DNA of 64,000 bases, taken from the IMG/VR virus record IMGVR_UViG_3300033994_001671, positions 1-64,000 of that record; one strand, written 5' to 3'. The notes under the pieces were generated by a model. It was not told where the DNA came from, ran no database searches, and saw nothing but the letters and a program-made list of their open reading frames with translations. Position 1 is the stretch's first letter; each line of letters opens with the position of its first letter. Shown here piece by piece: positions 1 to 64,000 of the stretch. The translations under genes were made by a program, and so were the position numbers. This DNA comes from an uncultured virus (IMG/VR IMGVR_UViG_3300033994_001671) (lineage: Duplodnaviria; Heunggongvirae; Uroviricota; Caudoviricetes).

Positions 1-825
1 AACTCTTCAAAAACGACCGCGCTTGTCAAAGCCGCTGTGTCTGTACAGAAGAAGGGGCATTTGCCTGTTTTTATTATCACCGAGAAAAAATGGAGCTGGG
101 ACCATGCAGTAGAACTTGGTCTTGAAGCTAAAATGGTAGACGGAGAATGGGATGGTCAATTTATCTTTAATGATAACTTTGACTATATTGAACAAGTTAC
201 AGATTACATTAACGAACTATTAGACGAACAAGAAAAAGGTAATATTCCTTATTCTCTTTGTTTCCTTTGGGATTCAGTTGGTTCAGTTCCTTGTAAGATG
301 ACATTTGACGGTAAGGGTGGAAAACAACATAACGCATCTGTATTAGCTGATAAGATTGGTATGGGTATTCAGGCTCGTATTACCAAATCTCGTAAGGAAG
401 ATTATCCATACACAAACACAATGGTGGTAGTTAATCAACCTTGGGTTGAATTACCTGACAATCCATTTGGACAACCAACAATTAAAGCAAAAGGTGGTGA
501 AGCTCTTTGGTTGGCATCGGCTCTTGTATTCTTGTTTGGTAATCAGAAAAATGCTGGTATTAACCACATTACTGCCACTAAAAATGGTAGAACGGTATCT
601 TACGCTATCAGAACAAAAATATCTGTCCTAAAGAACCATATCAATGGATTAGGGTATAAAGATGGTAAGATTATCGCAACTGCTCAAGGATATATTGCTG
701 ACGATAAAGATGCTCTTGAAACATATAAGAAAGAGTATTCACAATATTGGAACGCAATCCTTACAGGAACAGGTGAAATAACTCTTGACGAGACTGAAGA
801 AACTTTTACAAACGAACAATTTTAA
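1..825 (+). CDS. recA: RecA/UvsX-like recombinase, 5'-truncated by window edge
   Basis: Frame is open from base 1 (NSSKTTALVKAA..., end of Walker A); Walker B-like FLWDSVGS; VVVNQ, KAKGGEAL and VLKNH motifs typical of the RecA family. Confidence 0.85.
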   Translation, partial: NSSKTTALVKAAVSVQKKGHLPVFIITEKKWSWDHAVELGLEAKMVDGEWDGQFIFNDNFDYIEQVTDYINELLDEQEKGNIPYSLCFLWDSVGSVPCKMTFDGKGGKQHNASVLADKIGMGIQARITKSRKEDYPYTNTMVVVNQPWVELPDNPFGQPTIKAKGGEALWLASALVFLFGNQKNAGINHITATKNGRTVSYAIRTKISVLKNHINGLGYKDGKIIATAQGYIADDKDALETYKKEYSQYWNAILTGTGEITLDETEETFTNEQF

Positions 826-834
826 TTTTAGTTC

Positions 835-1839
835 GTGAAAAAAACACTACTTGTTGACGGAAACAATCTAATGAAAATTGGGTTTCATGGTGTGAAGGAT
901 TACTTCCACAATGGAGAACACATTGGAGCGTTGTATCATTTTATGAATACACTTCGTAAATTCATTAACGAACAAAACTTTGATAAAGTAGTAGTATTAT
1001 GGGATGGTGAAGATTCCACGAGTTTACGTGGAATTCTTTATCCCAAATACAAACAAAACCGACGATTGGTTATGGAGGATGCTATCTTTATGTCCTATCT
1101 AAAACAAAAAAATCGTATCAAACAATATTTGGAAGAAGTCTATATAAGACAATTAGAGATTAGTGGAAGAGAAGCTGATGATTTAATTGCTTATTATTGT
1201 CAAGTATCTGAAAATGAAGATAAATTAATTTTTTCATCAGACAGAGACTTAACACAACTTATTTCCGAAAACGTGTCCATATACTCACCATCAGTTAAAG
1301 CTACGTTTAAACAGGGGGATAAGATTAAATTTGACGACTTTGAGTACCCACACTATAACGTAAAGACATTGAAGATATTAATTGGTGATAAATCAGATAA
1401 TATTGAAGGCATCTATCTTTTGGGTGAAAAAACTTTAGTTAAATTTTTTCCTCAAATACTTGAAACAGAAGTTTCTTATAACGATATTTTAACAAGAGCT
1501 GAAAATTTATTAAAAGAGAATAAAGACAATCAAGCTCTAAAGAATCTTTTAACAGGTAAAACAAAATCAGGTATTTTTGAAAAAGAATTTTTCCAAGTTA
1601 ATGAACAGATTGTTGACTTATCTAATCCTTTATTGAGTGATGAAGACAAAGAAGAAATACTATCAATTGTTACCGAAAAATTAGATATTGAAGGTAGAAG
1701 TTACAAGAACTTAATTAAGTATATGGTTCAAGACGGGTTATTTAAATACCTACCAAAGGGTGACGACTCATGGACATACTTCATCCAACCGTTCATGAAG
1801 TTAACAAGAAAAGAAAAAACAAAAACAAACAAAAAATAA
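835..1839 (+). CDS. 5'-3' exonuclease / flap endonuclease (T4 RNase H / PolI N-terminal-like)
   Basis: LLVDGNNL, YPKYKQNR, EADD, SSDRD, GDKSDNIEGI..LGEKT (helix-hairpin-helix); GTG start. Confidence 0.9.
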   Translation: MKKTLLVDGNNLMKIGFHGVKDYFHNGEHIGALYHFMNTLRKFINEQNFDKVVVLWDGEDSTSLRGILYPKYKQNRRLVMEDAIFMSYLKQKNRIKQYLEEVYIRQLEISGREADDLIAYYCQVSENEDKLIFSSDRDLTQLISENVSIYSPSVKATFKQGDKIKFDDFEYPHYNVKTLKILIGDKSDNIEGIYLLGEKTLVKFFPQILETEVSYNDILTRAENLLKENKDNQALKNLLTGKTKSGIFEKEFFQVNEQIVDLSNPLLSDEDKEEILSIVTEKLDIEGRSYKNLIKYMVQDGLFKYLPKGDDSWTYFIQPFMKLTRKEKTKTNKK

Positions 1840-1847
1840 CATAAATT

Positions 1848-2300
1848 ATGAAAGAACAAGACATTACCAAACTGGAATTCTTGATGACGGTAAACAACAA
1901 TTTTATCGTACAACGTTTTTTTAACGTTAAGGGGTATAGCCCAAAGGCTCACAACTCGGCTGAGTTGATTGATTTGATGGATGGTTTCATTTCAGAATTG
2001 AAAGAAAATTTCAAGATGAAAACTGTAAACTATATGTTGGACAATCAATATCAGATTAGTGAAGACCCTGAGGTATTGAACACATCATTTACTGATGGAC
2101 CTGAGTCGTTTAACATCTATATCAAAAATGGTGATACGACAATGTGTCATTATACGTTTGATGCTAAACTTTATCCACCTAAGGTGAGATACACCGTAGA
2201 CATACGCCCGTTCCTAAAAGGTATCCTTTTTGGTCTTACTGACGTGTTGTCATCTAGAAATTTAACACACGAATACATGGGTTATCAGCTGGCTCGTTGA
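1848..2300 (+). CDS. Hypothetical protein (150 aa)
   Basis: Clean ORF tightly packed in the replication operon; no recognised motif. Confidence 0.75.
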   Translation: MKEQDITKLEFLMTVNNNFIVQRFFNVKGYSPKAHNSAELIDLMDGFISELKENFKMKTVNYMLDNQYQISEDPEVLNTSFTDGPESFNIYIKNGDTTMCHYTFDAKLYPPKVRYTVDIRPFLKGILFGLTDVLSSRNLTHEYMGYQLAR

Positions 2301-2325
2301 TATTTATTCTAAAAACAAACATAAT

Positions 2326-3696
2326 ATGGCTGACAAAAATTTTGACTATTTGGGAGAGACCTTCCAATTACAACTTCTTAATCAAATGATACTTGATAAG
2401 GATTTTTCACACTCAATTATTGAGGTGATGGAATCTACTTATTTTGAAAACAAATACTTTAGATTATTTGTTCAGATGGTAAAAGAATACTATTCAAAGT
2501 TTGAACACAGTCCTAGTTTTGAGACAATTCAACAAAAAGCTAAGAGTGAAATTAGTCAGGAGTTATTATTAAAGATAACTCTTGACACTATTTCTGATAT
2601 ACAGAATGTTACCGAAGAGGGTACTCAGTTTGTTCAGGAAAAGGCATTGAAGTTTTGTAAACAACAAGAACTTCAAAAAGTTATGGATAAAGCTAAGAAA
2701 ATCATTGACCATGGTGAGTTTGAAAACTACGACACCTTGGAAGAAATGGTTAGAGGAGCTTTACAGGTTGGAAACGTGGATAGAGGAACGGGAGATGTGT
2801 TTCAAGACTTAGATGAGGTATTGGCGGATGATTATAGACATCCAATCCCTATGGGAATACCGGGTATTGACAATCTTTTGAAAGGTGGTTTGGCAAAAGG
2901 AGAAATTGGTGTTATATTAGCACCCACTGGTGTTGGTAAATCAACACTGACAACAAAGATTGCTAATCACGCTTTTAATTTAGGGTTTAATGTTTTACAA
3001 ATTTTCTTTGAGGATAACTATAAGATTATTCAGAGAAAACACTTTACGTGTTGGACGGGTATAGCACCTGACGAACTTGGTAATCATAAAGAAAAGGTTA
3101 TGGCTAAAATCTCAGAGATTAAAGAAACCATGCCAAACAAGTTGATTATGAAGAAGTTACCTTCGGACACATTAACTATGAATCAGATTAAGAATCAGAT
3201 TAGAAAGTTGATTGCCGATGGGACAAGGATTGATGTGGTTATTTTGGATTATATTGATTGTGTAACACCTGAAAAGATGATGGACGATGAATGGAAATCT
3301 GAGGGTTCAGTTATGAGAGCATTTGAATCAATGTGTCATGAATTGGATATTGCAGGTTGGACGGCAACACAGGGTAATAGAAGTTCTATTTCATCTGATG
3401 TGGTAACAACTGACCAAATGGGTGGTTCTATTAAGAAAGCTCAGGTAGGACACGTTATCATCACGGTGGCTAAGTCATTACAACAAAAAGAATTAAATCT
3501 TGCAACTATTGCTATCACAAAGTCAAGAATTGGTAAAGACGGGGTAGTATTTGAAAACTGTAAGTTCAATAACGAAATGTTAGAAATTGATACAGAAAGT
3601 ACTACAACATTCTTAGGACTTGAAGAACAGAAGGAAGAAAGAAATAGAAGTAGAATTAAAGAAATTATGGAGAAAAGAAAACAAACAACAGTATAA
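2326..3696 (+). CDS. dnaB: Replicative DNA helicase, DnaB/T4 gp41 family
   Basis: Walker A APTGVGKST, ILDYID, TATQGNR, KSRIG motifs. Confidence 0.93.
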   Translation: MADKNFDYLGETFQLQLLNQMILDKDFSHSIIEVMESTYFENKYFRLFVQMVKEYYSKFEHSPSFETIQQKAKSEISQELLLKITLDTISDIQNVTEEGTQFVQEKALKFCKQQELQKVMDKAKKIIDHGEFENYDTLEEMVRGALQVGNVDRGTGDVFQDLDEVLADDYRHPIPMGIPGIDNLLKGGLAKGEIGVILAPTGVGKSTLTTKIANHAFNLGFNVLQIFFEDNYKIIQRKHFTCWTGIAPDELGNHKEKVMAKISEIKETMPNKLIMKKLPSDTLTMNQIKNQIRKLIADGTRIDVVILDYIDCVTPEKMMDDEWKSEGSVMRAFESMCHELDIAGWTATQGNRSSISSDVVTTDQMGGSIKKAQVGHVIITVAKSLQQKELNLATIAITKSRIGKDGVVFENCKFNNEMLEIDTESTTTFLGLEEQKEERNRSRIKEIMEKRKQTTV

Positions 3697-3709
3697 TTAT
3701 TAAAACAAT

Positions 3710-4669
3710 ATGGAACAAAAAATGGAAAAATTATTAGAAGAAAATCCAAATCGTTTTGTGATATTCCCAATCAAGTACAACGATATTTGGGAATATTATA
3801 AGATGCATCAAGCCGCGTTTTGGACGGCAGAAGAAATTGATTTAAGCGGTGACCTACGTGATTGGGAAAACTTATCAGAGAACGAACAGTATTTTGTGAA
3901 AAATATTTTATCGTTTTTTGCAGCATCAGATGGTATCGTAAATGAAAACTTGGCTGAGAATTTCTACAGAGAAGTACAATATCCTGAGGCAAAATTCTTT
4001 TATGGAATTCAGTTGGCTATGGAAAACATCCATAGTCTAATGTACTCACTTCTTATTGATACTTACGTGTCAAATGAGGATGAGAAGAACAAATGTTTCA
4101 CTGCATTAGATAACCTACCGGCAGTTCAAAAGAAGGCTAAATGGGCTTTGGATTGGATTGAAAACGCATCTTTTCAAGAAAGATTGGTTGCGTTTGCTGC
4201 AGTTGAGGGTATCTTCTTTTCAGGTTCATTCTGTTCTATCTTTTGGTTGAAATCAAGAGGTATCATGCAAGGATTGTGTAACGCTAATGCTTTGATTTTC
4301 AAAGATGAAAACTTACATTGTGACTTTGCAATTCATTTATTAAATAATCACATTGAAAACAAACCGAGTGAAAAGAGAATTAAAGAAATTCTACTTTCAG
4401 CTCTTGAAATTGAAAAAGAATTCATCACTGAATCACTACCTGTTTCTTTAATTGGTATGAACCAAAACTTAATGAAACAATATCTTGAGTTTGTGGTTGA
4501 TGGATTATTGGTAAAGTTTGGATGTAAAAAACAATTTAATGTAGAACAACCGTTCAAATTCATGGAACAAATTGCAGTTGAAACAAAGGGTAATTTCTTT
4601 GAGTCACGTACCGTTGAATATCAAAAGGCCAAGTTAAATGAAACCCTATCCTTTACTGACGATTTTTAA
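3710..4669 (+). CDS. nrdB: Ribonucleotide reductase class Ia beta subunit
   Basis: [48 protein letters not shown] motifs. Confidence 0.97.
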
Positions 4670-4688
4670 TTTATTATCTTTTTAAACT

Positions 4689-7121
4689 ATGATGTCACTT
4701 AAAATTAAAAAAAGAAGTGGAGATGATTCGTCATTTAATCCACAGAAAATTTATAACCGTATTAAAAGAGCTTCAAAGGGGTTGAGTGTCAACTCCGATG
4801 AAATCTTTATTAAGGTTATCACTTCAGTACCAACTGAAGGTATTATTACTACAAAAGAATTAGATAAGTTAATCTATGAAATTGCTGCGGCGTTTACAGG
4901 TAGTCATCACGATTACTCAAGATTAGCGTCTTCAGTTGCTATTTCATCTTATCATAAAGAAACTAATCCAAGTTTTTGTCAAACAATTAGAGAGTTATAT
5001 TCTGATGGAATTATCAATGATGGTTTGATAGAAATAATTGAAAGATACGGAGAGGAAAATATTGATAATGTTATTAATCACGACAATGATTACAATTTTG
5101 ACTATTTTGCTTGGAGGTCACTTGCTGAGATGTATCTTCTGAAATTGTCGGAAGGTAAAGTAGTTGAACGTCCACAACACATGTATATGAGAGTTGCTCT
5201 TTGGGTAACTAATACATTTAAGGAAGCGGTTGAGTATTACCAAGCGTTATCAACTCAAAGAATATCTCCGGCAACACCAATTATGATTAATGCTGGTACT
5301 AAAACACCACAACTTGCTTCTTGTGTTCTTCATTACAATGATTCGGATTCTCGTGAAGGTTTGTTAAACACCATGAGAGATATTTCAACTTACTCATCTG
5401 ATGCTGCGGGTATCGGACTATCAATGTCTAACATTCGTAGTAAGGAGAGTCGTATTTCATCTTCAGGTGGACACGCTGGTGGACTTTTAAAGTATTTGAA
5501 GATTGTAAATGAGTCACTTCGTTTCTTTAACCAACAAGGGCGTAGACCTGGTTCTGCGGCAATTTACTTGGAACCTTGGCATAAAGATATCTTTGACCTA
5601 TTGGAAATTAAAAAGAATACAGGCGCCGAGGAATTAAGAGCTCGTGATTTGTTTACCGCACTTTGGATTCCTGACAACTTTATGAACGCAGTTAAGAACA
5701 ACGACGATTGGTATTTGTTCTGTCCTAATGATATAATTAAGGCGGGTATAAAACCATTACAAGAAAGTTACGGTGATGAATACGAAGAAAATTATAAATT
5801 AGCCGTAAGTATGGGTCTTGGTAAGAAAGTTAAGGCTCAGGAGATTTGGAATAAGATTATTGAATCACAAGTTGAAACAGGTGTTCCATATTTATGTTCT
5901 AAAGATAGTGCTAACAGAAAGACAAACCATCAGAACATTGGTGTTATTAAACAATCAAACCTTTGTAATGAAATCTATCAATACACTGACGAGAATATAA
6001 CCGCAATCTGTACTCTTTCATCTATGGTGTTAAAGAACTATGTAAAAGATGGTGAGTTTGATTTTCAGGGATTGTATGAAGAAACTCGTAAGGTTGTAAG
6101 AGCGTTAAACAAAGTTGTTAACATCAACAATTACTCAACTGAAAAAGGACGTAAGGGTGGATTATACCAAAGAGCAATCGCTATTGGAACTCAAGGACTT
6201 GCAGACGTATTCTATTTGATGGATTACATTTTTACATCTGAGGAAGCTCGTAAATTAAATAAAGAAATTTTTGAAACAATCTATTTTGCGGCAATCACTG
6301 AAAGTAACAGATTGTGTATGGATGGTAAGTATGAACCGTATGCTTACTTTAAAGGGTCACCAATGTCACAAGGAGTATTCCAATTTGATATGTGGGGATT
6401 GAATGAAGATGAGTTATCAGGAAGATGGCCTTGGTCAACTCTAAAAGAGAATGTTAGTAAGTACGGAGTTTGTAACTCATTATTCACAGCTCAAATGCCT
6501 GTGGCATCTTCAGCTAAGATTACAGGTTCATATGAAATGACAGAACCTGCTCATTCGGCAATTTTCAACAGACGTGTAATTGGTGGTGAGATTATGATTG
6601 TTAACAAGTATTTGATTAGTGATTTTGAGAAGATTGGAATTTGGTCTGAGGACTTAAAGAATGAAATCATTATGAATGAAGGTTCAATTCAAGGAATTAA
6701 CTTCTTGAATTATTTGGACCCTGAAGATAAAAGATATAACTTTAAAGTTAAGAGAATTGAAAGACTGATTGAAAAGTATAAAACAATTTGGGAAATATCA
6801 CAAAAGGCATTGATTGAAATGGCGGCAGATAGAGCACCATTTATTGACCAATCACAATCAATGAATATCTACATGTCAAACCCAACATTATCAAAAATTT
6901 CATCATCACATTTCTACGGATGGGAAAAAGGATTAAAAACACTTTGTTATTACGTTAGAACAAGAGCAATCTCAACGGGAGCTAAACACTTAGCTATGGA
7001 CGTATCAAAAATTAACAAACCAAAACCAACACCTGAACCACCAAAGGTTGATTACAGTTATATGAATTTACCTCCAAAACCTGAGAATAGTGAATTTGAT
7101 TGTTTTGGTTGTTCATCATAA
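4689..7121 (+). CDS. nrdA: Ribonucleotide reductase class Ia alpha subunit with N-terminal ATP cone
   Basis: KIKKRSG ATP cone, ERPQHM, SPATP, QLASC, SNLCNEI, DQSQS, YY pair, C-terminal CFGC. Confidence 0.97.
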   Translation: MMSLKIKKRSGDDSSFNPQKIYNRIKRASKGLSVNSDEIFIKVITSVPTEGIITTKELDKLIYEIAAAFTGSHHDYSRLASSVAISSYHKETNPSFCQTIRELYSDGIINDGLIEIIERYGEENIDNVINHDNDYNFDYFAWRSLAEMYLLKLSEGKVVERPQHMYMRVALWVTNTFKEAVEYYQALSTQRISPATPIMINAGTKTPQLASCVLHYNDSDSREGLLNTMRDISTYSSDAAGIGLSMSNIRSKESRISSSGGHAGGLLKYLKIVNESLRFFNQQGRRPGSAAIYLEPWHKDIFDLLEIKKNTGAEELRARDLFTALWIPDNFMNAVKNNDDWYLFCPNDIIKAGIKPLQESYGDEYEENYKLAVSMGLGKKVKAQEIWNKIIESQVETGVPYLCSKDSANRKTNHQNIGVIKQSNLCNEIYQYTDENITAICTLSSMVLKNYVKDGEFDFQGLYEETRKVVRALNKVVNINNYSTEKGRKGGLYQRAIAIGTQGLADVFYLMDYIFTSEEARKLNKEIFETIYFAAITESNRLCMDGKYEPYAYFKGSPMSQGVFQFDMWGLNEDELSGRWPWSTLKENVSKYGVCNSLFTAQMPVASSAKITGSYEMTEPAHSAIFNRRVIGGEIMIVNKYLISDFEKIGIWSEDLKNEIIMNEGSIQGINFLNYLDPEDKRYNFKVKRIERLIEKYKTIWEISQKALIEMAADRAPFIDQSQSMNIYMSNPTLSKISSSHFYGWEKGLKTLCYYVRTRAISTGAKHLAMDVSKINKPKPTPEPPKVDYSYMNLPPKPENSEFDCFGCSS

Positions 7122-7141
7122 TTAACAATATCCGATGTGTT

Positions 7142-7170
7142 ATCCCGAGCTAGGTCGGGATTTTTTATTT
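7142..7170 (+). terminator. Intrinsic terminator after nrdA
   Basis: ATCCCGA-gctagg-TCGGGAT hairpin followed by a T run. Confidence 0.8.
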
Positions 7171-7188
7171 AAAGAGGTATTTATTATT

Positions 7189-7956
7189 ATGTCTAATATC
7201 ATACAAGAAGAAATTGAAAAAATAAGAAAAATGATGCTCTCAGAGAACATGGTTCAGGAGGGTGGTGAAAAAAAGTTAAAACAAACTTTAGACATTCTAA
7301 AAAAGAAAAAGAAAGTTTTATTATTAAGTTGTTCAAATAGATATAATTGGGATGATAAAAATATTGATGTCCCTAAATCAAAAATCTTAGCAATGTATTT
7401 AAATGAAGAACTTGGGGATAAATCAGTTTTCATGGATGTTTCTGAATTAAAAATATTTCCTTGTGAAGGAAATGTGTCTAGAGAAGAAGGTAATAGTTGT
7501 GGACTTTTAAAATCTTTACTTAAAGATGATAAAAAAAATCCTTCAGGATACCATAGATGTTGGGCTAGTTTAAATAATAAGTCAGATGAACTATGGAAAG
7601 TATCTAAAGAACTTTTTGAAGCGGATGCTGTAATATTTTTTAGTTCAGTGAGATGGGGACAAGCAAATATGTTCTATCAAAATTTAATTGAGAGATTAAC
7701 TTGGATTGAAAATAGACATGCTACTTTAGGTGAAAAAAATATAGTTGAAGGCATTGAGACAGGATTTATCTGTGTTGGACAAAACTGGAATGGTGAAGAT
7801 GTAACTAAAACCCAAATGAAAGTTCATGAGTTTTACGGATTTGAACCAAATAAGAAACTATATTGGAATTGGCAATACACAACAGATGTTTATGACGAAA
7901 GTAAATCTTCTTACAAAAAATCCCACAAAAAGTTTATTGACGATATGGGATTATGA
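7189..7956 (+). CDS. Flavodoxin-fold NAD(P)H-dependent FMN reductase / iron-sulfur flavoprotein-like protein
   Basis: VLLLSCSNR, IFPCEG..C..C, ADAVIFFSSVRWG, LIERL motifs. Start moved to ATG 7189 because the longer ORF overlaps the terminator and a TATTTAT motif precedes 7189. Confidence 0.75.
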   Translation: MSNIIQEEIEKIRKMMLSENMVQEGGEKKLKQTLDILKKKKKVLLLSCSNRYNWDDKNIDVPKSKILAMYLNEELGDKSVFMDVSELKIFPCEGNVSREEGNSCGLLKSLLKDDKKNPSGYHRCWASLNNKSDELWKVSKELFEADAVIFFSSVRWGQANMFYQNLIERLTWIENRHATLGEKNIVEGIETGFICVGQNWNGEDVTKTQMKVHEFYGFEPNKKLYWNWQYTTDVYDESKSSYKKSHKKFIDDMGL

Positions 7957-8128
7957 AATTGGTTATTATAGGTACTCACCCAAAGGAAAACCAATAATTG
8001 ATTGTATAAGTTACTACCCTATTAATGATTTTATAAACGAATATCTACTTAAACAAGAATTTGTAGAATTTGAATATGAAAATGAAACTCCAAAAACTAT
8101 TGAGGGTAAAATTATTGTTTTGATATAA
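7953..8128 (+). CDS. Small hypothetical protein; start uncertain, possibly frameshifted
   Basis: ATG 7953 overlaps the upstream stop but its frame closes after 14 codons; the -1 frame stays open to 8128. Confidence 0.35.
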
Positions 8129-8142
8129 ATTTAATTTTTCAG

Positions 8143-8149
8143 TATTTAT
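8143..8149 (+). promoter_or_regulatory. TATTTAT putative phage late-promoter motif (representative copy)
   Basis: Same heptamer 4-30 nt upstream of at least 10 gene starts (see findings). Confidence 0.6.
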
Positions 8150-8154
8150 TTAAT

Positions 8155-8607
8155 ATGGCAAATGGTGTAACATACGGTATTACTTTTCCTTTTAAAGATT
8201 CGCTAAATGGTAAATTTTTGGATTTATCAGATACAAGTGAAGAAGAAATTAGAAGTAGTTTAATACATTTATTACTTACAAGAAAAGGTAGTAGATATTT
8301 TATGCCAAACTTTGGGACAAGATTATATGAGTTTATTTTTGAACCACTTGATAGTCCTACTTTTGACCAAATAGAGACAGAAATAAAAGAAGCGGTTGAA
8401 ACTTACATACCAGGATTAACAATTACTTCAGTTAAAATTGAACCAGCGGTTGAGACTCAAGATACTTTACAAATAAATAATGAGTCGGCAACTGAATTTA
8501 ATTTTACTAATACTCCTGAAATTGAATACACCGCAAAAGTAAGAATAAATTATAATATTACAAATAATGTATTTAATACCGCAGGATTTGTAATTATTAA
8601 TATATAA
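8155..8607 (+). CDS. Baseplate wedge subunit, gp25/GPW family
   Basis: GITFPF, LIHLLLTRKGSRYFMPNFGTRLYEFIFEP motif. Confidence 0.9.
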   Translation: MANGVTYGITFPFKDSLNGKFLDLSDTSEEEIRSSLIHLLLTRKGSRYFMPNFGTRLYEFIFEPLDSPTFDQIETEIKEAVETYIPGLTITSVKIEPAVETQDTLQINNESATEFNFTNTPEIEYTAKVRINYNITNNVFNTAGFVIINI

Positions 8608-8611
8608 AACT

Positions 8612-10483
8612 ATGATATCATATACTACAAGGGATTTTCAGGCAATTAGATTAGAGTTAATAAATTATGTTAGAACTTATTATCCTGATTTAATTCAAAA
8701 CGTAAATGATGCTTCTGTTTTTTCTGTATTACTTGACTTAAACGCTGCGGTTACTGATAACTTAAATTATCATATTGATAGAAGTTTACAAGAAAGTGTT
8801 TTACAATTTGCACAACAACCAAGTTCACTTTATAATATTGCTCGAACTTATGGATTAAAAATTCCTGGAATGAGACCATCGATTTCATTGGTTGATTTTT
8901 CAATACAAGTTCCACCTTTTGGTGACGCTCCTGCTGTACAATCTAGTACAGGTACATTACAACCACCAGACTCTGCTTATTTTGGAATTTTAGCTAAAGG
9001 TAGTCAGGTAATTGGTGCTGGTCAAACTTTTGAAACTTTATACGATGTTGATTTTGGTAATGATTTTAATAGTGAAGGAATGGTTAACAGAACAGTAATT
9101 CCTAACTTTAACGCTAATAATATATTAATTAACTATACAATTACAAAAAGAGAAGTTGTTATTAATGGTATTACAAAAGTATTTAAGAGAGTTATTAATA
9201 CTCCTGAAACAAGACCATTTTTTGAATTTTTCTTACCTGAAAAAAACGTATTGGGTGTAACTGGTGTAATCTTAAAAGACGGTACTAATTACAACAACAT
9301 TCCTTCAGCACAAGAGTTTATGGATACTACAAACTTAACTAATAAGTGGTTTGAAGTTGAGGCTTTAGCTCAGGACAATATTTTTATCGAAGACCCAACA
9401 AAACCACAGGATGAAACAGGTATTAAGGTTGGTCGTTATTATAAAACAAACCAAAAGTTTATTACTGAATATACACCACAAGGATTTTTAAAATTAACTT
9501 TTGGTGGTGGAAATACATCCTCAGATGAACTATTAAGACAATTTACTACTAATGGTACTCCTTTAGACATATCGAAATATCAAAATAACTATTCTTTAGG
9601 TTCAACACTTAAAGGTAATTCAACATTATTTGTTCAGTATCGTGTTGGAGGTGGATTGGTAAGTAATCTTGGACCTGGTTCAATTACTCAACTTGGAACT
9701 GTGAACTTTAATGTATATGGTAGTGACCAAAATAAAGTTACTGCAGTAATTAATTCTTTATCTTGTAACAACATATTACCATCAATTGGTGGTGCAAATT
9801 ATCCAAGCATTGAAGAAATTAGAAATTTAATAACATTTAACTTTGCCGCACAAAACAGAGCGGTAACTATTAATGATTACGAAGCGATTATTAGAAAAAT
9901 GCCTTCAAGATTTGGAGCACCTGCTAAAGTTGCAATTACTGAGGTTGATAATAAAATAAACGTACAAATTTTGTCATACGATTCTACAGGAGCGTTAACT
10001 GAAGTAGTATCTGGTACAATAAAAAATAATATTGCAACTTATTTGTCAAATTACAGAATGATGAATGATTATATCCAAGTTCTTTCGGCTCAAGTAATTG
10101 ATTTAGCGTTTGACATTTTTATTGTACTTAATAGTTCACAAAATCAGGGTGTTGTAATTTCAAATATAATATCAAGGATTAATACTTATATGAGTCCAAG
10201 TAATCGAGGTATGGGTGAAAATCTTTATATATCACAATTAAGAGCGTTAATACAAAGTGAAGAAGGTGTTATTACTGTTGCATCTATAAATGTGTATAAC
10301 CGAGTTGGTGGATTATATTCATCATCACAAGTTTCTCAATCATATTCTAATACAACAACAAAAGAAATTAAGGTTATAGAAGATACTATTTACGCAGAAC
10401 CAAATCAAATTTTTAATATTAGATTCCCTGATAAGGACATTAAAGTGTCAGTTAAAAATCTAACAACAGTTAATTTCAGTTAA
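8612..10483 (+). CDS. Baseplate wedge protein, T4 gp6 / baseplate J-like
   Basis: YTTRDFQAIR N-terminus, LTFGGG, YRVGGG..SN, AQNRAVTINDY; follows gp25. Confidence 0.85.
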   Translation: MISYTTRDFQAIRLELINYVRTYYPDLIQNVNDASVFSVLLDLNAAVTDNLNYHIDRSLQESVLQFAQQPSSLYNIARTYGLKIPGMRPSISLVDFSIQVPPFGDAPAVQSSTGTLQPPDSAYFGILAKGSQVIGAGQTFETLYDVDFGNDFNSEGMVNRTVIPNFNANNILINYTITKREVVINGITKVFKRVINTPETRPFFEFFLPEKNVLGVTGVILKDGTNYNNIPSAQEFMDTTNLTNKWFEVEALAQDNIFIEDPTKPQDETGIKVGRYYKTNQKFITEYTPQGFLKLTFGGGNTSSDELLRQFTTNGTPLDISKYQNNYSLGSTLKGNSTLFVQYRVGGGLVSNLGPGSITQLGTVNFNVYGSDQNKVTAVINSLSCNNILPSIGGANYPSIEEIRNLITFNFAAQNRAVTINDYEAIIRKMPSRFGAPAKVAITEVDNKINVQILSYDSTGALTEVVSGTIKNNIATYLSNYRMMNDYIQVLSAQVIDLAFDIFIVLNSSQNQGVVISNIISRINTYMSPSNRGMGENLYISQLRALIQSEEGVITVASINVYNRVGGLYSSSQVSQSYSNTTTKEIKVIEDTIYAEPNQIFNIRFPDKDIKVSVKNLTTVNFS

Positions 10484-10534
10484 CATCATTTATTTTTTGA
10501 AAATCGTGTGTAAACTATTTATTAAAAAACACAC

Positions 10535-13500
10535 ATGTCTTCATCTTACAGAATTAGAACAGAGTTAGGGATTGATAAAGTAATTCAGGTAAAACTTGAA
10601 CAAAATTTTGACACACTTGAATTATTGTCTTTATCAATTAATCCAAATGATACTTACATTAGAGCTTGTGCTGACTATGGGGTGGTTGTTGGTAGAGTTT
10701 TCTGCAATAACGGATTTGGTTTACCTAACGCTAAAATATCTATTTTTATTGCTTTAGATGAGGCAGACATCAATGATACTGTAATTAGTACATTATATCC
10801 ATACAGAACAATTAATGACGTTAATGAAGATGGTTACAAATACAATTTATTACCTTATACACCCTCTTACACAGGACACATTCCTGTTGGGACTTTTCCT
10901 GATAGAAATGACGCTTTAACTAATAAGTCGGTAATTCAGGTTTACGACAAGTATTTTAAGTTTGTTGTTACCACAAATGGTTCGGGTGACTTTATGATAT
11001 TAGGTGTACCACCAGGACAGCATACTTTATTTATGCAAGTTGATTTGTCCGATATTGGTGAGTTTTCATTTACACCTGCGGATTTAATTAGAATTGGTAG
11101 AGCAACTGAATCACAAGTTAACGGGGCTCAGTTTAAGTTTTCTGAAAATTATAGTGAACTACCTCAAATTGTGACAATATCAAAAACAGTTCAAGTTGCA
11201 CCATTTTATGGTGAACAAGAAACTTGTGATTATTATATTGCAAGAACTGACTTTGACTTAACTGCTGAAGCTCAAGTTACTATTTTACCTACAGCAGTTT
11301 TTATGGGTTCATTGGTTTCAACAGTTGATGAAACTAAATTAGGGTATAATAATATCTATGACAAATGTAAAATCCCAAAAACAATGGGTGACTTGTGTGA
11401 CTTGACTTCAGGTCCTGGGCAAATATTGGCGATAAGACAAAGTTATAGAACTGATAGTGACGGATTACCGATATTGGAAACAGTTGAATTAGAAAATGGT
11501 GGTAAAGTAATTGATGAAAATGGAGCTTGGTTACTAGAAGTTCCAATGAACCTTGATTATGTTTATACCGATGAAGAGGGTAATCAACAAATAACACAAA
11601 ATCCTGAAGTTGGTATACCGACAAAAGGTAAGTACAGATTTAAAGTAAAATGGGAACAAGGCCCTGAAATTTCCGAACCTACTAAAAGAGCTTATTTTTT
11701 AGTTCCAAATATTAAAGAATATGGTTGGACTAATTCAGACGACCCATATTTGGATTACCAATTTAATGAACAGATTGGTATTCCTGTATCTATTTTCATA
11801 CCATCAAATTCTCCAAATGAGAATGGTGAGTATGTTTATTTATCAGACGCAGGTTTAAATCCTAATGAAACTAATCGAGTGTATAGATTAACAGGTACGT
11901 TAAATGTTGAAAACTTTCAAATATATTACTCTGATGGTACTCAATATCTTTCACAAAATATATATCCGCAAGATTTTACATCTTTATATTTTGTTTATGA
12001 TAGAATAGATGATGGTTCAGATGCAATCATCAACTTCTTAAAAATTGATGAAGATAGATTTTTACTTGAACAGTCATATGCTTTTAGTTTAGATTGGACA
12101 GACTATGCTAATGTGTCAGCCGCAATTAATTGTGAAGATACATTTATGGAACTTAAATATAATAAAGTTTACACTGTTAGTCAGTTAATGGATAGATATG
12201 TTTCGGAAAGGAGACCGTGGAATACAACAGGTATTAAAAATATTTTAGATGATAAATGTACAGGTGAATATAACAAATTTCCAACCAATGATGCATTTTT
12301 TAGAGTAAATTTTACATATATAGTGTACAACATATTCTTTGAAATTTTCAGATATATCGCAATGATTTTAATGATTATTGCTCACATTTTGGGATTTCTA
12401 TGGTTAGTTGTCGGACCAATTTTGGCGACAATTGTTTCATTAATTCAAACTCTTGTTTATGGAATATGTGTTTCGTTAAATTGGATTAGAAGAAGATTTG
12501 GTAGACCTGAAAGAACATGTAATACACCAATAGATGTTAGTGCATTTTTTACAGGTAATCCTTTTAAAAATCTTGGTTTACCTTTATTATTGTATACTGA
12601 AGATGGTTGTGAAAGATGTAATTGTAGGTTAGATGACCAAAGAATTAATTTTGATTCTATTGGACAACCTAATTTATATACGTTACTTAATTCAAGTATT
12701 TTAATTGACTCAACCGATTTTACACTCTATCGTAGTGATAATGTTGAATCTGAGTATATATCTGGTTTATATGCTGGTGACGTAAATCCAAGTCAATATT
12801 TTGAGTATAATAGATTTCCGTGGGTTATTGCTGAAATTGAAGTTGAAGTTGAGGTTAACAATAACGGAGATACTGATATTAGAACATTAACTAACTCTCA
12901 TTTCTCAACGTCGCTACCTTATTCTGAATATTTAAATTCTTGGAACAATAAAGGTAGATATTTTGATGGTACTGATATTGAAACTGATTTTGGTCTTCCA
13001 ACTGACTTTTACGGTTCAACAAGAATGATAGTTTCAATTGAACCTGATTTTAACAATCCTCAAACAAAATATCATATGGATAATTTTACGGTATTGTTTA
13101 TTGACCCGTCGGCTAGTCCGTTAGAAGCTGGTAAGATAGTATCATTTCAGGATAGAGATATGTCAATTGACCCGAATTATTTTTCTGAACAAAGACAAGT
13201 ATATGCTACAGGTACAACAATTAATTTATCACATATTAATGTACAATGGACAAACCCTACAACGGGGCCTAACCAAGCTAGTCAAATGATGACAACGTAT
13301 AATATACCAGGATTTGATAGTTTACCTAAGACAACAGGTTTTCCATCTGACATTGAATATTTCCAAGTAATTACGGGATGGACAGTTGGTCAATATAAAG
13401 AAATTATAGGTAACCCTTTTGGTGGTAAATTTGGACTCTTATATAATTACAGTATGACTCATTATGAATATAGTACAGGTAATAATATTGCGGGGTATAA

Positions 13501-16132
13501 TGGAAGAATTAGGAGATTTGAGAATCCACAAAACATTATTGGAATATCTAATTTAATATCAAATATTGATGATTATCAAATTGTTGTTTTAATGAGAGGT
13601 GTTGATGTTCACTCACCTAGAGTAAAACAAAGAATTTATACTGACCCATTTTTTAATGCCTTTGGTTATGGTTATGGGTATGTTAATAACAATGGGTCTT
13701 TACCTCCATTAAATCAAGTTTTAGACAATCCAAGTGGTTATATTGAAGGTTATTACAAGTTAAATATACCCTTACAACCAAATGCGTATAATAATAAAAC
13801 TTGTACAAGACATAATCAACTGGGTACTAATACTGACGCTGACCAATGGGGTAGTACTGTATTTTATGATAGTTACGCCTTTTTATATAATACTAATTTA
13901 TTTTCAGCGTATATTACTAATATGTTAAATTACTATTCGTCTTTTGATATAACCACGTTTGGTCAAAATGGTAGTAATAGTCAAATACCACCTCAGTTTT
14001 CCGATGGTAGTTACAATCCATTATACTTGAATTTTGATAATGGTTATACTAGAAATAGTACGTTAAATTTTATGGGAGGTTATTTTAGTGTACAACAACA
14101 AAATCCTGCGAGTGGGGCAGGAAACTGTAGTTTACCAAAACCGGTAACTCCCGTTTATACTTTAAATTATTGGAACTTTCCTGAGTTATATAGTGGGAAT
14201 GGTTTAATTCCCTATCAAACATTAGAAGGACAGTCTTTGTATTATTTAAATATTGGTTATTCTTATTACAATTCAGATTGTGAATTTTGTAATGGAGGTC
14301 TCGGTGAACCATGTAGTTTACTAGTTAATAGTTACAGTAGTTTCCAAAGAGGCTTTATTTCACCTTCATACAATAGTACAAATTCATATGCTAATTCTAA
14401 CGCCAATGGATATACAATCTATTCAAGTATTAATATGAATAATAGTTCAAGAATTGTTGTAAGAACTGATAGGTTACCGACATCAACATCTGAGTCAATT
14501 AATGGTGGTAATAGTTACTTGATGCACCAAAACCCAACATTTGCAATTTTCCAATACAACGACTCTGGTGAACAATCTGAACTAACTAATGTAACACAAC
14601 AAGCATTTTCAATTAATGATAGTACAAATCAATTTTTACCTTATGCTGAAGTCGCTGACTCTTTAGCTGATTGTGAAAAGGCGGTAATGTTAAAGTGTTA
14701 TGAGTTAATTAATGGAGTGCCCACTATAAAACCTGATTGTGAGGAATTAATGAACCCAACATCGAGCAATAAAAAATTCTTTAATTATGGTACAGGATGT
14801 TATAATTTAGTTTCAAAATTAATTGCAACTATTCCTGATGACATAAGGTCGATTGTTGAATGGTCACAAAGAGTTAAAGTTAATAATGCGGTATGTTTCA
14901 ATGTGTTTTCCCATTCATTTTCAAATCAATGGATAAATGGTACTTTATACGCTTATCCATTCAACAATAAAAGAGTATTTACTGGTTCTGATAATAGACC
15001 GTACAGTATCTTTTGTAAGGATACAATATACTTCCATGAAACAAGTAATAATTTTTATTACAGAAGTTCTCCTTGGTCAGTGACTGAAGGATTTATTGGT
15101 AAAAATAATACAACTTTTGGTAACACTATTGACTTTGGAAATTATAAATTTTTACAGTCACCTACAACAATTTTAGATTTAGGGCCTAAAGCTTATTTCA
15201 TTCAGGAGTTAGTAAATAATGATGACTATGATGGTTATATTGTTTCTAAAATTAAATCTACAAGTTACAATAATGTTTCTGAAATTTTGAATTTGTTTAT
15301 ATTAAGTCGTTTAGTTAATCCAAATTTTTTACAATTTTTAATACCATCGACACCGGGTGTGAATGAAGGTTCGGACGACCCAACCGTAAGAGGTTTCTTT
15401 AAAAATAGAAGATGGGAAAATAACAATACTAGTACATTACCTGCATTAGTTGATGCTGATTATGCTCAGATGATATCAATTAACTCTGAGTTTGGTATAA
15501 TACCATTTAGTGTTTCTAATTACGCTCAAACAGTAGATTCAGTATACCAACCTGTAATTTTAGGTGACGAAAATAATTTCCCATTTTTTGGATTGTTATT
15601 AACAGGTATTACCCAAGATAGAGATTATATATCACCAAGACGAACTATATGGAATCCACAGGCAACTATTGATACCCCACAACAATATAATTTTACTGAA
15701 ATTCCTGTTAAGTCACAAGAAGTACCATTTTATTTATGGAAACTTATAAAAATGAATAATGAAGAGACTGGACAACCTATGGACTATGGGACAATTTTTG
15801 GTTCACAAAATAATAATTGGGTGACAAACTATCCTGATTCAACAGGGGAGTTTAATAATTCATTCTTCCAATACAAATATCAAAAATTAGATAGATTTAA
15901 TAATGCTAGTCGATATTTTCAGGTGGATGGAAACTTGGCGGCTAATTATAGAGGGACTTTAATAAACTTTGACTCAAATAATGTACCAACAGATACAATA
16001 CCGACTCAAAACTTTAATCCTCAATTTTTAGTAGGTGCTCCAAACCACTTCTATTTTGGATTAAAAAGAGGTGGAAGTGCGTTAGATAGATTTTTAATAA
16101 AATACGTAAATACAGAAGAAGTAATTGAATGA
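10535..16132 (+). CDS. Very large putative baseplate/tail structural protein (1865 aa)
   Basis: In baseplate operon; N-terminal carboxypeptidase-regulatory-like beta-sandwich (GVVVGRV..NGFGLPNAKISIF, TNGSGDFMILGVPPG); internal hydrophobic stretch. Confidence 0.65.
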   Translation: MSSSYRIRTELGIDKVIQVKLEQNFDTLELLSLSINPNDTYIRACADYGVVVGRVFCNNGFGLPNAKISIFIALDEADINDTVISTLYPYRTINDVNEDGYKYNLLPYTPSYTGHIPVGTFPDRNDALTNKSVIQVYDKYFKFVVTTNGSGDFMILGVPPGQHTLFMQVDLSDIGEFSFTPADLIRIGRATESQVNGAQFKFSENYSELPQIVTISKTVQVAPFYGEQETCDYYIARTDFDLTAEAQVTILPTAVFMGSLVSTVDETKLGYNNIYDKCKIPKTMGDLCDLTSGPGQILAIRQSYRTDSDGLPILETVELENGGKVIDENGAWLLEVPMNLDYVYTDEEGNQQITQNPEVGIPTKGKYRFKVKWEQGPEISEPTKRAYFLVPNIKEYGWTNSDDPYLDYQFNEQIGIPVSIFIPSNSPNENGEYVYLSDAGLNPNETNRVYRLTGTLNVENFQIYYSDGTQYLSQNIYPQDFTSLYFVYDRIDDGSDAIINFLKIDEDRFLLEQSYAFSLDWTDYANVSAAINCEDTFMELKYNKVYTVSQLMDRYVSERRPWNTTGIKNILDDKCTGEYNKFPTNDAFFRVNFTYIVYNIFFEIFRYIAMILMIIAHILGFLWLVVGPILATIVSLIQTLVYGICVSLNWIRRRFGRPERTCNTPIDVSAFFTGNPFKNLGLPLLLYTEDGCERCNCRLDDQRINFDSIGQPNLYTLLNSSILIDSTDFTLYRSDNVESEYISGLYAGDVNPSQYFEYNRFPWVIAEIEVEVEVNNNGDTDIRTLTNSHFSTSLPYSEYLNSWNNKGRYFDGTDIETDFGLPTDFYGSTRMIVSIEPDFNNPQTKYHMDNFTVLFIDPSASPLEAGKIVSFQDRDMSIDPNYFSEQRQVYATGTTINLSHINVQWTNPTTGPNQASQMMTTYNIPGFDSLPKTTGFPSDIEYFQVITGWTVGQYKEIIGNPFGGKFGLLYNYSMTHYEYSTGNNIAGYNGRIRRFENPQNIIGISNLISNIDDYQIVVLMRGVDVHSPRVKQRIYTDPFFNAFGYGYGYVNNNGSLPPLNQVLDNPSGYIEGYYKLNIPLQPNAYNNKTCTRHNQLGTNTDADQWGSTVFYDSYAFLYNTNLFSAYITNMLNYYSSFDITTFGQNGSNSQIPPQFSDGSYNPLYLNFDNGYTRNSTLNFMGGYFSVQQQNPASGAGNCSLPKPVTPVYTLNYWNFPELYSGNGLIPYQTLEGQSLYYLNIGYSYYNSDCEFCNGGLGEPCSLLVNSYSSFQRGFISPSYNSTNSYANSNANGYTIYSSINMNNSSRIVVRTDRLPTSTSESINGGNSYLMHQNPTFAIFQYNDSGEQSELTNVTQQAFSINDSTNQFLPYAEVADSLADCEKAVMLKCYELINGVPTIKPDCEELMNPTSSNKKFFNYGTGCYNLVSKLIATIPDDIRSIVEWSQRVKVNNAVCFNVFSHSFSNQWINGTLYAYPFNNKRVFTGSDNRPYSIFCKDTIYFHETSNNFYYRSSPWSVTEGFIGKNNTTFGNTIDFGNYKFLQSPTTILDLGPKAYFIQELVNNDDYDGYIVSKIKSTSYNNVSEILNLFILSRLVNPNFLQFLIPSTPGVNEGSDDPTVRGFFKNRRWENNNTSTLPALVDADYAQMISINSEFGIIPFSVSNYAQTVDSVYQPVILGDENNFPFFGLLLTGITQDRDYISPRRTIWNPQATIDTPQQYNFTEIPVKSQEVPFYLWKLIKMNNEETGQPMDYGTIFGSQNNNWVTNYPDSTGEFNNSFFQYKYQKLDRFNNASRYFQVDGNLAANYRGTLINFDSNNVPTDTIPTQNFNPQFLVGAPNHFYFGLKRGGSALDRFLIKYVNTEEVIE

Positions 16133-17927
16133 TAATTTTCAAATATTAAAAGGTACCGCTAGGTATGCGAGTGCTCCCGACATTGATAGTAAAATCAATG
16201 TTACTTTAGATAGTACTCTGAAGGAACTTACTGAGTATGACAGAAATTTAGGAATTGATTTAGCCTTCAGATTTGATACTGAAAGACAACAATCAACAAT
16301 TTTTAATTTTACCTGTAAGTTTACTCTTCTTTTTGAAAACGCTTATTCAGGATTAACACAACCAATTACAAATCCGTATTCACCAATCAATAGAAATTTA
16401 TATTATGTAAGTCCTGAAACGTATAGAATTTTACAAAACAGTAATCCTGACCCTAGTTTTGAAATTGCTTGGGCTGGTTTACCACAATATCATGAGTTTG
16501 AGTTTATAAGAACGGATTATAATGTTCCTGGATATACAACCATTCAAAATAACCAAACTCCACATGTACCATTTAATACTTTAGAGGCAACGTTTTACAA
16601 TTGGTTTTTTTATCTAACATATCCTTTTGAAAGTGATTATACAAAACAATTACAAATTTTATTAGATGATGGTAATACTTTTGATTGGATTATTGGGAAT
16701 GGAATTCCATTTGTAGTAAGTAATGAATTTATAAATGGTAAACCTGTAATTCAATTTACGTGTCCATTTAATCATAATTTAAGTGAAGGTGATAGTGTTG
16801 AATTAACAATTTCTTGTAACACTAATAATACCTTTGATGTTTATACTTTAGGTGATTCATATGCGAATAATCAAGATAGAATATTCACAATATATAATTT
16901 AGGTTATGCTGATTGTGGTAATTTTTATGATGGGGCAATTGGATTAATGAAACGAATTACAACTAAAGGTAATCCTGAATCAAAATCAAAATATTATGTA
17001 AGAAGACACAAAGTTATTACAAGTTATAATGATTCAGAATTAACAAAAACAGGTTTTGAAAATAATCCATTCGGTACAAACACAAAATATGAGTCAAAAG
17101 CTTTAACTCCAAATTTGAGTCCAAGAATTTCAATAAAAGAAGGTTCACAAAGTTATAACTTATCATTTAAAAACGATGTTGATATAAATAACCTTTTAGA
17201 TAATTTAAATAGACCTGTTACTGAATTTTATACAACAGTAGTTAATAGAGGATATTTTGGATTTTTTAATAAACCAATTGTTAATGGGGTAGGGTTAAAA
17301 CAGGGATGGGAGTTTAATCTTGGGCCAAATTTAAATACATGGTGGAACGATACAAACACGTTAGCGTTAACAAACGTTCAAACTAATTTCTATGATAAAA
17401 CATCACCTGGTGGTACAATTTTAAGATTTTATTATAATTTACCATATAATGTTGGAGATACTCTTGATGGGGATATTTGTGAATGGAATGATATGACACA
17501 AACTGAAACTGTTTTGTCTGAATATTACCAAAAAATAAATTTTAATCAAAAAATATTTAGAACATCACCTATTGGTGAGTCAAATCCAAATACTGAAGGT
17601 TATTATTATAAACCACACTATAAATTCCAAATAAGGGTTTTTTCAGATTATGTTGAACAAAGTGACGAAAGTAATCCTCAAAATTTTCCTTTAGTTAATT
17701 TACCTACTTACGCTTTCTTTTCAAGTTACAATAATGATTTCAGATGGAGAGATATATATCCTTATGGTTTCATTGATGATATTGGACGAGGTGTTGATAG
17801 GCCTTTTTTAAATAACAAACATTACGTACATGAAAACTTCATTTTTAGATTAATACCTGAAGGAAGTAATGTAACTAATATAAACACTACACAAGTTAAC
17901 GACCCAATTACAGATGGTTGTGAATAA
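16125..17927 (+). CDS. Putative structural protein (600 aa)
   Basis: Overlaps upstream stop; N/T/Y/F-rich; structural operon context. Confidence 0.6.
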   Translation: MNDNFQILKGTARYASAPDIDSKINVTLDSTLKELTEYDRNLGIDLAFRFDTERQQSTIFNFTCKFTLLFENAYSGLTQPITNPYSPINRNLYYVSPETYRILQNSNPDPSFEIAWAGLPQYHEFEFIRTDYNVPGYTTIQNNQTPHVPFNTLEATFYNWFFYLTYPFESDYTKQLQILLDDGNTFDWIIGNGIPFVVSNEFINGKPVIQFTCPFNHNLSEGDSVELTISCNTNNTFDVYTLGDSYANNQDRIFTIYNLGYADCGNFYDGAIGLMKRITTKGNPESKSKYYVRRHKVITSYNDSELTKTGFENNPFGTNTKYESKALTPNLSPRISIKEGSQSYNLSFKNDVDINNLLDNLNRPVTEFYTTVVNRGYFGFFNKPIVNGVGLKQGWEFNLGPNLNTWWNDTNTLALTNVQTNFYDKTSPGGTILRFYYNLPYNVGDTLDGDICEWNDMTQTETVLSEYYQKINFNQKIFRTSPIGESNPNTEGYYYKPHYKFQIRVFSDYVEQSDESNPQNFPLVNLPTYAFFSSYNNDFRWRDIYPYGFIDDIGRGVDRPFLNNKHYVHENFIFRLIPEGSNVTNINTTQVNDPITDGCE

Positions 17928-18669
17928 TTTTAAAATATTAAAAACAAATATTGATAAGGGGATTAACATCCCAATCAATATAAATTGGGACTTTTTGGAT
18001 AGGGAAGACGCTCTTAATTTGTATGAGGAACAAATTATTACTGAAATAATTGGTGAACCTGAAAATTATGAAACTGCAAGATTTTCATATCCATATCCTT
18101 TTAGGTATGTTTTTAATTTTAAAAACAGTGGTGATACCGATTGGGTAAATAGTTATGTTGAATCGGGTAGATTTACACAACCTCAAGTTTTAAATAAGAC
18201 AACTGCGTTTATGAAATCATTCTTCAAGATTGATTTTTACGATAGTCAAAATACTTTAAGAAGACGAAATTTTCTAACTGTTATTTTAAATAAAAAAAAT
18301 GATACAACAGATGTTGATTTGGGAAATAATCAAGGAACGGGTAAACTATCAATACCTCGATATAGTTTGAACCCATTAACTAATCCTGAAGGTTTTTATC
18401 TTTATTGGTTTGAAAATCCTGAAATATTAAATTTAACAAAATTGTATATGACTGTTAAATTTTTTGATGGTTCTGATGGGACATTTACAACGTTTACCAC
18501 AAAAAAACAAACCGATTCATCGACACCTTATCGATTGACTACTGATTATTTTATGAGAGAAGTTAATTTTAATTTTACTCAACAGACATATACAATAAAT
18601 AATCTTAATTCACAAATTCCACTTTCAACAAATAATTGGTACGAGTATAAAAATCCACCTACAGTATAA
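17914..18669 (+). CDS. Putative structural protein (251 aa)
   Basis: Overlapping ORF in structural operon. Confidence 0.6.
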   Translation: MVVNNFKILKTNIDKGINIPININWDFLDREDALNLYEEQIITEIIGEPENYETARFSYPYPFRYVFNFKNSGDTDWVNSYVESGRFTQPQVLNKTTAFMKSFFKIDFYDSQNTLRRRNFLTVILNKKNDTTDVDLGNNQGTGKLSIPRYSLNPLTNPEGFYLYWFENPEILNLTKLYMTVKFFDGSDGTFTTFTTKKQTDSSTPYRLTTDYFMREVNFNFTQQTYTINNLNSQIPLSTNNWYEYKNPPTV

Positions 18670-18671
18670 AA

Positions 18672-19757
18672 ATGGAAATAATTAAAATTAAAATATCTCC
18701 TGAATTTTTAGAATCAGATATTGTACAAGTAACATCTAGCGGGTATACTTTTGGGGTATATACTGGATTGACAAGTATATTACAAGGTAATACTGGTGGA
18801 ACGTCATTACTTACAGGACTTACATTTCCTATTTTATTAAAACAAAAGTATCAAGATATTGGTTATTATGATGGATTTGATGGGAATATTACACAACAAG
18901 TTATTTCTGCTAACTTTTCATTTACCTCGTCAACAGAAAGTCCGTATACCGTTAGTTTATTTAATAATTCAAGTGAGGGTGCAGTTTATTTAATTGATTC
19001 GACATATACGATTGATTGGGGTGATGGAAGTTCACAAGTTATAAACTCTTTTTATCCTGACTTTATAAATCACACTTATGGAAATCCTTTACCTAACCCA
19101 ACAAGTTATACCATTACATTAAGACAAGAAAACATGTGGGGTACTGTTACAACAACTAAAACAGTTAATGTACCTTACTCACCTGTGGATAATTCAAACC
19201 CATACGGAACTGTGACTTTTGCAAATACAAGTGGAAGTTGGAGTGCTAGTCCTCAGACATATAATTTTATTTATACTGCAGATTCATATAATGAAATTGC
19301 GTATCAAATAGGTTCTTATTATGGACAGGTACCTTATTTTATTACAGGGGTAACAACGTCAAGATTAGAGGATTTATCATTGTATGGGCCAACACAATAC
19401 CAAGTGGGTCAGACGGTTAATTTACCTGGAGGTGGGTATGGTGTTGTTAATTATTTAACATCACAACAAACAGGATATACTATAAACAATACAGACTATA
19501 TTGACTTTTCGGGTGGGACATCAATTTTTGTCGTGGCTTCTTCAGGATTAACTTCAGATATGTTAGTTCAAAGTGCTATTACAAAGAATGAAGTTCTTAT
19601 GAATGTAATAGACCAACCTCAATTATTTTCAAGTGTTTTTGTTGAACGAGGTAAGAATTCCGCATTGGAAAACTTCAGAAGAATTGGTGAAGTTTCAACA
19701 ATGTCAGATTTGGTAAATTACGGATATAATTTTTTCAACATACAAAACAGTCAATAA
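18672..19757 (+). CDS. Putative structural protein with PKD-like Ig domain
   Basis: YTIDWGDGS...HTY...YTITL PKD-type signature. Confidence 0.6.
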   Translation: MEIIKIKISPEFLESDIVQVTSSGYTFGVYTGLTSILQGNTGGTSLLTGLTFPILLKQKYQDIGYYDGFDGNITQQVISANFSFTSSTESPYTVSLFNNSSEGAVYLIDSTYTIDWGDGSSQVINSFYPDFINHTYGNPLPNPTSYTITLRQENMWGTVTTTKTVNVPYSPVDNSNPYGTVTFANTSGSWSASPQTYNFIYTADSYNEIAYQIGSYYGQVPYFITGVTTSRLEDLSLYGPTQYQVGQTVNLPGGGYGVVNYLTSQQTGYTINNTDYIDFSGGTSIFVVASSGLTSDMLVQSAITKNEVLMNVIDQPQLFSSVFVERGKNSALENFRRIGEVSTMSDLVNYGYNFFNIQNSQ

Positions 19758-19793
19758 AACTAAAAATTAATATTTATACTAATAAGGTAAAAA

Positions 19794-20699
19794 ATGGCAA
19801 CAGGTAATTATGGAACAGTAAGATTGGCGGATGTGAGTCCAGCTGATGTGGAAATAATAATGAATTATACACCATCAAGAGATTTCACTAATAATTTCAT
19901 CTTGAAAAAATTAGATGCTCTTGAGTTGTTACAACCTTATTTTAGTAATCCTGCTATTGGTGGGCAAACAAATGAAATTTTAGGTGGGATGTATAATTTA
20001 AAATTACCATCTTCAGAATTTAATAATCTTGGAATTTATAACCTATTAATTAGGCCAATTCAAATTAGAACTGAAATTCTTGATTGTGGTGTATTACAAG
20101 CACTACCAAATGTTAAGGGTATCATTATTGATTTGACAAATGTACCCCAAGAATTTTTAAACAGATTTGTTCCACAAGGACTAGTGGGTTATCGAATAGA
20201 ATATTTGAATAGTGATGGTACAAAAAATACTAATTTTTTTAGAATAATTACTTCTTCATTTTATTGTGAGGCGGTAGTTGCAAATACTAATAATACATCC
20301 GATAAAGCACAAAGATGGGTTTATAGTGATGGTGAAACTAATCTTTTATTTTGTACGGTTTCACCAAGTTCATCACCCTCAAACAAACCAAATGCAACAC
20401 CTTATATTGGTGCTGCGGGACAAAATATTATTTTAACAAATACCTTTTTTGACCCAATAATGATTGAAGTTGAAATTGTTGAAAATGATATATCAACGTT
20501 AGCAATCGCACTTTACGGGAATCAAACTAAATCTATTGAAGATGGTATATATACCATTTATGATACTAATAACAACATTTACAAACAATACAACTTATAT
20601 GAAATTAGAAGTCAATTTAATGAGTTGTTATATGAGGTTAGACAAAATAGAGGAAGTAATCTTGATACAACTAAAATCTTTGATAATATCATAGCTTAA
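19794..20699 (+). CDS. Putative structural protein (301 aa)
   Basis: Clean ORF with TATTTAT motif upstream; structural context. Confidence 0.6.
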   Translation: MATGNYGTVRLADVSPADVEIIMNYTPSRDFTNNFILKKLDALELLQPYFSNPAIGGQTNEILGGMYNLKLPSSEFNNLGIYNLLIRPIQIRTEILDCGVLQALPNVKGIIIDLTNVPQEFLNRFVPQGLVGYRIEYLNSDGTKNTNFFRIITSSFYCEAVVANTNNTSDKAQRWVYSDGETNLLFCTVSPSSSPSNKPNATPYIGAAGQNIILTNTFFDPIMIEVEIVENDISTLAIALYGNQTKSIEDGIYTIYDTNNNIYKQYNLYEIRSQFNELLYEVRQNRGSNLDTTKIFDNIIA

Positions 20700-23662
20700 T
20701 GGCAACTTATAAATGTCCACCACAAAATAGAAATTTTTCCGATAATTTTGTTGGTTTACAACTGACTGATGGTGGAGGACTTACGCTTGGTGGTTTTGAA
20801 TTCTCAACTAGTATTACCGAAAAGGTTAATAGAAATTTTGAAACTGGTACATTTTCATCATTATTTAATAATGATGATTTAAATTTAACACCCGAATTAG
20901 CTGCGTCTGTTTATAACAATAATTTCAGATTGTACCCAAATTTTGATGAAACTGATGTTACAAATTTTGTATCCTATGGTTCATTAAGTAAACGATTAGA
21001 AGTTGCAATTAATAATGTCTTAAATTATTTTCCAGCGGCGTTAGAAATAAGAAATTTTACATCAGGGTCAACAACTGCAAATACTGCGGTTAATATTAGT
21101 TATAATGGTAATTTAGATGAAACAGTATTAACAATTCCTTGGCAAACAATAAGTAATCCTTTCAATATTGATTATAGAATTAATGCAACTGTTTATATCA
21201 GTAGTTTAGGATTTCCTGTTTCAAAATACAGAAACTTAACAAATCAATTTAGAAGTTATTCATTATTTCTTAGCGGACAAAGTTATGAACTAAATTATAT
21301 TAATACAACCTCTGATTTTTCAACCGATTTAACAATATATGTTAAAGGTAATCCATTTAGTGGGTTAACAACATATTCTCAAAATTTTGTTGTTAGACCA
21401 AATGATACAATAGTTAATGAAGTTTTCAATCTTGAGTTAGGAGAAATTGAAGAAGCGTTATTAAATAGATACTCTAACCCAATATATACGTACCAATATC
21501 AAACACCATCTGAATCGGATGATGGTTACATTTCAAATGTTGTACGTTCAATTACTTGGCCATTAGGTGGTGTATGGAATATAGATATTAGTTCTTTTGG
21601 ATATGAAAATTATATATCTGAATTACAGATATTAGGTACAAGTTATGATGAAAATAAAACAAATTTAGTATCTAGATTTTATACGACAAATGCGTTAAAG
21701 GAATTTGATACTGTAGATGAAAAGGTTGATAAGACTTTAAAAATTTATGGTAGAAGTTTTGATGAAACAAAAAAATATATTGATGGAATACAGTATGTTA
21801 ATTCTGTAAATTACAATATTGGAAATGATATACCTTCAGGTTTAGTTACTAATTTGGCTCAAACACTTGGTTGGTCAATCAGGATGTCCCCAATTGCAAA
21901 TGCTGACTTTTTAGAGTCGGTTTATGGTACTACGGATAATGCGTTTCCTGCTTATTCGACAAGTCAAACAAAACAAGATTTAAATAATCAATATTTTAGA
22001 AATTTAATTCTTAATTCATCTTATTTGTACAGGTCAAAAGGAACAAGAAAGTCGATTGAATTTTTATTGGGTTTTATTGGGGCACCTGAAGCTCTTGTTG
22101 AGTTTAATGAGAATGTTTATTTGGCGGACACAAATATTAATATAGAAAAATTTAATTTATTATATTCACAAATTTCAGGTGGAACATATACCCCACAGTT
22201 TACGGTTTTAAATAGTGGTAATACCTATAATTTTCAGGGTGTAACATATACTGCATTTACACAATCAGGTGTTACAATTCCGACAAATACAACATTAACC
22301 GATTATCCTGTTGACAGTGAGGGTTATCCTGTAAATCCTGTGTTTACTCAAGGGACAACAAGTAGACCAAGTTTTTATTTTCAAAAAGGAGGTGGATGGA
22401 TTGAGTCTACAGTACAACATAGAACACCTGAAGAAGTTAATTATAGTACTAGTATCTACACTGGACAAAATGTTAATATCCAAACTAATTTAGAACCATT
22501 CACATATGGTCAAAAATTCTTAGATAGATTTAGAAATTTCCCATTCATGGATATGGGTTTTAATCTTAAAAAAGTTCAGGATAATAAAAAGAGTTGGACT
22601 AATGAAGATATCGGGTTGAGAAAAAACATTGATAATTTATTTAATGCTTATTACCCAATCTCAACAGATAGATTATTACTTAATGTTAAGAATGTTGAAA
22701 TATTCTTAAATCCTGCTCAAGCTCTTGCATATGATGTTTGGTATGTTTCGGCAACCAAAAATTACCCAATACCTTACACAGGATTATCTTCACCGTATCC
22801 ACAGATAGGTGGTATTGATTGGACTTTTATTAATCCACAACCACAAAATAAAACTTTTTATGAGTTTTATAAAACTTTTTGGTTGAACATGATAAATGTT
22901 AGAAATCGACAATTTTCATCCGATGGAAAAACAAGTGGTTACCCAACATTACAGTCACTATTTTGGAAATACCTTACGATGTACCAAGATACAGGATTAA
23001 CTAATTACAATTTTGGTTATCAAAATATGATTGAGTATATTAATGGACTAGGTGATTTTTGGATTAAATTAATTGAACAATTTGTTCCGGCAACAACTAT
23101 TTGGAATACAGGAACAAAATTTGAAAATTCAATATTCCATAGACAAAAGTTTATTTATAGAAGACAAAGAGGTTGTCAGTTGGTACTACAAGAAGTTGTT
23201 GGGCCGGTTACAACTGGTACTCTCCAAACTAATGGTTGTGACTCATTTACTTTTGATATTGATGTACCATCAATTCAAAATATTGGAGATGGTTTACATG
23301 ATGATGCACAAGTATTGGCGACTGAACAAGGGTTTACTGATGGTTATACAATTGTCAATGCAAGTTATGGATTTGGTTTTACATTAACACACATTAATAC
23401 TGGTGAAGAATTTATATTTGAGTATAATAATGGGCCAACCTATTATTACCCAAATTTATACCCAACTCAAACACAATGGATAAATACTATAAATCAAGGA
23501 TTAGTTTACTTTTCAAATAGTGGAATTAATAATCAAGCAGGTGTACAAATAGTTTATAACAGTAATACAAATCAATTACAATTAATATCGACAATATGTG
23601 GATTTGATGATGTTGTTATAAGTGATATAGTCGTAATAAATGATATACAGATACAAGGATAA
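20699..23662 (+). CDS. Putative baseplate wedge protein (P2 gpI / gp7-like motif)
   Basis: LAQTLGW...LYRSKGTRKSIEFLL resembles the tail protein I 'KGT' motif. Confidence 0.55.
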   Translation: MATYKCPPQNRNFSDNFVGLQLTDGGGLTLGGFEFSTSITEKVNRNFETGTFSSLFNNDDLNLTPELAASVYNNNFRLYPNFDETDVTNFVSYGSLSKRLEVAINNVLNYFPAALEIRNFTSGSTTANTAVNISYNGNLDETVLTIPWQTISNPFNIDYRINATVYISSLGFPVSKYRNLTNQFRSYSLFLSGQSYELNYINTTSDFSTDLTIYVKGNPFSGLTTYSQNFVVRPNDTIVNEVFNLELGEIEEALLNRYSNPIYTYQYQTPSESDDGYISNVVRSITWPLGGVWNIDISSFGYENYISELQILGTSYDENKTNLVSRFYTTNALKEFDTVDEKVDKTLKIYGRSFDETKKYIDGIQYVNSVNYNIGNDIPSGLVTNLAQTLGWSIRMSPIANADFLESVYGTTDNAFPAYSTSQTKQDLNNQYFRNLILNSSYLYRSKGTRKSIEFLLGFIGAPEALVEFNENVYLADTNINIEKFNLLYSQISGGTYTPQFTVLNSGNTYNFQGVTYTAFTQSGVTIPTNTTLTDYPVDSEGYPVNPVFTQGTTSRPSFYFQKGGGWIESTVQHRTPEEVNYSTSIYTGQNVNIQTNLEPFTYGQKFLDRFRNFPFMDMGFNLKKVQDNKKSWTNEDIGLRKNIDNLFNAYYPISTDRLLLNVKNVEIFLNPAQALAYDVWYVSATKNYPIPYTGLSSPYPQIGGIDWTFINPQPQNKTFYEFYKTFWLNMINVRNRQFSSDGKTSGYPTLQSLFWKYLTMYQDTGLTNYNFGYQNMIEYINGLGDFWIKLIEQFVPATTIWNTGTKFENSIFHRQKFIYRRQRGCQLVLQEVVGPVTTGTLQTNGCDSFTFDIDVPSIQNIGDGLHDDAQVLATEQGFTDGYTIVNASYGFGFTLTHINTGEEFIFEYNNGPTYYYPNLYPTQTQWINTINQGLVYFSNSGINNQAGVQIVYNSNTNQLQLISTICGFDDVVISDIVVINDIQIQG

Positions 23663-25842
23663 TGGCGGAAAGTTCGTATTCAATAAGTTTAACAGGTGAT
23701 TGTACAAATAGTTCATTAGGAGCTGCGCTAATTACTTTAGTTGGCTCAAGTCCGTATACAATCTATTGGGTAAATAATGTATTACCATCGGCAACTTTTT
23801 CAGGAAGTTCTTATTCTGTAACAGGATTAAGTACGGGTACTTACGGATTTAATATTACAGCTTCAACTATTCCGATTAATGAAGTTATAGGACCTGTATA
23901 TTTTAATATAGTTTCAGCAAGTACTGCATATATTAACACATCTGATTTTGTAACATGTCAACCTGATAGTTCATATTTAACAGTTGTAACCACAGGAACG
24001 ACTAATGGGGTAATTGACAATACTCAAGGAACATTTGTTGGGGCAACAATTAATTTATATAAAGACTATGTATACTATGCTTCCGCAACTTCGGTTAATA
24101 CCGCATATTCTTTTATAAATTTATCTGAAGGTATGTATTACGCTCAGGTAACAGGGGATGGTAATTGCCCTTGTGAAACAGAATCTGTGATAATACATAC
24201 TAATCCAAATTTACTTGATTTTGGATTATATACAATTGATAATCCAGCATGTTCACAACAAAGTGGTAAAATATACGTTACAGGTTTAACAGGTGTTTCA
24301 CCATTCATTTATCAGTGGTCACCTACTGTTGGTGGTACAGGTGATACATTTGTAACTGGGCTAACTCAAGGCTCGTACAATTTAACTGTTATAGATGCGA
24401 ATGGGTGTAGTTTAACTAAAATAACAACTATTACAAATGCTGAACCGATATCGTTTATATCTTATACAACCACACCACCAACTTGTTTTAATGCTGATGG
24501 GAGTATAACGTTTAATATTACAGGTGGAACGGCTCCGTATTTTTATTTATTAAGTAATGGTGATTCAGTTACAACATATGGTACATCTGTAACATTTAAT
24601 AATATTGGGTCAGGAAGTTATACTTTAACAGTTACGGATGTTTCGTTATGTAGTCTCTCAACATCAGTTGATTTCTTAGTTCCAAGAAGTTTTTCATTGG
24701 TATCTGAAACAGTTTCAAACTCACAATGTTCGTATAATAGTGGGTCAATAACTGTTACATTATTAGGTGGGACACCTCCATTTATATATTCATTAAGTAA
24801 TAATAGTGGTGTGACAACAACTAATACGTCAACACTTCAAACCAATACATTTAACAGTTTAGAGTCGGGTACATATACTTTAACAATTAATGATAGTAGT
24901 AGTGCTTGTACTTATACTAATAATATTACAGTATTAAATGATACATCATTTAATTTTTCTATTACAGGAAATAGTACTTATTGTGGTCTTAATGATGGTT
25001 CTATCAATATATCTGTAACTCCAAGTTATACATCTTCAACATTTTATACGTATTCACTATCAAACGGGGCTAGCTCATACCCGACAACTTCAACGACATA
25101 TACCTTTACTAGTTTACCTGCAGGTAATTACGATGTAACTATTGAAAATCTTTCAGGATGTACTCAAACTACATCAACTACAATTGATTATTTGGCACCT
25201 TATCAATTTGCGTTATATGGTACTGATTGTATAAATGGTAGTGGTGGTACGATAAGTGTTTTATTAAATGAAAGTACTGGGCCTTTTAACTTTATTTGGA
25301 GTGATAATGTTAATGGTCAAATTGGTACATATATTACAGGTTTAACTGCTGGTACTTATGTATTAACTGTTAGCGGTACAAGTAATTGTGAAACAACTAA
25401 ATCAATTGATATTAGTTGTAACCCATTAAGAACTGCTAGCTCAACTTACAAGTATACGATTGGTAATAAAACATATCTACCTTCATCAATATTTAATTTT
25501 ACAAAAATGTTAAATGAGGGATATTCTTCATTAACAACAGGACATGAGGATTGTAAACTTAAATATGCTAAATTTAATTGTGATATAGAACTTGACGGAA
25601 CGGTTTATTCAGGTACTTTCTTTACAACAACATCTTTATCTAATTCACCGACAGTAAACGCATTTAAGACAGTTATTGATGCATTAATCAATACTATACC
25701 TGATATTAAATCTTATGAGGTTAATTTATTGACAAATACCATCAGTATTGAATCAGATGTTGTTGGTGGTGTTGAAGTTTATAAAGATGATGTATTAACT
25801 ATATCGGTAAGAATGGATTATAGTATATCTTGTCGCACTTAA
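23662..25842 (+). CDS. SprB-repeat-like beta-sandwich virion/adhesin protein
   Basis: Repeats such as TGGTAPYFY, GLTQGSYNLTVIDANGC, LPAGNYDVTI, GLTAGTYVLTV. Confidence 0.7.
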   Translation: MAESSYSISLTGDCTNSSLGAALITLVGSSPYTIYWVNNVLPSATFSGSSYSVTGLSTGTYGFNITASTIPINEVIGPVYFNIVSASTAYINTSDFVTCQPDSSYLTVVTTGTTNGVIDNTQGTFVGATINLYKDYVYYASATSVNTAYSFINLSEGMYYAQVTGDGNCPCETESVIIHTNPNLLDFGLYTIDNPACSQQSGKIYVTGLTGVSPFIYQWSPTVGGTGDTFVTGLTQGSYNLTVIDANGCSLTKITTITNAEPISFISYTTTPPTCFNADGSITFNITGGTAPYFYLLSNGDSVTTYGTSVTFNNIGSGSYTLTVTDVSLCSLSTSVDFLVPRSFSLVSETVSNSQCSYNSGSITVTLLGGTPPFIYSLSNNSGVTTTNTSTLQTNTFNSLESGTYTLTINDSSSACTYTNNITVLNDTSFNFSITGNSTYCGLNDGSINISVTPSYTSSTFYTYSLSNGASSYPTTSTTYTFTSLPAGNYDVTIENLSGCTQTTSTTIDYLAPYQFALYGTDCINGSGGTISVLLNESTGPFNFIWSDNVNGQIGTYITGLTAGTYVLTVSGTSNCETTKSIDISCNPLRTASSTYKYTIGNKTYLPSSIFNFTKMLNEGYSSLTTGHEDCKLKYAKFNCDIELDGTVYSGTFFTTTSLSNSPTVNAFKTVIDALINTIPDIKSYEVNLLTNTISIESDVVGGVEVYKDDVLTISVRMDYSISCRT

Positions 25843-25869
25843 AATAGTTGAAAAACTATTTATCATTAA

Positions 25870-26874
25870 ATGAGTTTAGTAACAATAAATAGTTTGGGAG
25901 GAATACCTCCTTATGTTATTTCAGTTTGTGACATATTTCAATACTCTTGTCAAACTGTGACAACAATATATGATTATATTCCACCATCTGTTAGTTTTAA
26001 TATTCCGAGTCCATATTCATCGGCTCCAAAAGTTTTAATTAAAATAGTCGATTCTACAGGATGTATTTTCACACAAGAATATATGTGTGTAACACCTACT
26101 CCAACCCCAAGTATTACTCCAAGTGTCACCCCGACAATTTCTTTAACTCCTTCAAATACTCCAACACCAAGTATTACACCATCATTTACACCTACACCGA
26201 GTATCACACCAAGTATTACACCTACACAAACAGTTACACCATCACATACCCCAACACAAACAATTACTCCAACAGTTACAAGAACTCCAACACCTACAGT
26301 TACACCTGACACTCCTATTTATGCTTATTTGTTCATTGAACCATACTCAGGTTCTGCTAGTGTTGGTTCTTACATGAATTCACTTGGTTCTAATTTTTAT
26401 GGATTTACAAATACTACTAAACCAAGTAGTTCGGCTAGTACATTTGATTTAGACATGAACAAATATGTTAACTTCTCAGGATGGACAACAGGATTATTTC
26501 CAAATATTATAAAACAATTAGTACCATCGGCAAGTAGTGGACTTGATTCATACGGTAACCCATATCTTAAATATAATTTCCCAACAACAAAAGTACCTGA
26601 AAATACGGTTGGATGTAAAGCTTGGTACACTTGGATAATACCAATTAGCAGAACCAATAATCAATACCAAGTTGAGATTGATTTGGGAATAGTTAATCCA
26701 AATGTCTTTACAAGTGTAAAGACGGAACCGACAATTTACGCTAATACATTTACTTATACAGGTAGTACTATTGCAAATACAACATACAGGGTTTACACAA
26801 CATACCCATCAAATACATTTGAATTGGATAATACTTATGACCTTTATTTTAGAGGAAGTAAGGTTGATATATAA
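25870..26874 (+). CDS. Virion protein: 73-aa Cys-containing domain + Thr-Pro linker + C-terminal domain
   Basis: TPTPSITP repeats at ~26092-26315; C-terminal domain paralogous to that of 37087..38295. Confidence 0.7.
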
Positions 26875-26883
26875 TTATAGTAA

Positions 26884-28881
26884 ATGAGTTTCCCATATAA
26901 AAATCCAATATCGTCTATCCAACTAAATGGAACACAAAGTGTACCAAGAAACAATACGTATGGTACTACTTTCAGTGTTAATAATACGGGTGGTTATATG
27001 GAGGTTTTCAGTTTATCTGACCTTTATTATACAATACCATCGGGAACAACGGGAAGTATTGAATATTCGGGTAATACTATTCCTATTGAGTTTACAAAAG
27101 GAACGGGAACAGCTTGGTCACCTGATGTAATTACTTTGGCTTCAGATAATATTTCATCAGGTAGAAGACGACTTGGTATGTTGGCTTATGTTTATGAGGT
27201 TGACCAAGTTTACCAATATCATATTAATGATTACGAGACGTTATTTAATGCTGCGACTGCTAGTACGGGATGCGCTCAAGTATCTGATTTTGGAACAACG
27301 ATAAATAATAAAACTGCTGCGGGTCAGTCGTTTATTAATTCTTGGACTGCTAACACTATTGAAGATGTTAGTGGTGCAACATATAGTACTGCGGCATGGA
27401 GAAAGTTTTCGACAGGAACTGGAGGAGGTTCAGGATTTACGTCAGTTAGAATAAATAATGTTAGTCAATTTACGTCATCACCATATAGTTATATTAATTT
27501 TAGTGGTGTTAATGTTGATATATCATCAGTTGGAAACAATACGATTGTATTATCGGCAAGTACTAGCGGAGGTGGTGGAGGAAGTGGTTCGTCAGGTAGT
27601 AGTGGTAGTTCAGGAACATCGGGAACTAATGGTAGTTCAGGTTCTAGCGGGATTAGTGGTTCTTCAGGTACTAGTGGTAGTTCAGGTTCTGCAGGAACAT
27701 CGGGGAGTTCGGGTTCTACAGGTTCGTCAGGAACAAGTGGTAGTAGTGGAACTTCAGGTAGTTCTGGTACATCTGGTTCAAGTGGTAGTAGTGGTTCTTT
27801 AGGAACATCAGGAAGTAGTGGTACCTCAGGTAATGGTGGGTCATCGGGAACAAGTGGTTTAGATGGGATAAGTGGAACGTCAGGTTCTTCAGGGTCAAGT
27901 GGAAGTACTGGCTCTTCAGGAACTAGCGGAACATCAGGTTTAAGTGGTTCTTCAGGAACTTCAGGTAGTTCTGGTACATCAGGTTCATCGGGTAGTTCCG
28001 GTTCTGCCGGAACATCAGGTACAGGATTTACCACAATCACAAGTCCGGGTAGTAATAGAGTATTAACATCTGATGGGACATCTAATGCTGCGGTTGCTCA
28101 GGCTAGAATGACTTTTGATGGTACTACATTATCAGTTACAGGTAATACAAGTGTTAATGGTAATATAAGTACTACAGGTGTAACATCTTTTGGTAACGGA
28201 ACATTTACAAAGGCGGGGTCAGCTACTGGTGATGTTCTTCTTGATAATAATAGTACAGATACTCCGGGTGTTTTGTTTTATTATGCTAATAATTCAAACT
28301 TTGGTATTGATAGTTTTAATGGGTCATTTGATGTTCTAAGTGGACAGTTAGTTCGTATCACAAATAATTTAAATGAAGCAGGAGGTGCGGTAAAAATGGC
28401 TATAGATACCACAGGTAATGTGGTATTTACAGGATTTATAAAGGCTAATGCGTGGAGAGCCGGTCAGGTAATTAACGATATTATTTTGAGTAATACTGAG
28501 GTAACTGTTAGTACTACAACTATAGCTACCAGTAATTCGGATACTGATTTTGTTACTTATAGTTATACACCATTAAGTTCTACAAGTTATTTAGTAATAC
28601 ATTATCATTTAGCATCTTTTGATTTTACTTCTGGTACAGGTAATGATTCATACATATCTAGAATAAAGGTTGATGGTGGTGAAATAACCTATTCAGTACA
28701 AAGCACGGTTAATGGATTTCGTACAGGTGTTTTATTTCCATTAACGGGTAGATACACTAACTCTAATACTACCGCAAAATCGATAGTAGTTGCATGTCGT
28801 AGAAGTTTTGCGGATGATAATATCACAATAGTAAATTCATCTACTTCAATGTGGTTAAGAATAACAGAAGTTGCAAGATAA
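26884..28881 (+). CDS. Tail-fibre-like protein with ~48 Gly-Ser/Thr-Ser triplets
   Basis: GSS/GTS repeat at 27586-28017; N-terminus paralogous to 38326 gene (SDNxSSGRRRLGM); NRVLTSDG..MTFDGTTL fibre-like segment. Confidence 0.75.
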   Translation: MSFPYKNPISSIQLNGTQSVPRNNTYGTTFSVNNTGGYMEVFSLSDLYYTIPSGTTGSIEYSGNTIPIEFTKGTGTAWSPDVITLASDNISSGRRRLGMLAYVYEVDQVYQYHINDYETLFNAATASTGCAQVSDFGTTINNKTAAGQSFINSWTANTIEDVSGATYSTAAWRKFSTGTGGGSGFTSVRINNVSQFTSSPYSYINFSGVNVDISSVGNNTIVLSASTSGGGGGSGSSGSSGSSGTSGTNGSSGSSGISGSSGTSGSSGSAGTSGSSGSTGSSGTSGSSGTSGSSGTSGSSGSSGSLGTSGSSGTSGNGGSSGTSGLDGISGTSGSSGSSGSTGSSGTSGTSGLSGSSGTSGSSGTSGSSGSSGSAGTSGTGFTTITSPGSNRVLTSDGTSNAAVAQARMTFDGTTLSVTGNTSVNGNISTTGVTSFGNGTFTKAGSATGDVLLDNNSTDTPGVLFYYANNSNFGIDSFNGSFDVLSGQLVRITNNLNEAGGAVKMAIDTTGNVVFTGFIKANAWRAGQVINDIILSNTEVTVSTTTIATSNSDTDFVTYSYTPLSSTSYLVIHYHLASFDFTSGTGNDSYISRIKVDGGEITYSVQSTVNGFRTGVLFPLTGRYTNSNTTAKSIVVACRRSFADDNITIVNSSTSMWLRITEVAR

Positions 28882-30728
28882 TGCCAATCCCACCGAATAA
28901 AATAAAATACTCAACGTCCTTTCATCCTAATACGATTAAAGTTAAGGATTGGGTTTTGGGTATTAATGAAGGTGCGGAATACGGGCCAACAAGTGTTACA
29001 GGATTTTGGAATTCTATTATACCACCATCAGGTGGTTATACCATGTATGGAAACAAGGCAGTTGCTGGACCATCCATAGTGGTTGCTCAAAACGACTCAG
29101 AACTTATTGGTTTTACACAAGGATTTGCGGGACAAACATTTAATACTGCTAACGAAGCGTTAGGATGGTACACAGGACAAACAGGTCTTATTTGTGTTAA
29201 CCTTGATTACCCTGATATTATAACTGACGGATTAACATTATTACTTGATGCTGGTTATGTTTCATCATACCCAAGAAGTGGTTCACGATGGGATGATTTA
29301 AGTTTTAGTGGTAACAACGGAACACTAATTAATACTCCAACATTCAATTCAAGTAACAACGGATACCTCACATTTAACGGAAGTAATCAATATGTTAATG
29401 TTGCAGGTACTCCTGTTGGAATAACGGCATATACCAAAAACATTTGGTTTTATCTAAACTCAACGGCTGATAATAATTTATTAAGTAGTGATACTGGTGG
29501 ACACTTTATGTTCTTTGCAGGTTCAAATAAATTATATTGTGGACATTCTGATTGGGGTAATTATACGGTTTTCCCATCGGTCACTAACTTTAGTAATGGG
29601 GTGTGGTATAATGCGTGTGTAACTTTTGATACCATAAATGGATTTGTATTGTATGTTAATGGTGTTCAGGATAGTACATACACCACTCAAAAGACACCTA
29701 TAGGGGGTAATGGTTCAACAAGGATAGGAGCGTTTGGTGATGGAGGTAATCTATTAAATGGTAGGGTTTCAGTTGCTATGACTTACAATAGAGTATTAAG
29801 TTCTACTGAAGTATTAAAAAATTACAATTCATTTTCGTCAAGATTTATTTCACCATCACCTACTCCGACAACAACAATAACCCCTACACCTACAATGACA
29901 GTTACCCCGACGATAACTCCAACAAATACTCAAACACCGACAAATACAATTACTCCAACACCTTCCATAACTCCGACTAGAACTGTAACACCTACCCAAA
30001 CACAGACACCGACAAATACGATTACTCCAACACCAACAAGTGTGGGTGGGGTAATTAGTGGTAATTTATTTATGAAGTTAGATGCTACTAATTATGTTAG
30101 TGGTACTTGGACTGATGAAACGGGAAATGGAAATAATGCAACTATTAATGGTGCCACTTGGTTGTCTACTGACGGAGGTATTTTTGATTTAAATGGGACT
30201 AGTAATACAATAAGTATACCTCATACTGCTAATCTTAGTTTAAATACTACAACCCAAAGAACAATACAAGTTTGGGTTAAATTTGACGTTTTACCTAGTT
30301 CAGGTCAACAAGTTCCGGTCTTTGGAAAACTATCCAGTTCATTTGGATTTGATGGGTATTGGGGTGGGTTATTCTCGAATGCTGGCGTTGTGAGGGTAGT
30401 TACAAATGGAACGGGGGTTCAAAAAATATCCGACTCTACGTTAACCGTTTCAATTAATACTTGGTATTTATTTACATTTGTTTCACGAATTACCTCAACT
30501 GCTAATACCACCAAAGTGTATATTAATAATACCGAATATATAACAACCGCTCATGGTACTGATACATATAGTGAAACTAACCCTCTTTATTTGGGTTACA
30601 TTGGTACTGGTATATCATCACTTTATTTAAATGGTAAAATAGGTGCCTGTTATTTTTATACCACAGGATTAACCGCCAGTGATGTAACAACAAACTATAA
30701 TAATACTAAATCAAAATATGGATTATAA
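28881..30728 (+). CDS. Double LamG/ConA-like lectin-fold protein with Thr-Pro linker
   Basis: GLTLLLDAG..SYP.SG..W.DLS..GNNGTL, NGVWYNACVTFD, YNRVLSSTEVLKNY, then a second LamG copy; ATG 28881 overlaps the upstream TAA. Confidence 0.8.
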   Translation: MPIPPNKIKYSTSFHPNTIKVKDWVLGINEGAEYGPTSVTGFWNSIIPPSGGYTMYGNKAVAGPSIVVAQNDSELIGFTQGFAGQTFNTANEALGWYTGQTGLICVNLDYPDIITDGLTLLLDAGYVSSYPRSGSRWDDLSFSGNNGTLINTPTFNSSNNGYLTFNGSNQYVNVAGTPVGITAYTKNIWFYLNSTADNNLLSSDTGGHFMFFAGSNKLYCGHSDWGNYTVFPSVTNFSNGVWYNACVTFDTINGFVLYVNGVQDSTYTTQKTPIGGNGSTRIGAFGDGGNLLNGRVSVAMTYNRVLSSTEVLKNYNSFSSRFISPSPTPTTTITPTPTMTVTPTITPTNTQTPTNTITPTPSITPTRTVTPTQTQTPTNTITPTPTSVGGVISGNLFMKLDATNYVSGTWTDETGNGNNATINGATWLSTDGGIFDLNGTSNTISIPHTANLSLNTTTQRTIQVWVKFDVLPSSGQQVPVFGKLSSSFGFDGYWGGLFSNAGVVRVVTNGTGVQKISDSTLTVSINTWYLFTFVSRITSTANTTKVYINNTEYITTAHGTDTYSETNPLYLGYIGTGISSLYLNGKIGACYFYTTGLTASDVTTNYNNTKSKYGL

Positions 30729-30733
30729 ATAAA

Positions 30734-31597
30734 ATGGCAACATCACGACCTTTTGCATATAATACAGGCTCAACAATTTCAGGGACAGAACAAGTTGGAA
30801 GTATTGCTATTGGATACCCAACAAGTGGTTTTACATCCACAGGTTTAAGATGGTGGAATGGGCCTGATGAAGATTTGGGATATGTTATTGCTCACACCGT
30901 ACCGTCAGGAACACAACCAAATCCTGTTGGAGTTCCTGCTTATATCGGTTTTTGGAGAACACCAAGTAAGACAGATAATAACTTTATTAGTTTATCTCAG
31001 TATGTATCAAGTTTTACCGGAACACCACAAACATTTGCAAGTGCTTCAGCGGCTAAGACATGGTTAAACTCGGCGGGATATTGGACATCTTGGGATTTAA
31101 GTTATACTGCAGGAGTATTTAAAACAACTTATAGTGGGTACTTTAATGATAATGTTAATTTCTTTGCAACCGCAACTCCCGCATCAGTAGGTGGAAATCC
31201 TGCGACTTCAGTACAAACCACCGAGATAACAGAACCCCCAACCAGTGACGGTGAGAATTTCAGTTGTCAATGGTTAGGTTATTTCAAACCAACTACTACA
31301 GAAACTTACACATTCTTTACTTCATCTGATGATGCTTCCTATGTTTGGGTTGGTAGTAATAGTATTTCAGGATTTACAACAACAAACTCAACAGTTAATA
31401 ACGGTGGATTACATGGGACACAAGAACGTTCAGGTACAATTGCCTTAACTGCTGGTACATATTATCCGTTACGAGTACAATTTGGAGAACTAAGTGGTGG
31501 TGACGTGATGACTTTTAGTTATTCAACTCCGACTATAACAAAAACAACCAACGTAACAGGTTTAATTTTTTATAATTTGGTAACAAGCGGATTTTAA
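30734..31597 (+). CDS. PA14-domain carbohydrate-binding virion protein
   Basis: FSCQWLGYFKP..TETYTFFTSSDDASYVWVG..NGGLHG..LTAGTYYPLRVQFGE..GGD PA14 signature. Confidence 0.8.
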   Translation: MATSRPFAYNTGSTISGTEQVGSIAIGYPTSGFTSTGLRWWNGPDEDLGYVIAHTVPSGTQPNPVGVPAYIGFWRTPSKTDNNFISLSQYVSSFTGTPQTFASASAAKTWLNSAGYWTSWDLSYTAGVFKTTYSGYFNDNVNFFATATPASVGGNPATSVQTTEITEPPTSDGENFSCQWLGYFKPTTTETYTFFTSSDDASYVWVGSNSISGFTTTNSTVNNGGLHGTQERSGTIALTAGTYYPLRVQFGELSGGDVMTFSYSTPTITKTTNVTGLIFYNLVTSGF

Positions 31598-31667
31598 AAA
31601 CTAAAACTTATTAATTTATTTCTTTAATTTTTATTTAAAATTAATACTTTTTGTGTAAAACATTTAC

Positions 31668-32912
31668 ATGAAAATTTTTATACAAGTTGCCTCTTACAGA
31701 GACCCCCAACTAATCCCAACTATACAGTCAGCATTGGAAAATGCTAAACGACCTGAAAACTTAGTTTTTGGTATTGCTCGTCAGTTTCATCCTGATGATA
31801 ATTTTGATAATTTAGATGAATATAGGAATGATGAAAGATTTAGAATAATCGATATTCCATACACCGAATCCAAAGGAGCTTGTTGGGCAAGAAATCAAAT
31901 ACAACAAGTATATGGTAAGGAAACTTACACTCTTCAAATTGACTCACACATGAGGTTTGCTCAAAATTGGGATGATGAGATGATTAAGATGGTTAAACAA
32001 CTTCAAAAGAAAGGATATAAGAAACCTTTATTAACAGGTTATGTTTCATCCTTTGACCCTGACAATGACCCCAACCTACGTGTTAACGAACCATGGAGAA
32101 TGGCGTTTGATAGATTTATTCCTGAAGGTGCGGTTTTCTTTTTACCTGAAACAATTCCTGGTTGGCAAAATTTAACTGAACCTGTTACCGCAAGATTTTA
32201 CTCGGCTCACTTCTGTTTTACTCTTGGAAAATTTGCTAAAGAAGTTCAACACGACCCTGAGTTTTATTTTCATGGTGAAGAGATTTCAATCGCTGCAAGA
32301 GCATACACTCATGGATATGATTTATTCCACCCACATAAAGTTTTAATTTGGCATGAATATACTCGTAAGGGTAGAACTAAACAATGGGATGACGATAAAC
32401 AATGGGTTGATAAGAATAATTTTGCTCATAAGAAAAATCGTTCTCTATTCGGTATGGATGGTGAGGAAGATATGAATCACGGGAAGTATGGGTTTGGTAA
32501 AGTTAGAACTTTAAGAGATTATGAAAAATATTCAGGTCTTTTATTTTCAAAGAGAGCCGTTCAACAATATACGTTAGATAAAGGTTATCCACCAAATCCA
32601 AATAACTTCAATTCAGAAGAAGAATGGTTAAAGTCATTTACATCGGTATTCAAACATTGTATTGATATTGGGTTTACTCAAGTACCTGAAAAGGATTATG
32701 ACTTTTGGGTTGTTGCGTTCCATAATGAATTAGATGAAACCATTTACAGACAAGATGCTGATAAAGGTGAGGTTGATAGAATGTTAAGAGACCCTGATGG
32801 TTATTGTAAAGTTTGGAGAGAGTTCTTAACTGATTCAAAACCTAAATATTGGGTTGTTTGGCCTCACTCGGAATCTAAAGGATGGTGTGATAGAATAACA
32901 GGAAATTTATAA
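31668..32912 (+). CDS. GT60-like polypeptide N-acetylglucosaminyltransferase (Skp1 GlcNAc-transferase-like)
   Basis: IFIQVASYRDP, SKGACWAR, LQIDSHMRF..NWD, FHGEEIS..ARAYTHGYD match recalled family motifs. Confidence 0.8.
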   Translation: MKIFIQVASYRDPQLIPTIQSALENAKRPENLVFGIARQFHPDDNFDNLDEYRNDERFRIIDIPYTESKGACWARNQIQQVYGKETYTLQIDSHMRFAQNWDDEMIKMVKQLQKKGYKKPLLTGYVSSFDPDNDPNLRVNEPWRMAFDRFIPEGAVFFLPETIPGWQNLTEPVTARFYSAHFCFTLGKFAKEVQHDPEFYFHGEEISIAARAYTHGYDLFHPHKVLIWHEYTRKGRTKQWDDDKQWVDKNNFAHKKNRSLFGMDGEEDMNHGKYGFGKVRTLRDYEKYSGLLFSKRAVQQYTLDKGYPPNPNNFNSEEEWLKSFTSVFKHCIDIGFTQVPEKDYDFWVVAFHNELDETIYRQDADKGEVDRMLRDPDGYCKVWREFLTDSKPKYWVVWPHSESKGWCDRITGNL

Positions 32913-32915
32913 GAT

Positions 32916-33626
32916 ATGAAATTTACATTTGCTACTTTTTGTTTTGGTGAAAGATATTATAACCAAGTTAATAGATTTATTGGTGATATCGTAGAATCGG
33001 ATTATAAAACAAATTTGGTTGTTATTACCGATGACCCAAGTAAGATTAATAATCAAGAATTTGTTCACACTTTCAACATTAATGATTTTAATCCAAATTA
33101 TTTGGAGTATGCTAAAAACTACTATGATTTTGATTTTTCAGTTAAGAGATATTCGTTAAGAGCTGCTTTAAGTATTGGTTTTACTAAAATGATTTTAGTT
33201 GATTGTGATATGAGAGTTAACCCATCTTTCTTTAATGAAGAAAAGATTTTAGGAGCGTTTGATGAGAATTGTTTATCAGGGCCAGTAACATATAATTTTA
33301 ACGAACAAGTTCATACCAATAGTGAATTAGGTAGACGATTACTTGAGTATGAAAAGTATTTCAATCATGAGGTTAATAAAGATAAGTTGGAGGTTATGCC
33401 TGAAGATTGTATCCAATACTTGAGTATTGATGAAGATAAGTTTAATAGTTTTTTAGATACTTGGGACAAGTGTATCGAATATAAAAAAGAAAAAGGTTTG
33501 AGAAACATACCCGCAGGTAACATAGACGAGATGTGTTTCTCGGCGTTATCTAATGGAATTGAAATAAAAAATAACGCTTATAAAGCATCAAATATAATAT
33601 ACGCAGAACATGACAAATGGTACTAA
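32916..33626 (+). CDS. Putative GT-A fold glycosyltransferase
   Basis: TFCFGERY, VVITDDP, ILVDCD (DxD); operon context. Confidence 0.55.
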   Translation: MKFTFATFCFGERYYNQVNRFIGDIVESDYKTNLVVITDDPSKINNQEFVHTFNINDFNPNYLEYAKNYYDFDFSVKRYSLRAALSIGFTKMILVDCDMRVNPSFFNEEKILGAFDENCLSGPVTYNFNEQVHTNSELGRRLLEYEKYFNHEVNKDKLEVMPEDCIQYLSIDEDKFNSFLDTWDKCIEYKKEKGLRNIPAGNIDEMCFSALSNGIEIKNNAYKASNIIYAEHDKWY

Positions 33627-34464
33627 AATAATTTCAGCAATTTATGAATTAAAATATGTTGAAGGGATTAATAGTGAAAGATATAAAAATTTTCCATTAT
33701 TGGTTGCAACGATTAAAAACATAATTTATCCTGAATATCGTTACGTAATTTATACTGACCAAAATTCATATGATAAGTTTAATTTAAAGTATGAATTTAA
33801 TTTCCCAAATGTTGAATTTAAATTTAAAGAATTAAATACATCTGAAACTTGTGAATTAATTGACAGAATTAGAACTCAAGAATTATCAGGTGGAATTAAC
33901 TATGATAGAATTTATTGTGTAAACAATTATTTGGAAGTTGTTTTAAATAAACTTCAATTCTTAATTGATGAGTCACATGATTGTGATAATATCTTTTGGA
34001 TTGATGCTGGTTTGATTGGAACATCTTGTCATGACGGGTGGAGAGATTATATGGCTCCGTTAATTAACTCAAAAAACTTTTTGGATAAGGTGGTTGATAA
34101 GATAAATCAACATGGATTTATCCATTTAAAAGGTAATTCAATTGTCATGAATTATGAAACGGTTGCTAAGTTTAACGACCTATTTGGTGTTGAATTAAAG
34201 GTTGTTCCTGGATGTCTATTTGGTGGAACATCAGAAAAAGTTAGACATATTTTAGACGGATATTTAGACATTTTTAATCAATACTTAACCACACATAACC
34301 AACTTATTAGTGAACAAGAGGTTCTTACGGCTATTACAGGTAAACATTCGGATGAATGTCACGCTTTTGAATTTGGTGATTGGTTAGACTTACAAAAAGC
34401 GTTTTTAGACATTTTAGACATTTATGATGAGACAAAATATGTAAGGGAGAAGTGTTATGTTTAG
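33610..34464 (+). CDS. WlaTC/HtrL-like putative glycosyltransferase
   Basis: VIYTD, NKLQFL, IFWIDAGL, GCLFGG, SEQEVL; paralogous to the N-half of the 35017 gene. Confidence 0.6.
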   Translation: MTNGTKIISAIYELKYVEGINSERYKNFPLLVATIKNIIYPEYRYVIYTDQNSYDKFNLKYEFNFPNVEFKFKELNTSETCELIDRIRTQELSGGINYDRIYCVNNYLEVVLNKLQFLIDESHDCDNIFWIDAGLIGTSCHDGWRDYMAPLINSKNFLDKVVDKINQHGFIHLKGNSIVMNYETVAKFNDLFGVELKVVPGCLFGGTSEKVRHILDGYLDIFNQYLTTHNQLISEQEVLTAITGKHSDECHAFEFGDWLDLQKAFLDILDIYDETKYVREKCYV

Positions 34465-35020
34465 TCTTAACATTGTTTGTACTTCAATTGGGAGAGAAAC
34501 TCTACCAAGATTAATTGAGTCATTCAAAGACCAATTAGACCCAACAGATATTTTTACAATAATCTCAGATATTAATCACGACTTTGTTTCAGAAGTATTA
34601 TCAAGATATGAGTTTAAATTCAAAGTTAATCACATATTAAATCAAGGGGAACAAAAATGGAAATACGGACATCCGTTAATTAATGAAAACATTAATTCAT
34701 TAGAAGGTGATTTTATAATGTTTGCCGATGATGATGATAGATACACTGAAGACGCATTTAAAGTAATCAAAGAAACTATTAAAGATAAAAACAAATTATA
34801 CATATTCAAACACAATTGGTTAGGTGATATTAATTGGAGATTAAAAGATTTCACAAGAGGTAATGTAGGGAAATGTATGGGAGTGATTCCAAACACACAT
34901 AATTTACCGATGTTCCAAGAAGATGTTTTTGGGGATGTTATTTTTTATGAAGAGATAGGTCAAATGTTTGAAAGTGAATTTGTTGATTACATAATCTATA
35001 AAGTTAGACATACGGAATGA
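34457..35020 (+). CDS. GT2-like glycosyltransferase
   Basis: CTSIGRETLPRLIES, GDFIMFADDDD. Confidence 0.75.
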   Translation: MFSLNIVCTSIGRETLPRLIESFKDQLDPTDIFTIISDINHDFVSEVLSRYEFKFKVNHILNQGEQKWKYGHPLINENINSLEGDFIMFADDDDRYTEDAFKVIKETIKDKNKLYIFKHNWLGDINWRLKDFTRGNVGKCMGVIPNTHNLPMFQEDVFGDVIFYEEIGQMFESEFVDYIIYKVRHTE

Positions 35021-36687
35021 GTAATATTACATTAGTTACAGGATTGTGGAATATTGGAAGAGAAAATCTTGAAGAAGGTTGGTCTCGTTCTTTTTCACAT
35101 TATTTAGAAAAATTTGAACAACTATTAAAAGTTGAAGAAAACTTAATAATTTTTGGTGAAAAGGAATTGGAGGAATTTGTTTGGGAAAGAAGAGACCAAA
35201 GTAATACCCAATTTATTTTAAGAGATAAGAGTTGGTTTGTTGAAAATGACTTTTACAATAAAATACAAGAAATTAGAAATAATCCTGAATGGTATAATCA
35301 ATCAGGGTGGTTAAAAGAATCAACACAAGGTAGATTGGAAATATACAATCCACTTGTTATGTCAAAAATGTTTATATTAAATGATGCAAGGATTTTTGAT
35401 AAGTTTAATTCAGAGTTTTTATTTTGGATTGACGCTGGACTTACAAATACTGTTCACCCCGGATATTTCACACATGATAAGGTGTTAGATAATTTAAGTA
35501 AGTATATAGATAAGTTTACATTTGTTTGTTTTCCATACGATGCAAGTAATGAGATACACGGATTTTCATATCCAAAGATTAATCAGTGGGCTGAAGATGA
35601 TGTAAAAAAAGTTGCTCGTGGTGGATTTTTTGGAGGTCCTAAAGAAACCATATCACAGATGAATGGTGAATACTATAACCTATTGAATGATACACTATCA
35701 AGTGGGTACATGGGAACGGAAGAGTCAATATTTTCAATAATGGTTTATAAGTTAAGTGAATACATAAATTATTTTGAAATTGAATATAATGGTTTATTTG
35801 GGAAATTCTTTGAGGATTTAAAAGATGATGTTTTAGTTAAAAAGACAGAGTTTGTTAAAATTCAAAATGATTTAGATATAGATAAAGTTGCGTTGTATGT
35901 AATAACATTCAATTCACCAAAACAATTTGAAACATTAATTAAATCTATGATTGAATATGATAGGGATTTCTTGGAAAAACCAAAGAAATTTTTATTGGAT
36001 AACTCTACAGATTTATCAACAACTGAAGAATACTTAAAACTTTGTAAAGAATATGACTTTGAACATATTAAAAAAGATAACATAGGTATTACAGGTGGAA
36101 GACAATGGACTGCGGAACACTTTGATGAAACGGGGTTGGACTATATGTTATTCTTTGAGGATGATATGTTTTTTTACTCACAAAAAAATGAAGTGTGTAG
36201 AAATGGGTTTAACAGATATGTAAGTAATCTATATCAAAAAAGTTTAGAGATAGTTAACAAAGAAAACTTTGATTTTTTAAAATTAAATTTTTCAGAGTTT
36301 TATGGTGATAATAGTACTCAGTGGAGTTGGTATAATGTTCCACAAAATTTCAGAGAACAACATTGGCCAAAAAATCCAAGATTACCTCAACAGGGTTTAG
36401 ACCCAAATGCTCCAAAAACAAAATTCAACGAGATTAAAACACATAAAGGTTTACCATACGCTTCAGGTGAAATTTATTTGTGTAACTGGCCAATAATCCT
36501 TTCAAAAAGTGGGAGTTATAAATGTTATTTGGAAACAAAATATCAACACCCATATGAACAAACTTTAATGTCTCATAACTTCCAAAACACAATTAAAGGT
36601 AAATTAAAACCAGGTATTTTATTACTCACTCCTACCGAACATGATAGATTTGAACATTATGATAGTAATTTAAGAAAAGAATGTTGA
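35017..36687 (+). CDS. Two-domain glycosyltransferase: HtrL-like + GT2-like
   Basis: ITLVTGLWNIGR, SKMFIL, FWIDAGL, GGFFGG, GTEE; then VITFNS, LLDNST, NIGITGGR, FFEDDM. Confidence 0.75.
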   Translation: MSNITLVTGLWNIGRENLEEGWSRSFSHYLEKFEQLLKVEENLIIFGEKELEEFVWERRDQSNTQFILRDKSWFVENDFYNKIQEIRNNPEWYNQSGWLKESTQGRLEIYNPLVMSKMFILNDARIFDKFNSEFLFWIDAGLTNTVHPGYFTHDKVLDNLSKYIDKFTFVCFPYDASNEIHGFSYPKINQWAEDDVKKVARGGFFGGPKETISQMNGEYYNLLNDTLSSGYMGTEESIFSIMVYKLSEYINYFEIEYNGLFGKFFEDLKDDVLVKKTEFVKIQNDLDIDKVALYVITFNSPKQFETLIKSMIEYDRDFLEKPKKFLLDNSTDLSTTEEYLKLCKEYDFEHIKKDNIGITGGRQWTAEHFDETGLDYMLFFEDDMFFYSQKNEVCRNGFNRYVSNLYQKSLEIVNKENFDFLKLNFSEFYGDNSTQWSWYNVPQNFREQHWPKNPRLPQQGLDPNAPKTKFNEIKTHKGLPYASGEIYLCNWPIILSKSGSYKCYLETKYQHPYEQTLMSHNFQNTIKGKLKPGILLLTPTEHDRFEHYDSNLRKEC

Positions 36688-36716
36688 TTTTTTGATATTT
36701 ATTTAAAAAACTATTA

Positions 36717-37085
36717 ATGGAATTTTTTATTAACAAAGGTGCAACACTGCCTGTTCTTAAAATGCAAGTGGTTAAAGATGGTATTGCTGACATAACAGAG
36801 TTTATGTCATTAATAGAAAACTCGTTGATTTATTTTTCCATGATAGATGTTAAAACGGGAGGTTACAAGATTCTGAATAAGAAAGGAGGGTTTGTTGAAA
36901 AGACATTTATTGACCCAAACGCTGAGACAGAGTACTATGTTTATTATAAATTCACTTCAAGCGATACAAGTAGAGAGGGACTTTATGAAGGAGAGTTTGT
37001 TTTTATCACTGATACAGGAACTTATATTTTACCAATCAGAGAAAAACTTACGATAAAAATTGGTAATAGTTACGTATCTATTTAA
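36717..37085 (+). CDS. BppU-like (baseplate upper protein N-terminal-like) small structural protein
   Basis: FFINKGATLPVL...YKFTSSDT...GLYEGEF...LP pattern. Confidence 0.55.
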   Translation: MEFFINKGATLPVLKMQVVKDGIADITEFMSLIENSLIYFSMIDVKTGGYKILNKKGGFVEKTFIDPNAETEYYVYYKFTSSDTSREGLYEGEFVFITDTGTYILPIREKLTIKIGNSYVSI

Positions 37086-37086
37086 T

Positions 37087-38295
37087 ATGGAATGGTTTAT
37101 TAAGAAAAATTCAACGTTACCAGTTTTCCAAGTTGAGATATCAAAAGACGGAAGAAGTGATTTTGGTTTAGATGAAAATATTTCGGGTAATACAATTTTA
37201 ATTTCGGTATATGATGAAGTTAATAAGAAATATATTGTAGCGTCTAAAGAATGTTATATTACAACAAGTGCGTCTACTGTTAATCCTTTAGATATTACTT
37301 ATTATGTAAACTATCAATTTACAAGTAGAGAAACTAAAAATGAGGGTAAGTTTTTAGTTCAGTTTTTAAAACAATCATCTCAGGGTATTGTTATTATACC
37401 ATTACCTCAAAAAATTTATGTAAGTGTTCTTAGTAGTTTTAGTTTAAACTCTTACTCTTATCCGACTAATAATCCTTACATTATTGATAGACCATGTTGT
37501 AACGCACCAGCTCTACCTGCAACACCTACACCAACACCATCTATTACTCCAAGTGTTACTCCAACAATGTCTTTAACACCATCACTAACTCCAACTCTCA
37601 CACCTACAACAACTACAACACCTACATTTACTCCTACACCATCTATTACAACACCACAATATTATGCTTATGTATTCGCAGAACCACAAGATTCTTCGGC
37701 AAGTGGTTCGTTGTATGGATTAGGAAGTTATATGTATTACTTATCGGATGGTATAACACCTGATACTAATGTTAATTGGTACGGATGGGGTAACTCGGGA
37801 GCTCTTCCATTACCAACAAATCCAAACTACAGTTATATGATGAACAAATACTCATCATACTCAGGATTTACAGGTGGAACAGGAAACTTTGTTAAACCTA
37901 CAGACTTAAAAGGTGCGTTAAATCAATTCCCAAATACTATCAATGATAGTTTTGGATGTTTAATTAACCAATACACTTTTGAAACAATAGAAGTTAATAA
38001 TAGTGATATTAACACTAGTTTACAGTACATGTATACGATTTGGATACCACTTGATGGTGTCGGAGGAACTTTAAATAATATGAGTGTAAATGTTGGTTAT
38101 CAATCACAACCTTGTGACTTTGATATTTTAGCAACTCCTGACCCTAAAATTTCGGTTGGGGATATTACAATAACTCCAGGTGGAGCGATACCTGCGGGAA
38201 CTTATAGAGTATTATACTTATCAAACGATGGATTGTTACCTCCAAAACTTCCTGATAATAACAATTATTATTTCAAAGGGGTGTATAAAACCTAA
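37087..38295 (+). CDS. BppU-like domain + Thr-Pro linker + domain shared with 25870 gene
   Basis: MEWFIKKNSTLPVF paralogous to 36717 gene; TPTPT linker; YAYVFAEP..GSYM..TYRVLY..YYFKG. Confidence 0.7.
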   Translation: MEWFIKKNSTLPVFQVEISKDGRSDFGLDENISGNTILISVYDEVNKKYIVASKECYITTSASTVNPLDITYYVNYQFTSRETKNEGKFLVQFLKQSSQGIVIIPLPQKIYVSVLSSFSLNSYSYPTNNPYIIDRPCCNAPALPATPTPTPSITPSVTPTMSLTPSLTPTLTPTTTTTPTFTPTPSITTPQYYAYVFAEPQDSSASGSLYGLGSYMYYLSDGITPDTNVNWYGWGNSGALPLPTNPNYSYMMNKYSSYSGFTGGTGNFVKPTDLKGALNQFPNTINDSFGCLINQYTFETIEVNNSDINTSLQYMYTIWIPLDGVGGTLNNMSVNVGYQSQPCDFDILATPDPKISVGDITITPGGAIPAGTYRVLYLSNDGLLPPKLPDNNNYYFKGVYKT

Positions 38296-38325
38296 AAAAA
38301 AGATAATTATTAGTAAGTAAAAAAA

Positions 38326-41300
38326 ATGGCAATACCGTATCAAAATCCAATAAGTGCGTCCCAAATTACAGGACCTTTCAGTGTAGCGAGAACAAGTCCA
38401 TACGGAACCAATTTTAATGTTTTAAATGTTGGTGGATGGCAAGAGGCGGCATACCTTACTAATTTAGGTTTAACATTTAGTGGGCAAGGACAACAACAAT
38501 TAAGTGTTAATAATATACCTATTAATATTAACATTGGTAACGGTACATTTTCTCCAACATATTTAACTTTAAATTCTGACAATTTCTCTTCGGGTAGAAG
38601 AAGATTGGGTATGATTGTTTGGGTTAATGAAACTGAAACGGCATATCAATATCAAATAGACAATTACAATGATTTATGGGATGCTGCAGTAAGTGCTAAT
38701 TCTGTAACTCAATTATCTTACGAAACTATTATAAAGAATAATACACCTGAAGGTCAGGCATTTATTAATGCTTGGACAGGCTCAACTATTGAAGGTGTTA
38801 GTGGTGTTACAAGAGAAAATGCGAGATGGAGAGTTTTTGCTCAAGGTACTGAATTAACGGGTGGTACTTATTTTTCAGGTACAAGTACATTAGAATTATA
38901 TAATAGTGATGGAACTATTATTTCTGTAACAGGTATTACGGCATCTGGTTCTAATGGTAGTTCTGGAACATCAGGTTCTGCGGGTACAAGTGGTTCTTCA
39001 GGTAGCTCTGGTTCTTCAGGTTCAGCAGGTACAAGTGGAACTTCAGGTAGTTCTGGTTCATCAGGTAGTTCTGGTTCTGCGGGTACATCAGGAACAAGTG
39101 GAACGTCTGGTTCATCAGGGGATAGCGGTTCTTCGGGAAGTGCTGGAACTAGCGGTAGTTCAGGTAGTGCTGGAACATCAGGTATTAATGGTGTTGATGG
39201 TGCAAGTGGAACATCAGGTACAAGTGGTTCATCAGGACTATCAGGTACTGGAGGTTCTTCGGGTACATCAGGAACATCTGGCTCCTCAGGTTCATCAGGT
39301 TCTTCAGGAAGTGTGGGAACAAGTGGAACGTCAGGTTCTTCGGGAAGTTCTGGTACAAGCGGAACTTCAGGAACTTCAGGTTCAAGTGGTTCATCGGGAA
39401 GTTCAGGTTCAAGTGGTTCATCGGGTACATCAGGTAGTACTGGTACTAGTGGTAGTAGTGGAACAAGCGGAACGTCGGGTTCATCAGGTTCTGCGGGAAG
39501 TAGTGGTTTATCAGGTAGTGTTGGAACATCTGGCTCAAGTGGTAGTTCAGGTAGTTCTGGTTCATCAGGTACATCTGGCTCAAGTGGTAGCTCTGGTTCA
39601 ACAGGTTCGTCAGGTAGTAGTGGTATAACTGGGTCTTCAGGTACGAGTGGTAGTTCTGGCACATCAGGTTCATCTGGTAGTTCAGGTTCTTCAGGTTCAT
39701 CTGGTAGTTCAGGTTCTTCAGGTAGTACTGGTTCATCAGGAACTAGCGGAACATCAGGAACATCAGGTACAAGTGGTAGTTCAGGTTCTACAGGAACATC
39801 GGGTTCTACAGGAACATCGGGTTCATCAGGTAGTAGTGGCTCAAGTGGAAGTTCAGGATTGACAGGTTCATCAGGAACATCGGGTTCATCAGGGACATCG
39901 GGTTCATCAGGTAGTTCTGGTTCAAGTGGTAGTAGCGGAAGTACAGGGTCTTCGGGCACAAGTGGTAGTTCTGGTACATCAGGTTCATCAGGAAGTTCAG
40001 GTTCATCAGGTTCTAGCGGTAGTGTTGGAACTTCGGGAACAAGTGGTTCAAGTGGAAGTTCAGGTTCTTCAGGAAGTGTAGGAACATCAGGTACAAGTGG
40101 AAGTTCAGGTTCGTCTGGCTCAAGTGGAAATACAGGTTCAAGTGGAACGAGTGGTTCATCAGGTACATCTGGCTCAAGTGGTAGTTCAGGTTCGTCTGGC
40201 TCAAGTGGTTCAAGTGGAAGTTCAGGTTCATCTGGAAGTGTAGGAACATCAGGTACAAGTGGTAGTTCAGGTTCTTCAGGTAGTTCAGGTGTTAATGGTT
40301 CTTCAGGGACTAGTGGTAGTTCGGGAACATCTGGTTCTTCAGGAAGTTCGGGTTCATCAGGTTCTAGTGGTAGTTCAGGAACATCTGGCTCAAGCGGGTC
40401 TTCTGGTTCAAGTGGAAGTACTGGTTCTTCAGGAAGTGCAGGTACATCGGGTAGTGTAGGAACTAGCGGTAGTTCTGGTTCATCTGGTTCTTCAGGTAGT
40501 ACTGGCTCAAGTGGTACTTCAGGTTCTTCGGGAAGTTCTGGTACTAGTGGTTCATCAGGTAGTGTAGGTACTAGTGGTTCATCAGGTAGTTCTGGTTCAA
40601 GTGGTAGTAGCGGAAGTACAGGGTCTTCTGGTACAAGTGGGAGCTCAGGAACATCTGGTACAAGCGGTAGTTCTGGGTCATCTGGTTCAGTTGGTACAAG
40701 CGGTTCATCAGGTAGTGTTGGAACATCTGGTTCATCAGGTTCTGTTGGTACTTCAGGAACATCGGGTTCATCAGGTAGTACTGGTTCAAGTGGAAGTTCA
40801 GGAAGTAGTGGTAGTGTAGGAACAAGTGGTTCTTCAGGGACATCTGGCTCAACAGGTACTTCAGGAACATCAGGTTCAAGTGGGTCTTCAGGTAGTTCGG
40901 GTTCATCAGGAAGTTCAGGTACAAGCGGAACATCAGGTTCAGTAGGAACAAGTGGTTCATCGGGAAGTTCAGGGTCAACAGGAACTTCAGGTTCAAGTGG
41001 GTCTTCAGGTAGTTCAGGAAGTAGCGGAACATCTGGTTCTAGTGGAAGTGTTGGAACTTCTGGTACATCAGGAACAAGTGGTTCATCGGGAAGTTCTGGT
41101 TCTGCCGGTACAAGTGGAAGTGTAGGAACAAGTGGTACTTCAGGTTCATCTGGCTCAAGTGGAAGTTCAGGTTCAACAGGTAGTTCAGGTACTAGCGGTT
41201 CATCTGGAAGTTCTGGTTCTGCAGGTACAAGTGGAAGTTCTGGTTCTTCAGGTAGTACGGGTTCAAGAGGAACTAGCGGAACATCAGGAAGTTCTGGTTC

Positions 41301-44300
41301 TGTTGGAACTAGTGGAACGTCTGGTTCAGTAGGAACTAGCGGAACATCTGGAACAAGTGGTTCATCAGGTTCTAGCGGTAGCGCTGGAAGCTCAGGAACG
41401 TCAGGTTCTAGCGGTAGCACAGGTTCAAGTGGTTCTACTGGCACGTCAGGTTCTTCAGGAACAAGTGGTTCTGTAGGTACAAGCGGAACATCTGGTTCCT
41501 CAGGAAGTGTAGGTACTTCAGGTACTAGTGGAAGCTCAGGAAGTGTAGGAACATCTGGTTCAAGTGGTACTACTGGTACCTCAGGAACATCAGGTAGTTC
41601 AGGTTCTAGCGGAAGTTCAGGTTCAAGTGGAACTAGTGGTAGTTCAGGAAGTTCTGGTTCATCGGGTAGTAGCGGTAGTTCTGGTAGTGTAGGAACATCT
41701 GGTTCTTCAGGAAGTTCTGGTTCAAGTGGTTCATCCGGAAGTTCAGGTTCTACAGGTTCAAGAGGAACATCGGGTACTTCAGGAACTAGCGGTTCAAGTG
41801 GAAGTACAGGAACTAGTGGTACATCAGGTTCAACGGGGACTTCAGGAACAAGTGGTTCAACTGGAACATCAGGTACAAGTGGAAGTACAGGGTCTTCAGG
41901 AAGCTCTGGTACGTCGGGTAGTGTAGGTACTAGCGGTAGTTCAGGCTCTAGCGGAAGTACAGGAACTAGTGGAACCTCTGGTTCAACAGGGACTAGCGGT
42001 TCATCAGGTAGTTCAGGTTCAAGTGGAAGTTCAGGTAGTAGTGGTAGCGTTGGAACTTCTGGTACATCAGGTTCAAGTGGTTCTTCAGGAAGTGCAGGTT
42101 CTAGTGGAAGTACTGGAACCTCAGGAACATCAGGTAGTTCTGGTTCTTCAGGTAGTTCAGGTTCAAGTGGTAGTGTTGGAACATCAGGTTCATCGGGTAG
42201 TGTAGGTACTAGCGGTTCTTCTGGTTCAAGTGGAAGTTCAGGTTCTAGCGGAAGTACAGGGTCAAGCGGAACTAGTGGTAATTCAGGTTCGTCTGGTTCA
42301 AGTGGAAGTTCAGGTTCATCTGGAAGTGTAGGAACAAGTGGAACCTCAGGTTCAGTAGGTACAAGTGGTACATCAGGAAGTTCAGGCTCAAGTGGTAGTA
42401 CGGGTTCATCTGGTACTAGCGGCTCTTCGGGAAGTACTGGGTCATCTGGAAGTTCAGGTTCAACAGGAACTAGCGGTTCTTCAGGAACATCAGGTAGTAG
42501 CGGTTCTAGTGGTAGTGCTGGAACAAGTGGTAGTTCTGGTTCTGTTGGTACATCTGGGTCAAGCGGAAGTAGTGGTTCATCGGGAAGTGTAGGCACATCC
42601 GGTTCTTCAGGCTCTAGCGGTAGTGCTGGAAGTTCAGGAAGTGTTGGTACATCAGGGACTAGTGGTAGTTCAGGTTCTTCTGGTTCAAGTGGTAGTGTTG
42701 GTACATCAGGTACTAGCGGTTCATCAGGTACTAGCGGTTCATCAGGGTCAAGCGGAACTAGCGGTAGTTCAGGTTCTAGCGGTTCTTCAGGAAGTTCTGG
42801 GTCATCTGGCTCTTCAGGTAGTACAGGTTCAAGAGGAACTAGCGGTACTTCAGGAACTAGTGGTAGTGTAGGTACATCCGGTTCTTCAGGTAGTTCGGGA
42901 ACATCAGGAAGTAGTGGAAGTTCAGGTTCTGCAGGTACAAGTGGAAGTGTAGGAACATCTGGAACTTCTGGTTCAAGTGGGTCATCAGGTTCAAGTGGTA
43001 GTGTTGGAACTAGCGGGTCATCAGGAACAAGTGGTTCGTCAGGTTCTAGCGGTAGTGCTGGAAGCTCAGGAAGTACTGGTTCATCAGGTTCTGCGGGAAG
43101 TGCTGGTACATCAGGGGTTAATGGTTCTTCAGGAACATCAGGTTCTGCTGGCTCAAGTGGAAGTTCAGGTTCTTCAGGTAGTTCGGGTTCAGTAGGTACA
43201 AGCGGAACTTCAGGTTCATCAGGTAGTGCTGGCTCGTCAGGGTCTAGCGGTTCTGTTGGTACTTCAGGTAGTAGTGGAACATCTGGAAGCTCTGGCTCAA
43301 GTGGTAGTGCGGGTTCATCAGGGAGTAGTGGAACTTCAGGTTCATCAGGAAGTTCAGGTTCAAGTGGTAGTACGGGGTCTTCAGGAAGTTCTGGTTCAAC
43401 AGGTTCTAGAGGAACTAGCGGAACATCAGGTTCATCTGGAAGTGTTGGTACTTCAGGAACGTCAGGTTCAGTAGGTTCGTCTGGTTCTTCAGGAACTTCA
43501 GGTTCAGTAGGTACTAGTGGAACATCTGGAAGCTCTGGCTCAAGTGGTAGTGCGGGGTCATCAGGGAGTACTGGTACAAGTGGAAGTTCGGGTTCAACTG
43601 GTACTTCAGGTTCAAGTGGAAGTAGTGGCTCATCAGGTTCTTCAGGGAGTACTGGTACAAGTGGAACATCAGGTTCTAGTGGAAGTAGTGGTAGTTCAGG
43701 GTCATCTGGTTCTGCAGGTACATCAGGAAGTAGTGGAAGTTCAGGGTCTAGCGGTAGTTCTGGTTCATCAGGTACATCGGGAACTAGCGGAAGTTCAGGA
43801 ACTTCAGGTAGTAGTGGGTCATCAGGTTCAACGGGTAGTTCAGGAAGTAGTGGAACAAGTGGTTCATCTGGTACTTCAGGTTCATCTGGCTCAAGTGGTA
43901 GTACGGGTTCTTCAGGAAGCTCAGGCTCAAGCGGAAGTTCTGGTTCAACAGGTTCTAGAGGAACAAGTGGAACTTCTGGTTCGTCAGGAACTAGCGGAAC
44001 GTCAGGAACATCAGGCTCAAGCGGAAGTGTTGGAACATCTGGTTCGTCAGGAAGTACAGGAACATCAGGTAGTGCTGGTTCTTCTGGCTCAAGTGGTAGT
44101 TCAGGTTCAAGTGGAAGTACTGGAACATCAGGTTCATCAGGTTCTAGCGGTAGTACTGGAAGCTCAGGAACGTCAGGTTCTGTAGGTACAAGCGGGACAT
44201 CAGGAACTTCGGGAAGTACTGGTTCTAGTGGTAGTTCAGGAAGTTCTGGTTCATCGGGTAGTACAGGTACTTCAGGAAGCTCAGGTTCAAGTGGAACTAG

Positions 44301-45615
44301 TGGTTCTTCAGGGTCTAGCGGTTCATCGGGTTCTAGTGGAAGTTCAGGGTCATCTGGTAGTACAGGTTCAAGAGGAACTAGCGGTACTTCAGGAACTAGT
44401 GGTAGCTCAGGAACATCTGGTTCTTCGGGTACATCAGGGTCAGGTGGTTCTTCAGGAAGTAGTGGTAGTTCTGGAACTTCAGGTTCTTCAGGAACAAGCG
44501 GAAGCTCAGGAACATCAGGTTCAAGTGGAAGCACGGGTAGTTCAGGCTCGTCAGGTAATACTGGAAGTTCTGGTACATCGGGTTCTTCGGGTACAAGTGG
44601 TTCTTCTGGGTCATCAGGCTCAAGTGGGAATACTGGTTCTTCGGGAACTTCTGGTTCATCAGGAACTAGCGGTTCTTCAGGAAGTTCAGGTTCAAGTGGT
44701 AATACAGGTTCTTCGGGTACTAGCGGTTCATCAGGTTCTTCTGGCTCATCAGGTTCAAGTGGAAGCTCAGGTTCTTCAGGTATTACAGGAAGTAGTGGAA
44801 CTAGCGGTTCTTCAGGAAGTGCTGGTTCATCAGGTAGCTCAGGTTCAGGTTCATCAGGAACAAGCGGATTAGATGGTATTAGTGGAACATCTGGTTCATC
44901 AGGTACATCTGGCTCAAGTGGTAGCTCTGGTTCAACAGGTTCGTCAGGTAGTAGTGGTATAACTGGGTCTTCAGGTACGAGTGGTAGTTCGGGAACATCA
45001 GGTTCATCGGGAACAAGTGGTTCTAGTGGAAGTTCGGGTTCTTCAGGTAGTTCGGGGTCTAGCGGAAGTACGGGTTCAAGAGGAACAAGTGGTTCATCAG
45101 GCACATCAGGTAGTCAAGGTAATAAAGGTGGTCTTCAATACCAATACGGTGGTGGGACAGGAGGTGCACCTGCTTCAGGTCAATTTACTTATCAAGGAGC
45201 GGGTGTAGCGGTGTATGATTTGAAATTTGACGTAGTAACTGCTGACTCAGCAGATTTAAGTGATTATTTTTTAAACTTAGTTGGAACACAAGGGATTGTA
45301 TATTTAATTTTTAATTTAAATGGTTCAAATAAAATTGATATTTACTACTTCAACAATGTAAGTGTAAGTGGTAGTGATTATTTGTTTACAGGTGCATTAT
45401 ATACAAATGGTGGTGATACAACACTTACAGTAAATGACGTATGTGCAGTTACTATTATTGTTAACGGTACATCTGGAACATCAGGTTCATCAGGTACTTC
45501 AGGTTCATCGGGTATTACTGGTTCATCAGGTACCTCAGGAGCTGCAGGAGCTGCGGGTGGAACATTCACATTAGGACTTGTTTATACAACAGCAAACAAT
45601 TTTAACTTTATATAA
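38326..45615 (+). CDS. Giant collagen-like Gly-X-Y (GSS/GTS) fibre protein, 2429 aa
   Basis: ~207-aa N-terminal domain, ~2060 aa of Gly-X-Y without Pro, short C-terminal domain. Confidence 0.85.
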   Translation: MAIPYQNPISASQITGPFSVARTSPYGTNFNVLNVGGWQEAAYLTNLGLTFSGQGQQQLSVNNIPININIGNGTFSPTYLTLNSDNFSSGRRRLGMIVWVNETETAYQYQIDNYNDLWDAAVSANSVTQLSYETIIKNNTPEGQAFINAWTGSTIEGVSGVTRENARWRVFAQGTELTGGTYFSGTSTLELYNSDGTIISVTGITASGSNGSSGTSGSAGTSGSSGSSGSSGSAGTSGTSGSSGSSGSSGSAGTSGTSGTSGSSGDSGSSGSAGTSGSSGSAGTSGINGVDGASGTSGTSGSSGLSGTGGSSGTSGTSGSSGSSGSSGSVGTSGTSGSSGSSGTSGTSGTSGSSGSSGSSGSSGSSGTSGSTGTSGSSGTSGTSGSSGSAGSSGLSGSVGTSGSSGSSGSSGSSGTSGSSGSSGSTGSSGSSGITGSSGTSGSSGTSGSSGSSGSSGSSGSSGSSGSTGSSGTSGTSGTSGTSGSSGSTGTSGSTGTSGSSGSSGSSGSSGLTGSSGTSGSSGTSGSSGSSGSSGSSGSTGSSGTSGSSGTSGSSGSSGSSGSSGSVGTSGTSGSSGSSGSSGSVGTSGTSGSSGSSGSSGNTGSSGTSGSSGTSGSSGSSGSSGSSGSSGSSGSSGSVGTSGTSGSSGSSGSSGVNGSSGTSGSSGTSGSSGSSGSSGSSGSSGTSGSSGSSGSSGSTGSSGSAGTSGSVGTSGSSGSSGSSGSTGSSGTSGSSGSSGTSGSSGSVGTSGSSGSSGSSGSSGSTGSSGTSGSSGTSGTSGSSGSSGSVGTSGSSGSVGTSGSSGSVGTSGTSGSSGSTGSSGSSGSSGSVGTSGSSGTSGSTGTSGTSGSSGSSGSSGSSGSSGTSGTSGSVGTSGSSGSSGSTGTSGSSGSSGSSGSSGTSGSSGSVGTSGTSGTSGSSGSSGSAGTSGSVGTSGTSGSSGSSGSSGSTGSSGTSGSSGSSGSAGTSGSSGSSGSTGSRGTSGTSGSSGSVGTSGTSGSVGTSGTSGTSGSSGSSGSAGSSGTSGSSGSTGSSGSTGTSGSSGTSGSVGTSGTSGSSGSVGTSGTSGSSGSVGTSGSSGTTGTSGTSGSSGSSGSSGSSGTSGSSGSSGSSGSSGSSGSVGTSGSSGSSGSSGSSGSSGSTGSRGTSGTSGTSGSSGSTGTSGTSGSTGTSGTSGSTGTSGTSGSTGSSGSSGTSGSVGTSGSSGSSGSTGTSGTSGSTGTSGSSGSSGSSGSSGSSGSVGTSGTSGSSGSSGSAGSSGSTGTSGTSGSSGSSGSSGSSGSVGTSGSSGSVGTSGSSGSSGSSGSSGSTGSSGTSGNSGSSGSSGSSGSSGSVGTSGTSGSVGTSGTSGSSGSSGSTGSSGTSGSSGSTGSSGSSGSTGTSGSSGTSGSSGSSGSAGTSGSSGSVGTSGSSGSSGSSGSVGTSGSSGSSGSAGSSGSVGTSGTSGSSGSSGSSGSVGTSGTSGSSGTSGSSGSSGTSGSSGSSGSSGSSGSSGSSGSTGSRGTSGTSGTSGSVGTSGSSGSSGTSGSSGSSGSAGTSGSVGTSGTSGSSGSSGSSGSVGTSGSSGTSGSSGSSGSAGSSGSTGSSGSAGSAGTSGVNGSSGTSGSAGSSGSSGSSGSSGSVGTSGTSGSSGSAGSSGSSGSVGTSGSSGTSGSSGSSGSAGSSGSSGTSGSSGSSGSSGSTGSSGSSGSTGSRGTSGTSGSSGSVGTSGTSGSVGSSGSSGTSGSVGTSGTSGSSGSSGSAGSSGSTGTSGSSGSTGTSGSSGSSGSSGSSGSTGTSGTSGSSGSSGSSGSSGSAGTSGSSGSSGSSGSSGSSGTSGTSGSSGTSGSSGSSGSTGSSGSSGTSGSSGTSGSSGSSGSTGSSGSSGSSGSSGSTGSRGTSGTSGSSGTSGTSGTSGSSGSVGTSGSSGSTGTSGSAGSSGSSGSSGSSGSTGTSGSSGSSGSTGSSGTSGSVGTSGTSGTSGSTGSSGSSGSSGSSGSTGTSGSSGSSGTSGSSGSSGSSGSSGSSGSSGSTGSRGTSGTSGTSGSSGTSGSSGTSGSGGSSGSSGSSGTSGSSGTSGSSGTSGSSGSTGSSGSSGNTGSSGTSGSSGTSGSSGSSGSSGNTGSSGTSGSSGTSGSSGSSGSSGNTGSSGTSGSSGSSGSSGSSGSSGSSGITGSSGTSGSSGSAGSSGSSGSGSSGTSGLDGISGTSGSSGTSGSSGSSGSTGSSGSSGITGSSGTSGSSGTSGSSGTSGSSGSSGSSGSSGSSGSTGSRGTSGSSGTSGSQGNKGGLQYQYGGGTGGAPASGQFTYQGAGVAVYDLKFDVVTADSADLSDYFLNLVGTQGIVYLIFNLNGSNKIDIYYFNNVSVSGSDYLFTGALYTNGGDTTLTVNDVCAVTIIVNGTSGTSGSSGTSGSSGITGSSGTSGAAGAAGGTFTLGLVYTTANNFNFI
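39556..39656 (+). repeat. 101-bp exact direct repeat, copy 1
   Basis: tctggttcatcaggtacatctggctcaag...ggtacgagtggtagttc, identical to 44890-44990 by manual comparison. Confidence 0.85.
44890..44990 (+). repeat. 101-bp exact direct repeat, copy 2
   Basis: Identical to 39556-39656; 5334 bp apart, same reading frame. Confidence 0.85.
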
Positions 45616-45651
45616 TATTTATAATAAACTAAATTAAATTATTATAATACT

Positions 45652-46071
45652 ATGCCAGCAAATACAGCACCAATTTTTACACTAAGACCTGAGATTATGT
45701 GGAATGTTAGCATTACGGCTGCGAATAATACGGGAGATTTAACCTCAGGTACAGTTTATCCTGTTTTTACCGCAGGTACCGAAGGGAGTTATGTACAAAA
45801 AATAAGATTTAGACATACAGGTGCAAATTCGGCGGCAACTGTTGGTCGTGTTTGGATTAATAATGGTTCAACAACTACTACCGCAGCTAATAACACTTTA
45901 TTTGATGAAATAACAATTGCGGCAAATGCAACATTTGTTACCAACGCAGCGTCAACCAACTATGAATTACCACTTATGTTTGCTTTACCTCCTAATTATA
46001 TAATTTATGTAACAATCGGTGCCGCAGCCGCTGGTGGTATTGACGCAACGGTTATAGGAGGGGACTACTAA
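45652..46071 (+). CDS. Small fibre-associated virion protein
   Basis: MPANTAPIF..., beta-rich 139 aa directly after the giant fibre gene. Confidence 0.6.
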   Translation: MPANTAPIFTLRPEIMWNVSITAANNTGDLTSGTVYPVFTAGTEGSYVQKIRFRHTGANSAATVGRVWINNGSTTTTAANNTLFDEITIAANATFVTNAASTNYELPLMFALPPNYIIYVTIGAAAAGGIDATVIGGDY

Positions 46072-46256
46072 TGTTAATATATCAATTAATACAATTTGAC
46101 TATGGTTCGCCAGTATCTATGGGATATATGGAAATAGATTGGATGGCAGGACAATGTTTAAGATTAACCGATTTAGACGGTAATACTTTAGATTTGACAA
46201 TAAATTTCGGATACCGAGTTGTTGATTCAAACCCTCCAAGACCATCATGGGCTTAA
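46071..46256 (+). CDS. Hypothetical protein (61 aa)
   Basis: Stop/start overlap (taatg); fills the gap in the operon. Confidence 0.6.
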   Translation: MLIYQLIQFDYGSPVSMGYMEIDWMAGQCLRLTDLDGNTLDLTINFGYRVVDSNPPRPSWA

Positions 46257-46262
46257 AAAAAT

Positions 46263-47165
46263 ATGATTGACTATTACAATTTAGCTGACAATCAATATCA
46301 CAATCAAGTCTATACTGGACCAATAGGTACCAGTGCCTCTTTAAGTACTTTTTATTGGGTTAAACCAAGAGGTATTACTATGGTACATATTACCGCTATT
46401 GGTGCCGGAGGTGGAGGAGCTTCGGGTAACCAATCTACGGGTACTGCGGCTTCAGGCGGTAGTGGTGGTGGTTCGGGGGCAATAACTCGATTAACAATAC
46501 CTGCTATTTTATTATCTGAAAGTTTAAAAGTAACTGTTGGTGCTGGAGGTACGGGTGGTACAGGAGGTTCAGGAGGCACGAATGGTGCGTCGACATATGT
46601 TGATATCGCAAGAGGGGATACGACTGCTATCCAAACTCGTGTAGTATTCGCGGCCGCGGGTTCCGGTGGAAACGTAGGTTTGGCTGGTGGAGCCTCTGCC
46701 GGTGGAGGTGCAGGAGCAATTGCAACTCAAGGAAACGCAATTTATCTAACAATGGGTACTTTTGTGTCTATCGCTGGACAAGCAGGTGCGGGAGGTGTCA
46801 ATGCTGCCGCTGGAGGTTCAATAACTGTTACGTCGTCAGGATTACCAATAACAGGTGGGGCTGCCGGTGGTGGAAAAAGTGCCGCTGACGGGAATTTTGC
46901 TGGTGGTAGTATAACTGGAAGTGGAACAATACCTACAATCTCAGGAGGTGCTGGTGGTGCGACAAATAATGGGGCAAGTGGTATTTTTATAAACTTACCT
47001 TTTTTCTCATTAGGAGGAGCTGGTGGTGGTTCTTTTGCTCTTGGAACTGCTGGTAATGGTGGAAAAGGTGGAATTGGTTGTGGAGGAGGAGGTGGGGGTT
47101 CAGGAACCACACGTGGTAGTGGTGGAGATGGAGGACCTGGGATGGTAATAATAACTTGTTGGTAA
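46263..47165 (+). CDS. Glycine-rich fibre/adhesin paralog 1
   Basis: WVKPRGITMVHITAIGAGGGG...GGPGMVIITCW. Confidence 0.8.
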   Translation: MIDYYNLADNQYHNQVYTGPIGTSASLSTFYWVKPRGITMVHITAIGAGGGGASGNQSTGTAASGGSGGGSGAITRLTIPAILLSESLKVTVGAGGTGGTGGSGGTNGASTYVDIARGDTTAIQTRVVFAAAGSGGNVGLAGGASAGGGAGAIATQGNAIYLTMGTFVSIAGQAGAGGVNAAAGGSITVTSSGLPITGGAAGGGKSAADGNFAGGSITGSGTIPTISGGAGGATNNGASGIFINLPFFSLGGAGGGSFALGTAGNGGKGGIGCGGGGGGSGTTRGSGGDGGPGMVIITCW

Positions 47166-47177
47166 TTTGTATGTAAT

Positions 47178-48050
47178 ATGAGTTTTGTATATGATTTAGC
47201 GGATACTAGTTATAAGACACAAGTGTTCTATCAGTCGGGAAGTTGGATAAAACCTCAAGGTATAACTATGATATCCATTACTGCTATTAGTGCTGGTGGT
47301 GGGGGAGCTGGTGGTGCTACTAACTCATCTGCAAATAATAGGTCAGGAGGTGGAGGTGGTGGAGGTGGATGTTTAACTAGATTAATTATTCCTGAAATTT
47401 TTATAACAGATTCTTTGATAATAAATGTAGGTACTGGAGGTGCTGGGGGAGTATCGAGTGGAGGAGCTGGAAGTAATGGAGGTCCTACATTTGTTGATAT
47501 GCCTGTTCCTGGTAATACTGATATATATACACGTATTATAACCACTTCAGGTGGTACTGGAGGTAATGGAGCAACTGCTGGTAATGGAGGCTCCACCGCT
47601 AACGTTGCAGACGCATTATACTCAACGATTGGAGTTTGGACAACAATTGCAGGCCTTGGTGGAGGTGCAGGGACAACAACTAATGGAACTTCACTTACAT
47701 GGGGTTCTCTTGGTATGTTATATGGGGGTGCTGGTGGAGGGGGTATGGCGGCAGGAGCTACCACACCAACAAATGGAGGAAATTTAACAGGTGCAGGTAT
47801 AGTCCCTACAAATACTGGAGGACAGTCAGGTGGTGCAGGTAGTGTAGGGGTATTTTCATTAACCCCATTCTATTCTATTGCAGGAAGTGGTGGTGGAGGA
47901 GGTGGTACTACACCTGCTTCAGGTGGAGCAGGTGGTGATGGAAACATTGGTACTGGTGGTGGAGGTGGTGGTGCTGGTACCACACCTACAGGTGTTGGAG
48001 GGACAGGAGGACGTGGAGGTGATGGTTTAGTAATAATACAGTGTTGGTAA
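47178..48050 (+). CDS. Glycine-rich fibre/adhesin paralog 2
   Basis: WIKPQGITMISITAISAGGGG...GGDGLVIIQCW. Confidence 0.8.
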   Translation: MSFVYDLADTSYKTQVFYQSGSWIKPQGITMISITAISAGGGGAGGATNSSANNRSGGGGGGGGCLTRLIIPEIFITDSLIINVGTGGAGGVSSGGAGSNGGPTFVDMPVPGNTDIYTRIITTSGGTGGNGATAGNGGSTANVADALYSTIGVWTTIAGLGGGAGTTTNGTSLTWGSLGMLYGGAGGGGMAAGATTPTNGGNLTGAGIVPTNTGGQSGGAGSVGVFSLTPFYSIAGSGGGGGGTTPASGGAGGDGNIGTGGGGGGAGTTPTGVGGTGGRGGDGLVIIQCW

Positions 48051-48060
48051 AAATTTAATT

Positions 48061-48969
48061 ATGGATTTTGCATATAATTTAACAAATAACGCTCACAAAA
48101 CGCAAATATATTATACTGCGGGTCAATATGCTTACACTTTACCTAAAGGTATAACTATGGTCTATATCTTATGTATGGGTGCAGGAGGTGGAGGAGGAGG
48201 TGGATTTACTCGAGCCGCTGGTTCAGCTGGTGGTGGAGGTGGAGGTGGAGGAACAGGTGCTCTTACTCGTGTAGTTATACCTAAAATTTTTCTATCAGAT
48301 AGTTTACTCATATTGGTTGGTACGGGAGGACCAGGTGGTGCTGGTGGTAATCCTGCAACTGCGGGTACTGCTGGTGGTCAATCAATTGTTAGTACTAACT
48401 TAGGTGGTACGGTGGCATTAAACAATTTATATATTGCTCAGGCTAATGGTGGTAGTGCCGGAAATCCTGGAACAGGTGCTGCGGGTGGTACAGGAGGTGC
48501 GGGAGGTACCGCGACAACTAATACAGGTATGGGTATGGTGTCATTAGGAACATTTACAAATAGAATTGGTATAACAGGTGGAGATGGTAACGCAACTGCT
48601 TCACCACTTGCTGGTGTATATGGAACAGGTTCTATACCATTTTCTGCTGGACGAGGTGGAGGTGGTATAAATGCGGCAAACCCTGGTACAAGTGCAAATG
48701 GTGGGTCAATATCGGGTAGAGGTTTTGTTGTTGATGTTGTTGGAGGAGCCGCGGCTGGTGGGGCAGGTGTTAATGGAATGTTTATGATGAAACCATTTGT
48801 TAGTCTTGGAGGTACAGGTGGTGCTAGTAACAATGCTGGTGTGGGAGGTGTTGGTGGTAAAGGGGGTCCTGGGTGCGGAGGTGGGGGAGGAGGTGCTGGA
48901 ACATCTCTATCTGCTGGTGGTGCTGGAGGTCCTGGTGGTGATGGTTTAGTAATTGTAACTTGTTGGTAA
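48061..48969 (+). CDS. Glycine-rich fibre/adhesin paralog 3
   Basis: YTLPKGITMVYILCMGAGGGG...GGDGLVIVTCW. Confidence 0.8.
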   Translation: MDFAYNLTNNAHKTQIYYTAGQYAYTLPKGITMVYILCMGAGGGGGGGFTRAAGSAGGGGGGGGTGALTRVVIPKIFLSDSLLILVGTGGPGGAGGNPATAGTAGGQSIVSTNLGGTVALNNLYIAQANGGSAGNPGTGAAGGTGGAGGTATTNTGMGMVSLGTFTNRIGITGGDGNATASPLAGVYGTGSIPFSAGRGGGGINAANPGTSANGGSISGRGFVVDVVGGAAAGGAGVNGMFMMKPFVSLGGTGGASNNAGVGGVGGKGGPGCGGGGGGAGTSLSAGGAGGPGGDGLVIVTCW

Positions 48970-48978
48970 TTATATAAT

Positions 48979-49200
48979 ATGACATACGTTGAAATTTCAA
49001 ATATTAATGGTGTACCACCCTTTCAAATTTACTTATGTGATTTTGCGGAAAACAATTGTTCTTTAGTTCAGACAGAGTATGACCCTGTTTATTGGCCCGT
49101 TATTGTTAATTTACCTGTATCCCTTACAGGTTCAACTACAGTGTTTTGTAAAGTAGTTGATGGTAATTCTTGTGAGACAACTCAAATACTTTCATGTTAA
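48979..49200 (+). CDS. 73-aa Cys-containing single-domain protein
   Basis: Paralogous to 56652..56873 and the N-terminus of 25870 (G.PPF.IY.C...C...KVVD.N.C). Confidence 0.7.
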   Translation: MTYVEISNINGVPPFQIYLCDFAENNCSLVQTEYDPVYWPVIVNLPVSLTGSTTVFCKVVDGNSCETTQILSC

Positions 49201-49246
49201 ATGAATTAACTGTGTATAAAAACAGATTTTTTGTTATTTATAAGTA

Positions 49247-51277
49247 ATGGCTTTAGGATTTCAAAATTGTTGTGACATTGAGGACTATTTTTATGTAAAT
49301 GGTATTCCTGGTTCTGTTTCAGAATATGAGATATATTATATTGAAACAACACAAGGTGATACGTTATGTGGAACATATGTTGAATTACCTGAATTATTTT
49401 ATGAACCTTTGGTTTATGATTTAGTTGGAATGACTGGACAAACAAGTTGTACTACTTGTAAATTATTAAATCCTTGTCCTACAGGTATTACTATTGATTT
49501 TAGTAGTCAGAGTACAGGTATTTTTACAACAGTAAATGAATGTACTATTAAAACAATTTTTCCATTCTATGTTGAATGTGATAGTGTGTTCCCAACATTA
49601 GATGAGTCAACAACTGGTTCAGTTAGTTTATTTGTCACGGGTGGTACACCACCATATAGTTTTTACAGTGCGGGAACTGAAACTCAAATTGGTCAAGCTA
49701 TAGAACCAACAAATAATACTTATTTGTTGTATACTGACGTTATACCTGGTACATATTCAACAACTGTTGTTGACTATTATGGTGATAATGTACAAGATAT
49801 TGACTGTGTTATTCCTGAACTACCTGATTATATTTATGCTGAGTGTCAGGTTACAAATCCAACTATTAATGGATTTAATGATGGTAGTTTAACATTGTAT
49901 GTAACAGGTGGAACACCACCATATAATTACTATTATTCAGGTTCTTCAATAACATTACCACTTACTAATTTAAGTGCTGGGACGTACAACATTACAGTTG
50001 TTGATAGTGGAGTTGGAATTTATTCACAAACTGCAACAACATCTTGTTTAGTTGAAAATCCTGCTGAAATAATTTATCCTAATAAATTATGTATGAATTT
50101 TGATTATTGTGGTGTTGAATTTTATTTAAATTTTACAAGTGCGTCAACCTACAATTTAAGACCGTTATATACTCTTGATAATCCTTCTGAGATTTCTGTC
50201 ACAGGAATGAGTTTATTTTGGAATACAAGTTGGGTAAGTTCAGTTGAAAATCACAATTCACCATTACCAATACCAACACAATGTCAACAAGAACAAACTT
50301 GTTCATTTACTATTCAAAATCCTTTTGCAATTAAACCACAAGACAGTGGTTGGTACGGTTCAGGTACATTTACACCTGGACCAAGTATATCATCAATTAT
50401 TGTAACTTCAGGTGTTTGTTCGGCGATAACACCAACATTAACAGTACAAGTTGAAAATTATTGTGATAATTCAACACAGTGTCAAGGAGGTGTAACTTTA
50501 ATACCTAGCTCATCATTTGGTGGGCCATACACGTATTTTGTTGATGATGTTGAACAAAACTCACCTGTATTTTTTGGATTATGTAGTGGAGGTCACACGG
50601 CACAAGTAATAGATGGCGATGGTAATTTAAGTGATATTGTTTCATTTAATATTACATCAACAACACCCTCAACTATTGGTTATTCAAATTGTGTATTTTC
50701 TGCTGGAGATATTGTTAATTTAAATTCAGGTGGTAATAAAAAATGGAATTTTAAAACTGTAATATCTAATATACCGTCATCATGTCAACTAATTGGTAAA
50801 GTTAGAATAACTTATCAATATCTTTTCTCAGGTGTGACGGCAAATATTGGAATATCTCCAATATTACCATCGGGTACTTGGAATTTAATTATTAACCAAT
50901 TAACAACACAACCTGCGGTTGGTAATTGTCCGGCATATGTTATTTATACTCAAGTTTACGAGTCAACAAATTATACTATAAATGTGTTTTCATCTACAAT
51001 ACAAATAAATAATTGTGGGTTCAGTTGGTTTTTTAATAATCCAGTAGGATTATGTACTAATAAAGATGTACGAGGTATTGTGACAGTTCAAATGTATTCA
51101 ATCACTCCTAGTGGAGCTCAGTGTTGTATAACTATACCTCCGACTTATACTATTGGAACGTCTACTGTCCATATTAGATATAATAAAACAACACCGCCAT
51201 CTGAAATTACATTAACTAATACAAGTCTTCTATGTAATCCAAGTACACCTTCACCACCGGCAGAAAACATACAATAA
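49247..51277 (+). CDS. Cys-rich virion protein with SprB-like repeats
   Basis: VTGGTPPY twice, NLSAGTYNITVVDS; N-terminal CC...CxxC...NPC domain shared with 54173 gene. Confidence 0.7.
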   Translation: MALGFQNCCDIEDYFYVNGIPGSVSEYEIYYIETTQGDTLCGTYVELPELFYEPLVYDLVGMTGQTSCTTCKLLNPCPTGITIDFSSQSTGIFTTVNECTIKTIFPFYVECDSVFPTLDESTTGSVSLFVTGGTPPYSFYSAGTETQIGQAIEPTNNTYLLYTDVIPGTYSTTVVDYYGDNVQDIDCVIPELPDYIYAECQVTNPTINGFNDGSLTLYVTGGTPPYNYYYSGSSITLPLTNLSAGTYNITVVDSGVGIYSQTATTSCLVENPAEIIYPNKLCMNFDYCGVEFYLNFTSASTYNLRPLYTLDNPSEISVTGMSLFWNTSWVSSVENHNSPLPIPTQCQQEQTCSFTIQNPFAIKPQDSGWYGSGTFTPGPSISSIIVTSGVCSAITPTLTVQVENYCDNSTQCQGGVTLIPSSSFGGPYTYFVDDVEQNSPVFFGLCSGGHTAQVIDGDGNLSDIVSFNITSTTPSTIGYSNCVFSAGDIVNLNSGGNKKWNFKTVISNIPSSCQLIGKVRITYQYLFSGVTANIGISPILPSGTWNLIINQLTTQPAVGNCPAYVIYTQVYESTNYTINVFSSTIQINNCGFSWFFNNPVGLCTNKDVRGIVTVQMYSITPSGAQCCITIPPTYTIGTSTVHIRYNKTTPPSEITLTNTSLLCNPSTPSPPAENIQ

Positions 51278-51303
51278 AAATGAAACGAAGATAATTATAA
51301 ACA

Positions 51304-53475
51304 ATGGGATATATTATAAAAGAAAATCAAGGATTATTAATTACAAGATTAACGGACACTGGACGTAAAAAAATATCTGAAGGTAATTTTAATGTTTCTT
51401 ATTTTCAAATTGGAGACAGTGAGGTTAATTATACCTCAATTGCAAATTACGATATATCTAGTTTTCAAATACTTGAACCATCATATAACGCTCAAAATTC
51501 AACAGGAGTTCCTAACTCAACTAAAAATAATGTTAAATATCCTTTTTATTTACAAGGCTCTTCAGGGTTAACTTATGGTATTCCATTTATGGCATCTTCG
51601 GATGAGTCAGTATTTAATACTGCGTCACCTAACGGTTTCTTTGTAACCGCGAGTACTGCATCTACTTGTTTTAGTCCTTATCATACAAGTGCATACACTT
51701 ACAACTCACAATATGTTGTTAATTTATCAGGATTAACTGGTAACACTTCAGTTTTAACACTTATTTCCAATCCTTGTCCTGATTCTGTATCAGCGACAAC
51801 TATTTCTGCGGGAACTCTTGTAACTATTTTTATGAGTGGTGGAAGTTCATGTGGATGTATCGATTCTTGTTATCCTGTATTAACTTACCAAGTTCAGAGT
51901 TGGAATTCAGGAACAACACAACTTGTTGTTGATAGACTATTACCTAATTTATCAGGTAATACTGGTCAAGCTAGATTATTTTTCTACCCATCAGGTATGA
52001 CAGGTTATGATTTACCGACACCTATGAACTATTGGAGTGATAGTGTTATTAATTATGAATCAGTTTGTACACCTGAAGATGGGTTAGTTAAAATTTGGAA
52101 TATGAATATTCCGTGGTCTGAAAGTCCTGCGGGATTAATTTCGACATTATATAGTCAATATGGTGAATTTGGTTCCAAAGATTATATCAGTACAAAAGAA
52201 TACTACGGATATATGTCGTCAAGTGGACAAACAGATACATCAGGTGTTACATATTATAATTCATACGGTGAACAAATATTAGTGACCCCTGAAGAACAAA
52301 AAGCAATTTCAATTGTTCACTACACAAACAATACAATAATTAATTTTTATGGTGAAAAATTTGCTTGTGAAGCATATGACACAACAAATCCTGGTGATAC
52401 AGGACAAGCAAGAAATTTTACAATTAACCTGCCTTGGTTAATGTGGCATAAAAATCCAATTAGTTGTTGTAGTGGTGAAACATTTTGGATTGACCCACCT
52501 GGATTTAATGGGTACGATTTATTAACACCATACTATATTCAATCAAATGAAAATCTTGATATGAATAATCCGGGTATTAGATATTTTCATTTATATGATA
52601 CTCACCCAAATCCTGATGGACGACCAAGTAGGGTTGGTAAAGTATTTCCTGATGATAAGGTAATTGTTTTTGATGATGAGGAAATTATTGCCGCAATGAC
52701 TTATGTTGCTAATAGAAACTATACACTACCTGCCCCAAAACTTGGATATAGTGCACCTGGACTTTGTAACGATACATCAACTGATGGATTACTTGATAAT
52801 GATAACCAATGTGTGTGGGTAACTTATGGTTTTGATGGGCCTTGGACTGGAATGCATTGTAATTATTATCAGAAAATAATTGGCCCTGTAACAGGTTGTA
52901 GTTTAACTGAACAAAACGTAACAGTTAAATTCGGAAATGAATTTAAATGTATGAAAACAGGTACTACACAAGGATTTTCAGCGACTGACTTTTACATTTT
53001 AGCACAAACAGGAACAACATCACAGAATAGACCTAATCCAAATAATTGGGTTAGAATGAATTATTCTACCGCATTATCAGGTGGTTATATTAATCCATCA
53101 GGTCTTACGGCAACAACATTTACAATTACACCTACAACTTATGCTAATGGAACAACATATAATTTAGGTAATCAATTAGAGTTACCAACTATTAGTAGTA
53201 GTTCATCAACATTATATTTTGGTGATGAATATTTCTTCTACGGGAATGTTAATACTGATATTCAGGCAACAATTTACGAAATGAGATATCTTATAAATTT
53301 ACCTAACGCACAATTTGTAAATTCATCAAATCCTACTTGGACACAAGGTATAACTCCTTATATGTCTGAAATAGGATTATATGACGCTAATAAAAACTTA
53401 CTTGTATTATCTAAATTCCAATCACCTCAAGTTAGACAAGGTATACAACAAGCGGTTGTTAAGTTAGATTTCTAA
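51304..53475 (+). CDS. Putative baseplate/tail-fibre attachment protein
   Basis: N-terminal LTDTGRKKI..YFQIGDSE and C-terminal SEIGLYD...LL resemble the P2 gpH-type tail-collar domain, split by a large insert. Confidence 0.55.
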   Translation: MGYIIKENQGLLITRLTDTGRKKISEGNFNVSYFQIGDSEVNYTSIANYDISSFQILEPSYNAQNSTGVPNSTKNNVKYPFYLQGSSGLTYGIPFMASSDESVFNTASPNGFFVTASTASTCFSPYHTSAYTYNSQYVVNLSGLTGNTSVLTLISNPCPDSVSATTISAGTLVTIFMSGGSSCGCIDSCYPVLTYQVQSWNSGTTQLVVDRLLPNLSGNTGQARLFFYPSGMTGYDLPTPMNYWSDSVINYESVCTPEDGLVKIWNMNIPWSESPAGLISTLYSQYGEFGSKDYISTKEYYGYMSSSGQTDTSGVTYYNSYGEQILVTPEEQKAISIVHYTNNTIINFYGEKFACEAYDTTNPGDTGQARNFTINLPWLMWHKNPISCCSGETFWIDPPGFNGYDLLTPYYIQSNENLDMNNPGIRYFHLYDTHPNPDGRPSRVGKVFPDDKVIVFDDEEIIAAMTYVANRNYTLPAPKLGYSAPGLCNDTSTDGLLDNDNQCVWVTYGFDGPWTGMHCNYYQKIIGPVTGCSLTEQNVTVKFGNEFKCMKTGTTQGFSATDFYILAQTGTTSQNRPNPNNWVRMNYSTALSGGYINPSGLTATTFTITPTTYANGTTYNLGNQLELPTISSSSSTLYFGDEYFFYGNVNTDIQATIYEMRYLINLPNAQFVNSSNPTWTQGITPYMSEIGLYDANKNLLVLSKFQSPQVRQGIQQAVVKLDF

Positions 53476-53531
53476 ATTATTTACAATTAAGTTAATTAAT
53501 TTAATATTATGACTAATAACTAATATTAGAT

Positions 53532-54125
53532 ATGGCAAAAAGTATTAAAAATTCACCTAAAATTTTGGGTTTAGACGTTTCAACCAAAACAATTGGTGTA
53601 GCATTGTTTGATTTATCTTCAAGGGATTTATTGGAATTAACTCATGTTTCACCACAACCAAAACCAACACCTGAAACCAAGATTGAGGAAATGTTATTAA
53701 AATCTGCAACATTCAGAAAGAAATTGGAGGAATACAAAGGAGTTGGTGTCGTTAGATGTGTAATTGAAGAACCTTTGTTGAATAGTAATAATGCTTATAC
53801 TATCGGAACACTATTGAGATATAATACATTGATTACTAAAGAAGTTTATGATGTGTTGGGTATTGTTCCTGAATATGTTTCAACATATAACTCAAGAAAA
53901 GAAGCGTGGCCTGAATTGGTAAAGAAAAACGAGAAAGGTAAATATGTTTTGTTTGGAGGTTATCCTAAAGATTGTGATAAAAAGATGATTATATGGGAAC
54001 TTGTTGCTAAAAGAGAACCTCAAATTAATTGGTTGTATACAAGAAACAATACATTAAAGAAAGAAAACTTTGATATGACAGATGCTTATACTGTTGTATT
54101 AAGTTATCTAAATGCTAAAAAATAA
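53532..54125 (+). CDS. ruvC: RuvC-like Holliday junction resolvase
   Basis: ILGLDVSTKTIGVA, VIEEP, DMTDA acidic catalytic pattern. Confidence 0.75.
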   Translation: MAKSIKNSPKILGLDVSTKTIGVALFDLSSRDLLELTHVSPQPKPTPETKIEEMLLKSATFRKKLEEYKGVGVVRCVIEEPLLNSNNAYTIGTLLRYNTLITKEVYDVLGIVPEYVSTYNSRKEAWPELVKKNEKGKYVLFGGYPKDCDKKMIIWELVAKREPQINWLYTRNNTLKKENFDMTDAYTVVLSYLNAKK

Positions 54126-54147
54126 TAAGATTTTTATTTTAAAATTT

Positions 54148-54171
54148 AAGGTGTCGTTTGACACCTTTTTT
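54148..54171 (+). terminator. Intrinsic terminator between convergent genes
   Basis: AAGGTGTC-gttt-GACACCTT hairpin plus T run. Confidence 0.75.
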
Positions 54172-54172
54172 G

Positions 54173-56647
54173 TTATGTACATAATACCACTACACTACCT
54201 GATATACCATTACTTGCATAAACTTTAGTAGTTGTGGTATCATAATCAATACCTGATGCTCCACCACCAATACTACTTATTGTTTTAACAACTGTATTAG
54301 TTGTTGTGTTAATTACACTTATAGTAGAATCAAATGAATTTGTAACATATAATCTATTAGACGAATCTATTGTCATATCATATGGAGCACTACCCACTGA
54401 AATTGTTGAACCTGTTGATAATGTTATTGTGTTAACAGGGACAATTAAATCACTATTTTGAAGTGCTACGTACACTGTATTATTTGATATATTGACTTTA
54501 CATGTTCTTGGATATAACGAACCTGGTAAACCAACAAACGAAACTGTTGAAATTACAGTATTTGTGAATACATCAATAACTGACATAGTGTTGTCGTTAG
54601 CATTTGGTACAAATACTCGACCTAATGTTGGGTCAAATGATGGGTTAATTGGAGCATTACCAACAGATATTGTTGATGTTATTGTGTTAGTTAAAGTGTT
54701 AATTACGCTAACATTTGCAGTATTAAAGTTTGTCACATACATTTGATTATTAATAGAATCAAAACATATTCCTACTGGACCACCCGCACCAATAATTGTT
54801 GTTATTGGTGAATTTGTGTCACCATCTAATACGACAATAGTTGATGAATTATAATATGTGATATAAATATTGTTATTCAAAGTATCTAGAGCCATTCCTT
54901 GAGGACCAATTTGTCCTGTTGAAATACTCAAATATGATGTATTATTTGTTTTGTCAATAACTTCAATATTGTTGAAAGGTGTGCTTGAAACATATGCGTA
55001 ATCTGTTGATGGGTTTGATAACATATTATATAATGTGAAACCAGGTGTTATTGAAATTGTTGTTGTAACAAATGGACAATAAGGTGTTGTTGTTGGTGTC
55101 GGAGTAGGTGTTGGAGTAGGCGTTGCAGTTGTAACTGGGATACAAAATTCACAATCAAATAAATTACCACTCTCAATAGATTGGAGTGTGTTAGTAGGTG
55201 AACCTAAAATATCTGAATTGTAAGTTACACAAACAGATTTAAAGTCAATCACAGCACTAAATGTTGAACCTGTGTTAAACGGTATTATTTCACCAACAAT
55301 ATATTTTTCGGGTGAGTTACAATCCAAAAGTAATTTTGAATATAAACTTGTAAATTTAGATGAGAATGTATCATAAGATACTGAACCACTTACAACAACA
55401 CTTTTAACAGCATTTGTTGGAGTAACACTTGGTGTTGGTGAAGGACCTGGATAACTGTAATTAACACCACTAAACGATAATGATTTACCGTTACACAATG
55501 GTGTAGGTGTTGGGGTAGTTGTTGGTGTTAATGTCGGTGTTATACTAGGTGTTGGTGTTGGAGTTGCTCCTGAAGTAATATTACAATCAAATACTGCTGT
55601 AAAATCAAAAGTATTACATGCGTCAGTGTTTGATGGTGTTGGTGTAGGACATGAAGACCCAAAATATGTTACGTCTAAATCAGGACAAACAGTATTACTT
55701 CCTGTTGGACCAAATAATTTACACTCACCATTTACACAAGTTGATAAACACCACTTTGTTTCACCAGTGTTGTAATATATGTAATAAGGATTAGTTACGT
55801 CTGGCTTATAAAAAACATTTCTTCCTCCAAATACTCCATAGTTGTAATAAGTTCCATCATAATTTGTATAACCGTCTAAATTTGTGAATACACAATAACT
55901 TGATTGAGGACATGCGGTATAAGTTGGCGTTGCCGTTGGTGTTGTTGAAGGTGTTTGTGAAATACTTGGTGTTGGCGTATTACAAAATGTTGGTAGTGGG
56001 GTCTTTGTAATTGTTGGAGTTGGAGTTGTGGTTGGTGTTATTGATAATGTAGGGGTTGGAGTTGATGTTGTTGTCGGTGATGGTGTAATAGTTGGTGTAA
56101 TACTTGGAGTAGGTGTAACCGTTCTTGTTGGAGTATGTGTTGGAGTAATACTTGGAGTTGGAGTATTTGTTGAGGTAACGGTAACTGTTGGTGTTATGGT
56201 TGGAGTAATACTTGGTGTTGGTGTTATGGTTGGTGTAACACTTGATGTTGGTGTTTGAGTTTGTGTTTTTGTTGGAGTATTTGTTGGTGTTTTTGTTGGA
56301 GTGGTACTTGGTGTAACAGTTTTTGTTGGAGTGTTTGTTGGTGTTTTTGTTGGAGTAGCACTTGGTGCAGGTGTTGAAGTAGGTGTTGGTGTTGGGCCAG
56401 GAACACAAGGGTTCACGGTTGTACATGCGGTACAAGATGAATATGATGTTAAATTTATTGTTAATATGTTATAGATTGGAGTACCTGTAACAAATCCTGT
56501 TGTTAAATGTTGAGAACAACCTGAATAAAAATCAGTCTCCAAATAATAAGAGTTTCCGACAGTAAATGTTCCTGCAGAGTAAGTTGATTGAATTTGAAAC
56601 GTAGTTCCACTACAACAACCTGAAAATGAATACCAACTTAAAGCCAA
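54173..56647 (-). CDS. Mucin-like Thr-Pro-rich protein with C-terminal YVTN/YncE-type beta-propeller
   Basis: Long TPTPT tracts, Cys-rich modules, repeats such as [36 protein letters not shown]. Confidence 0.8.
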
Positions 56648-56651
56648 TTTT

Positions 56652-56873
56652 TTATATACTTGTGCAACCTGTTATTATGCAACCATTTGCATCTACAACC
56701 TTCATACAATAGTGTGAAAACATTTCTATTGGAGAAGGTACTGTAAAATTATATGGTAAACTACCACTTCCAATACTTGTAATATAATAACATGGACTAC
56801 CACCTGAAAGACATATATAAACGTCAAACGGAGTGGAACCTGTAATATTATTAACCGTAATTGTTGTTGGCAT
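56652..56873 (-). CDS. 73-aa Cys-containing single-domain protein
   Basis: Paralog of 48979 gene ([10 protein letters not shown]...KVVDANGC); TATTTAT upstream on the minus strand. Confidence 0.75.
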
Positions 56874-56911
56874 ATGATATAAATATAAAAGGGATTAAAA
56901 CTTTGTGAAGT

Positions 56912-56940
56912 TTGACAACAATAAGTTTTTATCTTATTAT
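56912..56940 (+). promoter_or_regulatory. Sigma70-type promoter for primase operon
   Basis: TTGACA-N17-TATTAT ending just before ATG 56948. Confidence 0.55.
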
Positions 56941-56947
56941 TAAGGTA

Positions 56948-57844
56948 ATGGACGAAGACGAAATTTTACTTGAAATTATTAGGGACTTATTTGGTAAAGA
57001 GAAACATTATTATGCTTCCAAAGGTCAGATTTCAATAAATTGTCCGTATTGTGATGAGGGTAGAAACAAAGGTAACCTTGAAATTAATATCAACGAACAC
57101 GTATATAAATGCTGGTCGTGTTCAGACTCAAATGGAACACACGGAGTTTTAGGTAAGTTAATTGATATTTTTGGAACCAAAAACCAAAAGAAAACTTACG
57201 ATATATTTAAACCCGAAGAACATAAGTCAAAACATGTTGAACTAAAAAAGTTAAAACTTCCCAAAGAATTTATTTCAATTAAAGATGCTAATCCCCTTCA
57301 TATACCACACAGAGAAGTTTTAAAATATATTAAAACACGTGGTATTACTGATGAGATGATTGATAAGTTTAATATTGGATTTGCAACCGATGGTGACTAC
57401 GGAGGTAGGATTATTATACCTTCATATGGTATGGACGATGAGATTAACTACTTCATATCAAGGGCGTGGTTTAAAACGAAGAACAAGTATAAAAATCCTG
57501 AATACCCAAAGGAAACAATTATATTCAACGAGAAGTTGATTGATTGGGAAAAACCAATTTACCTATGTGAGGGTGCTATTGACGGGTTCTTTACACCCAA
57601 TCCAGTTGTTCTACTTGGGAAGGTATTACATGAATTATTGTTTGAAACGATATATACCAAGGCTAAGTCAGATGTTATTATATGTTTGGATGCTGATGCT
57701 TGGAAAGATGCTCAAAAACTTTACAACCAACTAAATGGTGGGAAGTTAAGGGGACGAGTGAAGATTCTAAAATTACCAAAAGACTCTGATATTGCAGATT
57801 TGAAAGGTAAGATAGATGATTATTTTTATGAAATGAGTTATTAA
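56948..57844 (+). CDS. DNA primase (Zn finger + TOPRIM)
   Basis: CPYC..CWSC zinc finger, YIKTRGI, RIIIP, KYKNP, CEGAID, CLDADA; start placed at ATG 56948. Confidence 0.85.
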   Translation: MDEDEILLEIIRDLFGKEKHYYASKGQISINCPYCDEGRNKGNLEININEHVYKCWSCSDSNGTHGVLGKLIDIFGTKNQKKTYDIFKPEEHKSKHVELKKLKLPKEFISIKDANPLHIPHREVLKYIKTRGITDEMIDKFNIGFATDGDYGGRIIIPSYGMDDEINYFISRAWFKTKNKYKNPEYPKETIIFNEKLIDWEKPIYLCEGAIDGFFTPNPVVLLGKVLHELLFETIYTKAKSDVIICLDADAWKDAQKLYNQLNGGKLRGRVKILKLPKDSDIADLKGKIDDYFYEMSY

Positions 57845-57845
57845 A

Positions 57846-58700
57846 ATGGAATTAAAAGAAATTGCTTTAGAATTACGAGAAATTTTAGAGAACAAAAGAC
57901 AAGAGTTGGAGTTAACCTTTATTGAGGATACCCACACGTATTTTATGAAAGATGTGGATGGTGTTGTTAAAAACAATTTCCCATCAGTATCAAAGGTGTT
58001 GAAGAAGTTTTACCCTGAGTTTCCAACTGACGAAGCTGCTGAAAGGAAATCAAAAGGAAACCCTGTAATTAAACAATCACTGATTGAAGAATGGGCAGCC
58101 GCTGGTGATTATTCTACCAATATGGGTAGTAGGGTTCACTTCTTTTTGGAGAAGAAGTTGATTGAAAGTAGTGGAAGTTATAAAGAAGTCCGTCAACCAA
58201 TTTTTGATTGTGATGTTACACAGATTCTAAAGGGTGATAGTATGATTACCGCTGGTTCCAAATTTCTAAAACTAATGAAGGAACGTGAAGTTGTTTTGTT
58301 GGATACAGAGATTGTTTTGGGTCATCCTGAATTAGGATATACGGGACAACCCGATAAGGTGTGGTTGGTGATAAACAAGAAGAAAGATGGGTTTGGGTTA
58401 TTAATAACTGACTGGAAGACAAACAAACCTAAAAACTTTGAAAGTAATAGTTTTACAAAACCTATGTATAAACCATTCCAAAACCTACCAAATACCGCTC
58501 TTGGACACTACTATGTTCAACTACCTTTATACGGTAAGTTAATCTTAAAAATGTTGGAAGGAACAAAATACGAAAACATGAAATTATATGGATGTATTGT
58601 CGTATTATTGCAAGAGGATTCAGAGTTCAAAGAGTTCAGAGTACCACAAGATGTGATAGATACTGTGATGACTATGAATGTAAAAGACTATCTGAATTGA
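57846..58700 (+). CDS. PD-(D/E)XK family exonuclease
   Basis: PSVSKVL, GSRVH, E...GQPD...DWKT, YYVQLPLY. Confidence 0.8.
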   Translation: MELKEIALELREILENKRQELELTFIEDTHTYFMKDVDGVVKNNFPSVSKVLKKFYPEFPTDEAAERKSKGNPVIKQSLIEEWAAAGDYSTNMGSRVHFFLEKKLIESSGSYKEVRQPIFDCDVTQILKGDSMITAGSKFLKLMKEREVVLLDTEIVLGHPELGYTGQPDKVWLVINKKKDGFGLLITDWKTNKPKNFESNSFTKPMYKPFQNLPNTALGHYYVQLPLYGKLILKMLEGTKYENMKLYGCIVVLLQEDSEFKEFRVPQDVIDTVMTMNVKDYLN

Positions 58701-58727
58701 CAACAAACAAAAAAAATACTATATTTG
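58697..58727 (+). promoter_or_regulatory. Putative promoter (TTGACA-N17-TATATT, also containing TAnnTTTG)
   Basis: TTGACA at 58697, TATATTTG at 58720-58727, ATG at 58732. Confidence 0.55.
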
Positions 58728-58731
58728 AACT

Positions 58732-58929
58732 ATGATAAAACTAACATTTAACACAACAGACAAAACAGTAAGCGTTGATTTAGGTCAACTTCATTTTGAG
58801 GATTACTTAAACGTATCAACAGTACAGGTGAGAGAAGGTTACTACGAAGTAATGACTAAAACTGATGAGAAATCTAAACCAGTACTTAGAGTACCGATTA
58901 GTAATACAATAATGTTTATACAAGAATAA
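58732..58929 (+). CDS. Hypothetical protein (65 aa)
   Basis: ORF directly after a promoter motif. Confidence 0.65.
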   Translation: MIKLTFNTTDKTVSVDLGQLHFEDYLNVSTVQVREGYYEVMTKTDEKSKPVLRVPISNTIMFIQE

Positions 58930-58930
58930 T

Positions 58931-59164
58931 ATGCAATTAGAAAAACCAAAAATTAATTTAAGAGACATGGACTTCATTGTCTGTGACAAATGTGAACATA
59001 ACGAGTTCAAAGAAATTACGTATCTAAAACGAGTACCAAAGTTATTAACTGGTTCACCTGACGATACCGTTGTTCCATTCCCAACATACGCTTGTTTGGC
59101 TTGTGGACATGTGAATGAAGAGTTAAACCCATTTCATACTGAATCTCCGAAATTAGAACTATGA
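58931..59164 (+). CDS. Small zinc-ribbon protein
   Basis: CDKC...CLAC. Confidence 0.7.
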   Translation: MQLEKPKINLRDMDFIVCDKCEHNEFKEITYLKRVPKLLTGSPDDTVVPFPTYACLACGHVNEELNPFHTESPKLEL

Positions 59165-59940
59165 TAAAAAAGTTAGTTCATTTTTCTGATTTACACATTA
59201 GGTTGTTTAAAGACCACCAGTTATATAAAACAATATTGGAGGATGCATTTAAACAATGGAAAGATATTGCACCTGATAGAATTGTATTTACGGGGGATTT
59301 GGTTCACTCAAAGAATCAGATGACACCTGAACTTGTTGAGTTTATCGCTTGGGTATTGACAGAGTGTTCAAAGATTGCTAAGACGGTATTAATACCTGGT
59401 AATCACGACTTCCTTGAAAATAACATGGAACGATTGGATGCTCTAACACCTGTGGTTGATTCACTTAAAAATGACATGGTAGTTTACTACAAGAACAGGG
59501 GTGTGTATCAGGATGAAAATATTGATTGGTGTGTGTATTCACTTATGGACCATAACATCCCACCTACGATTGAAAAATCTGATAGAGTTAAAATTGGATT
59601 ATTTCACGGACCAGTTCAGGGACTTACAACCAACTTAGGATTTAAGTTTGAAGATGGGTTTGAAACATCAAAGTTTGATGGATGTGATTTGGTACTATGT
59701 GGTGATATTCATAAGAGACAAATCTTTGATATACCGGGTGGTAAGAAGGCTTACATGATTGGTTCAACCGTTGGACAGAACTATGGTGAAACGGTAACCA
59801 AACACGGATATGGAATTTATGATGTGGAAAAGGATGAGTATACGACAGTGGATTTATTCAACCCAAAACCTTTCATATCATTTAGAATAAACTCATACGA
59901 AGATATTGAAAATGGAACAGAAAAATTCGTTAACTATTGA
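59161..59940 (+). CDS. sbcD: Mre11/SbcD/gp47-like metallophosphoesterase nuclease
   Basis: SDLH, GD, GNHD, FHG, GDIH motifs; near the SbcC-like gene. Confidence 0.85.
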   Translation: MIKKLVHFSDLHIRLFKDHQLYKTILEDAFKQWKDIAPDRIVFTGDLVHSKNQMTPELVEFIAWVLTECSKIAKTVLIPGNHDFLENNMERLDALTPVVDSLKNDMVVYYKNRGVYQDENIDWCVYSLMDHNIPPTIEKSDRVKIGLFHGPVQGLTTNLGFKFEDGFETSKFDGCDLVLCGDIHKRQIFDIPGGKKAYMIGSTVGQNYGETVTKHGYGIYDVEKDEYTTVDLFNPKPFISFRINSYEDIENGTEKFVNY

Positions 59941-60364
59941 GTTAACCAAACAAGACGTTGAAGACTTCAATTCATTCTGTAAGATTAATGAAATAACCGA
60001 CCCTAATGGTTTTGTTAAACTATGTTTCCGTAAAGGATACTATATTGAAAAATATGGTTTATTGAATCAGGGTAATCTTCCTGAGGTTATTGACAGAGAA
60101 TTTGAAAAGGAAGTTATTGTTGAAGATAACTCAAAGATTGAAGAACTACAAAATGAAATTTACATTCTTAAAGGTAAATTGGAAGATAAAAAGGAAGTGG
60201 AATGTGGTAAACTACAAGAAACCCTTTTTGAACTAAACAGACAATTAAGTGATAAAAATAACACAATAAAAGAATTAACAAGAAAGGTGAATGAGCTTGA
60301 AGATATGACAAAAACTTCTTATGCTTTCTACCTACAGAATTCAAACTTAAAAAACAGAATATGA
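59912..60364 (+). CDS. Coiled-coil hypothetical protein
   Basis: Heptad-rich C-terminus; ATG 59912 chosen. Confidence 0.65.
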   Translation: MEQKNSLTIELTKQDVEDFNSFCKINEITDPNGFVKLCFRKGYYIEKYGLLNQGNLPEVIDREFEKEVIVEDNSKIEELQNEIYILKGKLEDKKEVECGKLQETLFELNRQLSDKNNTIKELTRKVNELEDMTKTSYAFYLQNSNLKNRI

Positions 60365-60711
60365 CACAGTTAGTATTATTTATGATTTTAGCCTACGGGT
60401 TTTCAACAATTATGGTTTATGGAACCATCTTCAAAGGAATGAGAGATTTCATCAAAGCTTATGGAAACTCCGATTTAATTTTTTCAAACACATTCAATTT
60501 CATTTCAGGTATTTTATCCTGTATGATGTGTTGTTCCACTTGGATAGGGTTCTTCTTAGGAACAGTTTTATTCTCACCGACTTATCAGTTTTTCGGAACA
60601 AGTCCATACATTTCATGGTTCTTTGATGGGTTATTCGCGTCAGGAGCGGTATGGGCAATCAACGCTTTCATTGAATGGTTTGAAGTAAACCGACCAGCTA
60701 AAATAGATTAA
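60361..60711 (+). CDS. Small membrane protein with CxxC-x-x-W motif (DUF1360-like)
   Basis: About three hydrophobic segments; SCMMCCSTWIG. Confidence 0.65.
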   Translation: MTQLVLFMILAYGFSTIMVYGTIFKGMRDFIKAYGNSDLIFSNTFNFISGILSCMMCCSTWIGFFLGTVLFSPTYQFFGTSPYISWFFDGLFASGAVWAINAFIEWFEVNRPAKID

Positions 60712-60731
60712 TTTAAAAACCAAATAAATAT

Positions 60732-60914
60732 ATGCCAAAGTCAAGATTAAGACCAAACCACAAGCAGAAGGTTGCTGCGTGGAAATTAAAAAACGCTCAT
60801 GCTGAAAGACGCTACCAAAGAACAATGTCAGATTTGTTTGAAAAGATGAGACAAACAGCTTCTGAAAAGACAGAAGAAGTAGAAACAAATGAACCTGTTC
60901 AGCCCGCAAATTAA
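60732..60914 (+). CDS. Small basic hypothetical protein
   Basis: MPKSRLRPNHK..., fills the intergenic gap. Confidence 0.6.
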   Translation: MPKSRLRPNHKQKVAAWKLKNAHAERRYQRTMSDLFEKMRQTASEKTEEVETNEPVQPAN

Positions 60915-60930
60915 TTTCACAAAAGTTAGA

Positions 60931-63258
60931 ATGATAAAAGATTTAGATTTTTCAAAACTTGAAAATCCTTACGTACAAGTAGTATGGGAAGATACCCCAG
61001 AGAATTTTACACAAGAAAAGTTAAAAAGTGTGAAAGCGTACTTTCAAAAAAAGTATTCAACTACAAGCGTAAATGTTATTACCAAGTTAAAGAAAACAGA
61101 AGAGGTACAAGACAATGTTGATGTTACTATCAACATTATGGACGAGAACTATCAACACGATTTGATTAAGTCCATCCTTCAATCTAAATCCCAAGAAAAC
61201 CTTTACGAAGATATACTGAAGATTGACTCAGCGGTAAATAATAAGATGATTGCCGAACAAGATGAGATTGCTTCATTTAAGAAGTGGTATATTAAGAAGA
61301 TTGAGTTTTCTAACTTTCTATCTTATGGTGAAAACCAACATATAAACTTTGAAAAGTTGGGTGGGATTACTGTAATTGAATCAGACCCACCTAACTTTGG
61401 AGGTAAAACTGTGTTGTCTGTGGATTTGTTGATGTTCTTGTTTTTTAATACAACAACAAAGACAAACAAAGCTGAAGAAATATTTAACAGATATTCTGAC
61501 AAAGATAAAGTATCTGTTAGAGGGGAAATTGTTATTGATGGTGAAGATTACATTATTGTTCGTGAACTTGAACGTAAGAAATCTAAGTCAGGTGATTGGA
61601 ATGTTAAAACAGAATTAGACTTCTTTAAGAAGTTTCCTGATGGTTCATTGGTTAAATTTACAGGTGAACAACGACGTGAAACTGAAAAGTTTATTAAGAC
61701 ATCAATTGGAAGTTATGAAGACTTCTTGATGACGATATTAACCACTGGTACTAACCTTGAGGACTTGTTGGAAGCAAAACCAACAGCTCGTGGACAAGTC
61801 TTATCAAGATTTTTAGGTTTAGATTTTCTTAAAAGAAAAGAAGAGACTGGTAAAGAAATCTATTCAGAGTTCTCCAAGTCAATGATTTCAAACATTTACA
61901 ATACTGAAACATTGAAGAATGAGAACGAAGAACTATTGGTTAAAAACCAAGAGTTTGATAAGAATATTGTAGAAAGTGAAGTTAAAATTGAAGATGTTAA
62001 GGGTAGGATTGTTAAAGGACAAGAATATCGTGATAACCTTTTAAAATCAAAGGTTGTTGTTGATAGAGAAATTTCATTACTTAATCCTGACAATACAAAG
62101 AAAGAAGTGGGAAACTTTGAACACCAAATCAAACAGAATGTTCAGTTAAGAGATGGTGTTAAGATTGTTGAACCTTCAGAGTTTTATTATGAAAATGAAC
62201 ATGATAAGGTTAAGGAAGAGTACCAAAAGACTTACAAACAAAAGGTTGAGTTAGATACTAACATATCATCCATCCAAAAATTAAAGAGTTCAGTAAGTGG
62301 TGGAATTAAGTGTGAACATTGTGGCATTGAACTTATGAACGCAACAATTACACAATCAAGAATTGCGGAACTTGACGGACTTATCGGGCAAAAAACCAAG
62401 ATTGAGGGGTTAATACAAGAATTATCGGACAAAGAACAAGGTTTTGTTAAACTTAAAAAAGACTTTGACGAGTACGAAAGAAACAAACTTGTCTATGAAA
62501 AATACCAAGCAACAATTGAAAACTTTGAATTGAAGAAAGAAAGTTTGTTAGATAAGTTAAAAAGATATGATGATGTACAAGATGTAATCAAATCTAACGA
62601 ACAAATTGAAAGTCAAATCATTAAGGCTAACTTACGATTGGAAGATTTAAAACGAGAGGAACAACTTGTCCAACAGGAAGTGACCAATTCAAGATTTAAG
62701 ATAACTAATAATCTTGAAAAGATTAATTCTAATAACAACTTAATTATTAAAATTTCTGAGGAACAACAAAAGGAAGTTAAGTATAAAGTTTATTTAGAGT
62801 TGTTTGGCAAGAACGGTATCTCAAAAAGAATTATGAAGAGTATGATGCCTTTGATTAACTCCGAACTTCAACGACTATTACAGGATTCTTGTTACTTCAG
62901 ATTGGAAATTCGTATTAGTGAAAAGAATGAGGTAGAATTTTGGATGATAGACAATAATACTCAAATTGAAAAGTTAATGACTTCAGGTTCGGGATATGAG
63001 AAGACAATTGCTTCACTGGCACTAAGAGCGGTGATGGCTAAAGTGTGTTCATTACCTAAACCAAATATTACAGTATTTGATGAGGTGTTCGGTAAGATTT
63101 CTAATGATAACTTGGAAATGGTTTATGAGTTCTTTATTAAGATTAAAGAATACTTTGAAAACATACTTGTTATTACTCACAACCCTATGATTTCAAACTG
63201 GTCTGATAACATTATCAAGATTACGAAAACTGACAACATTTCTAAAGTTTCACATTAA
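60931..63258 (+). CDS. sbcC: Rad50/SbcC/gp46-like SMC ATPase
   Basis: FSNFLSYG, Walker A NFGGKT, coiled coils with CEHC zinc hook, signature SGYEK, Walker B FDEVFG, ITH; start may be 60931 or 60889. Confidence 0.9.
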   Translation: MIKDLDFSKLENPYVQVVWEDTPENFTQEKLKSVKAYFQKKYSTTSVNVITKLKKTEEVQDNVDVTINIMDENYQHDLIKSILQSKSQENLYEDILKIDSAVNNKMIAEQDEIASFKKWYIKKIEFSNFLSYGENQHINFEKLGGITVIESDPPNFGGKTVLSVDLLMFLFFNTTTKTNKAEEIFNRYSDKDKVSVRGEIVIDGEDYIIVRELERKKSKSGDWNVKTELDFFKKFPDGSLVKFTGEQRRETEKFIKTSIGSYEDFLMTILTTGTNLEDLLEAKPTARGQVLSRFLGLDFLKRKEETGKEIYSEFSKSMISNIYNTETLKNENEELLVKNQEFDKNIVESEVKIEDVKGRIVKGQEYRDNLLKSKVVVDREISLLNPDNTKKEVGNFEHQIKQNVQLRDGVKIVEPSEFYYENEHDKVKEEYQKTYKQKVELDTNISSIQKLKSSVSGGIKCEHCGIELMNATITQSRIAELDGLIGQKTKIEGLIQELSDKEQGFVKLKKDFDEYERNKLVYEKYQATIENFELKKESLLDKLKRYDDVQDVIKSNEQIESQIIKANLRLEDLKREEQLVQQEVTNSRFKITNNLEKINSNNNLIIKISEEQQKEVKYKVYLELFGKNGISKRIMKSMMPLINSELQRLLQDSCYFRLEIRISEKNEVEFWMIDNNTQIEKLMTSGSGYEKTIASLALRAVMAKVCSLPKPNITVFDEVFGKISNDNLEMVYEFFIKIKEYFENILVITHNPMISNWSDNIIKITKTDNISKVSH

Positions 63259-63259
63259 G

Positions 63260-63290
63260 TTTGGTAAATTAAAAAATTGTATTATCTTTG
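63260..63290 (+). promoter_or_regulatory. Bacteroidota-type housekeeping promoter
   Basis: TTTG (63260-63263)-N19-TATCTTTG (63283-63290), matching TTTG-N19-21-TAnnTTTG; ATG at 63298. Confidence 0.7.
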
Positions 63291-63297
63291 TAAGACT

Positions 63298-63852
63298 ATG
63301 ATTATGAATTATATATTATTTGCATTCGGGGAATATAAAGAAAACCCACAGGCTTTAAACCTTTTAACTGAAACGGTATCACAAATATCAAAAGGTGATA
63401 TAAAATTCCAACATGGAGACAGTGGTGTCATAATAACATTTGGCACGAAGTTGGATTGGGAAGATATAGACGACTATATGAAAAAAAATATTGTTAAATT
63501 AACGGCAATGTATTTTGTTTTCCCTATTGAATCTGACATGATATATTCTATGGACGAAGATATTAAAAAACATTTGTTTGAAAACACTGACATTTTGACA
63601 GAAAATGAAGAATTAAATCAGACTAGATACGTAAGTGATAATACAGGAGTTCCTGAATTTTTAAAGGGTATACATATTCACAGGGGTAGTCCTTTTGATG
63701 ATATTCTTAAAATTCTTAATGAAGAAGTTATTCAAGATGTACCAGTTATGACACTTAATGATTTATTGGATAAGATAAAAGAAAAAGGTATAGATAGTTT
63801 GTCAGAAATTCAGTTAAAACAATTAGAAATTTACTCAAAACAAATAATATGA
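63298..63852 (+). CDS. Hypothetical protein with C-terminal DUF6576-like helical motif
   Basis: LNDLLDKIKEKGIDSLSEIQLKQL; start placed downstream of the promoter. Confidence 0.65.
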   Translation: MIMNYILFAFGEYKENPQALNLLTETVSQISKGDIKFQHGDSGVIITFGTKLDWEDIDDYMKKNIVKLTAMYFVFPIESDMIYSMDEDIKKHLFENTDILTENEELNQTRYVSDNTGVPEFLKGIHIHRGSPFDDILKILNEEVIQDVPVMTLNDLLDKIKEKGIDSLSEIQLKQLEIYSKQII

Positions 63853-64000
63853 TGGAAAAAAACCAAGTTATCCCGATTAATCAAGACGAAGTACAAATCT
63901 ACCTTAAAGAACTTAGACGTATTAAGGTAATGACTCCTGAAAGAGAAAGGGAACTGTCGGCTAAGATGCAAACCCCCGAAACATCTGATAGTGAAAAGGC
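63849..64000 (+). CDS. Sigma70-family RNA polymerase sigma factor, 3'-truncated by window edge (absent from ORF track)
   Basis: Manual translation MMEKNQVIPINQDEVQIYLKELRRIKVMTPERERELSAKM matches region 1.2 (D.v..YLkei.r..llt.eeE.eL). Confidence 0.75.
   Translation, partial: MMEKNQVIPINQDEVQIYLKELRRIKVMTPERERELSAKMQTPETSDSEK

Follow-up and report, generated by a model that had tools for sequence, protein, structure and literature searches.

What do the five glycosyltransferase genes that lie among the fibre genes of an uncultured jumbo phage glycosylate? In the window, i.e., the whole 64,000-nucleotide stretch that was analysed, belonging to a phage record that is 26% complete, these genes form an island at 31668-36687, all on the + strand. 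A sequence-only reading had described them as tightly coupled, and the coordinates in the ORF listing agree exactly: ORF1 and ORF2 are separated by 3 nt, and ORF2/3, ORF3/4 and ORF4/5 overlap by 17, 8 and 4 nt, respectively. The parts of the island are as follows:

31668-32912, + strand: ORF1, 414 aa, soluble glycosyltransferase of the GT60 family (PF11397), the 5′ bookend
32916-33626, + strand: ORF2, 236 aa, GT-A glycosyltransferase with a GT6-like fold and a DxD motif
33610-34464, + strand: ORF3, 284 aa, HtrL-like GT-A-type enzyme
34457-35020, + strand: ORF4, 187 aa, small GT2-family glycosyltransferase
35017-36687, + strand: ORF5, 556 aa, HtrL_YibB N-terminal domain and probable GT-A/GT2-like C-terminal domain, the 3′ bookend
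32916-35016, + strand: exchangeable inner cassette, here ORF2-ORF4

The first enzyme is the most clearly assigned. ORF1 matches the Pfam family PF11397 "GlcNAc" (GT60) with an E-value of 1.4e-68 and 232 bits against a cut-off of 21, the match spanning positions 2-43 and 92-349 of the 352-position model, so that its GT60-like nature, as claimed earlier, rests on nearly the whole model; it is also matched by phrog_24687 (E = 5e-170). Its D92-S93-H94 motif is invariant in all 10 homologues compared, including those of phages XacN1 and Xoo-sp13, and across the 80 related IMG/VR loci that were kept its identity is 75-100%. A review (PMC8724618) describes GT60 enzymes as polypeptide alpha-GlcNAc-transferases with which Dictyostelium and T. 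cruzi initiate mucin-type O-glycans. ORF1 is the presumed initiating enzyme of the island.

ORF2 gave no match in Pfam or in a PDB sequence search, and its AlphaFold2 model (pLDDT 90.5) has a GT-A fold nearest to GT6 enzymes, with BoGT6a (TM 0.63-0.65), ABO GTA/GTB and alpha-1,3-GalT as the top Foldseek matches (E about 1e-7); both Asp residues of its D96-x-D98 motif are invariant in 19 homologues. ORF3, also without a Pfam match, is by hhalign a distant paralogue of the ORF5 N-terminal domain (residues 1-255; probability 98.3%, E = 1.6e-14, 236 columns), and its model (pLDDT 73) is matched in Foldseek by GT6/alpha-3-GalT and LARGE1 at TM 0.40-0.45. ORF4 reaches 24.8 bits against GT2 PF00535 (cut-off 23.3), and its D91-D94 run is invariant in 7 homologues. 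In ORF5, which is 57-100% identical across 69 loci, residues 3-254 are HtrL_YibB (PF09612, E = 5e-13), a domain type that NCBIfam models of the E. coli protein YibB also match. The C-terminal half of ORF5 is probably a GT-A/GT2-like domain, judged from its invariant E381-D382-D383 and an Atlas lead to GT2 clusters; it scores 14.6 bits against TAGT, under the cut-off of 27.5, and has no significant match to the ORF4 profile. Of the six glycosyltransferase-like domains proposed earlier, HMM searches and structure prediction thus confirm five (GT60, GT-A, HtrL-like, GT2 and HtrL), and the sixth is weakly GT-like and probable only. Relatives of characterised function close to ORF2 and to the HtrL-like domains were not found in the Pfam and PDB sequence searches. 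The five proteins lack membrane segments, as had been noted before, with a maximum Kyte-Doolittle 19-residue mean of at most 1.07 in every one.

The architecture of the island becomes clear when relatives are compared: the outer genes are conserved and the inner genes are swapped between close relatives. Homologues of GT60 and ORF5 bracket a cassette of 1.0-9.3 kb and 1-13 ORFs in 75 of the 80 loci, and the cassette grows to about 17.5 kb and 21 genes in a relative that is 98% complete (G002). Between the window and two loci whose flanks are 92-95% identical to it (L009 and L014), DNA similarity stops at 32912-32915 and restarts at 35017, that is to say, the exchange borders fall precisely on the GT60 stop codon and the ORF5 start. 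The 279 cassette ORFs fall into 61 protein families; 25 of 56 family representatives have Pfam matches, and every one concerns sugar transfer or sugar modification, namely GT2, GT10, GT25, GT7C, GT1, FkbM/TylF/CmcI/RfbT methyltransferases, DegT aminotransferases, acetyltransferases and an NDP-sugar synthase, to which G002 adds GT11, GT61 and Fringe. A membrane protein, polyprenyl-phosphate transferase, flippase or polymerase was found neither in the five genes of the island nor among the 56 representatives and 21 G002 cassette genes scanned. Only 4 of the 279 cassette ORFs reach a Kyte-Doolittle mean of at least 1.6, all of 64-66 aa and at least three of them nested in longer listed ORFs.

The neighbours of the island, among which acceptors may be sought, are the following:

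25870-26874, + strand: 334 aa, Thr/Pro/Ser tract of ~70 residues (about aa 75-146); candidate acceptor
26884-28881, + strand: 665-aa collagen-like (G-S/T-S) fibre protein (PF01391, E = 4e-18; G-X-Y runs at 235-315 and 319-378); possible acceptor
28851-30728, + strand: 625 aa, two Laminin_G_3 lectin-like domains with a Thr/Pro tract between them (about aa 334-397); candidate acceptor
30734-31597, + strand: 287-aa PA14/GLEYA carbohydrate-binding-type protein, directly 5′ of GT60
36717-37085, + strand: 122-aa conserved gene directly 3′ of the island (Atlas lead BppU_N, 12% of one cluster)
37060-38295, + strand: 411 aa, N-terminal domain like the 36717-37085 product, Thr/Pro tract (about aa 152-199) and C-terminal domain; candidate acceptor
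38326-45615, + strand: 2429-aa proline-free collagen-like protein with many tail-fibre PHROG matches; possible acceptor

The lectin and Thr/Pro genes upstream and the giant Gly-Ser fibre downstream are therefore present as the sequence-only reading described them. The giant protein consists of 43% Ser, 30% Gly and 12% Thr, with 694 G-X-Y triplets in which X-Y is mostly S-S and T-S. The fold of the 36717-37085 product, seen again in the N-terminal domain of the protein encoded downstream of it, is possibly a virion-anchoring domain, and a homologue of this gene follows ORF5 in 64 of the 80 loci. The placement inside a fibre cluster holds for this subclade but not for many relatives, in which the island is followed by the small conserved gene and then by a 900-956-aa ORF (DNA polymerase B in G002). 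Gly-Ser collagen-like fibres adjoin the island solely in L005-L016, L015 excepted.

Co-occurrence with Thr/Pro or Gly-Ser tract genes, which the sequence-only reading had proposed as a check, is seen in 73 of 80 loci, all related to one another, the tract ORF being at most three ORFs away from the island; in 48 it lies immediately upstream. In the flanks, which show 59 distinct layouts, 94 of 291 ORFs contain such a tract, compared with 7 of the 317 ORFs in the whole G002 genome; because the 80 loci are kin, this enrichment does not represent a set of independent events. Of the seven loci in which no tract ORF was flagged near the island, three (L017, L027 and L051) extend at least 5.5 kb upstream of it and the other four less than 2.5 kb. 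Part of the adjacency may come from the island's location in a fibre module, a setting rich in Thr/Pro linkers; in G002, a distance of more than 20 kb separates the island from 6 of the 7 Thr/Pro-tract ORFs. The recurring partner is the Thr/Pro tract rather than the Gly-Ser collagen-like fibre.

The same pairing appears in bacteria. In Gemmatimonadaceae and Saprospiraceae contigs an ORF5 homologue directly follows GT60, and in six of the eight Gemmatimonadota loci the GT60-ORF5 pair is preceded, at 25-189 bp, by an ORF that ends in an S/T/P tract of ~30-90 residues and whose PqqD domain was confirmed by Pfam in L123 only; an upstream Thr/Pro-tract ORF is 382-625 bp away in L110, L111, L114 and L115. 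In Burkholderiales-type loci GT60 lies within type VI secretion clusters, where the VgrG proteins of L128 and L133 have a (TP)n tail at the C-terminus, and a 661-aa frame of L141 contains a (TP)n tract. Among 14 long GT60 representatives scanned, four are fused with HtrL_YibB and three combine multiple GT60 domains with PF13640 (P4H-type) oxygenases; these fusions point to protein substrates and to cooperation of GT60 with HtrL. A fused Thr/Pro tract occurs in none of 150 GT60 representatives.

Distant phages extend the comparison. Records of XacN1, Xoo-sp13 and the Stenotrophomonas phages RAS14 and CM1 carry, like the window, a GT60 homologue (44-47% identity) and an ORF5 homologue (40-43%). 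In the Xanthomonas jumbo phage XacN1 (ORF334-ORF330) and in Xoo-sp13, where the values are 46-47% and 43% (XacN1 ORF330, 43%), the gene order is that of the island, the two homologues enclosing a set of inner genes, and each phage also has, 3-5 kb away from the operon, a gene for a giant protein containing PTPTPT tracts. The inner genes of XacN1 differ, comprising a 765-aa carbamoyltransferase and two others, of which ORF332 alone weakly matches ORF3, and its operon, unlike that of the window, is convergent with the giant Thr/Pro-tract gene. PMC5852040 states that XacN1 virions contain "at least two glycoproteins" by Schiff stain (Supplementary Fig. S4), and its authors propose phage glycosyltransferases as their makers. 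XacN1 encodes one more glycosyltransferase, ORF328, and the stained bands were not matched to named proteins.

Gene content, bookend-and-cassette architecture, exchange borders, enzyme solubility and the recurrent Thr/Pro neighbourhood are direct observations; from these we infer which acceptor is modified, with which sugars and in what order, and that virions carry the glycan. On this reading, to which we give a probability of about 0.65, appendage proteins of the phage would receive mucin-type O-glycans in the cytoplasm, and the glycan would vary between strains. The soluble GT60 would place the first sugar, by family precedent alpha-GlcNAc from UDP-GlcNAc, on hydroxyls of Thr/Pro-rich fibre or adhesin stalks in the host cytoplasm; ORF5, the two-domain HtrL protein, would build the conserved inner part of the glycan, and the inner cassette (here GT6-like, HtrL-like and GT2) would add the outer, strain-specific sugars, and a lipid carrier, flippase and polymerase would play no part. 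The Thr/Pro stalks of the phage's own fibre proteins are most likely the targets. The earlier idea of O-glycans on the virion thus gains independent comparative support, and is borne out in part, from Thr/Pro neighbours, fusions, the XacN1 stain and the lack of DNA precursor enzymes described below; support is weaker for the giant Gly-Ser fibre as a substrate. A variant, improbable though compatible with this scheme, makes hydroxyproline in the Thr/Pro tracts the linking residue, as in Dictyostelium Skp1: Pro is about as frequent as Thr within these tracts of the window, three long GT60 representatives bear PF13640 2OG-Fe(II) oxygenases, and G002 encodes two PF13640 proteins, but a hydroxylase search covering that family detected it in just one of the five carrier records, which was not the incomplete record of the window.

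The enzymes could instead alter glycoconjugates of the host during infection, be it LPS core, O-antigen, capsule or glycoproteins, to exclude superinfecting phages or to take over the cell, leaving the virion undecorated. The YibB models, the cassette GT25, GT10, GT11, RfbT and WcbI typical of surface polysaccharide synthesis, and a variability like that of O-antigen loci would suit such a role, which is nevertheless unlikely, since the carrier, export and polymerisation functions and membrane proteins are all lacking in the scanned genes, the conserved first enzyme comes from a polypeptide-glycosylating family, and the repeated occurrence of Thr/Pro-tract genes next to these enzymes, in bacteria as in phages, is left unexplained. 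That the acceptor is a non-virion phage protein, a small molecule or a free oligosaccharide seems quite improbable: it is allowed by the fact that the acceptor is deduced from family and neighbourhood only and that ORF2 and the HtrL-like domains are without characterised close relatives, and is opposed by the tract adjacency across unrelated genomes and the stained XacN1 virion proteins.

We consider it very unlikely that the target is phage DNA, hypermodified with a variable glycan to evade restriction (cf. T-even phages, RB69/DLP3 and TET-linked clusters). Glycan diversification would fit an arms race against nucleases; DNA polymerase genes adjoin the island in G002 and lie near it in XacN1; the C-terminal half of ORF5 and its homologues give sub-threshold TAGT scores of 14.6-26 bits; and phage clusters, according to 10.1101/2023.12.21.572611 and PMC13326640, set mono- to tri-saccharides on 5hmC or 5hoC. 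All published routes, however, require a hydroxylated pyrimidine, and the precursor enzymes were lacking in all five carrier records: Tet_JBP was found in none, in a search that also found no match in control genomes, and a thymidylate-synthase homologue occurs in three, being absent from G002 and from G004 (82% complete). The three ThyA homologues, judged by signature criteria from PMC13326640, carry the ordinary L143/C146/D169/N177 (E. coli ThyA alignment) and lie far from the island. Moreover, the GT60 homologues that neighbour the Gemmatimonadaceae PqqD/S-T-P-tail protein, or lie in type VI secretion clusters, are without any DNA context, and the fusions of GT60 with P4H-type oxygenases favour protein substrates.

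Protein O-glycosylation by the island may finally be set beside known systems. Protists are not known to combine GT60 with a two-domain enzyme of the HtrL type and an exchangeable cassette. With the protist CAZy GT60 enzymes (the Dictyostelium and T. cruzi mucin initiators and the Skp1 GlcNAc-transferase) ORF1 shares the Pfam family, by a strong full-length match, the DxH-type motif, solubility like that of the cytoplasmic Skp1 enzyme, and Thr/Pro-rich mucin-like tracts as likely acceptors; it differs in being encoded by phages and bacteria, in its activity, donor and acceptor being predicted, and in its tie to a two-domain HtrL enzyme and an exchangeable cassette. The acceptor specificity of phage GT60 is extrapolated from protists, the characterised members being neither bacterial nor phage. 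Mimiviruses glycosylate structural proteins in the cytoplasm with enzymes of their own, and in such eukaryotic giant viruses the chemistry is N-linked (PBCV-1) or that of fibril polysaccharides; their initiating enzymes are unrelated to the GT60 of the island. PMC5852040 mentions self-encoded, cytoplasmic, ER/Golgi-independent glycosylation of structural proteins in chlorovirus PBCV-1.

Bacterial O-antigen and flagellin glycosylation islands share with the phage island conserved flanks around a hypervariable set of glycosyltransferase and sugar-modifying genes, whereas the phage island is without lipid carrier, Wzx/Wzy and membrane proteins, and its acceptor is probably a phage protein. The HtrL, GT25, GT10 and GT11 families are best known from LPS and O-antigen synthesis, which counts against a protein acceptor. 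Virion glycosylation in mycobacteriophages reportedly relies on other enzyme families and hosts, GT60 and a bookended variable cassette being absent. There, phage-encoded transferases glycosylate the C-termini of capsid and tail-tube proteins (Freeman et al. 2023, as cited in PMC12619734), whereas the candidate targets in the window are fibre stalks.

Listing of the open reading frames gives the five island genes exactly the coordinates and junctions of the sequence-only reading:

31668-32912, + strand: ORF1, GT60-family glycosyltransferase
32916-33626, + strand: ORF2, predicted GT-A glycosyltransferase
33610-34464, + strand: ORF3, HtrL-like protein
34457-35020, + strand: ORF4, marginal GT2 match
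35017-36687, + strand: ORF5, HtrL_YibB domain with a weakly glycosyltransferase-like C-terminal half

ORF1 had been called GT60-like, and it matches PF11397 over its full length (score 232.4 bits, cut-off 21; aligned to model positions 2-43 and 92-349 of 352). Its D92-S93-H94, which all 10 of 10 aligned homologues share, is taken here to be the DxH-type metal/nucleotide-sugar motif of the GT27/GT60 lineage. ORF1 reads as a strong full-length member of the GT60/PF11397 family. Its presumed activity, for which the Thr/Pro-tract neighbours and P4H-type fusions described below provide the context, is transfer of alpha-GlcNAc from UDP-GlcNAc to a polypeptide at Thr, Ser or Hyp. ORF2 has no sequence or profile match in PDB or Pfam; its predicted model (pLDDT 90.5) contains a GT-A domain, as had been proposed, which carries an invariant DxD and is nearest to GT6 enzymes (ABO, alpha-1,3-GalT and BoGT6a; TM 0.63-0.65, E about 1e-7, 12-14% identity). 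ORF3 lacks a Pfam match, and the likeness to HtrL claimed for it is borne out by profile comparison with the ORF5 HtrL domain, of which it is a distant paralogue (hhalign 98.3%); its predicted model (pLDDT 73) bears a moderate likeness to GT-A enzymes (TM 0.40-0.45). The assignment of ORF4 to GT2 holds marginally (PF00535, 24.8 bits against a cut-off of 23.3). For ORF5, which had been read as HtrL plus GT2, the first part stands, with HtrL_YibB (PF09612) at residues 3-254 (49.7 bits against a cut-off of 24.1), and the second is less certain: the C-terminal half is weakly glycosyltransferase-like, has no PF00535 match and shows no relation to the ORF4 profile on profile comparison, and an Atlas lead connects it with one cluster in which 25% of the members carry PF00535. 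Profile comparison of ORF2 with ORF5 was negative, sequence and profile searches with ORF2, ORF3 and the ORF5 profile found nothing usable among PDB sequences, and NCBIfam added only weak GT2 and YibB matches. A hydrophobic segment is absent from all five proteins, in agreement with the earlier statement that they have no transmembrane segments. Some homologues of ORF5 are 791-795 aa long and possess an extra N-terminal part of about 235 aa (L018:14987-17374, L056:11677-14052 and L064:14825-17203, all phage loci).

The parent IMG/VR record is 74,988 bp long and 26% complete according to CheckV, so that the whole genome would be that of a jumbo phage of some 290 kb; relatives close to completeness measure 272-295 kb. 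The GC content of the window is about 31% and is higher only in the Gly/Ser-repeat genes. PHROG and Pfam scans locate replication genes at both ends of the window and, between them, a long + strand structural block, in which baseplate wedge genes (8155-10483) are followed by fibre-like genes up to about 53.5 kb. The neighbours of the island are lectin-type, PA14, collagen-like and Thr/Pro-tract proteins. A promoter and terminator scan of the window was no better than shuffled sequence (39 promoter-like sites against 44.1 expected, 4 terminator-like sites against 3.2).

When IMG/VR was scanned with ORF1, 413 related stretches were obtained, and the best 80 of the 413 (75-100% identity) were kept. 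Of the 80 kept loci, 75 have both GT60 and an ORF5 homologue; in L028, L029, L030 and L073 ORF5 lies outside the 10-kb flank, and in L059 the contig ends. Among these best 80 of 413, the interval between the two genes measures 1.0-9.3 kb and holds 1-13 ORFs, and in the 98% complete relative G002 it contains 21 genes over about 17.5 kb. Clustering at 25% identity or more and 60% coverage sorts the 279 interval ORFs into 61 families, and Pfam matches, all of them to sugar transfer or sugar tailoring, were found in 25 of the 56 family representatives scanned. The G002 interval adds GT11, GT61, a Fringe-like GT31, an epimerase/dehydratase, WcbI, a kinase, an aldolase and two nucleotidyltransferases. 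Moreover, when the window is compared with the phage loci L009 and L014, a DNA identity of 92-95% stops at 32912-32915, that is, at the GT60 stop codon, and restarts at 35017, the start of ORF5, with nothing alignable to either locus in between; judged from these alignments, the exchange of cassettes is both recent and precise. With such sharp exchange boundaries and such varied intervals, the "operon" is therefore better described as two conserved bookends, GT60 and ORF5, enclosing one of many interchangeable inner cassettes.

The genes flanking the island also turn over among the loci. A small gene 3' of ORF5 (36717-37085), for which there is a weak Atlas lead to BppU_N, is found in 64 of the 80 loci, and the Thr/Pro-tract protein that comes next begins with a domain of the same fold. 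By gene order, the island marks a module boundary at which fibre genes are gained and lost, and the subclade of the window carries extra fibre genes there (37060-53475). In G002 (L091:2300-5035) the island and the small follower gene are directly followed by DNA polymerase B, as identified by Pfam, and other relatives have an ORF of 900-956 aa at this position, seen as ORF length. Relatives free of GT60 were sought among 80 loci fetched through a DnaB-like helicase, five records of which were searched, and no informative one was found: GT60 is present in both of the large records (76% and 82% complete) and missing from three that are fragments of 17-21%.

What these enzymes modify can be approached through the genes that accompany them. 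Glycosylation of the phage DNA by the island enzymes would bring with it particular precursors, since the published cases start from 5hmC, 5hmU or 5hoC, hydroxylated pyrimidines that are supplied by variant thymidylate-synthase homologues or by a methyltransferase plus TET (PMC13326640; 10.1101/2023.12.21.572611), and the genes for these bases are usually clustered with the glycosyltransferases (10.1101/2023.12.21.572611). Such precursor genes were searched for in five records that carry the island enzymes, namely G001 (100% complete), G002 (98%), G003 (91%), G004 (82%) and the Xanthomonas jumbo phage XacN1, the window's own record being 26% complete. Tet_JBP was found in none of the five, in a search that gave no match in any control genome either. 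A thymidylate-synthase homologue is present in three of them and absent from G002 and G004, and all three, aligned to E. coli ThyA, display L143, C146, D169 and N177, the signature of an ordinary dTMP synthase by the criteria described in PMC13326640. The TAGT profile PF20691 stays below its cut-off of 27.5 bits both for ORF5 of the window (14.6 bits) and for its relatives (19.7-26 bits). DNA is regarded as a very improbable acceptor. As a separate observation, the thymidylate synthases of L086 (G001) and L087 (G003), compared with E. coli ThyA, have about 40 extra residues inserted behind the catalytic-Cys region, and the Pfam match of the G003 enzyme is split in two.

A lipid-linked glycan, built on a carrier through a Wzx/Wzy or ABC pathway, is disfavoured: the five genes and the cassettes examined contain no membrane-bound initiating transferase, flippase or polymerase. 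By Pfam and hydrophobicity, no cassette examined encodes a membrane protein or a polyprenyl-phosphate transferase, the hydrophobicity threshold being reached by 4 of 279 cassette ORFs, all of 64-66 aa. This absence of lipid-carrier machinery from the cassettes examined argues for stepwise transfer straight onto a soluble acceptor.

For a protein acceptor, the known GT60 enzymes offer a precedent, as they glycosylate polypeptide hydroxyls of mucin-like domains; according to the same source, the family has so far been characterised in protists only (PMC8724618). Thr/Pro tracts were defined as 30-residue windows with at least 20% P and at least 40% S+T, and Gly-Ser tracts analogously. An ORF with a tract of either kind is among the three nearest ORFs on either side of the island in 73 of the 80 loci and lies directly upstream of GT60 in 48. 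When the loci are collapsed by layout, 59 distinct ones remain, in which 94 of 291 flank ORFs have such a tract against 7 of 317 across the whole G002 genome, and since the 80 loci are related, these counts express an enrichment and not a formal probability. In addition, giant proteins with PSPTPTPT tracts are encoded 3-5 kb from the operon in XacN1 (ORF325) and in a second Xanthomonas jumbo phage, Xoo-sp13 (Xoosp13_296). Virions of XacN1 contain "at least two glycoproteins" by Schiff stain, and it was suggested by the authors that two annotated glycosyltransferases, including the GT60 homologue ORF334, make them; in the available text of that report the bands are not assigned to proteins (PMC5852040). 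The acceptor and the sugars of the island are inferred throughout, and these stained bands are an indirect pointer to a glycan on virion proteins.

Gly-Ser collagen-like ORFs stand beside the island only in L005-L016, except L015. In the window, a protein of 2429 aa (38326-45615) contains 694 G-X-Y triplets, with a longest unbroken run of 576, almost no proline, and mostly S-S or T-S at X-Y; as a triple helix it would extend roughly 0.6 micrometres, by an estimate from collagen geometry. Cuticle collagen of worms is stabilised by glycosylated threonine, and BclA of Bacillus spores is glycosylated. It is possible that the proline-free fibres are glycosylated as well, with comparative support confined to the subclade of the window, and such a fibre would recall these two systems. 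The long ORF on the opposite strand (38868-45104) is an apparent artefact of the Gly-Ser repeat.

The same pairing is also met with in bacteria. A scan of 185,579 species genomes gave 40 loci. Upstream sequence is available for 8 Gemmatimonadota loci, and in 6 of them GT60 is preceded, at a distance of 25-189 bp, by an ORF with a C-terminal S/T/P tract of about 30-90 residues (L120 and L121 have no clear tract). On Gemmatimonadaceae chromosomes, the three-gene module L123:7230-10972 (also in L118, L119, L122, L125 and L142) consists of an ORF of about 210-245 aa with an S/T/P tail, GT60 and the HtrL two-domain enzyme, the ORF5 homologue lying directly 3' of GT60 with no cassette between; a PqqD domain in the tailed ORF is Pfam-confirmed in L123 only. 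On Saprospiraceae, Lewinellaceae and Bacteroidia contigs (L110, L111, L114 and L115) there is an ORF with a Thr/Pro tract, encoded on the opposite strand and 382-625 bp upstream; in one case it also has a T9SS sorting domain. In Burkholderiales-type loci (L128, L133-L141), a GT60 homologue of 39-47% identity is located within type VI secretion clusters:

L133:2907-15520: GT60 in a type VI cluster
L128:1423-14389: GT60 in a type VI cluster
L134:9375-12620: GT60 in a type VI cluster
L135-L141: further loci of the same kind

The hosts are Achromobacter, Paraherbaspirillum, Cupriavidus, Paraburkholderia, Dyella and one Neisseriaceae genome. TssF, TssG, ImpA, DotU, OmpA, VgrG and Rhs were verified by Pfam in L128, L133 and L134, and a 626-aa ORF in the corresponding place is the basis for adding the other seven loci. 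In L128 and L133 the C terminus of VgrG is a long (TP)n run, and in L141 a 661-aa frame contains a (TP)n tract. In all these bacterial loci, genuine tracts were told by eye from artefacts that high-GC DNA produces out of frame. This suggests that VgrG spikes may be glycosylated in type VI clusters bearing GT60; a literature search on type VI/VgrG O-glycosylation gave nothing specific.

Fusion proteins lend further support to a protein acceptor. Among 14 scanned long representatives, from 150 GT60 representatives listed, GT60 is fused to HtrL_YibB in 4 and occurs as several domains together with PF13640 oxygenases in 3, and a fusion of GT60 to a Thr/Pro tract was found in none of the 150 listed. 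The adjacency in bacteria and these fusions argue that ORF5 and GT60 work together. P4H-type (PF13640) genes occur in 1 of the 5 carrier records, and a P4H-type oxygenase as obligatory partner is for now rejected on that count; given these genes and the GT60 fusions elsewhere, the linkage may be either to Thr/Ser or to hydroxyproline. P0122, P0123 and P0125 are 1641-2461 aa long, with about four GT60 domains and PF13640 2OG-Fe(II) oxygenase domains, and two of them also have AhpC/TSA.

It is proposed that ORF1 would start the chain on the Thr/Pro stalks, ORF5 would add a conserved inner part of the glycan, and the cassette enzymes would finish a strain-specific outer part, all in the cytoplasm before or during assembly; the sugars would come from host nucleotide sugars here and be phage-made where the cassette encodes their synthesis. 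In its widest form, to which a probability of about 0.3 is given, this tentative reading makes GT60 plus the HtrL two-domain enzyme a general prokaryotic cytoplasmic core of mucin-type O-glycosylation for Thr/Pro tails. Its substrates would be the appendages that contractile injection machines bear (fibres in jumbo phages, VgrG spikes in type VI secretion) and small proteins with S/T/P tails, for example the PqqD-domain protein of Gemmatimonadaceae, and in freshwater jumbo phages the core would have become the landing pad for a serotype-like, fast-exchanged glycan cassette giving a strain-specific "glycocalyx". Such a coat would tune adsorption, stability, or evasion of recognition by host and grazer, and in the subclade of the window it may also stabilise the proline-free collagen fibre of about 0.6 micrometres.

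A few giant viruses and mycobacteriophages are established cases of virions glycosylated by enzymes of the virus itself. For phages, the concept has been published on mycobacteriophages and suggested for XacN1. The "moraphage" lineage of PMC12619734, which has four core glycosyltransferase orthogroups, is a candidate for the clade of the window. A literature search on GT60/PF11397 in phages gave no paper, the one relevant match being a CAZy list in a virome preprint, and searches for a GT60 lead enzyme, a conserved GT60/HtrL core, a precisely bounded hypervariable cassette, the abundance of the cassette system in freshwater jumbo phages, and the bacterial and type VI parallels were without match. 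If the proposal is true, virion glycosylation would be led by a family whose characterised members have so far come only from protists (PMC8724618), the system would be common (413 IMG/VR loci; more than 7,000 proteins at 90% clustering), and the glycan would be as variable as O-antigen. It would form a second, non-protein layer of phage surface diversity, bearing on host range, particle stability, recognition by defences and predators, and phage engineering, and bacteria too, by the type VI and Gemmatimonadaceae contexts, would have cytoplasmic glycosylation of the mucin type.

As for the host of the phage, SprB repeats occur in two fibre-like proteins of the window (23662-25842 and 49247-51277), and the nearest cellular GT60 homologues (62-71%) are on contigs of Saprospiraceae and other Bacteroidota metagenome-assembled genomes (L107-L115). 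Together they hint at a Bacteroidota host, and some of those contigs may be mis-binned phage.

Follow-up and report, generated by a model that had tools for sequence, protein, structure and literature searches.

A giant proline-free Gly-Ser/Thr-Ser repeat protein in the baseplate and fibre module of an uncultured jumbo phage

The fibre gene and its genomic environment

The analysed DNA, hereafter referred to as the window, comprises 64,000 nucleotides of a T4-like jumbo phage that originates from lake water and has not been cultured (IMG/VR record IMGVR_UViG_3300033994_001671), in which all features described below are located on the plus strand (+). At positions 38326..45615 a single open reading frame encodes a giant fibre protein of 2429 residues (P0001), which is rich in Gly-X-Y triplets and matches the Pfam Collagen family PF01391 with 894 bits (E 6e-277, cut-off 27.2). 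The protein starts with a conserved N-terminal domain of the kind that constitutes fibre heads or virion-attachment modules (residues 1-207; 38326..38946), which is followed by a main array of 656 uninterrupted Gly-X-Y triplets (residues 208-2175; 38947..44850). After a register break of two residues with the local sequence Gly-Ser-Gly-Ser-Ser (44851..44856), the array continues for 31 triplets (residues 2178-2270; 44857..45135) up to a beta-rich globular knob of 110 residues that is placed in line with the repeats (residues 2271-2380; 45136..45465). Beyond the knob, the sequence returns to Gly-X-Y for 11 triplets (residues 2381-2413; 45466..45564), before a conserved tail at the C-terminus (residues 2414-2429; 45565..45612) completes the protein. 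Together, the three runs contain 698 triplets encompassing 2094 residues, close to the approximately 685 triplets and 2060 residues of a preliminary description of the locus, and the nearly unbroken register claimed there is found as well, with the Gly-Ser-Gly at about residue 2175 as the single interruption in the 687 triplets preceding the knob.

The gene is part of the baseplate and fibre block of a myovirus, whose products include gp25- and gp6-like wedge proteins as well as a collagen-like tail fibre. It shares with collagen-like tail fibres of phages a location in a structural module and non-collagen end domains. A short paralogous fibre of 665 residues (26884..28881) contains the same N-terminal domain, 51 Gly-Ser/Thr-Ser triplets and a C-terminal part resembling tail fibres. 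Between both fibres, Pfam identifies a Laminin_G_3 protein and a PA14/GLEYA protein (28851..31597), both with carbohydrate-binding folds. These are followed by a cluster of putative glycosyltransferases located 1.6-6.7 kb 5' of the giant fibre gene. Its first member is a GT60-type protein of 414 residues (31668..32912), assigned to the Pfam family GlcNAc (PF11397; E 1.4e-68, 232.4 bits compared to a cut-off of 21) and to phrog_24687 (E 5e-170). Next to two proteins of 236 and 284 residues without family (32916..34464), the cluster contains a GT2-like glycosyltransferase of 187 residues (34457..35020), which is just above threshold for PF00535 (24.8 bits, cut-off 23.3) with weak matches to glycosyltransferases in NCBIfam, and an HtrL/YibB-like protein of 556 residues (35017..36687; PF09612, E 5e-13), which scores 60.6 bits against TIGR02192, under the cut-off of this model. 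Two proteins of 122 and 411 residues (36717..38295) complete the upstream region. The latter contains a Pro/Thr-rich mucin-like linker that is also found in 13 of 59 distant homologues, and its gene directly precedes that of the fibre in every close relative and in most distant ones. On the 3' side, a protein of 139 residues (45652..46071) and three tandem Gly_rich_2 paralogues (PF21722; 46263..48969) are both kept in relatives, and latter may serve as tip or assembly partners of the fibre. Searches with the neighbours of 236, 284, 122 and 139 residues retrieved nothing in Pfam (E up to 1) or NCBIfam, the GT60 protein and one Gly_rich_2 protein showed no meaningful relatives by sequence in the PDB, and a tRNA search found none.

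Among phages in GenBank, neither a megablast with the region of 30-50 kb nor a tblastn search with the N-terminal domain returned a match, and the nearest cultured phages, as judged from the gp6-like wedge protein, share just 26-27% identity. Relatives of the N-terminal domain reside on five short contigs of metagenome-assembled genomes, two assigned to Bacteroidetes, one to Flavobacterium and two to Thiobacillus. Together with profile matches to SprB repeats, these contigs provide a weak hint that the host might belong to the Bacteroidota.

Sequence and integrity of the Gly-X-Y array

Ser accounts for 43% of the protein, Gly for 30% and Thr for 12%. The X positions of its triplets are occupied by Ser (465), Thr (208) and other residues (25), the Y positions by Ser (555), Thr (58), Val (40), Ala (26), Arg (7) and others (12). 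There is no proline at any X or Y position, the eight prolines of the protein all being located outside of the triplets, and charged residues account for 11 of the 1396 X and Y positions. The fibre is thus devoid of the Pro/Hyp residues and charge pairs that stabilize collagens, in full agreement with the earlier account. Glycine is never substituted in the 656 consecutive triplets, compared to 3.6% and 12.2% of residues other than Ser and Thr at X and Y. The underlying DNA is degenerate. It contains 140 distinct units of 9 nt among the 656, employs all four glycine codons (374/210/40/32) and uses both classes of serine codons, TCN and AGY, at X (254/190) and at Y (348/177). In nearly all arrays, the copies detected by TRF match each other to 60-87%, with periods that are throughout multiples of 9 nt and none of them dominant. 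Since no glycine was replaced despite this degeneracy and the presence of both serine codon classes, the Gly periodicity appears to be under selection; by our own arithmetic, a fraction of 0.964 per position would leave 656 positions unchanged with a probability of about 4e-11 (0.964^656).

The preliminary description had named an assembly expansion among the findings that would invalidate its proposal. The longest exact internal repeat of the array is 53 nt. Between the window and one locus of IMG/VR (L001), the gene shows two substitutions and a single 18-nt indel across 7.3 kb, two further loci (L003, L007) encode an identical fibre of 2435 residues, and the four assemblies, comprising the window and these three, agree in everything except for the one 18-nt indel. 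Because exact repeats are this short and the other assemblies are concordant, we conclude that the array is not an assembly expansion. Logan contigs from four lake-water runs contain exact pieces of 200-560 nt from the interior of the array in addition to the 18-nt variant, and the exact pieces recur in three of the four runs (X1, X2, X8). We thus consider it very improbable that assembly has created the array or altered its length, or that the array constitutes a decaying simple-sequence expansion that was never expressed as a single protein. Such an origin would be in line with the fact that contigs end within the array in 14 of 28 related loci, that none of the Logan contigs of the four runs spans it and that an indel of 1 nt truncates the reading frame in one relative (L010). 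The Logan contigs fragment in the array and show many chimeric joints, whose sides of 20-26 nt are cross-matches between repeats and as such uninformative for length. Conversely, neither the short exact repeats, the concordant assemblies and the recurring interior pieces nor the reading frames are expected for an artefact, as diverged relatives maintain open frames of 2429-4766 codons compared to a maximum of 224 codons in the other forward frames of the window.

The relatives also illustrate how the fibre varies in length. Versions of 1998, 2636 and 4766 residues were found in which the frame stays open although the array differs in size, with a two-fold variation in array length among close relatives. 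The version of 4766 residues contains 1168 unbroken triplets, which, at about 1 micrometre, would to our knowledge be the longest unbroken collagen-type sequence. In some relatives, register breaks are frequent. The array of one protein (P0069) shows an 11-residue period and the fibre of 2636 residues a 17-residue period at its end, and these fit a continuous helix badly.

End domains and predicted fold of the fibre

The N-terminal domain shares 48.6% identity with the N-terminus of the 665-residue paralogue and has 436 homologues in databases with lengths of 365-2000 residues, some of which carry a Peptidase_S74 domain, a trimer-specific chaperone, or a Collagen domain. The knob is far less widespread, with just six matches among 1.84 billion representatives. 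In four sequenced relatives (P0126-P0129) it is flanked on both sides by Gly-X-Y repeats, which in one of them (P0128) contain proline in the form of GPQ, GPP and GPT triplets. The C-terminal tail shows 91-100% identity in cases where the arrays of relatives differ and may act as docking peptide. Neither the N-terminal domain nor the knob belongs to a family in Pfam (E up to 1) or NCBIfam, PfN, PfC and Phage_fiber_2 domains are absent by Pfam from the whole fibre and its end domains, sequence searches of the PDB matched collagens via their Gly periodicity only, and the ESM Atlas returned phage clusters without names at scores of up to 0.90. AlphaFold2 models of monomers are poor for the N-terminal domain (pLDDT 53) and the C-terminal region (pLDDT 49). 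A model of the knob (pLDDT 55-77) found its best Foldseek match in the PDB with reovirus sigmaC heads at an E value of 0.047 and reached a best Z of 5.6 in VIA, both at background level, with no clear C1q- or TNF-like match.

We have also predicted a complex of three copies of residues 2226-2429. This trimer model scored an ipSAE of 0.75 compared to 0.00 for the best control, a value to be read with the caveat that the program may reproduce a memorized collagen structure for any Gly-X-Y sequence. In a calibration with two copies, the mark was reached by 20 of 30 solved homo-pairs and by 1 of 23 single chains. The agreement of contacts was at least 89% and the pLDDT of partners at least 73. In the first copy, the contacting residues 4, 7 and so on up to 28 of the modelled stretch are glycines, and the knob is part of the interface.

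In our favoured interpretation, to which we assign a probability of about one half, the gene encodes a trimeric collagen-like phage fibre that is probably O-glycosylated. This assignment as fibre is based on the phage fibre module, on an N-terminal domain that heads many phage fibres, on a knob that is found amid proline-containing collagen repeats and on the three-copy model, which sets every third residue, the glycine, at the interface. Three parallel chains would be anchored to the virion by their N-terminal domains, most likely at the baseplate, and the Gly-Ser/Thr-Ser repeats would wind into a collagen-type triple helix with glycine in its core. The resulting flexible thread would be about 0.6 micrometre long (in one relative, about 1.2 micrometre), with a small trimeric knob interrupting it close to the end and the conserved tail peptide completing it. 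A long triple helix, perhaps stabilized by glycosylation, had already been put forward in the preliminary description and remains the best supported of its options, although the link to the adjacent glycosyltransferases has weakened, as described below.

The same composition of Ser, Gly and Thr, with neither proline nor charge pairs, could also describe a tether or brush in the manner of serine-rich repeat adhesins, disordered, extended and mucin-like with heavy O-glycosylation, which would be held by the N-terminal domain and display knob and tail at its distal end. A hydrated brush was among the options of the preliminary description as well. The protein glycosyltransferases encoded by the phage, the tolerance of frequent register breaks in relatives and the pLDDT of below 50 across the repeats in AlphaFold2 monomers would all suit such a structure. 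However, a tether would require neither an unbroken register nor a glycine at each third position, whereas the register is maintained over 656 triplets in this protein and over 1168 in a relative, with zero substitutions of glycine. Moreover, the knob is flanked by collagen-type repeats, some of them with proline, in all relatives examined, and glycine occupies the interface of the three-copy model. We thus regard a disordered brush as unlikely, if still deserving of some weight. Far less probable is a back-folded bundle of polyproline-II helices as in the snow flea antifreeze protein, which had been offered as another option, or a function of the repeat as ice-binding or otherwise compact Gly-rich domain. 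Proteins with this architecture share with the fibre a Gly-X-X periodicity with small residues, and the Gly_rich_2 proteins encoded downstream show that Gly-rich folds are present in this module. We do not favour this option because a turn-like super-period was not found: the register is broken once in 687 triplets, and no higher-order repeat dominates. In addition, the repeats are located on both sides of an in-line knob, for which the model shows a parallel trimer, and the two-fold variation in array length fits a linear fibre and not a packed domain.

Compared to known proteins, the trimeric collagen-like fibre that we favour would combine familiar and novel features. The repeats of BclA are mostly Gly-Pro-Thr and cover tens to a few hundred residues. 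BclA forms a glycosylated trimeric collagen-like filament in the exosporium nap of Bacillus and is described as consisting of a short N-terminal anchor, a central Gly-X-Y region, whose strain-specific number of triplets sets the filament length, and a C-terminal trimerizing domain (PMC10470788). The phage protein resembles BclA in its N-terminal domain, its central Gly-X-Y region and the variable number of triplets, but it differs in the absence of proline, the 698 to 1431 triplets, a knob without detectable likeness to solved folds and its presence in a phage instead of a spore. Phage fibres with Gly-X-Y repeats include P-SSM2 orf028 (PMC1079782) and EPclA of E. coli O157:H7, which has been reported to form a triple helix by circular dichroism with a melting temperature of 42 °C and is described as unglycosylated, with proline in roughly half of the X positions and numerous charged residues (PMC3368898). 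Common to these proteins and the fibre described here is a Gly-X-Y region within a phage fibre gene and non-collagen flanking domains. Unlike EPclA, our fibre lacks PfN and PfC and contains far longer arrays with Ser and Thr only. A literature search for proline-free or Gly-Ser-Ser collagens retrieved no such protein among the papers listed and nothing comparable in phages.

Candidate glycosyltransferases and implications

Ser and Thr are poor formers of triple helices. We consider O-glycosylation of the fibre as probable since its helix would be without proline and almost without charge, and phage enzymes in the cytoplasm of the host would then modify the exposed hydroxyl groups of both residues, with the attached sugars stabilizing and hydrating the helix. 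The preliminary description had compared this situation to the cuticle collagen of Riftia. The parallel holds insofar as an O-glycosylated hydroxy-amino acid would take the place of Hyp in a long collagen, but not with respect to position, as Thr in the fibre is mainly found at X (208 compared to 58 at Y) and Ser prevails at Y. Riftia cuticle collagen still contains proline.

Besides the adjacent cluster, the phage encodes a protein of 710 residues in which a GT4 domain is fused to a TibC/Aah-type enzyme, with matches to TIGR04414 of 263.8 and 261.6 bits compared to an equivalog cut-off of 200. The TibC/Aah heptosyltransferases act in the cytoplasm, where they attach O-linked sugars to serines of a repetitive adhesin of the cell surface. 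The contig encoding the TibC-like protein is 99.9-100% identical to that of the window, and a distance of 37 kb separates the gene from the fibre; no TIGR04414 enzyme was found on the 75-kb contig of the window, which stops 7.6 kb short of the gene. Unlike in the pairs TibC-TibA and Aah-AIDA-I of the bacterial autotransporter heptosyltransferases (BAHT), the enzyme is fused to GT4 and is not encoded beside its presumed acceptor, and this acceptor is collagen-like instead of a beta-helical autotransporter passenger.

The association of these enzymes with collagen-like arrays was assessed in the best 79-80 loci per query within windows of ±10 kb. Outside of this lineage, 15 of 27 clusters of TibC-like loci contained an uninterrupted run of 20 or more Gly-X-Y triplets at a distance of up to 10 kb. 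In 12 of these 15 the arrays were Ser/Thr-rich and free of proline, some at a distance of 356-488 nt. No such run was found within the same distance in any of 80 baseplate-wedge loci or of 69 distant GT60 loci. In latter, with identities of up to 90%, the GT60 protein, the HtrL-like protein and the proteins of 122 and 411 residues are kept together in 59-64 of the 69 cases, none with a Ser/Thr array within 10 kb, and co-occurrence as a proxy thus provides no indication that the GT60 enzyme acts on the fibre. In a group of relatives (L014-L023) whose largest array has at least 946 triplets, there is no glycosyltransferase cluster within 10 kb upstream. PF11397 and TIGR04414 were not found in five fragmentary contigs (G001-G003, G008, G009), which says nothing on their absence because these contigs are 10-35% complete. 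We have also considered GT60 as a marker of collagen fibres, an idea that was dropped since the giant ORF325 near the GT60 gene of XacN1 is not collagen-like.

Hence, the adjacent GT60/HtrL cluster follows such fibres no further than close kin. The argument for a role of this operon, as considered in the preliminary description, has become weaker because the cluster is conserved in 69 more distant loci without such an array within 10 kb and missing upstream of other giant arrays. We know of no bacterial or phage member of GT60/PF11397 with known substrate. The adjacent protein of 414 residues is a clear member of PF11397. Characterized members of GT60 are polypeptide alpha-GlcNAc transferases such as OGNT of T. 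cruzi, for which a transfer of GlcNAc onto Thr of mucin-like proteins is described (PMC9472816). Judged from co-occurrence, the TibC/Aah-type fusion would be the better candidate for glycosylating the fibre, followed by the GT60/GT2/HtrL cluster.

The same data are relevant for the possibility that the triple helix is not glycosylated and would instead be stabilized by its extreme length, hydration networks of Ser and Thr, nucleation at trimeric ends and the cold of the lake. The glycosyltransferases would in this case target the Pro/Thr linker of the 411-residue protein, other fibres or the host surface. This is consistent with the conservation of the cluster without collagen arrays, with the mucin-like linker of the 411-residue protein and its distant homologues, with giant arrays lacking an upstream cluster and with the precedent of Hyp-free bacterial collagens, whose stability is ascribed to hydration networks (PMC8968730). 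We nevertheless find an unglycosylated helix rather improbable. In 12 of 27 independent clusters, a proline-free Ser/Thr array is located within 10 kb of a TibC-like enzyme, this phage encodes such an enzyme itself, and our literature search has revealed no stable triple helix of comparable composition among the papers listed.

Phage fibres known so far have short collagen-like regions in which proline or charged residues are present. If the glycosylated collagen-like fibre exists as proposed, a helix of 2000-3500 residues composed of proline-free and nearly uncharged (Gly-Ser/Thr-Ser)n repeats would reset the rules for a minimal sequence of the collagen fold. Glycans would then act as third stabilizer of collagen besides hydroxyproline and networks of charge and hydration, and the concept of stabilization by glycans, so far confined to worm cuticle collagen and model peptides, could be tested in bacterial expression with the enzymes of the system itself. 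The protein would also offer a natural template for long recombinant collagen materials without hydroxyproline. For the phage, a likely use of the thread would be the reversible long-range capture of host cells or surface layers. The long tail fibre of T4 measures about 145 nm, and fibres of 0.6-1.2 micrometre would exceed it 4-8-fold. Helices of micrometre length made of Gly, Ser and Thr only, densely O-glycosylated by phage enzymes and employed as 'fishing line', are a tentative proposal that we hold to be possible rather than probable. If true, such a line would raise the capture radius of the phage several-fold, and its length would alter estimates of the adsorption radius in dilute lake water.

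Organization and length of the array

The giant gene at 38326..45615 on the plus strand of the window consists of one uninterrupted open reading frame of 2429 codons. Its product starts with ordinary sequence (residues 1-207), termed N-domain, followed by a main array of 656 consecutive Gly-X-Y triplets (residues 208-2175), a two-residue register break locally reading Gly-Ser-Gly-Ser-Ser (at about residues 2176-2177), 31 further triplets (residues 2178-2270), a β-rich insert of 110 residues termed knob (residues 2271-2380), 11 triplets (residues 2381-2413) and a 16-residue tail (residues 2414-2429). Among all 698 triplets, the X position is populated by Ser (465), Thr (208) and other residues (25) and the Y position by Ser (555), Thr (58), Val (40), Ala (26), Arg (7) and others (12). 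Proline is found at neither position and charged residues account for 11 of the 1396 X and Y positions. With the rise of 0.286 nm per residue typical of collagen-type helices, the 698 triplets would extend over a computed length of 599 nm. The giant proline-free Gly-Ser/Thr-Ser array reported in the preliminary description is thus real, and its dimensions of about 685 triplets, about 2060 residues and about 0.6 micrometre were essentially right. An antisense open reading frame of 2078 codons opposite the array (38868-45104, minus strand) is presumably a mechanical by-product of the repeat composition and no gene. The array also matches a 780-residue chain in PDB entries 8zxl and 9ius ('spindlefibril', 'axialfibril', E 2.5e-100) via its Gly-X-Y periodicity.

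At the DNA level the repeats are degenerate. TRF detects 118 overlapping arrays, nearly all with 60-87% matches, whose periods are without exception multiples of 9 nt with none being dominant, and the 656 units of 9 nt include 140 distinct ones, the longest exact internal repeat being 53 nt. All four Gly codons are in use (374/210/40/32), as are both Ser codon classes, TCN and AGY, at either position (254/190 at X, 348/177 at Y). Gly is substituted in 0 of 656 triplets, whereas X departs from Ser/Thr in 3.6% and Y in 12.2% of them (by our own arithmetic, 0.964^656 is about 4e-11). This invariance of Gly while X and Y vary argues for selection at the protein level, strongest on Gly. The G+C content of the array region, 41-49% versus about 31% in its surroundings, is raised because of the GGN and WSN codons. 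Judged by these properties, the array is neither a product of chance nor of simple DNA expansion.

The record carrying the window is a virus contig of 74,988 nt and the N-domain is encoded in 28 IMG/VR loci. A frame of 2435 residues is present in three contigs (L001, L003 and L007). Over 7.3 kb, 2 substitutions and one 18-nt indel separate L001 from the window, and L007 is 99.9% identical to it over 20.6 kb. Between 66 and 88% of sampled words were present in 20 lake-water metagenome runs. In four such runs, exact matches of about 190-560 nt to the interior of the array occur in Logan contigs, which also show the 18-nt variant; none of these contigs spans the array. Contigs end inside the array in 14 of the 28 loci encoding the N-domain. 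Since the 53-nt repeats are shorter than one read, the array can in principle be assembled, and its length is reproduced by short-read assemblies.

Within the window's lineage, array length is highly variable: a frame of 4766 residues with 1431 triplets, 1168 of them unbroken, is identical in three contigs, a gene pair encoding 1998 and 2636 residues is found in four and a partial frame in L022 exceeds 3337 residues. The window is collinear with the 4766-residue gene, at 97-99% identity, only over about the first 3.3 kb. One locus occurs in two forms in different lineages, as the pair of 1998 and 2636 residues or as single 4766-residue gene (merged L008+L034 versus L004+L032), and the 1998-residue protein carries a different C-terminal globular domain of about 150 residues. 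The 1295-residue frame of L010 was rejected as a shorter array; it equals the first 3.9 kb of the 1998-residue gene (L008) with a single 1-nt indel, a frameshift or sequencing error.

Genomic context and relatives of the fibre

The contig is a fragment of a T4-like myovirus with UvsX-like, DnaB-like, RNR, primase and SbcCD-like genes. It encodes gp25- and gp6-like baseplate wedge proteins (8155-10483), beyond which about 40 kb are occupied by large structural genes without assigned family. The wedge protein shares only 26-27% identity with its nearest cultured phages. With related contigs of up to 240-242 kb, estimated to be 82% complete, this is a jumbo phage. Close relatives keep the gene order of a 665-residue fibre, a Laminin_G_3 protein, a PA14/GLEYA protein, a GT60-type glycosyltransferase (PF11397, 232 bits), two unknown proteins, a GT2-like and an HtrL/YibB-like protein, proteins of 122 and 411 residues, the giant gene, a 139-residue protein and three Gly_rich_2 paralogues. 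Latter are tandem proteins of about 300 residues with 30% Gly (46263-48969, plus strand), which share a hydrophobic motif at their C-terminal end and found no relative in a PDB sequence search; a role as adhesins of the tip or in assembly is possible. Two proteins at 23662-25842 and 49247-51277 (plus strand) contain SprB repeats and Ig-like segments (E 1.7e-16 and, weaker, 1e-4). SprB is a gliding adhesin of Bacteroidota, and short MAG contigs with N-domain relatives are labelled Bacteroidetes (2), Flavobacterium (1) and Thiobacillus (2); repeats and labels provide a weak hint at a Bacteroidota host. The only long minus-strand frame noted besides antisense overlaps encodes 824 residues (54173-56647) with weak β-propeller/NHL matches and shares a phrog_15511 segment with the 625-residue Laminin_G_3 protein and the 411-residue protein.

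The N-domain shares 48.6% identity with the N-terminus of the 665-residue fibre, which combines 51 Gly-Ser/Thr-Ser triplets with a tail-fibre-like C-terminal part. In the protein database it is found in 436 proteins of 365-2000 residues and 33 of 1335-4251 residues, some with short collagen regions, others with Peptidase_S74, an intramolecular chaperone of trimeric fibres. Among the 151 N-domain proteins listed, only 9, all proline-free, contain at least 10 triplets and none at least 100; the remainder carry other fibre repeats. Given the spread of the domain and the rarity of arrays, the N-domain is a fibre head of general use, and giant Ser/Thr arrays are a speciality of a small lineage. We regard the giant gene as a functional phage fibre gene.

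The arrays of this lineage are interrupted by knobs of 110-175 residues in a beads-on-string architecture. The window's knob is rare, with 6 matches among 1.84 billion representatives, and is flanked by Gly-X-Y on both sides in the four relatives examined in sequence (P0126-P0129). In P0128 these flanks consist of the usual collagen repeats with proline (GPQ, GPP, GPT), so that the Ser/Thr repeats take the structural position of genuine collagen-like sequence. The tail is 91-100% conserved even between differing arrays, which suggests a docking peptide, with the downstream Gly_rich_2 proteins as possible partners.

The C-terminal segment of residues 2226-2429, comprising 15 triplets, the knob, 11 triplets and the tail, was modelled in three copies from a 9-row alignment, resulting in an ipSAE of 0.75 in three runs compared to 0.00 for the best control, at a contact agreement of at least 89% and a partner pLDDT of at least 73. 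In a calibration on two copies with other alignments, 30 solved homo-pairs yielded 20 scores that reached the mark and 23 single chains yielded 1. The predicted interface includes the knob as well as the repeats on either side of it. Within the first repeat, copy 1 makes confident contacts at residues 4, 7, 10 and so on to 28, which are the Gly positions, as expected in a model of a triple helix. The result may reflect the model's memory of collagen.

Candidate glycosyltransferases

Characterized GT60 enzymes transfer GlcNAc onto Thr of mucin-like proteins (PMC9472816), and for this reason the adjacent cluster, proposed as 'GT operon' in the preliminary description, had appeared as a fibre-modifying system. 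The link was put to comparative tests. GT60 homologues are encoded in 413 IMG/VR loci, and the 80 best were screened for proline-free Ser/Thr runs of at least 20 triplets within 10 kb. Such a run is present in 11 loci, whose enzymes all share 96% identity or more with that of the window, and in 0 of the 69 loci at or below 90% identity. In these 69 loci, GT60 is kept together with HtrL, the 122- and the 411-residue protein in 64, 60 and 59 cases, respectively, and an N-domain fibre follows in only 7. Conversely, giant arrays in L014-L023 have no glycosyltransferase cluster within 10 kb upstream, with only the 411-residue homologue being kept. Distant GT60 loci without arrays and giant arrays without cluster thus weaken the link. 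Xanthomonas phage XacN1 encodes a 47% identical GT60 in a glycosyltransferase cluster near baseplate genes; its giant neighbour is not collagen-like. The 411-residue protein (37060-38295, plus strand) lies directly upstream of the fibre, after the 122-residue protein (36717-37085), and its mucin-like linker, about 50 residues rich in Pro and Thr, may be the true acceptor of the GT60 enzyme and its cluster; P/T/S-rich stretches are also present in 13 of 59 distant homologues. The 122-residue protein and the N-terminus of the 411-residue protein appear paralogous because their matches overlap.

A stronger candidate was identified with TIGR04414, the profile of TibC/Aah-type protein O-glycosyltransferases. 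It has no match in the window's own 75-kb contig and exceeds the equivalog cut-off in three related contigs (G006 263.8 bits, G004 267.2, G007 266.6); in a fourth (G005), a match of 193.1 bits, just below cut-off, is located about 3 kb from that phage's fibre. G006 derives from the same phage, being 99.9% identical over the fibre region and matching the final 2393 nt of the window's contig at 100%, beyond which it continues. The protein is a 710-residue fusion of GT4 and TibC-like parts (L055:400-2532, plus strand, and L187, on a contig 99.9-100% identical to the window's; 261.6 bits), which starts 7.6 kb beyond the point where the 74,988-nt record stops and about 37 kb from the fibre. TibC-like proteins are encoded in 342 IMG/VR loci. 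Of the 79 best, we left out 20 of the window's lineage (at least 93% identity), and the remaining 59 form 27 clusters at 90% identity. Of these, 15 contain a Gly-X-Y run of at least 20 triplets within 10 kb, 12 being Ser/Thr-rich and proline-free and 3 having a Ser/Thr share of 0.5-0.69, in some cases only 356-488 nt from the enzyme. Neither the 80 baseplate-wedge loci (974 kb) nor the 69 distant GT60 loci used as controls contain a single such run. The contrast, obtained on best-scoring loci without phylogenetic correction, is large. Based on these associations, the repeat is likely glycosylated, with the TibC-like fusion as prime candidate enzyme and the adjacent cluster as second.

Proposed assembly and comparison with known collagens

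Our proposal builds on the architecture, the fibre-module context, the common head, the collagen flanks of the knob, open frames of 2000-4766 codons and two families of protein glycosyltransferases. Three chains would join via their end domains and the repeats would wind around each other as a triple helix, with Gly facing the core and the hydroxyls of Ser and Thr the surface. Sugars attached by cytoplasmic phage enzymes would stabilize and hydrate this helix. The fibre would be attached at the baseplate alongside its short paralogue, its length serving long-range host capture. Against such a helix stands that Ser and Thr are weak triple-helix formers and that some relatives' arrays contain register breaks (Gly-Ser-Gly) every 11 or 17 residues. 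These regularly broken Ser/Thr-Gly arrays, observed in P0069 and at the end of the 2636-residue protein (L034:9401-10066), are a bad fit to a continuous triple helix.

Phage 'collagen' as such is established. Thus, orf028 of P-SSM2 is 49% Gly-X-Y and contains Pro, Ser and Thr (PMC1079782). CD demonstrated a helix for EPclA, in which roughly half of the X residues are Pro and glycosylation is absent (PMC3368898), and a review names proline, threonine, glutamine and charged residues as stabilizers of prokaryotic collagens (PMC8968730). BclA, a glycosylated trimeric collagen-like filament with strain-specific repeat number (PMC10470788), is the nearest functional analogue of the giant fibre. The literature searched, which lacks most subscription journals, contained no account of a protein of this kind. 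New are the restriction of the repeat to Ser and Thr, its length, which is both extreme and variable, the knobs arranged as beads on a string and the link to TibC-type enzymes. Were helix and sugars confirmed, the fibre would be of high interest.
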